Source of the DNA: Treponema sp.
GTDB taxonomy: Bacteria > Spirochaetota > Spirochaetia > Treponematales > Breznakiellaceae
Reading direction: 5' to 3'
Assembly: GCA_031256035.1 (NCBI GenBank)
Contig: JAIRRJ010000038.1
Coordinates: 13,059-37,058 of the forward strand
DNA length: 24,000 nucleotides
Shown piece by piece: positions 1-24,000 of the stretch. Within the stretch, counting starts at the first letter, position 1. The number at the start of each line of letters is the position of its first letter. Position numbers and translations under genes: made by a program. The notes under the pieces are model-generated. The model was given only the letters and a program-made list of their open reading frames with translations, had not been told where the DNA came from and ran no database searches.

Positions 1-994
1 TGGGGCTGTGAACATTGCGCAAACTATATTCTGCAACAATTTTATTGCGGCTCTTGCAGAGTAACAGGCCGATGGTTGGACGGTCATCAGGAGCCTTCAG
101 TTGAGAGTCAACCGCAGAAAGATAAAAGTTCAATTGTCCGGTATGTTCCGGCTTGAACGCTGATGCTTTTAGTTCAATTACGACATAACATTTAAGACGA
201 GTATGATAAAACAGCAGGTCAATGAAAAATTCATCACCGGCAACCTCAAGGCGATACTGACGTCCAACAAAGGCAAAGCCGACTCCAAGTTCGAGCAAAA
301 ACCGGGAAATATGCTGAATGAGCGCATTTTCGATTTCACGCTCGTGCGCGTCATCGGCCAAACCAAGGAAGTCAAAAAGATACGGATCTTTGAGGGTTTC
401 CTGTGCAAGTAGAGATTGTGGCGCGGGAAGGCGTTTTGCAAAATTTGAAATAGCAGCGCCTTGACGTTTGTGCTGCCGGTTTTCGATGTTGCGTTCCAGA
501 GTTACACGCGACCATCCTTCGACGATTGCATGGACAGCATACCATTCACGATGTGCCGGCTGCGTCTTGGTAAGAATCGTAACTATGTGGAACCACGGCA
601 ATTGGTCAGCCGGCTGCTGACCAATTTGACCGGATGGGCATTGTTCGGCAAAATATCGCATATATTTGAGATTGCTGGTTGAAAATCCCTTCATGTCAGG
701 AAAGGCTGTCTTTAAATCGGCTGCAAGATGCTGAATGATTTTATCGCCCCAACTATGTGCTTGCTGTCGTTGCAAAATATCCAGCCCGATTTTGTGATAC
801 AGGCGGATAAGTTCGGCATTAACAGCAAGTGAGGCACGGGTTCGGGCAGTCTGAATTTGTTTTTTAAGTGATTCAAGCCATGCGGAATAATTGGCAGGAA
901 CCCCCGCTGAAGCCCGTATGGGTCGAGGTTCTCCTCCGGTAATAGGAGTACTCTCCCGTGACTTGGCAGGAGGTTTTTTTTCAGGTTTTTTCAT
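1..994 (-). CDS. DUF1016/YhcG-family PD-(D/E)XK nuclease-like protein; 3' end runs off the window and it is missing from the supplied ORF track
   Basis: My own minus-strand translation from the ATG at 994-992 stays open to position 1. It reads MKKPEKKPPAKS...YHKIGLDILQRQQAHSWGDKIIQHLAADLKTAFPDMKGFSTSNLKYMRYF...LKDPYLFDFLGL...EREIENALIQHISRFLLELGVGFAFVGRQYRLEVAGDEFFIDLLFYHTRLKCYVVIELK...GQLNFYLSAVD...PTIGLLLC. These blocks match YhcG/DUF1016 as I remember the family. Confidence 0.75.
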   Translation of the reverse strand, partial: MKKPEKKPPAKSRESTPITGGEPRPIRASAGVPANYSAWLESLKKQIQTARTRASLAVNAELIRLYHKIGLDILQRQQAHSWGDKIIQHLAADLKTAFPDMKGFSTSNLKYMRYFAEQCPSGQIGQQPADQLPWFHIVTILTKTQPAHREWYAVHAIVEGWSRVTLERNIENRQHKRQGAAISNFAKRLPAPQSLLAQETLKDPYLFDFLGLADDAHEREIENALIQHISRFLLELGVGFAFVGRQYRLEVAGDEFFIDLLFYHTRLKCYVVIELKASAFKPEHTGQLNFYLSAVDSQLKAPDDRPTIGLLLCKSRNKIVAEYSLRNVHSP

Positions 995-1054
995 CTCAGC
1001 TTCACCTTCCCCAAATTTTCAAGGATGGTTTTGTTCAATACACATTCCCTCCAC

Positions 1055-2089
1055 TCACTCATCGCCGCCACCGTTACCCTTCAAATACTTTGCCATATCC
1101 CGATCAAATTGTGAGATATAATCCCTGTCCTGTTTGATGCGAAACTGCTCGTAAACTTCGCCCGCTTTTTTTACGGCTTTATCGTGGGAAATCTGCCCTT
1201 TACCCGGCAGTACACGACGGCGGTTGTTTTTCAGGAACTTATCTGTTTCGTTCAGCCAGTCCTGCATACTCACTGCAACGCCATCCTCCGCCATTAATTC
1301 GGCATAATCAATGAACATTGTTACAAGCCGATTAAGACGGGAAAGTTCATTTTCGTTCAGATAATTTTTGGCGACAGAAATATCCCTTTTCAAAATTTTG
1401 CCGTCAGGCGCGTCCTTCCATGTGGTTAAGCCCATAGTGGGGTGTTCAAGGCGTGCTCGCTCGGAAATCAGCTCTGCCGCAGTTTTTCCTGTTATCGCAA
1501 AATGGAGCTTATTCTGCACAAATGCATAAAACTCTTTGGTGAGATCGCTGTTTTTGTCATAATCATAGCTGCACTGCTCAAATACATCGGCGATTTTTTG
1601 ATATGCCCGCCGCTCGCTGGCGCGGATTTCGCGGATTTTTTCCAGTAACTCATCAAAATAATCCCGCCCAAAGGGCTTGCCGTTTTTTAGCAATTCTTCA
1701 TTGAGGAGATAACCTTTTTGGATATACTCTTTCAGTGTCTGCGTTGCCCACTGGCGGAACCGGGTGGCTTTTTTAGAGTTTACCCGGTAGCCAACGGCGA
1801 TAATGGCATCAAGGCTGTAGAATTGAAGCTCCCGCTCTACACTGCGCTCACCCTCTTTTCGAACTACTCGAATTTTTCGAGTAGTTGCCGTTTCTTCTAA
1901 TTCTTCGGTTCCAAATACTTCCTGTAAATGATAGGTAATAGTATTTGATTCGACATCAAAAAGCTCTGACATTGCCTTCTGGGTCATCCAGAAGGTTTCA
2001 TCCTTGAACACTACATCAACATAAACATTACTGTTTGAGGTGGAGTACAGGGCGATTTTTCCTTCGGATACTTTTATGATGTTACTCAT
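1055..2089 (-). CDS. RhuM-family protein (Virulence_RhuM-type), nested in the type I R-M operon
   Basis: A 344-aa ORF. Blocks [78 protein letters not shown] and SVAKNYLNE match the RhuM family from memory. Its ATG overlaps the hsdM stop (TCAT at 2086-2089). Confidence 0.8.
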
Positions 2090-3630
2090 ACAAGTTTCAC
2101 CTTCTTGAGATTTTCAAGAATGGCCTTGTTCAATTTCTCCTCTTCTTTTAACTGAGCCTCAAATTCCGCCCTTAAACCGGAAAACCGTTCGTTAAAATCG
2201 AAGTCGTCTTCTTCATCGGGAAGCCCCACATACCGCCCTGGCGTAAGCACATAATCCAGTTCCTTCACCCGATCAATATGCACAGAAGCGCAAAAGCCTT
2301 TTATATCCGCATATTTGCCTTTGGTCTTGCGCCATTCGTGATAGGTTCCGGCTATTTTCTGAATGTCATCGCTTGAGAGCTCCCTCGTTCTGCGGTTAAT
2401 CAAATGCCCTTCGTTTCTTGCGTCAATGAATAAAATCTCATCGGTGCGGTTACGGTAACCGCCGTTTGCTTTGTTACGCGATAAAAACCACAAACAGGCG
2501 GGTATCTGCGTATTCAAAAAGAGTTTTGCCGGAAGATTGATGATGCAATCGACAAGCCGCGCTTCGATTAACGCCTTGCGGATTTCACCTTCGCCGGAAC
2601 TTTTAGAGGTGAGAGAACCTTTTGCCAGTACAAAACCGGCTATACCGCCGGGGCTTAAATGATAGAGAAAGTGCTGAATCCACGCATAGTTCGCGTTTCC
2701 GGCAGGCGGTGCGCCGTATTTCCATCTGCCGTCTGTGCGGAGCAGATCACCCGACCAGTCGCTGTCGTTGAACGGGGGATTGGCGATGACAAAATCGGCT
2801 TTCAGGTCTTTGTGCGCGTTATTCAAAAACGAACCTTCATTGTTCCATTTGACCTGTGAGCTGTCGATGCCGCGAATGGCAAGGTTCATTTTTGCCAGCC
2901 GCCATGTTGTCTGGTTGCTTTCTTGTCCGTAGATAGAAATATCGTTGATTTTGCCCTTATGGTTAGAGACAAATTTTTCTGATTGCACAAACATTCCGCC
3001 GGAGCCGCAGCAGGGGTCAAATACGCGGCCTTTGTAAGGTTCGAGGATTTCTACAAGCAGTTCAACAACGCTTCGCGGCGTGTAGAACTGGCCTCCCTTT
3101 TTTCCTTCCGCAAGAGCGAACTCACCAAGAAAATACTCAAACACATGGCCGAGCACATCGGCGCTTCGGGCTTTCGCATCTCCAAGAGCAACATTTCCAA
3201 TAAGGTCGATTAATCCGCCAAGGTTTGCGGGGTCTAAGTTGCCCCGTGCGAATACTTTGGGCAACACATCTTTTAGTGAGGGATTGTCTTTTTCGATTGC
3301 GTCCATGGCATTGTCTACTTCTTTGCCGATGGTCGGCAATTTTGCCTTGGATTGCAGATATGACCAGCGGGCAATTCCGGGGACAAAAAATATATTTTCG
3401 GCTTTGTATTCGTCTTTGTCTTCGGGGTCAGCCCCAGCGTATTCGCCCTTTCCGTCTTTCAGTTTTGCGTGCAGGTCTTCAAAAGCGTCTGAAATGTATT
3501 TGAGGAATATCAGACCAAGGACGACATGTTTATATTCAGCTGCATCGATGTTTTTTCGCAGCTTATCGGCGGATTTCCAGAGTTGTTTTTCGATTGGTTC
3601 ATGAGTGTTGTTTTCTTTGATCTTTGCCAT
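2086..3630 (-). CDS. hsdM: Type I restriction-modification system, N6-adenine DNA methyltransferase subunit M
   Basis: A 514-aa ORF. The HsdM N-terminal domain is present ([35 protein letters not shown]), as are SAM motif I ([12 protein letters not shown]) and catalytic motif IV (VIANPPFN). Confidence 0.95.
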
Positions 3631-3641
3631 ATTGGGTTTCT

Positions 3642-3714
3642 AGCCAAGACGGGGAATCGAACCCCGGACCTGCACATTACGAGTGTGCCGCTCTGCCAAC
3701 TGAGCCATCTTGGC
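3642..3714 (-). tRNA. tRNA-Thr (anticodon CGU)
   Basis: The minus strand folds by hand into a cloverleaf: GCCAAGA TG GCTC AGTTGGCA GAGC G GCACA CTCGTAA TGTGC AGGTC CGGGG TTCGATT CCCCG TCTTGGC T. It has a 7-bp acceptor stem, a TTCGATT T-loop and anticodon loop CT-CGT-AA. CCA is not encoded. Confidence 0.9.
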
Positions 3715-3909
3715 TAAATCTAAGCGCCCCGTTAAGGGGCGTTGATCCCAAAAAATCCAAACAGCCCAGGCACCAGTGATGGTTGCCGTGACCAATTAAA
3801 GCAAGCCTGCCTTTAGGCAGGCGACAGTGCCGCTTCGAATAACGGCTTTAGTGGTTTCTGCAGGAAACCTCCGAACAGCACCGCGTTAGCGGTGTAGATC
3901 ACAAAAAGT
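3715..3909. other. Hairpin-dense, non-coding, GC-rich spacer; candidate structured RNA or stacked terminators, strand unresolved
   Basis: There are five clean short-loop hairpins: 3725-3741 (CGCCCC/GGGGCG), 3769-3787 (bulged), 3805-3822 (GCCTGCC/GGCAGGC), 3853-3869 (GGTTTC/GAAACC) and 3879-3894 (CACCGC/GCGGTG). A weak sixth lies at 3829-3846. No ORF is present. Confidence 0.3.
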
Positions 3910-4179
3910 TTACTCACGTTCTTTCAACGTTACTTTTACCGTATTATCTGGCTGTTTGCCGATTTTTGCCCTGATGTCCTTGCGAATTCCGATGATGTGG
4001 CAGGGAGTTCCCATTTTTACAACGCTGCCATCGTAAGGTTCATTGTCGAAAGTTGCATGTACTTTTACACGGCCTTTTCCGAACTCCGCTTTAACATCGA
4101 AAGGAATTTCGACATAAGCGCCGTCAATGTCCGGCACTTTTTTAATCTCCGCTTCAAAAGTATATATTTTTTTGTTCAT
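3910..4179 (-). CDS. DUF1905 domain protein
   Basis: An 89-aa ORF. The pattern YVEIPFDV...[25 protein letters not shown] is typical of DUF1905 (YdeI N-terminal-like) from memory. Confidence 0.65.
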
Positions 4180-4215
4180 AATGCCAACTGAACCATTTTC
4201 AAAAAGGCTTTCATT

Positions 4216-5565
4216 CTAAAAAAACAATTCCACTGCGCCCCTTGACCTTATCTGCAGCAGTGTTACAGAACCGGGACCAAATACTGCTTCAATGTGTGTC
4301 CGGTAAGCGTCCATTGCATCCAGTGGGATGTAGACCTGAATAGTGCCGGCAAAACCGCCGCCGTGAACTCTGCATGCGCCGTGTATTTTTTGCTTTTTGA
4401 AAAAACCCTTGCTCAACGCCAATGCAATACTGATACCCTGTTCTTCGGGGCGAGAATAAACGTTTTGCAGTAATTCCCAGGAAGAGTCTCCGGATTCGTT
4501 GACCAGTTCCAGGTAACGGTACAATGCTTGCTGTTTTGCGGCGATTGTTACAGCGCCGTCCATTTCGCTTAGAGCCGCAGACATGGCGTCCACCCGCGCG
4601 TTTTCTTCAAAAAAATGAAGAGAGCGCAGCAAAGCTCTGTCCCCAAGTTTTTTTCGTATTTCTCTGGCACGGGACAAAACATTTTCCTTTTCCAGTTCCC
4701 CAAGTACGGATTTGCCCAAAAAAGCCGCCACCCCTTTCATTTCCGCCGGAATTGACGCGTAATCTGCGGTCAAATCGGCGTGACTGCCGCCTGTGTTCAC
4801 CACGCAGAGGGCGAAACCGGCGGCGGCAAGATCGAAATTGATCTGTTTTACTGACGGGCGAGCGGCATCGGCAAAATCGACGGCAACAGCGCCGCCTGTG
4901 GCGCAGGCTATCTGATCCATAAGACCGCATGGTTTTCCAAAATATGTATTTTCGGCAATCTGACCGATTTGCGCGATTTCCAGGGGACAGAGCTGTCCTT
5001 CACCGTACAAAGAATCAAAAATACGGCCAAAAAGCACTTCCACTGCCGCCGATGAAGAAAGCCCCGAACCCGGATGCACTGTTGAGATTGCATTGGCTGA
5101 AAACCCGCCCGTTATGCGGTTCAGCTCAGCGGCAATTCCCCTGACTAGAGCTTCGGTCATGCCTTCTTCTTCCGGTTTTGGCTGCAAGTCAGGTGCGCCG
5201 GAAGAATTTGTCAATTTCACTTTTACATCAGGATAACCGGCGGAACGAAAGAACACAGTATTGTCTTTTCGTTTCCGCACAATGGCGACATTATCCAATT
5301 GAATGGATGCCGCCAGAATTTTACCCCGGTTATGGTCGGTATGATTGCCGCCCAGTTCGGTTCTTCCAGGGGCGCTGAATACCCGAAGATTGCCGTCACA
5401 AAGTTCCGTTTCGGGAAAGCCGTCCGTCCCACTTTTCAGCATTTCCGTCACAAGCGCCCTGTAACGCAAACGGGCAGCCGCTGCTTCCTTCTTCCCGTAA
5501 AGCTCAGAAAAGATTTCCGTGCCGCTTTCTGAATCAATTTTTGTCAGAAGTTCATTTTCAGTCAT
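4216..5565 (-). CDS. Galactokinase-family GHMP kinase
   Basis: A 449-aa ORF. It carries the galactokinase signature region (FSAPGRTELGGNHTDHNRGKILAASI) and the GHMP ATP-binding motif (PGSGLSSSAAVEV). Confidence 0.75.
   Translation of the reverse strand: MTENELLTKIDSESGTEIFSELYGKKEAAAARLRYRALVTEMLKSGTDGFPETELCDGNLRVFSAPGRTELGGNHTDHNRGKILAASIQLDNVAIVRKRKDNTVFFRSAGYPDVKVKLTNSSGAPDLQPKPEEEGMTEALVRGIAAELNRITGGFSANAISTVHPGSGLSSSAAVEVLFGRIFDSLYGEGQLCPLEIAQIGQIAENTYFGKPCGLMDQIACATGGAVAVDFADAARPSVKQINFDLAAAGFALCVVNTGGSHADLTADYASIPAEMKGVAAFLGKSVLGELEKENVLSRAREIRKKLGDRALLRSLHFFEENARVDAMSAALSEMDGAVTIAAKQQALYRYLELVNESGDSSWELLQNVYSRPEEQGISIALALSKGFFKKQKIHGACRVHGGGFAGTIQVYIPLDAMDAYRTHIEAVFGPGSVTLLQIRSRGAVELFF
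4633..4644 (-). repeat. Iterated 12-mer GGGGACAGAGCT, exact copy
   Basis: The top strand reads AGCTCTGTCCCC. The copy lies inside the kinase CDS and encodes GDRA; it is preceded by TT as in intergenic copies. Confidence 0.9.
4983..4998 (+). repeat. Iterated 12-mer, exact copy, extended into a mini-palindrome
   Basis: GGGGACAGAGCT occupies 4983-4994. The following GTCC gives GGACAG-AG-CTGTCC (4985-4998). The copy is inside the kinase CDS and encodes QLCP on the sense strand. Confidence 0.9.
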
Positions 5566-5591
5566 AAAAACGCCTCTGTATTGTCAATTTC

Positions 5592-6173
5592 TCATCCGGC
5601 TTTCCGGTAGATCGAAAGGTAATCAATAAAAGATGCAATTGAAAAGATAACGGAAATAATGAAGATAATAATGGCGCCAGTTTTAAAATATGGGAAAAGA
5701 AACTCGAAAATTGCCAAGCGTTGAATGCTGACGGCGAGGAGGGCGGCTCCTCCGGCAATGATGTAGGTTACGGTTTTTATTTTTCCACCCAGCCGGGCGC
5801 CCAGGGCAATACCTTTTTTCAGCATCAAATTGCGGATAAAAAGGATGCTGAATTCGCGGTAAATGACCAACAAAAAGAGAAGCGCGGGAAAAATCCTGTC
5901 AATTACAAAACACAGGAAGCAGGTGATTTGCATGAGAGTATCGGCAAAGGGATCGAAGAGTTTGCCAAAATCGCTCACTTCGTTGTTTTTACGGGCGACT
6001 ATGCCGTCCAGCAAATCGGTTACCTGCGAGACGATAAAAATTAGCCAAAGGACAGGCACAGTCCAAGCTGCGCCGGCAAACAATGAGGGGAAAAAGCCGG
6101 GTAACAGATAGACGATAAAAAACACAGGAGCGAGGATTATCCTGGAAAAAGTCAGCTTATTTGCTAGGCTCAT
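5592..6173 (-). CDS. pgsA: CDP-alcohol phosphatidyltransferase (phosphatidylglycerophosphate synthase-like)
   Basis: A 193-aa polytopic ORF. It has the CDP-alcohol phosphatidyltransferase motif D-x2-DG-x2-AR...G-x3-D-x3-D (TDLLDGIVARKNNEVSDFGKLFDPFADT). Confidence 0.8.
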   Translation of the reverse strand: MSLANKLTFSRIILAPVFFIVYLLPGFFPSLFAGAAWTVPVLWLIFIVSQVTDLLDGIVARKNNEVSDFGKLFDPFADTLMQITCFLCFVIDRIFPALLFLLVIYREFSILFIRNLMLKKGIALGARLGGKIKTVTYIIAGGAALLAVSIQRLAIFEFLFPYFKTGAIIIFIISVIFSIASFIDYLSIYRKAG

Positions 6174-6213
6174 GGTTAATTTTGACTTTTGGGTCTAAAT
6201 GTGTCAATTACTT

Positions 6214-6265
6214 GGGGACAGAGCTTGCGGCAGGAACGAATTGTTTTGGAATTGGGGACAGAGCT
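6214..6265 (+). repeat. Direct pair of the 12-mer (6214-6225 and 6254-6265), both exact
   Basis: cTTGGGGACAGAGCT, then 28 nt, then aTTGGGGACAGAGCTcaaaaaaaa. The pair lies in the pgsA/NUDIX divergent intergenic region with 40 bp start-to-start spacing. Confidence 0.92.
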
Positions 6266-6311
6266 CAAAAAAAATATGTACTAAAAAGCAATAAAACGTT
6301 ACTTTATTTCC

Positions 6312-6920
6312 ATGGACGAAAAAAAACTAATATGGATGGAAAAAGGGCGTAAACAGGTTCTTGATAACAAGGTATTCTCAGTATGGGAATCCTATTGTAT
6401 CCCGCCCAAATCTCACTCCGGCGGCTTGAAAACCTTTTCGATAATTGATGCCAAAGACTGGGCTATTGTTGTGCCGGTAATCAAAAACCCCAAAGGCAAA
6501 CAATTTGTCATGGTGTGGCAATGGCGGCATGGTTCGCGGAGCATGAGCCTGGAGTTTCCGGGGGGCGTTTTTGAACCCGAAGAAAATCCTGAGACGGCAG
6601 CAGTCAGGGAATTACAGGAAGAAACCGGCTACTTGCCGGGGAAAATTGAAAAAATCGGGGAATTCAGCCCCAATCCGGCAATTATGTCAAACAAGGTTCA
6701 TTTTTTTCTTGCTGAGGAACTTAGCGGAGCCGGTAAACAAAATCTGGATGAAGATGAATTTGTGGAAGTTGCTCTGGTTGATACCTCCGAGGTTATCCAA
6801 GGCATGGGGAAACCACCTTACGTCCACGCGCTTATGGGTACTGCTTTGGCTTTATATTGTTCAAGGATTGAGTTGTTCGAAAACATCGTACCAATTACAC
6901 AGTTTCCGAACAACTCATAA
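6312..6920 (+). CDS. NUDIX hydrolase (ADP-ribose pyrophosphatase-like)
   Basis: A 202-aa ORF with a Nudix box: GGVFEPEENPETAAVRELQEETGY. Confidence 0.8.
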   Translation: MDEKKLIWMEKGRKQVLDNKVFSVWESYCIPPKSHSGGLKTFSIIDAKDWAIVVPVIKNPKGKQFVMVWQWRHGSRSMSLEFPGGVFEPEENPETAAVRELQEETGYLPGKIEKIGEFSPNPAIMSNKVHFFLAEELSGAGKQNLDEDEFVEVALVDTSEVIQGMGKPPYVHALMGTALALYCSRIELFENIVPITQFPNNS

Positions 6921-6926
6921 TTATAT

Positions 6927-7703
6927 TTAAGGAGCCTTGTAGGTTCTATTTGGATCCCACATGCCTTGCCGGGCTTCGCCCTTTATGGAGGGAATATCCA
7001 ACACCATACCGGGTTCAATCAGATCGGGATTGTCCGGTTGGGGCATTTTTGATTTATTTGCTTCATATAGAGTTTTCCATTTCCACGCATCTCCGTAAAC
7101 CCATGGATAACCAGCGATATTCCACAAGCAATCCTTAGTTAATGCCCAAGGCCTGACAGTATACTGGCTTGGCAGAGCGTCTCCGGCTTGTCTTGGCGGG
7201 GCTCCGCTTTCGATATATGCCAGAATTTCAATGGATTTGGTTGCCGCAGTTATGGCCGCGTTCCAGTCCTCATCATAATAGGCGGCAATACTTGTTTCAT
7301 AATAAGCTTTACCTTCATCGTAGTCATTCGGATATTTGCTGGCGATATTGTTGGAATCCGCCATGTCCAAGTGTTGTTTTGCTGTGCTAATCAGTTGAGA
7401 GGCGACATACTCATCCGAAAGCTGTGCATAACGGATGGCTTCCTCAGCGAAACCGGCGGAAGCGTCATAATCGCCGTATTCATAGGTTTCCTGAGCCAAT
7501 TTTGCCAACCGCAGGCTTTCCAGATAGAATTCGTTGTTGCGAATTGACATTGAGGAATCATCTTCAGCGGCCCCCGCATAGTATGGCACAAAGTAGAATT
7601 GAGGCAGTTTTAATTCAGGTTCCGGAAGATTATCTCCGGCATAAAGTGACTGGACTGCAATTATTACGATAATTGACAGTATAAAGGAAATTTTTCGGTT
7701 CAT
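6927..7703 (-). CDS. Secreted protein with a C-terminal LysM-like peptidoglycan-binding domain
   Basis: A 258-aa ORF with an N-terminal signal peptide (ISFILSIIVIIAVQSLYA). The C-terminus is LysM-like: YTVRPWALTKDCLWNIAGY...LYEANK...LIEPGMVLDIPS. Its start overlaps the stop of the upstream gene at 7700-7703. Confidence 0.65.
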   Translation of the reverse strand: MNRKISFILSIIVIIAVQSLYAGDNLPEPELKLPQFYFVPYYAGAAEDDSSMSIRNNEFYLESLRLAKLAQETYEYGDYDASAGFAEEAIRYAQLSDEYVASQLISTAKQHLDMADSNNIASKYPNDYDEGKAYYETSIAAYYDEDWNAAITAATKSIEILAYIESGAPPRQAGDALPSQYTVRPWALTKDCLWNIAGYPWVYGDAWKWKTLYEANKSKMPQPDNPDLIEPGMVLDIPSIKGEARQGMWDPNRTYKAP

Positions 7704-8776
7704 CTTAAGTCTCCTTCTATTATTTTTTCAGCCTCCAAGGCTGCTCCATCGCTTTCTCCAATTTTGTCTGTGGCCATTTTTATTATTCCCAAAGCTCTTT
7801 GGCGTTTGTCCTCAGTTTCCTGTCCTGCAACCGCAAAAAGCGCTTCCGCTTCTGTGAAAAGAATGGCGGCATCTTCGTACCTTTCTTCACCTAATGTTTC
7901 TTCAGCCTGAGAGAATATGGCTTCGGCATCACGGTATATGTCGCGGACTGCAATATTCACTTTATTTGACAATGCCCGCTCCCTTTCGGATGAAGCGGTC
8001 TTTCGCCTGTCGCCTGCATAATTGGTCCAGCTATTTGACAATATCATGCTGTAGCGAAGCCCGGCTTCCTCGGCGCTGGCTTCAGCCGCTTTTTTATCTC
8101 CTGCTTCATATTTATCAAGTGCAATAACGGCAATATCATCCGCCTTGTCAAAATTTCCGGGATCATAAACATTAAAGCCCCGATCAATGACTTCCTGCCT
8201 TATCAAGTTAACTCTTGCGCCGACAAGCAGGGTTTTGTATTCATTAATCGCCGCCACGGCAGAATTTCTGGCTGCGTAATAATCTCCGGCTTCATATTGA
8301 TCCAGCGCTGTGAGGGCAATCTCATCCGCTTTTTCCAAATACTCAGGAAAAATACTTGTAAAACCGGAATAGATTAATTCATCTCTGACGGCCATTAATT
8401 CATCTTCTCTGGCCTGGGCATAAAGTTGAACCGTTTTCTTGACCAGCCCGTCGAATTCATCCGCTACAGTGTTAAACAAGGCCGCAGCCCTTTGAACTTC
8501 TTCCGCAGTCGATTTTGGCAGTATACTGGCAGCGCCGTACCGGGCATCAGTAACTTCCCAATCAGTGGGAAAATAGGCCGGACATTCAAAATCAATTGCC
8601 CGTTTTCGAGCTTCATCCGCCCGCGCTTTGGCATCATTTGCTGCATTTTGGGACACCGGCGTTATTCCGCTAAATTCCGGCGGTGTTTCCTCAGGGCTTG
8701 GGGCAGATTTACAGGAAACACCCATAAACACAAGCATTGCCAGTAACAGGAATGCAAAAACAATATTTTTTTTCAT
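7700..8776 (-). CDS. Probable lipoprotein with tandem helical repeats
   Basis: A 358-aa ORF. The signal peptide ends in Cys (LLLAMLVFMGVSC). Internal repeats are visible: EKADEIALTALDQYEAGDYYAARNSA, DKADDIAVIALDKYEAGDKKAAEASA and SQAEETLGEERYEDAAILFTEAEA. Confidence 0.6.
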   Translation of the reverse strand: MKKNIVFAFLLLAMLVFMGVSCKSAPSPEETPPEFSGITPVSQNAANDAKARADEARKRAIDFECPAYFPTDWEVTDARYGAASILPKSTAEEVQRAAALFNTVADEFDGLVKKTVQLYAQAREDELMAVRDELIYSGFTSIFPEYLEKADEIALTALDQYEAGDYYAARNSAVAAINEYKTLLVGARVNLIRQEVIDRGFNVYDPGNFDKADDIAVIALDKYEAGDKKAAEASAEEAGLRYSMILSNSWTNYAGDRRKTASSERERALSNKVNIAVRDIYRDAEAIFSQAEETLGEERYEDAAILFTEAEALFAVAGQETEDKRQRALGIIKMATDKIGESDGAALEAEKIIEGDLR

Positions 8777-8899
8777 AACCGCTCCTTATAGAAACTGGTA
8801 TTTCTGGTTCTTCGATTGAGTATACATCTGTTTGTACGATAATTACAAGCCTGATTTTTATGTTTTGGAAAAAAGCAAATAATTGAAAACCCGCCGCAA

Positions 8900-8943
8900 G
8901 GGGACAGAGCTAAAATGAAAATCAGCCACAAAGGGACAGAGCT
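8900..8943 (+). repeat. Direct pair of the 12-mer (8900-8911 exact; 8932-8943 AGGGACAGAGCT)
   Basis: Both copies are followed by A-runs (GCTaaaatg and GCTaaaaaac). Spacing is 32 bp. The pair lies in the divergent intergenic region between the lipoprotein and PC4-like genes. Confidence 0.9.
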
Positions 8944-9090
8944 AAAAAACCTATCAACAAAAACAAATCCAATCATGGTTTAGAACATACTTTTGAAATA
9001 ACAGCCTAAAATCCGCTCAGTAAAAATGTCTGAGGCAACTATTCCATGAATCGGCATTTTGGAATAGCCTCAATATATAGTGAGGTTTTT

Positions 9091-9324
9091 ATGGATGAAA
9101 TCAAATTTGACATTGTTAAGCATTTTGGGATTATTTCTTCGGAAAAGAGCGGCTGGAAAAAAGAACTGAATTTAGTATCGTGGAGCGGCAGAACCCCAAA
9201 ACTGGACATCAGGGACTGGGCGCCGGAGCATGCAAAAATGGGTAAGGGCGTTACCCTTACCGAGGGAGAAGCGGCTCAATTGGCGGAATTGCTGGTTTTT
9301 GCGCTTGCGAAGCAGGAAGGCTGA
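9091..9324 (+). CDS. PC4/YdbC-like ssDNA-binding family protein
   Basis: The track ORF starts at 9046. I prefer the ATG at 9091, which is preceded by GTGAGG. MDEIKFDIVKHFGIISSEKSGWKKELNLVSWSGRTPKLDIRDWAPEHAKMGKGVTLTEGEA matches the YdbC family from memory. Confidence 0.65.
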   Translation: MDEIKFDIVKHFGIISSEKSGWKKELNLVSWSGRTPKLDIRDWAPEHAKMGKGVTLTEGEAAQLAELLVFALAKQEG

Positions 9325-9350
9325 GTTTTTGGAAGGCTATAATTTGACTA

Positions 9351-9397
9351 AGCTCTGTCCCCAATTGCTAGATTTGGTAAATTTCAGCTCTGTCCCC
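9351..9397 (-). repeat. Direct pair of the 12-mer (9351-9362 and 9386-9397), both exact
   Basis: AGCTCTGTCCCCAATtg, then AGCTCTGTCCCCAATgt, with 35 bp spacing. The pair lies in the convergent gap between the PC4-like and oxidoreductase genes. Confidence 0.92.
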
Positions 9398-9412
9398 AAT
9401 GTGTTGTTTAGA

Positions 9413-10411
9413 TCAATACCTTTGAACCGTTTCCCATTTACCCGTTTCAGCGGATTTGAAAAGCGCGTCCAGTGCCGCCATATTAGCAATTGCATCTGAA
9501 ACAGGTGTCGGCATTTCGGTTTTTTGAATGACGCTTTCTGAAAAAGCGTCAAATTCCAGAAGGTATTGATCGGCGTTTTCCGTTTCAATCAGTCGCTGCC
9601 CCACACCGGTGGATACGGTAACCTTGCCCGGAATATCAGGGTACATATTAAAGGGGATCTCTATTGAAAGACTGCCGCCGGTCCCAATGGCGGTGACCCT
9701 CTGACATGGGTACATTTGGGTGCAAACGGTGAAAGTCGAAGCTCTGTCCCCGCCAAAATCAAGAATTCCTGATGCTAAGGCATCCGTCTTAAAAACTTGA
9801 TCTCTTACCAAAGTACATATTGCTCTGACAGGCTCACTCCCAAATAAAAACCGGGCACTTGAGACTGCATAGCAGCCAATGTCATAGATTGCTCCGCCTC
9901 CTGTATCAGTTTTGTTGCGTATATTGTTGGCATCTTTGTTCATGTATGAAAAATGGCAATTTACCGACATTAAGCCACCAATTTCGCCAACGCCTACAAT
10001 TTCTTTTGCCCTAATCCACTGAGGATGGAAACGGTACATAAAAGCCTCCATTAAGGGGACAGAGCTTTTCTGGCAATATGCGGCGGCTTCAACCGCTTCT
10101 GTAGCGTTTAAACATAGCGGTTTCTCACAAATTACTGGTTTTCCCGCATCAGCAGCCTTCTTTATGTATTCCAAATGAAGATGATTGGGCAGTGGGATAT
10201 AGACAAAATCCACATCAGTGTCGGCAAGCAGCGCCTCGTAAGAGCCGTAAATTTTCGAAAAATGTGAAGCTTTGGCAAATTCTTCAGCTTTTGCTTTATC
10301 TCTGGATGCAAGAGCATAAGGTTCCACCATTTTGGAAGATTTTAGAGGAGCGGCTATTCTCAACGCATAATGCCCGGAACAACCCAGAACGCCAAGCCGT
10401 AGTTTTTTCAT
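9413..10411 (-). CDS. Gfo/Idh/MocA-family NAD(P)-dependent oxidoreductase
   Basis: It has a Rossmann-type N-terminus (MKKLRLGVLGCSGHYA) and the EKP motif (VICEKPL). I chose the start at 10411, which has a GAGAGG RBS, rather than the longest ORF starting at 10459. Confidence 0.85.
   Translation of the reverse strand: MKKLRLGVLGCSGHYALRIAAPLKSSKMVEPYALASRDKAKAEEFAKASHFSKIYGSYEALLADTDVDFVYIPLPNHLHLEYIKKAADAGKPVICEKPLCLNATEAVEAAAYCQKSSVPLMEAFMYRFHPQWIRAKEIVGVGEIGGLMSVNCHFSYMNKDANNIRNKTDTGGGAIYDIGCYAVSSARFLFGSEPVRAICTLVRDQVFKTDALASGILDFGGDRASTFTVCTQMYPCQRVTAIGTGGSLSIEIPFNMYPDIPGKVTVSTGVGQRLIETENADQYLLEFDAFSESVIQKTEMPTPVSDAIANMAALDALFKSAETGKWETVQRY
9740..9751 (-). repeat. Iterated 12-mer, exact copy
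   Basis: Inside the oxidoreductase CDS; encodes GDRA in the sense frame. Confidence 0.9.
10055..10066 (+). repeat. Iterated 12-mer, exact copy
   Basis: Inside the oxidoreductase CDS; the sense strand reads AGC TCT GTC CCC = SSVP. Confidence 0.9.
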
Positions 10412-10491
10412 TTGTAACCTCTCATTGCATCGCGCGAACGATGTGATTTTACAGAACATCTCCGCAACGCGGGGAGACGAAAACTCCTTGA

Positions 10492-10566
10492 ATTTGGGGA
10501 CAGAGCTTAAAAATCTTACTTGAACATATCACAAAAAAGCAAAAAAATCGAGCTCTGTCCCCAAAT
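10492..10566. repeat. Inverted pair of the 12-mer with perfect 16-bp arms
   Basis: ATTTGGGGACAGAGCT (10492-10507), a 43-bp A-rich spacer, then AGCTCTGTCCCCAAAT (10551-10566). The pair lies in the oxidoreductase/groEL divergent region. Confidence 0.92.
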
Positions 10567-10653
10567 GTACCCTTTAAGGTTGGACATCACTTTTCCACCG
10601 GAAAACGCTTCCCCCTATTGCCGATTTTGCAGTAATTTAGTATTTTATATTAA

Positions 10654-12417
<1,764 letters not shown>

Positions 12418-12442
12418 GGACTAATAACGAATCGTAAGTCTT

Positions 12443-12476
12443 GAGAGGCTGCCTAAAAAGGCAGCCTCTTTTTTTA
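12443..12476 (+). terminator. Rho-independent terminator of groEL
   Basis: GAGAGGCTGCC-taaaaa-GGCAGCCTCT is followed by a TTTTTT run, 26 nt after the groEL stop. It overlaps the stop of the convergent transposase gene. Confidence 0.8.
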
Positions 12477-12983
12477 CCTTAATCCATGTTCAGGTAAATA
12501 TTCCAAGACTAAAGATTCCGGCGCATCAGTAATATCCGCTACCCCATGGTGATGATGCCATAATCCGCCAAATCTCCACATCCATGAACTATCAACCAGT
12601 TGCGCATAGACCGGATTTTCATCGATGTAGATAAATACCCGCAGAAAATCTACCATTCCAGCGATGATTCGAGAATAAAACCGCTCTCCCCATACATGAC
12701 CATTCATGTGATGCTTCCGATTCCAAGCCATTGCAAAAACACTGAGAATCCATTGCATAATTCGGGAAAGGGATTCATTGCTGCCCGGCTTAATCAGTAG
12801 ATGGAGATGGTTGTTCATAATGCAGAAATTCTTGATTTGAAAACGGTATTTCTTTTTTGCCCGCTTGATAACCGTTAACAAAAGCAATTTTTCTTCATCT
12901 GGTAATAAAATCATCTCACTGCGATTAATCCTGGCAGTCACATGATACTCTGCTCCGTCGCGGAGCATTCTTGGTAAACGCAT
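12474..12983 (-). CDS. IS200-like Y1 (HUH) transposase, RAYT-type, solitary copy
   Basis: A 169-aa ORF. It has an HUH motif (NNHLHLLI) and a C-terminal Tyr motif (FIYIDENPVYAQL). The N-terminal pattern RLPRM...YHVTARINR is typical of COG1943 REP-associated tyrosine transposases. No TnpB partner or IS ends are visible. Confidence 0.75.
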   Translation of the reverse strand: MRLPRMLRDGAEYHVTARINRSEMILLPDEEKLLLLTVIKRAKKKYRFQIKNFCIMNNHLHLLIKPGSNESLSRIMQWILSVFAMAWNRKHHMNGHVWGERFYSRIIAGMVDFLRVFIYIDENPVYAQLVDSSWMWRFGGLWHHHHGVADITDAPESLVLEYLPEHGLR

Positions 12984-13056
12984 ACTTATTATATGGTGCG
13001 CAGATGTATGGCACTTTAGTTTGGTGGATATTTTTTACTTTTTTCAAGCTTTTTTT

Positions 13057-13169
13057 AGCTCTGTCCCCCAATGTTTCGCAGCTTCTTTTTGCTCGATTGA
13101 AACCTTATCCGAACATGTATTGAAAATGGTCTGTCCAAGAAGGTATAATTGTTGCTTGGGGACAGAGCT
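13057..13169. repeat. Inverted pair of the 12-mer (13057-13068 and 13158-13169), both exact
   Basis: tttttttAGCTCTGTCCCCcaat ... gcTTGGGGACAGAGCTaaaaaag. The pair brackets the promoter of the 13208 gene. The left copy lies 74 bp upstream of the RAYT-type transposase start. Confidence 0.9.
13120..13149 (+). promoter_or_regulatory. Sigma70-like promoter for the 13208 gene
   Basis: TTGAAA (13120-13125), an 18-nt spacer, then TATAAT (13144-13149). The 12-mer copy at 13158-13169 would lie at about +1 to +14 of the transcript. Confidence 0.5.
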
Positions 13170-13207
13170 AAAAAAGCATCGAAATTCGTAAAAACTGGAG
13201 AAAAAAC

Positions 13208-13705
13208 ATGGAAAAATTAAATGTTGACAGTGCTTTTCCATTGACCAATATTCGTGGGATGAATGAATCCAGTGCAAAAAAGTATGTTCTTGGCTTTATT
13301 ACTACTTTAAAGTTAACCAATAAGCAGATTCAAGATATTGATAAAGATCTATCCAATTGGAATTCCAGGATTGAATTAGCAAAATATAAAGGATTACCTG
13401 ATTTGGTAATAGAAGCTGAAAAAGAAGTGGAGCTTTTGGAAAATAGGCGGCAGCAATTAGTCATGGAGACTGATGAATTCAAAATGCAAATTGAAGATAT
13501 GCTGCGGCAATTACCTCTGCTTCCGGCTTATGAGAGAAACATCGAGCCTGATATGCTTGAAAATGAACTCTTGATTGCTTCCGGTTATCTCCCCGGTGAG
13601 GAAGAAAAAGCTAAAAGTGAACGTTTATTCAGAAAAATGGAAAAAGAAATAACCGCTGAAGCTGCTCTTTCAGAGTTAAAGGCAAAAATGGAGAGAAAAG
13701 ATTGA
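13208..13705 (+). CDS. Hypothetical coiled-coil protein upstream of murJ
   Basis: A 165-aa ORF preceded by a GGAG RBS. It is charged and heptad-rich (EAEKEVELLENRRQQLVMETDEFKMQIEDML). I recognise no family. Confidence 0.55.
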   Translation: MEKLNVDSAFPLTNIRGMNESSAKKYVLGFITTLKLTNKQIQDIDKDLSNWNSRIELAKYKGLPDLVIEAEKEVELLENRRQQLVMETDEFKMQIEDMLRQLPLLPAYERNIEPDMLENELLIASGYLPGEEEKAKSERLFRKMEKEITAEAALSELKAKMERKD

Positions 13706-13722
13706 GCTCTGTCCCCACAGAG
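13705..13722 (-). repeat. Iterated 12-mer, exact copy, in hairpin context
   Basis: AGCTCTGTCCCC occupies 13705-13716 and overlaps the TGA stop of the upstream gene. The extension gives CTCTGT-CCCC-ACAGAG (13707-13722). Confidence 0.9.
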
Positions 13723-13770
13723 GATGCCAATCCTCAATCTGCTGCTTATTCCAGCCAGTCAGTAGATTCT

Positions 13771-15327
13771 ATGGTCCGTCATGGTTCAGCTCTGTCCCTC
13801 CTCACATTGACTTCTCGAATTCTTGGTTTATTTCGAGAAATGACCAAAGCGGCACTTCTCGGCACAAGCGCCCTGTCCGATGCCTTTTCTGTGGCCTTCA
13901 TGCTGCCTAACCTATTCCGCCGACTTTTTGCAGAAGGTTCTATCTCTGTTGCTTTCATTCCTACCTTCAAGGAATACTTGCTGGGAAACGATCGGGAAAA
14001 AACACGGGAGTTTTTATCCTGTATATTCACTTTTCTTACCTTTTTCGTAACTTTAATGGTCATGGCAGGGGTACTTGCGGCTCCGTTCATTGTCCGCTTT
14101 TTTGGCATGGAAGAATATGATGAAACCGTTCTTCTCACCAGGATCATGTTTCCTTTTCTAGGGTTCATCTCACTTGCGGCTTTGTTTCAGGGGGTACTAA
14201 ACAGCCTTCATGTTTTTACTCCATCCGGTCTTGCGCCAATTTTACTGAATATTGTTGTCATTCTCTGCGCTTATGGCTTGAGTCCTTTCACACAAAACCC
14301 TGCTCGAGCAATGGCTGTTGGAATAATCATTGGCGGTTTCCTTGAAGCAGCCATACAGTTTCCTTTTGTTATAAAACGGGGACAGAGCTTCTTTTTTACA
14401 GACTTAAAACGCGCAATCACCAACCCAGGTACAAGAAAAGTACTGCGCCTAATAAGCCCTACCATTATAGGGATGGCCGCTTATCAGCTAAACGACTTGG
14501 TTTCCACAGTATTGGCAGTCAGAGCTGGGGAGGGCGTTGTTTCAAGCATTCAGTATTCGCTACGTCTCCAAGAACTGCTCCTAGGCGTTTTTGCGGTTTC
14601 AATCGGAACCGTTCTGCTTCCTAGTCTTGCCGAATACGCAAAATCCTCTCAATGGGATATTTATAACAAGCGGTTGATTTCAGCAATAGACATCATCGCA
14701 CTCATTACCATTCCGATTACGTTTTTTTCGCTCGTTGAGGGACAGAGCTTAATCCGCCTACTCTTCCAAAACCGTAATTTCGACGAAACTTCAGTCAGCC
14801 TGACCCTCTCGGCTTTTACTTTTCATATGCCTGGTCTTTTTTTCATTGCTCTCAACCGTGTTCTGGCGCCAGCTTTTTATGCTCAAAGCGACACTAAATC
14901 CCCGACTTTGGCCGGTATAATCTCTTTCGTTGCCAATATTTGCCTTGCGGCTATTCTGGTTGGGCCGTTACGGGGCGCAGGCATTGCTTTAGCTCTGTCC
15001 CTCGCCAGCGCAGTAAATACGCTCCTGCTCCTCGTCTTCCTCAGGAGAAACCCCAATGTTGCTCTGGGGACAGAGCTTGGTTTGTCTATGGTTTACGTTT
15101 TGAAACTAATTTTTATTTCCGGATTGGCGGTTGTCCCTGTACGCTTCTTTTCTCCGTTACTACAGGTGTTTTTTGCAAGTAGAGGGCGAATCATCTCCCA
15201 TGGTATGCCTCTGGCAGTTAACGTAATTGTCTATAGCCTGTTTGGGTTTGCCATGCTTGCCCTAACCAGAGATAAAAACCTGTTTGCTCTGGTAAAAATG
15301 CTCAGGAAAAAGAGAAGGGATTCGTAA
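13771..15327 (+). CDS. murJ: Lipid II flippase MurJ
   Basis: The MurJ N-terminal signature is present (TLTSRILGLFREMTKAALLGTSALSDAFSVAFMLPNLFRRLFAEGSISVAFIP), in a polytopic protein of about 518 aa. The track ORF begins at TTG 13702. The ATG at 13771 gives a canonical-length N-terminus, so the start is uncertain. Confidence 0.88.
   Translation: MVRHGSALSLLTLTSRILGLFREMTKAALLGTSALSDAFSVAFMLPNLFRRLFAEGSISVAFIPTFKEYLLGNDREKTREFLSCIFTFLTFFVTLMVMAGVLAAPFIVRFFGMEEYDETVLLTRIMFPFLGFISLAALFQGVLNSLHVFTPSGLAPILLNIVVILCAYGLSPFTQNPARAMAVGIIIGGFLEAAIQFPFVIKRGQSFFFTDLKRAITNPGTRKVLRLISPTIIGMAAYQLNDLVSTVLAVRAGEGVVSSIQYSLRLQELLLGVFAVSIGTVLLPSLAEYAKSSQWDIYNKRLISAIDIIALITIPITFFSLVEGQSLIRLLFQNRNFDETSVSLTLSAFTFHMPGLFFIALNRVLAPAFYAQSDTKSPTLAGIISFVANICLAAILVGPLRGAGIALALSLASAVNTLLLLVFLRRNPNVALGTELGLSMVYVLKLIFISGLAVVPVRFFSPLLQVFFASRGRIISHGMPLAVNVIVYSLFGFAMLALTRDKNLFALVKMLRKKRRDS
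13788..13799 (-). repeat. Iterated 12-mer, one-mismatch copy (AGGGACAGAGCT variant)
   Basis: The top strand reads AGCTCTGTCCCT. Inside murJ; encodes ALSL. Confidence 0.8.
14378..14389 (+). repeat. Iterated 12-mer, exact copy
   Basis: Inside murJ; encodes R-GQS-F. Confidence 0.9.
14738..14749 (+). repeat. Iterated 12-mer, one-mismatch copy (AGGGACAGAGCT)
   Basis: Inside murJ; encodes E-GQS-L. Confidence 0.8.
14991..15002 (-). repeat. Iterated 12-mer, one-mismatch copy
   Basis: The top strand reads AGCTCTGTCCCT. Inside murJ; encodes ALSL. Confidence 0.8.
15061..15077 (+). repeat. Iterated 12-mer, exact copy (15066-15077), in hairpin context
   Basis: GCTCTG-GGGA-CAGAGC occupies 15061-15076. 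Inside murJ; encodes L-GTE-L. Confidence 0.9.
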
Positions 15328-15345
15328 GTTTTTATGTGCTAGTTT

Positions 15346-15357
15346 AGCTCTGTCCCC
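15346..15357 (-). repeat. Iterated 12-mer, exact copy
   Basis: The top strand reads AGCTCTGTCCCCc. It lies in the 45-bp convergent gap between murJ and cysK. Confidence 0.9.
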
Positions 15358-15372
15358 CACGCCACCCAAATT

Positions 15373-16344
15373 TCATTCATCCCACAGCCACGTAGATAAA
15401 TAACGTTCGCCCGTGTCAGGCAGAACCGCCACGATGGTCTTGCCGTTGTTTTCAGGTCGTTTAGCAACAGTCAGCGCAGCTTCGAGTGCTGAGCCGGAGG
15501 AAATGCCTGCAAGAATTCCTTCTTCTTTTGCAAGACGCCGCGCCGTGGTTCCGGCTTTAACTTTGTCAGTCTGGTATATCTCATCTACGACCCTGGAATC
15601 GTACACATTTGGTTGAAAGCCGGCGCCAATGCCTTGAATTTCGTGGGGTTTGCTCTGTCCCCCAGAATCAGCCTGAGTTTCGTGAGAACAGCTCTGTCCC
15701 TCCAAAAGCTGTCCCGAAAGCACTGAGGACAGAGCCGGTTCCACAGCAATCACCTTGACCGATGGTTTTCGGGATTTCAGGTATCTCCCTGCGCCAGTGA
15801 TAGTTCCGCCGGTGCCAACCCCGCAGACAAGAATGTCCACCTTTCCTTCGGTATCGCGCCATATTTCCGGCCCGGTGGTTTTTTCATGGATAGCTGGGTT
15901 GGCGGGGTTGTCGAACTGCCGGAGTACAACGGAATTGGGAATTGAAGCGGCTAGTTCATCGGCGCGGGCAATGGCCCCTTTCATACCTTCGGCACCGGGA
16001 GTCAGTTCCAGTTCAGCGCCCAGAGCTTTCAGAAGTTTTCGACGCTCAACACTCATCGTTTCCGGCATAGTCAGGATAATTCTGTACCCTTTAACTGCCG
16101 CGACACATGCCAGCCCGACACCGGTATTGCCGCTTGTAGGCTCAATAATAGCGGCCCCTTTTTTCAGCTTCCCTTCTTTTTCAGCCGCTTCAACCATCGC
16201 CAGAGCGACACGGTCTTTTACACTGTGAAGGGGGTTAAAACTCTCCAGTTTGACATATACGGCTGCCACACCGTCGTTGATTTTGTTGATTTTTACAAGG
16301 GGAGTATCACCGATAAGGTCGGTTATTTTTTCCGCTCTTGCCAT
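15373..16344 (-). CDS. cysK: Cysteine synthase A (O-acetylserine sulfhydrylase) with an atypically long loop
   Basis: A 323-aa ORF with CysK blocks: SVKDR (PLP Lys), [49 protein letters not shown] and GISSGSA. Confidence 0.93.
15651..15737. repeat. Cluster of four motif-derived units inside cysK
   Basis: The units are GCTCTGTCCCC (15652-15662), aGCTCTGTCCCt (15690-15701), a degenerate GCTGTCCC (15708-15715) and an inverted GGACAGAGC (15728-15736). The first two are exactly 39 bp apart. Confidence 0.88.
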
Positions 16345-16349
16345 ATTTT

Positions 16350-17636
16350 TTACTTTATAGCCTCGAAAGCCTGTTCCAAATCGTAAAGAATATCGTCAAT
16401 GTGCTCTGTCCCCACAGAAAGCCGGATCGTGTTGGGCTTGATTCCCGATTCAAGCAGTTCCTTTTCGCTTATCTGGGAATGAGTTGTTGAAGCGGGATGA
16501 ATCACCGTTGATTTAAGGTCGGCAAGATTAGACACAAGTGAAAAGAGCTTGAGCGCCTCCGAAAAACGCCTCGCCTTTTCAGCGCCGCCGGCGACATCAA
16601 ATGTAAAAACAGAACCCGCGCCGTTGGGGTAGTACCGCTTGTAGAGCTTATGATCGCGGTGTTCCGGCAGGGCTGGGTGGTTTACTTTTTCCGCCTGAGG
16701 ATGAGCCTTGAGGAAATCTACCGCCTTCAGGGCGTTACTGACGTGCCGCTCCATGCGAAGGGAGAGGGTTTCAATCCCCTGCAGGAAAAGAAAAGCGTTG
16801 AACGGGGACAGAGCTGCTCCGGTATCGCGCAGTATGACAGTCCGCGCCTTGATAATATACGCTAAGTTTTTCGCCGCTTCGGTAAAGACAATGCCGTGAT
16901 AGCTGGGGTTCGGCTTTGACAGGCCGGGAAACTTGTCGTTCTGCGTCCAGTCAAATTTGCCGCTGTCAACAATTACGCCGCCGATGGAATTACTGTTGCC
17001 GTTTATGAATTTGCTTGCCGAATGAGTAACAATGTCAGCGCCATAGTCGATGGGGGTCAACAGATAGGGTGTGGCGCAGGTATTGTCCACAATGAGGGGA
17101 ATACCGTGGCGGTGGGCAATGGCGGCAGCGGCTTCAATGTCGATGATGCTGCAATTGGGGTTACTCAGATTTTCAAAAAAAAGCGCCTTGGTGTTGGAGC
17201 GTACCTCTTTTTCAAAATTGGCAATGTCGCTGCCGTCAACAAAAGACACTTCAATGCCCATATCTTTGAATGTATTGGAAAAAAGATTGTAAGTGCCGCC
17301 GTATACCTGCCTGTCAGAAACAATATGATCGCCTGCGCGGGCGATGTTGAGAATTGAGTAGGCGGTAGCCGCCTGGCCGGACGCAAGGGCGAGAGCGGCG
17401 GCTCCTTTTTCCAGAGCGGCAATGCGCTTTTCAAACACATCCGAAGTAGGATTCATCAGCCGGGTGTAAATGTTTCCTGAGTCAGTCAGGGCGAACCTGT
17501 CAGCGGCGACTTTTGAATTGGGATACACAAAAGACGTAGTCTGATAAATGGGAACCGTCCGCGAACCGGTCGCCGGATCTGGTTCCTGCCCGGCATGAAC
17601 CTGCAATGTCTCGAATTTATAATCTCTCGCCGCCAT
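16350..17636 (-). CDS. metY: O-acetylhomoserine sulfhydrylase / aminocarboxypropyltransferase (PLP-dependent, Cys/Met metabolism family)
   Basis: A 428-aa ORF. Supporting blocks are [29 protein letters not shown], the PLP-Lys region [20 protein letters not shown] and the C-terminal [21 protein letters not shown]. It is followed 5 nt later by cysK, so the two likely form an operon. Confidence 0.9.
16402..16418 (-). repeat. Iterated 12-mer, one-mismatch copy (GGGGACAGAGCA), in hairpin context
   Basis: tGCTCTGTCCCC occupies 16402-16413. TCTGT-CCCC-ACAGA occupies 16405-16418. Inside metY; encodes V-GTE-H. Confidence 0.8.
16804..16815 (+). repeat. Iterated 12-mer, exact copy
   Basis: Inside metY; the sense strand encodes AALSP. 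Confidence 0.9.
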
Positions 17637-17737
17637 AAAATATCACCTCTGAACATCAGCTTGTTCCAAAATCTGATCTTTTGCAACTGCCTTTATTTAT
17701 GGCACGGAGATGGAAATTGCTTTAGTTTAGGTTTTTT

Positions 17738-17761
17738 AGCTCTGTCCTGGGGGACAGAGCT
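17738..17761. repeat. Head-to-head motif pair forming a perfect 10-bp-arm palindrome
   Basis: AGCTCTGTCC-TGGG-GGACAGAGCT, preceded by TTTTTT. It is intergenic, lying upstream of metY and downstream of the 17809 gene. Confidence 0.9.
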
Positions 17762-17808
17762 TGGCTGCGGAGTTGTTAACCAGTAATTTCTCTTGAGGAA
17801 AAAAACCA

Positions 17809-18213
17809 CTAGGTTTGAGGTATTTTATGTCCGTGATCTCTCTTTATGAAATGCAGCCTGCCGTTAAATAAAGACGGTAATACATTCTCCGTGTATATTT
17901 CAAGTTCTACTTTTTTGTTAATGCGTTCAATTTCCTTTGTATTTTCATTTTGTTTGACAGTGTACTCAATTACCACTTTTTTCCCGTCCACCGTGTATGA
18001 TCCCATGTAGGCATCCCAGTGCCTGTTTCCCCTGTTGATATTGGCGACATATTCCTGAAACAAAACCTTCCCATGGTCGTCAAACTCATAAATCTGATCC
18101 CCAGCCTCATCAATCCATAAACCAAGTATAATATGTCCTGCTCTGTCCACATTCTGGCTGTATCCGACAACCCCTATTACCAAAAAAAGAATAACTACCG
18201 CTAACTTCTTCAT
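17809..18213 (-). CDS. Small secreted hypothetical protein
   Basis: A 134-aa ORF with a signal peptide (MKKLAVVILFLVIGVVGYS). I recognise no family. Confidence 0.5.
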   Translation of the reverse strand: MKKLAVVILFLVIGVVGYSQNVDRAGHIILGLWIDEAGDQIYEFDDHGKVLFQEYVANINRGNRHWDAYMGSYTVDGKKVVIEYTVKQNENTKEIERINKKVELEIYTENVLPSLFNGRLHFIKRDHGHKIPQT

Positions 18214-18368
18214 AAAAACTCCCTAATAAAAGTGTTTTTGCCTTTCTTATTGACCGGCTTGGAGCTATTATATCACCTTTGGCGGGAGATGTCAATTTTA
18301 AAGAAACCGCTCTTCGCCAGTATTATCTTAACAGTTCCTTTTATGGTATATTTGGGTTAGATTTTACC

Positions 18369-19652
18369 ATGCTAAAAAACATTACAGCCAGTGTCAAAAA
18401 CTTTGCCAGCGCTAACCCGACCGCTATGCGTTATGCAATGGACGGTTTTTTGGCGGCTGCGGCGATTAATATCGTGATCAACAACAACGGTCTCTATGCA
18501 ATACGCCTCGGCGCGGGGGATTATCAGCTCAGCCTCCTTCAATTAATGCCGCAGGCTCTCAATCTGCTTATACTGATTCCCGGGGGGCTGCTTGCCGGGA
18601 GTCTGTTTAACAAACGCCGGATGATAACAGGCTCTCTTGTTGCGGGTGCAGTTTGCTGTCTGTTTTGCGCTTTTTCTCCGTTTGTCCCCGTACACTCAAT
18701 TTATTTTTTCCTTGTTTTTCTCTCGCTGGTAATGGGAGCTATAGCATGGTACAACATTTCATGGCAGTCGTACTTTCCTGATGTCATTGACACAGATTCC
18801 CGTAACCGTGTTCTGACGCTGCGTATGCGAACGGACGTTTTTGTCGGTATGCTGATACCCCTTTTGGTCGGCTCAGTGCTGGCGCGCATCGGGACAAACG
18901 GCGGAAAAATAGCGGCGCATCAGGGATTTTATGCCGGCTCGGCATTGCTGCTGCTTATGACCGCGCTTAATTATCGCCGCATTGAAGCAGTGCGTCAGGC
19001 TGTGCCGAAGCGCATTTCATTCGCTGAAATTAAAAAAGCAGGGCAGAGCCTTTTGCGCAATAAACCGTTTAAGCTGTTTGCCGGGGCTGCCATTTTTTTC
19101 TACATGACATGGCACATGGACTGGACATTGTACTTTATCGGTCAGGTGAGTTATCTGCACATGAATGAGTTTCAGATTGGGCTTGTAATGACGGGATCAA
19201 CAGTAATGCAATTTTTGACGCTGCGGTTTTGGAGCCGCAGAAATGAAAAACATGGCGTTGTATTGCCTCTTACCTTCGGCATTCTGGGTTTAAGCCTCTG
19301 CCCTGTTTCAATGATAATCGCAACCAGTATGCCCGCCGCCATTGGACCCGGCGCATTCATAATATTCCACACAGTGGTACACATGGCCTTTGTAACCGTC
19401 ATACTCAACATGTACCAATGCCTTTTACTGGTTGTTGATGAAGAATACCGCAGTTTCTCCATATCGGTTTTTGCTTCACTCGTCTGCGTGTCAAACGCGG
19501 TAATGCCGGTGGCGGGTGTGGCATTGTACCGTGCGCTTGGCGGAGACTTAAACGGGCTTCGCCTTACATTTTTGATTGTGTTCTCTCTGCGTATTGTTGC
19601 CGCCGGTTTATGGCTGCTGCGCTGGCGTGTTTCAAAACATACATCTTGCTAA
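18369..19652 (+). CDS. MFS-type transporter
   Basis: The protein has about 12 hydrophobic segments and a typical MFS size. I chose the ATG at 18369 (MLKNITASV...) over the longest ORF at 18279. Confidence 0.7.
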   Translation: MLKNITASVKNFASANPTAMRYAMDGFLAAAAINIVINNNGLYAIRLGAGDYQLSLLQLMPQALNLLILIPGGLLAGSLFNKRRMITGSLVAGAVCCLFCAFSPFVPVHSIYFFLVFLSLVMGAIAWYNISWQSYFPDVIDTDSRNRVLTLRMRTDVFVGMLIPLLVGSVLARIGTNGGKIAAHQGFYAGSALLLLMTALNYRRIEAVRQAVPKRISFAEIKKAGQSLLRNKPFKLFAGAAIFFYMTWHMDWTLYFIGQVSYLHMNEFQIGLVMTGSTVMQFLTLRFWSRRNEKHGVVLPLTFGILGLSLCPVSMIIATSMPAAIGPGAFIIFHTVVHMAFVTVILNMYQCLLLVVDEEYRSFSISVFASLVCVSNAVMPVAGVALYRALGGDLNGLRLTFLIVFSLRIVAAGLWLLRWRVSKHTSC

Positions 19653-19685
19653 TAACATGAATTTTGTATATCTTTAACATATTAT

Positions 19686-21404
19686 ATGGCTGACATTTTT
19701 CATGGCGATGGTTCTCTAAATCAGCTTGTCTCCAAGATGAGTTCACAGGAAAGACATGAGCTGCTGGAAAAGCTGAAAGTCCAGACAGTTTTTTCCGAGA
19801 CTCATTATGAAACCGCAGATGACAGGGTAAAATCCGTAATTCAGGATGAAGATTACGCGCAACTGCCGTTGTTTACCCGCTTTTTTCTTTTTCTGACAGG
19901 TCTCTTCAAAGGCAAGCCTGCCCCAAAAGTTTTTGAAGAAAAGAAATTTGACAAATTAGGCAAGAAAACACAGTCCGCCGCGCCCAAACTTTTCAATTAT
20001 GAAAAGAAGCTTCTACTCTACGGATTCTACAGCATGGCGGAAAAACTAAAAGAGGCTGCGCGCACTTTCTATGCGGCGCTTGATTCCAGCGTGAACAGGG
20101 ACAAGGGCAGTTTTTACGCCTTCCTGGGTTCTTTGGAAATGCCGGAATTTCACCTAAAGCTGGAAACCGTTGCGTCTCTGCAGATTATTCATGAAACGAA
20201 CCCAAATGGCAAAGAATCAGATATACATTCTACGCTCACAAGGAGTATGGATGATGTCTTCAAGAATATTTCTGAAACTCAAAAAAATAAAATGTACTTT
20301 AATGTGCGGACTCTCACCAGTCTGAAGGAACTTTCATCTTTTTCGTTTGATCATCTGCTGATGTCTTTTGGAACTGACCGCGGCGTCAAGACATGCCTTG
20401 TAAACAAGGTTAAGGCGATGCTGATTACCCTCAACAATGTTTTATTCTCACTCAAGGAACTTCCAAGCCTGTCCCTTATGCAGTCGCTTTTTGTTTTTAT
20501 GCTTCACGAAAAGAAAAGCGCGCCGGAAGGTTTTGACATGGATCGTGAAATACGGACTCTTCTTGCTTCTGCGGAAGAAGCCGTTGAGACGATCAAACAG
20601 TTTCACAAGAAAGTTCCCCTTACGCAGATTCTCCGCTGTGTCTGCCGGGACATGACCATTGAGCCTCGGCAAACCTCAGGTGGCGAGGACTGGTTTTTTG
20701 CCTACCGCGACCATTGGAAGCACCGGCTTGAGTCCGCGTTTTCGGATTTTATCCGGCAGCGCAAGCAGCGGGAAATATCCGAATTGTTTGATTATTTTTT
20801 CAAAGATGTCGGGCTGAAAGTTTTAGCTAACGCGGCCTCTGATGTCAATCCTAACGGTTTTCCTCTGCCCGAAGCTTTTGCCCTTGCTTTTCTGCAAACT
20901 TTCTATTCGGCGTTTTTTGTGAAAGCCGTTGAAACCCTGATACAGCCCATCCTGTTTGAGGGCGTATTTGTCAGGCATGAAAACCGGGACGAATTCACCG
21001 GCGCTTTCAGCGACTTTATGAGAATCGAAGAAGTCATCGGTGCAATGGACAGGAAAATCGCGCCTTACGGCGAATACGGAATGCACTATGAAGAGGCAAA
21101 AAGAGGCGATAAAAACATTCAGCCTGCCAGAATGAAGAAGATGCGTACTGTAGCCGAAGAAGCATCATGGGAGGCGAAAAGTATTATTACCCGTGCTATC
21201 ACTTCGTTGACTTCGATGGTCAATGTGTTTGGAGGCATTCTGCGAAAGAATTCAGGAGATAAATACGAAACCCTTTCCAATCTGGAAAAACTCGGCAGCA
21301 AAAAACCGGAAGCCTTTGTCGCCGGTCTTGCAGACACGCACGAAAAATTACAGAGGGTCTTGCAGGTATTGAAAGACCTTGAAGCCACCGGACACAGCCG
21401 TTAA
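19686..21404 (+). CDS. Large hypothetical protein (572 aa), mostly helical
   Basis: A long uninterrupted ORF with coding-like composition. I recognise no catalytic motif. It may belong to a spirochaete-restricted DUF, but I cannot confirm this. Confidence 0.6.
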   Translation: MADIFHGDGSLNQLVSKMSSQERHELLEKLKVQTVFSETHYETADDRVKSVIQDEDYAQLPLFTRFFLFLTGLFKGKPAPKVFEEKKFDKLGKKTQSAAPKLFNYEKKLLLYGFYSMAEKLKEAARTFYAALDSSVNRDKGSFYAFLGSLEMPEFHLKLETVASLQIIHETNPNGKESDIHSTLTRSMDDVFKNISETQKNKMYFNVRTLTSLKELSSFSFDHLLMSFGTDRGVKTCLVNKVKAMLITLNNVLFSLKELPSLSLMQSLFVFMLHEKKSAPEGFDMDREIRTLLASAEEAVETIKQFHKKVPLTQILRCVCRDMTIEPRQTSGGEDWFFAYRDHWKHRLESAFSDFIRQRKQREISELFDYFFKDVGLKVLANAASDVNPNGFPLPEAFALAFLQTFYSAFFVKAVETLIQPILFEGVFVRHENRDEFTGAFSDFMRIEEVIGAMDRKIAPYGEYGMHYEEAKRGDKNIQPARMKKMRTVAEEASWEAKSIITRAITSLTSMVNVFGGILRKNSGDKYETLSNLEKLGSKKPEAFVAGLADTHEKLQRVLQVLKDLEATGHSR

Positions 21405-21418
21405 AAAAGTGCAGGCGT

Positions 21419-21883
21419 TTATACCTCAAACAACAGCACTGTATGGCTCAAAGATTTCTTGAAAGATAAATCTCCCAATCTGTCTCTGTTCCAGATAAAT
21501 TCACAATCCAGCCTTCCTTCAAATATGGAGTGCATTCGCATCACCTCTTCATTGACCAATTCATGATGGTCTCTGAACCACACCGGGTCCATATCCTGCC
21601 CGCCGATTATTCTGATAAAATTATTTCTCAAAGAATCAGGGAACGTTTTTTTTGCGTTCAATACGCACCAAAGACGCATGTCAGGATTTTCGCCGGATAC
21701 CAAAAGTACGTTGCCTACAATTTGGACTGCCCTGCCCCAGCCGGCATCTTCCAGTTTTTGTTTAAAGAGTTTTTCAAATCGTTCATATCCGCACACGGGC
21801 ACTATCTTCTCCAAATCCCGTATGTACACGGCAAAGATTTTTAAGCCTATATTATAAGCGACTACAATAGCCCTGACTTCCAT
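21419..21883 (-). CDS. Hypothetical protein (154 aa)
   Basis: The ORF is convergent with the 572-aa gene (14-nt gap). I see no recognisable motifs. Confidence 0.45.
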   Translation of the reverse strand: MEVRAIVVAYNIGLKIFAVYIRDLEKIVPVCGYERFEKLFKQKLEDAGWGRAVQIVGNVLLVSGENPDMRLWCVLNAKKTFPDSLRNNFIRIIGGQDMDPVWFRDHHELVNEEVMRMHSIFEGRLDCEFIWNRDRLGDLSFKKSLSHTVLLFEV

Positions 21884-21983
21884 TAATTATAACCTTTACT
21901 TAGCATATACCGAGTTGACAAAAAAGTCATCCGTATTTTGTTAATCCTTGCCCCCGTCTGCCGGGTATGGTAAACTGTCTTGT

Positions 21984-23522
21984 ATGAAAAGGACAACGGT
22001 ATTGATAATGGGAATTTGCTTAACTGCTGCATGTTGCATATTGAACTGCAGCTCTGTTGCTGATGACAATTCCGTGCCAATAGAAAACCACTTCAATGTA
22101 ATCGGAACAAAAATTTACGCCCCTGACGGCAATGAGTTTTTAATCAAAGGCGTCAATGTAAACGGCCCCGGCTGGGTCTTCCCAAGGGACACTCTTCAGG
22201 ACATAACATTGATAACCGATGTATGGCAGTTCAATACAGTCAGAATCTGCGCCGCTATCGGCTGGAATTGGGCGTTAAACAACAATAAAGACCTTGATTC
22301 CATAATCAAAGCGTTCACTGAAAAAGGCGTTGTTTCCATACTTGAGGTGCATGATTACACAGGCATTTATCCGCCTGTCATTGCGAATGAACGATATGAA
22401 ATGAATGGTTCTTATGTGGTCAAACGTTTGCCTTCAAGGACCGAGTTAAAAAAATGGTGGGTGGACAAAGCCAACCGTTTCAAAAATAATCCGTATGTGT
22501 GGTTTAACATAATGAATGAGCCGGGTTCTGACAATACCAAAAAGTCAGCCGAACTTTGGTCGGAAATACACGGTGGTATAATCAAGGCTATACGCGATGC
22601 AGGCGCTCACAACATAATTGTACTGGATGACCACGGCTGGGGACAGGGAAGCGGTTATTACGGCGGGGCATCGTCCTATGACAGCGCAATTATCAGAATG
22701 GGTCCAGAGCTTAACAAAAAATATTATAATCTTGTTTATTCGTTACATACGTACGACGCATGGAGAGACGGACTGTCCAGATTCAATCAATACTTTAAGG
22801 ATGCGTACGGCAAGGGGTTATGTATAATACTCGGCGAGTTCGGCGCAGGCAAAGATAACCTGTCGCAATTAAACGCTGTTAAAAATATGTATGATTCAGC
22901 GATCCCGGAAAACATCGGCAGAATGTACTGGGCATGGGATGATGCAGGTTTGCAGCTTACCGAAGACGGCTGCGGATGGCAGATTGACAAGCAAAACGGT
23001 GAAAAGCCGGGTAATCTTACATGGGCGGGAGAAATGGTATGGCTTGACAACCGTGGACTGTTGACTTCTCCGGTACCTGATTACAATCTTGATTTGCCGC
23101 CTTTTACAAACTCCGATTTTGAGAACGGTTTCCCCGGCGGCTGGTCGGATTGGGGAGGGAGTTCAATACAGGATGGCGTATCATATAACGGCTCGAAGGC
23201 TCTGGTGATAAGCAAAGGCGCGCCGGGCGGCGGCGGTTTTTCGGTGGAATTAAAACCTTCTACCGCATATCAGTTCAGCGCATGGGGTAAAAACAGCGCG
23301 CAAACAAATTCTTCCACCGATGTGGGTATTAAGTACAGATCAAGTCCCAATGCTCAACAGGAACAGCATCATTTTGTTTCCTTTAAAGGAAGTACATGGG
23401 AACAAAAATCCGTCATGTTCACCACCCCCGCCGCAATTTACGGCGCTACGTTTTTTCTGTGGAAACCGGATGCCGGTGTCGCGTTTTACGTTGATGATTT
23501 GGAGCTTATTACAGCCCCCTGA
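21984..23522 (+). CDS. Secreted glycoside hydrolase family 5 (cellulase/mannanase-type) with a C-terminal carbohydrate-binding module
   Basis: The GH5 acid/base (WFNIMNEPG) and nucleophile (ILGEFGAG) regions are present. The C-terminal beta-sandwich resembles CBM4/9 (FENGF...GWSDWGG...AFYVDDLELI). The N-terminus is a signal or lipoprotein-like sequence, MKRTTVLIMGICLTAACCILNC, from the ATG at 21984. Confidence 0.82.
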   Translation: MKRTTVLIMGICLTAACCILNCSSVADDNSVPIENHFNVIGTKIYAPDGNEFLIKGVNVNGPGWVFPRDTLQDITLITDVWQFNTVRICAAIGWNWALNNNKDLDSIIKAFTEKGVVSILEVHDYTGIYPPVIANERYEMNGSYVVKRLPSRTELKKWWVDKANRFKNNPYVWFNIMNEPGSDNTKKSAELWSEIHGGIIKAIRDAGAHNIIVLDDHGWGQGSGYYGGASSYDSAIIRMGPELNKKYYNLVYSLHTYDAWRDGLSRFNQYFKDAYGKGLCIILGEFGAGKDNLSQLNAVKNMYDSAIPENIGRMYWAWDDAGLQLTEDGCGWQIDKQNGEKPGNLTWAGEMVWLDNRGLLTSPVPDYNLDLPPFTNSDFENGFPGGWSDWGGSSIQDGVSYNGSKALVISKGAPGGGGFSVELKPSTAYQFSAWGKNSAQTNSSTDVGIKYRSSPNAQQEQHHFVSFKGSTWEQKSVMFTTPAAIYGATFFLWKPDAGVAFYVDDLELITAP

Positions 23523-23624
23523 CACCAGTAATGGTAATGAAAAATGCGGCATACTGCCGCCTGCCCCGCTGGGCTTATTAGCCGGGAAACTGTCGTGAAG
23601 ACTGGCAGCAATTTATGCGGTACA

Positions 23625-23653
23625 TTGACATAAACCACAAAAATAGGTAGAGT
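23625..23653 (+). promoter_or_regulatory. Candidate sigma70 promoter giving a near-leaderless transcript of the 23660 ORF
   Basis: TTGACA (23625-23630), a 17-nt spacer, then TAGAGT (23648-23653). The ATG at 23660 lies about 7 nt downstream and no SD sequence is present. Confidence 0.35.
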
Positions 23654-23659
23654 ATTAAC

Positions 23660-24000
23660 ATGAGTATATCTTCAAAATCCATCGCTTCCCGCCCGGTAAT
23701 TGCCCTCTGCATAGGTCTGGCTCTGGGCATGATTTTCGGCTTTTTATTCCCTTTCCTCGTTTCCTCCCGTTCCGAACAAGTTGTTTCCCACGAGGAGTTA
23801 AGGGCTTTTTCCATGGTTGAAGAAGCCATGCGCGCCGCCTCCATGAACAAAACAGAAGACCCGGAGGCCTCTTATGTAACTCTTCCGGGGATACAGAAAT
23901 ACGACGGCCCCCGGCTGGCGGCATCCATGCCCATTGAAACAAAAGAGGCATGGATATCCTGGATGAAGAAAAACCGGAACGATGATCCGCTTTTTCTGGA
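23660..24000 (+). CDS. Membrane-anchored hypothetical protein; 5' partial, runs off the window and is missing from the supplied ORF track
   Basis: My own translation is open from ATG 23660 to the window end. It reads MSISSKSIASRPVIALCIGLALGMIFGFLFPFLVSSRSEQVVSHEELRAFSMVEEAMRAASMNKTEDPEASYVTLPGIQKYDGPRLAASMPIETKEAWISWMKKNRNDDPLFL, with one N-terminal TM segment. The overlapping minus-strand ORFs look like shadows. Confidence 0.5.
   Translation, partial: MSISSKSIASRPVIALCIGLALGMIFGFLFPFLVSSRSEQVVSHEELRAFSMVEEAMRAASMNKTEDPEASYVTLPGIQKYDGPRLAASMPIETKEAWISWMKKNRNDDPLFL

Follow-up and report, generated by a model that had tools for sequence, protein, structure and literature searches.

The 24-kb stretch of DNA analysed here (24,000 nucleotides, hereafter the window) raises the question of what kind of element the 12-nt word GGGGACAGAGCT is, how it came to lie in genes and spacers alike, and why its copies crowd into one part of the sequence. 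Between positions 4633 and 17761 the word occurs in 19 exact copies, 11 on the + strand and 8 on the - strand, the same count as had been made by eye in an initial annotation, and it is absent from each of 100 dinucleotide-preserving shuffles of the window. The seven one-mismatch copies (five AGGGACAGAGCT and two GGGGACAGAGCA) and two degenerate copies (starting at 15725 and 17738) listed in that annotation were also recovered, and all of its copies lie in the range it gave, although a further copy at 18139-18150 falls slightly past the end of that range. No copies are found in positions 1-4632 or 18151-24000. Within the 12-mer, mismatches fall only at either end; the 9-mer core GGACAGAGC, common to all copies as previously described, is unvaried in 29/29, compared with 0.14 copies expected in the window. 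Together the copies form a cloud of ~14 kb that reaches 5-8 kb to each side of a REP-associated tyrosine transposase (RAYT) gene and takes in the housekeeping genes murJ, cysK, metY and a galK-like kinase gene, as well as an oxidoreductase gene. The RAYT gene, at the centre of the copies, had been overlooked in the initial annotation. The copies and associated elements are as follows (coordinates, strand, description).

4633-4644, -, exact copy in the galK-like kinase gene, sense, peptide GDRA; orthologues have 1-4 mismatches there
4983-4994, +, exact copy in the galK-like gene, antisense, specific to the window lineage; orthologues have 5-7 mismatches, flanks align, no indel
6214-6225, +, exact copy, pgsA/nudix intergenic, leading copy of a direct pair (spacing 40 bp)
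6254-6265, +, exact copy, intergenic, second of the pgsA/nudix direct pair
8900-8911, +, exact copy, intergenic, first of a 32-bp tandem unit (repeat D8)
8932-8943, +, AGGGACAGAGCT copy, intergenic
9351-9362, -, exact copy, intergenic, in a direct pair 35 bp apart (repeat D17)
9386-9397, -, exact copy directly beyond the oxidoreductase gene 3' end; kept in locus L023, one mismatch in locus L042
9740-9751, -, exact copy in the GFO/IDH/MocA oxidoreductase gene, peptide GDRA; window-specific 12-nt replacement
10055-10066, +, exact copy in the oxidoreductase gene, peptide SSVP; window-specific replacement
10496-10507, +, exact copy in the groEL upstream region, inverted relative to its partner at 10551; pair kept in L023 and L042
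10551-10562, -, exact copy upstream of groEL, second arm of the inverted pair with 10496
12474-12983, -, RAYT gene, 169 aa (profile searches, motifs, PDB relative)
13032-13194, no strand, inverted word pair with extended arms, TIR/REPIN-like, lying 74 bp 5' of the RAYT start
13057-13068, -, exact copy in RAYT sense orientation, 74 bp ahead of the RAYT start
13158-13169, +, exact copy, inverted partner of 13057 near RAYT
13705-13716, -, exact copy at the junction of a hypothetical 165-aa gene and murJ, peptide SSVP; kept in orthologues
13788-13799, -, AGGGACAGAGCT in murJ, peptide ALS; perfectly conserved in 9 orthologues
14378-14389, +, exact copy in murJ, peptide GQS; 11-mer conserved in 7 orthologues
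14738-14749, +, AGGGACAGAGCT in murJ; conserved in 7 orthologues
14991-15002, -, AGGGACAGAGCT in murJ; conserved in 5/6 orthologues, absent in locus L127
15066-15077, +, exact copy in murJ, peptide GTE; window-specific replacement
15346-15357, -, exact copy, murJ/cysK intergenic
15651-15662, -, GGGGACAGAGCA in cysK, encodes the conserved GGQS
15664-15714, -, in-frame insertion in cysK, 51 bp / 17 aa, carries a word copy; gap versus PDB CysK
15690-15701, -, AGGGACAGAGCT within the cysK insertion
15725-15736, +, degenerate copy GAGGACAGAGCC in cysK
16402-16413, -, GGGGACAGAGCA in metY, peptide GTE; word absent at the orthologous site in loci L201 and L203
16804-16815, +, exact copy in metY, antisense; at the orthologous site absent in L201, one mismatch in L203
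17738-17749, -, degenerate copy CAGGACAGAGCT, intergenic, tight inverted pair abutting 17750
17750-17761, +, exact copy, intergenic, adjoins the 17738 copy
18139-18150, -, copy GTGGACAGAGCA in a DUF5640-like gene, outermost, core intact

Judged by its profile matches and motifs, the product of 12474-12983 is a RAYT of the HUH/Y1 family. The NCBIfam model NF047646 REP_Tyr_transpos scores 85.6 bits (cut-off 80), its 146 positions spanning residues 4-138, the IS200 model reaches only 28.5 bits (cut-off 55), Pfam Y1_Tnp matches at E=5.9e-15 with no further Pfam domain detected in the 169-aa protein, and the sole PDB relative is E. coli TnpA_REP (4er8). The HUH motif reads H59-L-H61 and the catalytic motif Y119-IDE-NP, and H59, H61, Y119, N123 and P124 are invariant across the RAYT alignment. 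The gene is flanked by its inverted cognate repeat, the copy 74 bp upstream and its inverted partner, with arms of 37 nt that are 81% complementary and 89 nt apart (repeat I1) and a single-strand DNA fold of -27.7 kcal/mol (z = -5.0). In ~20 related loci a -,+ word pair likewise lies 50-200 bp upstream of RAYT, the + copy of relatives lies 60-160 bp upstream, and six clade-A loci have an additional - copy 13-58 bp past the RAYT stop; in the closest clade such a copy typically lies ~50 bp past the stop. The window RAYT is flanked by copies on its 5' side and by none on its 3' side, because the latter abuts the groEL terminator.

The reading that we favour, and hold to be probable, is that GGGGACAGAGCT (exactly, R-GGGACAGAGC-T) is the cognate word of this RAYT/TIRYT-type HUH tyrosine transposase, spread locally and serving in the role of a REP or terminal inverted repeat. 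On the sequence, the protein is a putative domesticated single-strand DNA transposase and the 12-mer its predicted recognition word. Among the four candidate roles originally proposed for the word, the last, a minimal REP-type element, comes closest; we regard the system as a novel form of the RAYT/REP type that lacks a hairpin, is mostly intragenic and is locally confined. The word flanks the RAYT gene, with an inverted pair upstream and tandem arrays in spacers, and in the termite-gut Treponema lineage it has also spread to a local cloud of ~30 copies, 5-8 kb on each side. How it spreads can be inferred in outline. RAYT may bind and/or nick the word on single-stranded DNA, acting by preference near its own gene, and this action could turn partly matching sites into perfect copies by short-patch conversion and keep re-homogenising the copies already there. 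Conversion and re-homogenisation near the gene would explain both the all-or-none core and the local cloud. We know of no HUH/Y1 reaction whose product is a length-preserving 12-nt replacement.

Inside identified genes, which hold 16 of the 29 window copies, the word is found 9 times in sense and 7 times in antisense orientation and every reading phase is used, consistent with the balanced orientation and use of all frames reported earlier. In related loci, ORFs of at least 120 aa hold 62% of copies. Most intergenic gaps of more than 40 bp in the copy range also contain the word, as had been observed, but the count is 7/8 on our ORF map rather than 8/9. Intragenic copies are held at the DNA level, past coding constraint. 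In murJ orthologues the word columns are 96.8% identical compared with 72.5% elsewhere, and third codon positions are 92.9% identical inside the word compared with 46.3% outside it (permutation p<5e-5), which bears out the earlier proposal that a DNA word and not a peptide is maintained. The word is conserved in this way in essential genes despite ~25% nucleotide divergence.

New intragenic copies are gained by exact 12-nt replacement in place or by small in-frame insertion. The gains at 4983, 9740, 10055 and 15066 each exchange exactly 12 nt, without an indel and between intact orthologous flanks; compared with all sampled orthologues they entail 5-9 substitutions within those 12 nt, no intermediates are seen, and the ancestral sequence matches the word at ~6/12 positions versus 3 by chance. 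At site 4633 the orthologues are graded, with 1-4 mismatches. The 51-bp cysK insertion encodes 17 aa that correspond to a gap in PDB CysK 3zei/2q3b, was not found in related Treponema CysK (307 aa), and is in part a diverged 39-bp tandem duplication (repeat D19). Tandem word arrays, with periods of 17-40 bp, sit in spacers.

It is possible, if rather unlikely, that RAYT is domesticated and that its copies arose by stepwise point mutations and are under ordinary purifying selection for a host-beneficial binding (for example to single-stranded DNA at forks), with no conversion or copying. Such a reading draws on the linkage and conservation data that also underlie the favoured one, and per-copy purifying selection in place of conversion would be expected to give the same conservation. 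The graded series at 4633 and the partial ancestral matches suit it, as does the current view of RAYTs as domesticated, vertically inherited genes (PMC5581495). However, it sits poorly with four gains that lack intermediates and with the closest clade, in which there are ~13 core one-mismatch variants versus 172 perfect or R1 copies, and the tandem arrays together with the cysK insertion imply copying events, not point mutation alone.

Across many species the word is physically linked to RAYT, and its dialects co-vary with RAYT lineage. Among 80 metagenome loci chosen solely by RAYT homology (35-69% GC, 51-87% RAYT identity), 73 have the core beside the RAYT gene. A sample of nine spirochaete loci, chosen by the 14-mer TTGGGGACAGAGCT alone, contains RAYT homologues in three, and two more are syntenic with the RAYT neighbourhood. 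The dialects ...AGCT, ...AGCA, ...ACC[CT] and ...TGCT each track a RAYT lineage or clade. Clouds are found in at least three unrelated gene neighbourhoods and have only the RAYT family in common, and GC-rich Spirochaetia have small word clusters beside RAYT, one of them on a 945-kb contig. This linkage makes it improbable that the word is bound by some abundant host protein with a nucleoid, regulatory or repair function, in a HIP1- or Chi-like manner, and is selected as such a site at the level of the district, with RAYT a bystander or minor user. DNA-level conservation in essential genes would be in line with such a site, direct pairs spaced 30-40 bp could suit cooperative binding, and the pair bracketing the groEL promoter region is retained in L042 even though no RAYT is adjacent there. 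Yet neither the one shared gene family nor the co-varying dialects are expected from it, no candidate binding protein is encoded nearby, and, its orientation being balanced, the word lacks the polarity of Chi and KOPS.

The word appears confined to about 7 kb on each side of RAYT. In low-GC loci there are 1-3 copies per kb up to ~7 kb from RAYT and ~0.1 per kb farther out, a fall of about 20-fold that is based on ~6-9 loci with flanks longer than 7 kb, essentially two syntenic groups and several GC-rich contexts; in the GC-rich loci L177, L183 and L197, copies continue to the ends of 17-20 kb. No cores occur in 21-kb metY-cysK loci of related Treponema without RAYT, from which the whole system may be missing. 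A 14-mer scan (120 loci) found each Treponema genome once and Rhodoferax genomes 3-5 times. The motif-free left flank of the window includes a tRNA-linked restriction-modification island, because of which part of the absence there could reflect recent acquisition. Since the window flanks and the 21-kb relatives are word-free and each Treponema genome gave one hit, the frequency outside the region is, as far as the data reach, near expectation, and the genome-wide word of the initial annotation, with its headline analogy to DUS, USS and HIP1, gives way to a word local to RAYT.

A genome-wide self-recognition word of the Neisseria DUS or Pasteurellaceae USS type, enriched everywhere through biased uptake and recombination, is accordingly very improbable. 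It would account for a short, asymmetric (non-palindromic) word that is found in both orientations, is tolerated in all reading frames, is made in place with gene length unchanged, is conserved across species and now and then forms intergenic inverted pairs, all of which the word shares with DUS and USS or with what they would predict. But it would not leave 10 kb of the window copy-free, thin out 20-fold beyond 7 kb from RAYT, leave the related 21-kb regions empty or yield single hits in Treponema, nor would it follow the RAYT gene with dialects that follow RAYT lineage, and the decay series expected from uptake drive contrasts with the near absence of one-mismatch core variants. DUS and USS occur genome-wide at ~1 per kb, are tied to competence machinery and have abundant one-off variants, whereas the present word is linked to a transposase gene and, as far as the data reach, has no such genome-wide density. 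HIP1 is a palindromic octamer at high genome-wide frequency; the present word, in contrast, is non-palindromic and local.

That the 12-mer is the chance conserved core of an ordinary MITE or longer repeat can be ruled out for practical purposes, as the initial annotation supposed: intergenic copies, which are followed by an A-run, do agree over a somewhat greater length, up to ~26 nt, in the consensus TTG..TTGGGGACAGAGCT.AAAAA (repeat D10), but flanks are unrelated outside approximately K-R-GGGACAGAGCT, aligned conservation ends at ~13 nt, intragenic copies swap exactly 12 nt between intact orthologous flanks, and the copies are not enclosed in a conserved element of greater length that has TIRs and a target-site duplication.

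The word, as we read it the cognate word of a RAYT, has several close counterparts among described systems. TIRtrons/TIRYTs (Di Nocera et al. 2013, PMC3733652; approximately TnpA-Y1 subclass 2.1 of Quentin et al. 2018, PMC6006769) likewise pair a RAYT-like HUH/Y1 gene with flanking inverted repeats instead of hairpin REPs, at a fairly constant repeat-to-ORF distance, and form moderately abundant repeat families, often as dimers or clusters; GGGGACAG fits their GGGGWSAS repeat motif (PMC3733652). Here, however, the conserved unit is just 11-13 nt, copies are mostly intragenic in a dense cloud ~7 kb to each side of the gene, and the protein, short at 169 aa, is without the C-terminal HTH extension of subclass 2.1 (PMC6006769). 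Spirochaetes, local clouds and in-place replacement are absent from both papers. With REP/REPIN-RAYT systems (Nunvar 2010; Bertels and Rainey 2011, PMC3116915; Ton-Hoang 2012; Messing 2012, PMC3479197) the word shares an NCBIfam RAYT seen only once in each sampled genome, a short cognate repeat that flanks the gene and co-evolves with it, and an upstream inverted pair that folds REPIN-like. REPs, unlike the word, carry a GTAG or CGTC tag and form imperfect palindromes of 20-40 nt; they are extragenic and genome-wide in tens to hundreds of copies, mostly as inverted doublets. Neither tag was found in the word consensus, 93% of copies are without a hairpin partner (only 6-9% have a downstream complementary arm), about 55-60% are intragenic, close pairs are direct in 254 cases versus inverted in 54, and the copies are local.

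A hairpin REP of Comamonadaceae (Rhodoferax, Aalborgicola and others) contains the identical 14-mer TTGGGGACAGAGCT, but as the 5' arm of a true hairpin cAGTTGGGGACAGAGCT-loop-TCTGTCCCGCAA. Its associated transposase was not seen, 90% of its 14-mer copies have the 3' arm, and they are spread over many contigs per genome. The cysK insertion also recalls Rickettsia palindromic elements (RPE) and intragenic REPs, in which in-frame repeat DNA survives within genes. RPEs are insertions of 100-150 bp, whereas most intragenic copies of the word are length-neutral 12-nt replacements.

The repeated 12-mer described in the initial annotation is confirmed: GGGGACAGAGCT occurs in 19 exact copies in the window (11 on the + and 8 on the - strand) and in none of 100 dinucleotide-preserving shuffles, and its 9-mer core GGACAGAGC is found 29 times against an expectation of 0.14. 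A two-mismatch search recovered the five AGGGACAGAGCT, two GGGGACAGAGCA and degenerate copies already reported, and added one:

18139-18150: further copy of the word

Mismatches among the window copies are confined to the first two and the last positions, and the core is invariant. All copies lie between 4633 and 18150, and the other 10.4 kb of the window contain none. When all window copies were aligned with 40-nt flanks, conservation ended at K-R-GGGACAGAGC-T, apart from a run of A that follows the intergenic copies. Because the flanks are unrelated and unconserved past ~13 nt, a MITE or longer repeat is ruled out and the motif is a word, as had been suspected. A Chi- or KOPS-like polar word is likewise ruled out, given that both orientations are balanced within 13 kb. 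An Rfam gathering scan of the window returned tRNA-Thr alone and no other RNA family; the 12-mer, on either strand, was found in no relevant paper, and TIRYT is a term used by just two.

Amid the word copies lies an ORF (12474-12983, - strand) for a REP-associated tyrosine transposase (RAYT). Its score against NCBIfam NF047646 is 85.6 bits (cut-off 80); it falls well under the cut-off of the IS200 model and matches Pfam Y1_Tnp at E=5.9e-15. The one solved structure related to it is that of E. coli TnpA_REP (4er8), no relative was found in the viral contigs searched, and the HUH and Y-IDE-NP motifs are invariant across its homologues. A word copy 74 bp upstream of the start forms 37-nt arms with an inverted partner, and as single-stranded DNA this pair is predicted to fold at -27.7 kcal/mol (z = -5.0). 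The remaining genes of the window are ordinary (a galK-like kinase, a pgsA-like gene, NUDIX, two lipoproteins, a GFO/IDH/MocA oxidoreductase, groEL, murJ, cysK and metY), and three further features belong to the neighbourhood:

1055-3630: type I restriction-modification hsdM gene and RhuM-like gene, directly beside the tRNA-Thr
3641-3715, - strand: tRNA-Thr (CGT), bordering the type I restriction-modification island to its left
13208-13705, + strand: hypothetical 165-aa gene between the RAYT gene and murJ, without a Pfam match

The tRNA-Thr, hsdM and RhuM-like genes constitute a typical tRNA-linked genomic island. The tRNA-Thr is 88-92% identical in three compared loci (L126, L127 and L146), where galK is next to the tRNA as in the window. 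The 165-aa gene is kept in two others (L020 and L134) at 53-55% identity; its stop overlaps the TTG start of murJ, and a word copy spans the junction.

The link between word and RAYT was followed in both directions. Starting from the word, a TTGGGGACAGAGCT scan of one genome per species gave mainly single chance matches, together with nine Treponema or other spirochaete MAG loci holding 2-7 copies of the 12-mer in at most 8 kb. A RAYT homologue (47-72% identity) is present in three of these nine, and a further two share synteny with the RAYT neighbourhood of the window. Each of the nine word-bearing spirochaete genomes appears once in the 120 listed matches, and Rhodoferax genomes appear 3-5 times. 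Starting from the RAYT, 80 metagenome loci were selected by RAYT homology alone, and 73 contain the core, at 35-69% GC and RAYT identities of 51-87%. Their typical layout is a -,+ word pair 50-200 bp upstream of the gene, with an extra - copy ~50 bp past the stop in the closest RAYT clade. Since more than 70 independent public contigs pair the same word with a RAYT homologue, a planted sequence or assembly artefact is ruled out. The RAYT is the only gene family common to all compared neighbourhoods of such word clusters (hereafter clouds; that of the window extends over ~14 kb), and a search across clouds for another conserved partner gene found none. For the homologues of one GC-rich RAYT member, all attached organism names are spirochaetes. 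Judged from these sequence comparisons, the word is the predicted cognate sequence of the window's RAYT, and its 3' part varies with RAYT lineage.

Dialects of the word by RAYT lineage
Window's RAYT clade (at least 75% identity): GGGACAGAGCT
Second termite-gut RAYT clade: GGGACAGACC[CT], with GGGACAGAGCA beside the gene
GC-rich RAYT clade: GGGACAGAGCT, and GGGACAGTGCT in some loci

Six loci of the second termite-gut clade (L135, L144, L150, L161, L165 and L189) hold two dialects in one cloud, GGGACAGAGCA immediately upstream of the RAYT and GGGACAGACC[CT] as the bulk of the copies. Two possible reasons for this coexistence are a RAYT that is less specific at positions 9-12 and another RAYT paralogue, as yet unseen.

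Density around the RAYT was determined with the dialect-tolerant pattern GGACAG[AT][GC]C (chance expectation ~0.03 per kb); the AGC core alone undercounts the middle clade because that clade uses ACC[CT]. The 54 low-GC loci have 1-3 matches per kb within 7 kb on either side of the RAYT; farther out there are 2 matches over 22 kb on the upstream side and 2 over 20 kb on the downstream side. Long contigs of GC-rich Spirochaetia have only small clusters beside the RAYT gene, such as 3 copies in 20 kb on a 945-kb contig and, at another locus, 10 copies that all lie within 4.5 kb; in a few GC-rich loci copies reach out to 10 kb. In related Treponema (MetY 78-80% identical) metY-cysK lies away from any RAYT, and these 21-kb loci contain zero copies of the core; the sequence differs at the orthologous word sites. 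On the window and the compared loci, the evidence that the word is local and not genome-wide is strong but not final. The proposal of a genome-wide tag is thus not supported, given the copy-free outer part of the window and the collapse in density away from the RAYT. The suggested analogy with DUS, USS and HIP1 is not supported on the same point, as the genome-wide occurrence by which those words are recognized was not seen in the window and the compared loci.

Of the 29 window copies, sixteen fall within identified genes (9 in sense and 7 in antisense orientation), and all phases are used; in related loci ORFs account for 89% of the sequence and hold 62% of the copies. For four murJ copies, conservation is perfect in 5-9 orthologues at an overall nucleotide identity of 66-78%. 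When seven murJ genes were aligned by codon, identity was 96.8% in word columns versus 72.5% elsewhere and 92.9% at third codon positions within the word versus 46.3% elsewhere, and across the whole gene 11-nt windows of at least 99% identity occur at word sites only. The third positions bear out the earlier view that a DNA word rather than a peptide is maintained. The copies at 4983, 9740, 10055 and 15066 are specific to the window's lineage; their orthologues differ at 5-9 of 12 positions and the flanks align without indels, as in the oxidoreductase, in which GGKT in orthologues is GDRA in the window. At gained sites the ancestral sequence agrees with the word at ~6 of 12 positions. One length-changing event was seen, a 17-aa in-frame insertion in CysK:

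15635-15714: cysK insertion region (17 aa), in the loop before the conserved GGQxKPHxIQG

Part of it is a diverged 39-bp tandem duplication of adjacent coding sequence with word copies at its bounds, and neither solved CysK structures nor the CysK of related Treponema contain the insertion. The NUDIX, two lipoprotein and groEL genes (6312-8776 and 10774-12417) are copy-free although inside the cloud. Some genes seem refractory to the word, since the orthologues in L126 and L127 are likewise copy-free.

Copies in spacers form direct arrays with periods of 17-40 bp, the minimum spacing being the 12-mer plus 7 nt, and close word pairs are 254 direct versus 54 inverted. Tandem arrays at L130 (4101-4331), L126 (14029-14116) and L135 (3117-3240 and 12364-12444) repeat the 12-mer at intervals of 17-19 bp (the word and a spacer of 5-7 nt), in up to ~12 units with occasional degenerate ones.

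A minimal REP-type element, one of the roles initially proposed, was rightly listed as a candidate and comes closest: the feature belongs to the RAYT/REP-TIRtron kind, in Spirochaetota. TIRtrons are RAYT-like genes without flanking hairpin REPs, and a GGGGWSAS motif is a feature of their terminal inverted repeats (Di Nocera et al., PMC3733652); TIRtron-type genes have been treated as subclass 2.1 (PMC6006769). The Treponema word fits GGGGWSAS. It departs from classical REPs and REPINs in their defining features: it forms no palindrome (a complementary arm is present in only 6-9% of copies), carries no GTAG tag, is neither extragenic nor dispersed genome-wide, and does not have inverted doublets as its main arrangement. 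Comamonadaceae (Rhodoferax, Aalborgicola and others) have a true hairpin REP, cAGTTGGGGACAGAGCT-loop-(G)TCTGTCCCGCAA, which shares the same exact 14-mer but has the complementary arm in 90% of its copies. Its copies are arrayed in tandem with periods of 41-60 bp, and each genome has them on many contigs (loci L003, L011, L014, L022, L055, L076, L084 and others from the TTGGGGACAGAGCT scan), and no transposase for it was seen in those loci. A hairpin REP in the RAYT loci was rejected, the Comamonadaceae form being absent there. What sets the Treponema feature apart is that the word is hairpin-less, has invaded essential genes and clusters locally about the transposase gene.

The substrate of HUH/Y1 enzymes is single-stranded DNA, and a preference for the vicinity of their own gene is common among transposases. 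The RAYT may nick or bind the word locally, and such action could cause partly matching sites to be converted from a template in short patches and old copies to be made uniform again. Conversion would explain why the core is all-or-none (~13 core variants versus 172 copies that are perfect or R1), why gains change several nucleotides without altering length, why arrays form and why the word is spatially confined. It is possible, if on balance rather unlikely, that a domesticated HUH transposase acting in cis writes and re-homogenises a 12-nt word by length-preserving short-patch conversion, including in essential genes, and so creates a heritable, RAYT-centred ~14-kb cloud that has persisted through divergence of the Treponema clade. 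The main alternative, which is plausible, is ordinary purifying selection on RAYT-binding sites. If conversion in cis is correct, it would constitute a localised, protein-directed sequence drive, to our knowledge undescribed for REP/RAYT systems, and a direct read-out of RAYT activity; a transposase-linked process would be rewriting synonymous and even non-synonymous sites of murJ, cysK and metY, and the cloud would offer a testable model of REP birth. For the questions of REP dissemination by RAYTs and of the role of RAYTs in the host, the spirochaete clade is an unusually simple case: the word is hairpin-free and 11-12 nt long, its dialects are tied to lineages, its gains and losses are dated at orthologous sites, and its density follows a spatial gradient about the gene. 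Genome scans could mistake such clouds for uptake signals or regulatory motifs, and the clouds coincide with rearrangement breakpoints and assembly-relevant tandem arrays.

Upstream of groEL, an inverted word pair ~43 bp apart around an A/T-rich stretch is kept in three species, including one (L042) without an adjacent RAYT and thereby a candidate for a lineage that has lost the gene. In the window the galK-pgsA block adjoins nudix, whereas L126, L127 and L146 have it attached to the murJ side.

Window 10496-10562; L023 3688-3740; L042 5911-5973: inverted pair upstream of groEL
Window 6174-6311; L126 3771-3830 and 12707-12790: junctions of the galK-pgsA rearrangement

Both galK-pgsA junctions are intergenic spacers with word copies, which suggests that the rearrangement arose by recombination at or between copies.

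Follow-up and report, generated by a model that had tools for sequence, protein, structure and literature searches.

The cysteine synthase gene in the 24-kb stretch of DNA analysed here (the window), which comes from a termite-gut-type Treponema, has a unique in-frame gain of 17 residues in one loop, and two copies of the short word GGACAGAGC are found 39 bp apart in the loop region. The locus raises the question of where these extra codons came from, and of what brought the motif into a housekeeping gene.

The expanded loop of CysK

15373..16344, minus strand: cysK (cysteine synthase A), 323 aa, intact open reading frame, catalytic motifs kept, 432 bits against TIGR01139 (cutoff 351)
15667..15717, minus strand: lineage-specific insert of 51 bp (17 aa), in one of several equivalent placements
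15640..15642, minus strand: Glu codon in place of the near-invariant Lys of PHK (column K235, where at least 90% of the 65 homologues have Lys)

The cysK product matched the equivalog model over its full length, and the PLP-Lys, Asn-loop, phosphate-loop and Ser motifs are all present; SVKDR, TSGNTG, GTGGT and SSG are invariant columns among 65 homologues, this CysK included. The loop between AVEP and PH has 29 residues, a count given in the original prediction and borne out on the translation. In the nearest homologues (77-81% identity, 306-307 aa) the loop reads SPVL-SGGQPGPH. The 17-aa insert is absent from all 118 nearest homologues with a measurable loop, which have 12 residues there, and from all 78 distant loci, where the loop has 12 residues in 75 and 18 in three. 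The lengths given in the original prediction for Bacillus-type and E. coli enzymes (about 12 and about 18) are in agreement with these counts, and the comparison with homologues, which had been proposed as a check, shows the insert to be lineage-specific. Judged from these homologues, the ancestral loop length of this cysK lineage is 12 residues. Measured against the 12-residue loops of the nearest homologues, the gain is 51 bp (17 aa) and not the 39 bp originally given, and taking out one 13-residue unit leaves 16 residues, which is neither the E. coli length of 18 that had been expected nor the ancestral 12. A contig of a second assembly (Logan SRR14710885) is 100% identical across 5.2 kb, insert included.

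The expanded loop is the beta8A-beta9A surface loop, which varies naturally in length (12- and 18-residue forms). In the AlphaFold2 model used (65 sequences, pLDDT 77; a 12-sequence model with pLDDT 60 was set aside as too poor), the insert is the sole internal segment with pLDDT below 50 (residues 205-245). Its residues score pLDDT 25-33 and take up no secondary structure, whereas the rest of the model is confident. The prediction, in line with the surface-loop placement proposed earlier, is of a disordered insert. This predicted disorder and the natural occurrence of 12- and 18-residue forms indicate that the loop tolerates a change in length. Excision of the insert as an intein or intron was rejected, since an insert of 51 nt (17 aa) is much too small for either and neither kind of family was matched.

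Within the beta8A-beta9A loop, At K217, H221 and K222 are CysE-binding residues, the last of these (At K222 = Ec K226) being the Lys of PHK (PMC6829319). The window CysK retains the His of PH, the Glu following it is unique to this protein, and the insert ends six residues before the His. The insert and the adjoining Lys-to-Glu change sit in the serine acetyltransferase-binding loop, and the regulation of cysteine synthesis may be altered.

Origin of the extra codons

15628..15666, minus strand: native 39-bp unit (13 residues) holding motif copy 15652..15661, its GGQS codons recoded to GGGGACAGAGC
15667..15705, minus strand: duplicated 39-bp unit (13 residues) holding motif copy 15691..15700
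15706..15720, minus strand: mini-duplication partner CTTTCGGGACAG (LSGQ), then CTTTTGGAGGGACAG (LLEGQ), holding degenerate motif copy 15707..15715
15726..15735, minus strand: inverted motif copy GCTCTGTCCT with one mismatch, encoding ALS where orthologues have SAS or AAS

On the plus strand GCTCTGTCCC starts at 15652 and 15691, exactly 39 bp apart, and both copies read GQS; these two same-orientation copies had been predicted, as had the adjoining degenerate copy (aGCTGTCCC, encoding SGQ) and the inverted copy encoding ALS, and all four were found. In the codon comparison, the codons recoded in the native unit are GGC GGC CAG CCG in loci L001, L202 and L203. The duplicated and native units are identical at 25/39 nt, and at 16/30 outside the motif, a likeness with a null frequency of 0.001 to 0.0017. 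The motif is intact at 9/9 positions in both units while 47% of the other positions have diverged, for which the chance under equal decay is about 0.003. In the mini-duplication, direct reading gives five of six non-motif bases identical and a 3-nt indel. The native 39-bp unit and a unit of about 15 bp (LSGGQ) have each been duplicated in cysK, with a net gain of 51 bp, and this comparison of codons shows that the insert arose as a tandem duplicate of the adjoining native cysK codons and has since diverged. Of the two routes originally offered, insertion or duplication, it is duplication which has stood, in the form of the 39-bp unit, whereas the arrival of a pre-formed mobile element has not. 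The extra segment is lineage-specific, in frame, built round the iterated motif and placed in a length-tolerant loop, much as had been anticipated. As the boundaries of a tandem duplication are arbitrary, the motif as the cause of the cysK duplication is not separable from the motif as a mere passenger within it.

A motif cloud round a RAYT gene

4634..18149, both strands: motif cloud, 29 copies of GCTCTGTCC, none elsewhere in the window (range test P = 1.4e-6)
8884..8947, unstranded: 32-bp motif-bearing tandem duplication, TRF score 100 (other window repeats at most 44), the sole strong tandem repeat
17733..17762, unstranded: perfect motif hairpin AGCTCTGTCC-tg-GGGGACAGAGCT
12474..12983, minus strand: RAYT-type Y1 (HUH) transposase gene, 169 aa, NF047646 85.6 bits (cutoff 80), with a Pfam Y1_Tnp match
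13048..13178, unstranded: REPIN-like inverted motif doublet upstream of RAYT (TTTTTTAGCTCTGTCCCC ... GGGGACAGAGCTAAAAAA), ssDNA fold of -24.1 kcal/mol

The motif of the cysK loop is far from confined to it. The window has 26-29 occurrences of AGCTCTGTCCCC, where fewer than one would be expected; the exact 10-mer has 26 copies in 24 kb against 0.86 expected, with none of 100 shuffles reaching as many, and the background in control loci (1.3 Mb) is 0.008 per kb. This core lacks self-complementarity as well as a GTAG or CGTC head, and a hairpin needs two inverted copies of it. Seventeen of the 29 cloud copies (59%) are coding and 12 lie in the 12% of the DNA which is non-coding; its density is about 1-2 per kb, and in coding DNA it occupies all six frames. 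Among words of 8 to 12 nt the motif ranks first in the window, as it does in most RAYT-bearing loci, L084, L208 and L088 being the exceptions. A gathering-threshold Rfam scan of the window returned one tRNA only, with no known RNA family over the motif, and the literature on the motif strings held unrelated primers only.

A RAYT gene is located 2.4 kb from cysK, and it is this gene that accounts for the origin of the motif. NF047646 is the NCBIfam model 'REP-associated tyrosine transposase', and the best PDB match of the protein is E. coli TnpA-REP (4er8), with the HxH motif (HLH) and the YIDENPV tyrosine aligned. The doublet upstream of the gene folds with z = -4.15, and none of 200 shuffles was equally stable. 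In 13 of 15 loci a motif copy precedes the RAYT start by 54-112 bp; downstream of the gene, an inverted copy is present in L186 and L132 and absent in the window. RAYT homologues were found in 12 of the 120 loci retrieved by the motif pattern alone. The motif dialects differ by RAYT lineage, the RAYT gene has conserved synteny, and the same motif core is found across Spirochaetia at GC contents from 0.39 to 0.63. At the level of sequence association, these observations identify AGCTCTGTCCC[C/T], of 11-12 nt, as the cognate repeat of one clade of RAYTs that occurs throughout Spirochaetia. The literature on RAYTs with spirochaetes or intragenic repeats gave nothing specific except Di Nocera 2013.

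Distance decay computed on motif-fetched loci is biased by the retrieval, and these loci were replaced by six loci anchored on the RAYT protein. In five of them, the motif or a one-base dialect is gathered in a cloud that reaches about 6 kb from RAYT at most, with no copies beyond: every copy falls within -5.6 to +6.4 kb in four loci, and in L209 the cloud is made of a dialect and spans -1.8 to +5.9 kb. The remaining locus, L208, has only two copies. The outer flanks (54.7 kb) hold no motif copy, with range tests at P = 8e-8 to 2e-4, the flanks behind this statement being about 10 kb on each side of RAYT; the five nearest-homologue cysK loci of related Treponema hold none either. Counter to this pattern, L178 and L170 together make up one motif-rich span of about 14.5 kb, with no RAYT in the 19 kb of sequence covered. 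Taken together, the build-up of the motif is almost entirely restricted to the few kb round RAYT, on both strands and in intergenic as well as coding DNA.

In the window, the left boundary coincides with a tRNA-bounded island. The left flank also carries a restriction-modification gene, which was discarded as a possible source of the motif because it lies in a tRNA-bounded island that other motif-bearing loci lack. Exact-protein look-ups with GH5, RhuM and DUF5312, made to extend the source contig, found none on record.

Motif copies inside other genes

Intragenic copies have arisen mostly by in-place recoding without change of length, as seen in galK, metY and cysK. This recoding is synonymous at sites whose protein sequence permits it (LGDRAL in galK; AALSP and GTEH in metY), and at other sites it changes a few residues (KRS to QLC in galK; SAS to ALS and GGQPG to GGQSK in cysK). 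Once present, copies persist. Motif copies are conserved at orthologous MurJ sites in four species, where codons for the same amino acid are identical in 10/13 cases inside the motif vs 41/323 outside (P = 6e-7); existing copies stay intact while neighbouring synonymous sites decay.

Further motif units inside open reading frames, for which a search had been suggested, were found. The acyl-CoA synthetase of L171 has 5 x 39 bp, and its 13-aa unit is present or absent among variants of 97-98% identity (625 vs 612 aa); the MurJ of L186 has four in-frame motif-bearing units. Motif arrays with a period of 19-20 bp were also found in L104, L198, L179 and L160. These cases show that short motif-bearing segments amplify in tandem. 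The original prediction had overlooked both the RAYT gene and the fact that most intragenic copies are substitutions without insertion.

Comparison with known systems

The present system shares with REP/REPIN-RAYT systems a single RAYT-family Y1/HUH gene in conserved synteny, flanked by the most abundant local oligomer, an adjoining inverted doublet which folds as an ssDNA hairpin, tandem repeat clusters and lineage-specific dialects (Nunvar 2010; Bertels & Rainey 2011, PMC3116915; Ton-Hoang 2012; TnpA-REP structure 4er8). It differs in its 12-nt non-palindromic core, whereas REPs are imperfect palindromes of 20-40 nt with a GTAG or CGTC head, a head carried by all characterised RAYT substrates. 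Moreover, 59% of the window copies are intragenic and within a few kb of RAYT, whereas REPs are random, extragenic and genome-wide; many copies here came by recoding and not by insertion, and the core is common to Spirochaetia of widely differing GC content. The system is thus of the REP/RAYT kind but in a form not described before, its repeat being non-palindromic, largely intragenic and local; its mechanism is inferred.

The likeness to Rickettsia palindromic elements (RPEs) put forward in the original prediction was found to hold as a concept and to fail as a description of a pre-formed element, no donor or shared non-motif sequence having been found. RPE-type insertions are recognisable palindromic elements of tens to about 150 bp, present as a whole and with their full sequence found again at other sites; RPE-1 is about 100-150 bp long. 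RPEs were reportedly described by Ogata et al. in 2000. The cysK gene resembles RPE-bearing genes in its intact open reading frame and in an insert placed in a tolerant surface region; no whole palindromic element was found to recur in the window and more than 200 loci, only the 9-12-nt core. Among the relatives on record are intragenic REPs and RPE-4/6 (Di Nocera et al. 2013, PMC3733652), in which a tyrosine-transposase-linked repeat family likewise adds in-frame segments to known proteins, plausibly at loops, and leaves the reading frame intact. Theirs are, however, whole palindromic units or dimers of 20-30 aa or more, while here no more than 9-12 nt are shared and the extra residues came from the duplication of native codons.

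Neisseria DUS and Pasteurellaceae USS are similar in length, in being non-palindromic, in occurring on both strands and in all frames, in gain by substitution at tolerant codons and in being shared by related species. They are genome-wide and belong to the competence machinery, whereas the motif here is local and tied to a transposase gene, and the even spread at about 1 per kb that marks uptake sequences was not seen in the loci examined. Bacterial in-frame minisatellites (VNTRs) also have units of 30-39 bp divisible by 3 with strain-variable copy number, as in L171, but the units here are seeded by a transposase-linked motif in housekeeping enzymes and not in surface or contingency genes.

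Proposed mechanism and alternative explanations

We consider it probable that the cysK loop expansion is collateral damage of the short-repeat system belonging to the neighbouring RAYT gene. The RAYT enzyme may bind or nick the motif in single-stranded DNA, by preference in cis near its own gene, and its action would bias repair or strand transfer such that motif copies are created and preserved. Tandem units could result from nick-induced slippage or from re-joining at an adjacent motif copy, and presumably only events in multiples of three within a tolerant loop would pass selection, allowing the insert to persist. More tentatively, a domesticated Y1/HUH enzyme might 'write' its own 11-12-nt motif round its gene, in cis only, recoding housekeeping genes, protecting the copies and triggering in-frame tandems, as a local self-reinforcing drive across Spirochaetia; we hold this wider reading as possible but doubtful. 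If true, such cis motif writing would be distinct from REPIN transposition and from uptake-sequence drive.

The cross-species conservation of copies could mean host selection instead of drive. The array would then consist of host-selected binding sites of a domesticated RAYT, forming, for example, a local regulatory or structural DNA domain, and the insert would be a neutral slippage by-product of close direct repeats. The orthologous MurJ copies kept in four species despite synonymous decay are in keeping with this, as are the conserved synteny of RAYT, which recalls domesticated, vertically inherited RAYTs, and the fixed, operator-like motif copy upstream of the gene. We nevertheless find this explanation unlikely, as the size (2 to 29 copies) and positions of the clouds vary widely between lineages, new copies arise in chance neighbours (those of cysK, metY and galK in this genome only) and copies cost amino-acid changes in conserved enzymes. 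We know of no function for such a motif array. Ordinary replication slippage or unequal crossing-over, independent of RAYT and with the motif merely lying within the duplicated native segment, would account for an insert made of native codons in a loop tolerant of length change, for a tandem duplication needs no special enzyme. Its probability appears small, since the sole strong tandem repeat of the 24 kb carries the motif, three further genes or loci have in-frame tandem units and all of these are motif-bearing, the motif has escaped the divergence seen elsewhere in the two cysK units, and such a duplication occurs in none of more than 190 motif-free CysK homologues.

The transposition of a pre-formed miniature mobile element (of REP, REPIN, RPE or MITE type) into cysK is highly improbable. 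In-frame insertion is known for intragenic REPs and RPEs (PMC3733652), and the inverted pair at 15691 and 15726 can make a hairpin, but a weak and non-significant one (z = -1.9). The non-motif part of the insert matches adjoining native cysK, blastn-short, run with the insert on the window and on more than 200 loci, gave no donor and no common flank, with only the 9-12-nt core motif recurring, and most intragenic copies are without length change. A DNA-uptake sequence of DUS/USS type, spread by biased uptake and recombination with the insert hitch-hiking, was suggested by a motif of 10-12 nt, non-palindromic, on both strands in six frames at about 1-2 per kb, partly synonymous and common to related species. 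This idea, which arose from density and strand symmetry, was dropped when the RAYT-anchored loci showed a strictly local distribution, and we give it next to no weight: uptake sequences are genome-wide by nature, whereas the 54.7 kb of flanks and the five related cysK loci hold no copies, and the pile-up of copies round one gene and the tight link to RAYT are left unexplained by it.

Significance of the system

RAYTs are among the most widespread 'domesticated' transposases; their role is unsettled, and their repeats have been described as genome-scattered extragenic palindromes. In the proposed RAYT-linked system the cognate repeat is a short, non-palindromic word found no more than a few kb from its gene, which invades conserved enzymes by recoding, synonymous or not, and gives rise to in-frame repeats that vary between strains. 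With its local gradient, its recoded sites of known ancestry and its polymorphic 39-bp units, it would be a tractable natural system in which to ask if a RAYT acts on DNA in cis, and by what means. Motif clouds of this kind also distort protein alignments and make lineage-specific loop insertions, and could pass for uptake sequences or assembly artefacts.

The insertion in CysK

The cysteine synthase A gene and the motif copies within its loop region are located as follows.
15373 to 16344, minus strand: cysK, 323 aa (TIGR01139, 432 bits; M. tuberculosis CysK1 match, E about 1e-111)
15652 and 15691, plus strand: two copies of the motif GCTCTGTCCC spaced by 39 bp, both read as GQS on the coding strand
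15707 to 15715: degenerate motif copy aGCTGTCCC, encoding SGQ
15726 to 15735, minus strand: one-mismatch motif copy, encoding ALS

Direct reading found 29 residues between AVEP and the next conserved block, and the original prediction was correct on this loop, on the two GQS copies 39 bp apart and on the SGQ and ALS copies. The proposed insertion size of 39 bp was not borne out. A search of 5.8 billion proteins, which also recovered CysK itself from a Treponema sp. MAG (66.9-kb contig), gave as its other top hits proteins at 77-81% identity, nearly all of them 306-307 aa long, and the alignment has a single 17-residue gap (SSVL-[17 aa]-SGGQSKPH here vs SPVL-SGGQPGPH in relatives), i.e. 51 bp of extra DNA. 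Deleting 13 residues does not restore an E. coli-length loop as had been suggested, and the resulting length matches neither known form. With loop length counted from VEP through to His, 118 of the 119 nearest homologues that were measured have the short form, as do 75 of 78 cysK loci from diverse taxa, and the other three have a long, E. coli-like form (+6 residues); a loop longer by 17 residues was seen in this CysK alone. Because this survey found the short form nearly everywhere and the 17-longer form only here, the extra DNA is read as a 51-bp insertion and the short loop, judged by sequence comparison, is the ancestral state. A second assembly, the Logan one from run SRR14710885, shows 100% identity across 5,209 bp spanning the insert. 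In the AlphaFold2 model (65 homologues; mean pLDDT 77, pTM 0.79), residues 205-245 form the sole internal low-confidence segment, which comes straight after strand 197-203 and is without helix or strand. The catalytic motifs are all invariant in the homologue alignment.

Origin of the extra DNA

Sequence shared by the insert with the window and with more than 200 fetched loci was limited to the 9-15-nt core, and therefore the insert was not copied from a larger mobile element. The 39-nt inserted unit matches the directly following native 39 nt at 25 of 39 positions (16/30 outside the motif), a level reached by just 0.10% of 39-nt windows overall and 0.17% of those in frame within genes. Both 39-bp copies hold the motif intact (9/9), with the other positions 47% diverged. 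Upstream of these units, CTTTCGGGACAG followed by CTTTTGGAGGGACAG represents a second small duplication of LSG(G)Q codons, and the net 51 bp corresponds to nested tandem duplications of 39 and 15 bp less one Gly codon.

The motif in the window

The window carries 26 exact copies of the motif against 0.86 expected, and 29 of the 9-mer core. The copies conform to the consensus A-GCTCTGTCC-C-C; those in intergenic DNA are preceded by a T-rich stretch on the 5' side and followed by AA on the 3' side. Both strands carry copies; 17 fall within coding sequence, where all six frames are represented, and 12 within the non-coding 12% of the region. Control loci totalling 1.3 Mb contain the 9-mer at random level (10 copies vs 9.9 expected). 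Searches for the motif strings in the literature and an Rfam scan of the window returned nothing relevant.

Further motif-associated features were located in the window.
8884 to 8947: 32-bp motif-bearing tandem unit, the sole strong tandem repeat of the window
about 9091 to 9324: PC4/YdbC-like ssDNA-binding small ORF (Pfam PF02229, E = 3.6e-10)
17733 to 17762: perfect hairpin formed by an inverted pair of motif copies (AGCTCTGTCC-tg-GGGGACAGAGCT), located between hyp134 and metY
A direct pair of motif copies lies on each side of the small ORF, at 8901/8933 and at 9352/9387 (region 8884 to 9400); its position beside a transposase system of an ssDNA-acting type may be a coincidence. The T-run of the hairpin is on the wrong side to terminate minus-strand genes.

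Association with a RAYT gene

The cloud of motif copies surrounds a REP-associated Y1/HUH tyrosine transposase (RAYT) gene.
12474 to 12983, minus strand: RAYT-type Y1 transposase (Pfam PF01797; NCBIfam NF047646, 85.6 bits)
NF047646 is named 'REP-associated tyrosine transposase' and has a curated cutoff of 80 bits. The best solved relative of the protein is E. coli TnpA-REP (4er8), with which the HxH and the YI..NPV tyrosine align. Directly upstream of the gene is an inverted motif doublet whose arms reach about 20 nt, and which folds as ssDNA at -24.1 kcal/mol (z = -4.15).

Scanning metagenomes for pairs of direct motif copies separated by 15-45 nt gave 120 loci, many dense in motif on both strands, with GC from 0.40 to 0.65. 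Though selected purely by DNA pattern, 12 of them hold a RAYT homologue (five 75-81% and seven 52-56% identical); by exact-sequence look-up, several RAYT-bearing contigs belong to MAGs of Treponemataceae, Spirochaetales or Spirochaetia. In 13 of 15 RAYT loci the sense-orientation motif GGGGACAGAGCT precedes the start codon by 54-112 bp, and 8 of 15 have a convergent doublet. Motif dialects follow lineage: in L206 position -1 is T rather than A, L110 uses GAGGGACAG[GT]G in arrays upstream of its RAYT gene, and L209 has GGGACAGACC in its cloud but retains GGGACAGAGC in the doublet beside its RAYT gene. The gene adjoins MurJ in six Treponema-type loci and DUF6249 with an ECF sigma factor in three others; this conserved synteny argues for vertical inheritance and against repeated gene insertion into motif-rich DNA.

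Locality of the motif

In the window the motif spans 4634 to 18149 (-7.8 to +5.2 kb from the RAYT gene) with no copy outside, the left limit being a tRNA-Thr-bounded island with RhuM and HsdM, which is a caveat on locality.
1055 to 2089: RhuM, in a probable genomic island (1055 to 3715)
2086 to 3630: HsdM methylase, type I restriction-modification, in the same island
3641 to 3715, minus strand: tRNA-Thr(CGU), bordering the island
The cloud ends about 1 kb short of this island.

Six loci were retrieved by RAYT protein alone (60-81% identity, at most 10 kb of flank per side). Four of these have GCTCTGTCCC as their most frequent 10-mer, with 11-23 copies, all near the gene.

Motif copies relative to the RAYT gene
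L204: -1.4 to +2.9 kb
L205: -3.3 to +0.7 kb
L206: -5.6 to +6.4 kb
L207: -2.1 to +1.0 kb
L209 (dialect cloud): -1.8 to +5.9 kb
L208 (exception): two copies only, one at -72

Range tests of clustering against a uniform distribution gave P from 8e-8 to 2e-4, and the outer flanks of the protein-anchored loci (54.7 kb in total) hold zero motif copies. One exception is the merged L178 and L170 locus of about 19 kb, motif-rich for 14.5 kb without a RAYT gene inside. No motif copy is present in five loci that hold the nearest cysK homologues (each from Treponema or Spirochaetaceae), and in relatives with the RAYT-MurJ arrangement the neighbour is not cysK; hence motifs in cysK and metY are confined to the arrangement that places these genes 2.4-4.6 kb from the RAYT gene.

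Gain, persistence and amplification of copies

Some copies were gained by synonymous recoding: LGDRAL is a conserved peptide of galK, and GGGGACAGAGCT is spelled out there by the codons of the window alone; in metY the codons changed with AALSP and GTEH conserved. Others came at residue cost, as at galK residue 191 (KRS to QLC, length unchanged) and in cysK (SAS to ALS, GGQPG to GGQSK). Four orthologous motif sites in MurJ are common to four species about 77% identical, and same-residue codons are identical in 10/13 cases inside the motif vs 41/323 outside (P = 6e-7). The MurJ ORF starts with TTG and a motif at 13702 to 13720 encodes its first residues, LSSVP; this N-terminus is common to relatives and repeated twice in L186.

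In-frame amplification was also found elsewhere. A Treponemataceae acyl-CoA synthetase (L171, 4994 to 6871) contains a 39-bp unit (ELKALSPESARVE) in five motif-bearing copies; the repeat number varies by exactly one 13-aa unit (625 vs 612 aa) between variants of 97-98% identity, which is a strain-level VNTR in a housekeeping-type enzyme. AGAGCTTAAAGCTCT palindromes occur in the intergenic DNA upstream of this gene. MurJ of L186 has a private in-frame C-terminal insert of about 60 aa (about 4850 to 5160) with four motif-bearing units (FGGQSS...), the first three spaced by 33 and 30 bp. Intergenic arrays of period 19-20 bp were seen in L104, L198, L179 and L160. Pure tandem arrays of motif plus a 7-11-nt spacer, with periods of 19-20 and 23 bp, are found on termite-gut-type metagenome contigs.
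L104, 995 to 1514: pure motif tandem array
L198, 619 to 730: pure motif tandem array
L113, 4644 to 4990: pure motif tandem array

Interpretation and alternative explanations

The cysK insert is best read as a by-product of a locally acting RAYT-associated repeat system. Recoding would have created motif copies within cysK, followed by tandem duplication of short motif-bearing segments; the RAYT enzyme may act on the motif, preferentially in cis, and nicking or strand transfer could have promoted the duplications. The outcome would have survived because its length is a multiple of three and it is sited in the naturally variable beta8A-beta9A loop. Rival readings are plain slippage in cysK with RAYT not involved, and a host-selected binding array for the motif copies. 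Insertion of a pre-formed element into cysK is contradicted, as only the core recurs in the window and the fetched loci and what lies beyond it resembles the adjacent native codons. An uptake sequence (DUS/USS type) is likewise contradicted by the restriction of copies to the surroundings of the RAYT gene and their absence from the outer flanks and the five related cysK loci.

The RAYT-associated system resembles REP/REPIN-RAYT systems in enzyme family, flanking inverted doublet, local abundance, tandem clusters and dialects. REPs, however, are defined as palindromes headed by GTAG or CGTC and as randomly dispersed through extragenic DNA (PMC3116915, PMC3733652), and both the palindromic headed unit and the random extragenic dispersal are absent here; it is therefore classed as a variant of these systems. 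Intragenic REPs and Rickettsia palindromic elements are documented (PMC3733652), but those are whole palindromic units inserted, unlike the 12-nt word and duplicated host codons in cysK.

Possible effect on partner binding

Serine acetyltransferase binding needs the loop residues K217, H221 and K222 in At numbering, i.e. K221, H225 and K226 in Ec numbering (PMC6829319). From the sequence, it is plausible that cysteine synthase complex formation is altered in this CysK. The insert ends six residues ahead of the loop His. The Lys after this His (PHK; At K222, Ec K226) has a conservation of at least 90% across 65 homologues, and this CysK alone has Glu in its place.
15640 to 15642: Glu codon in place of the PHK Lys, adjoining the insert
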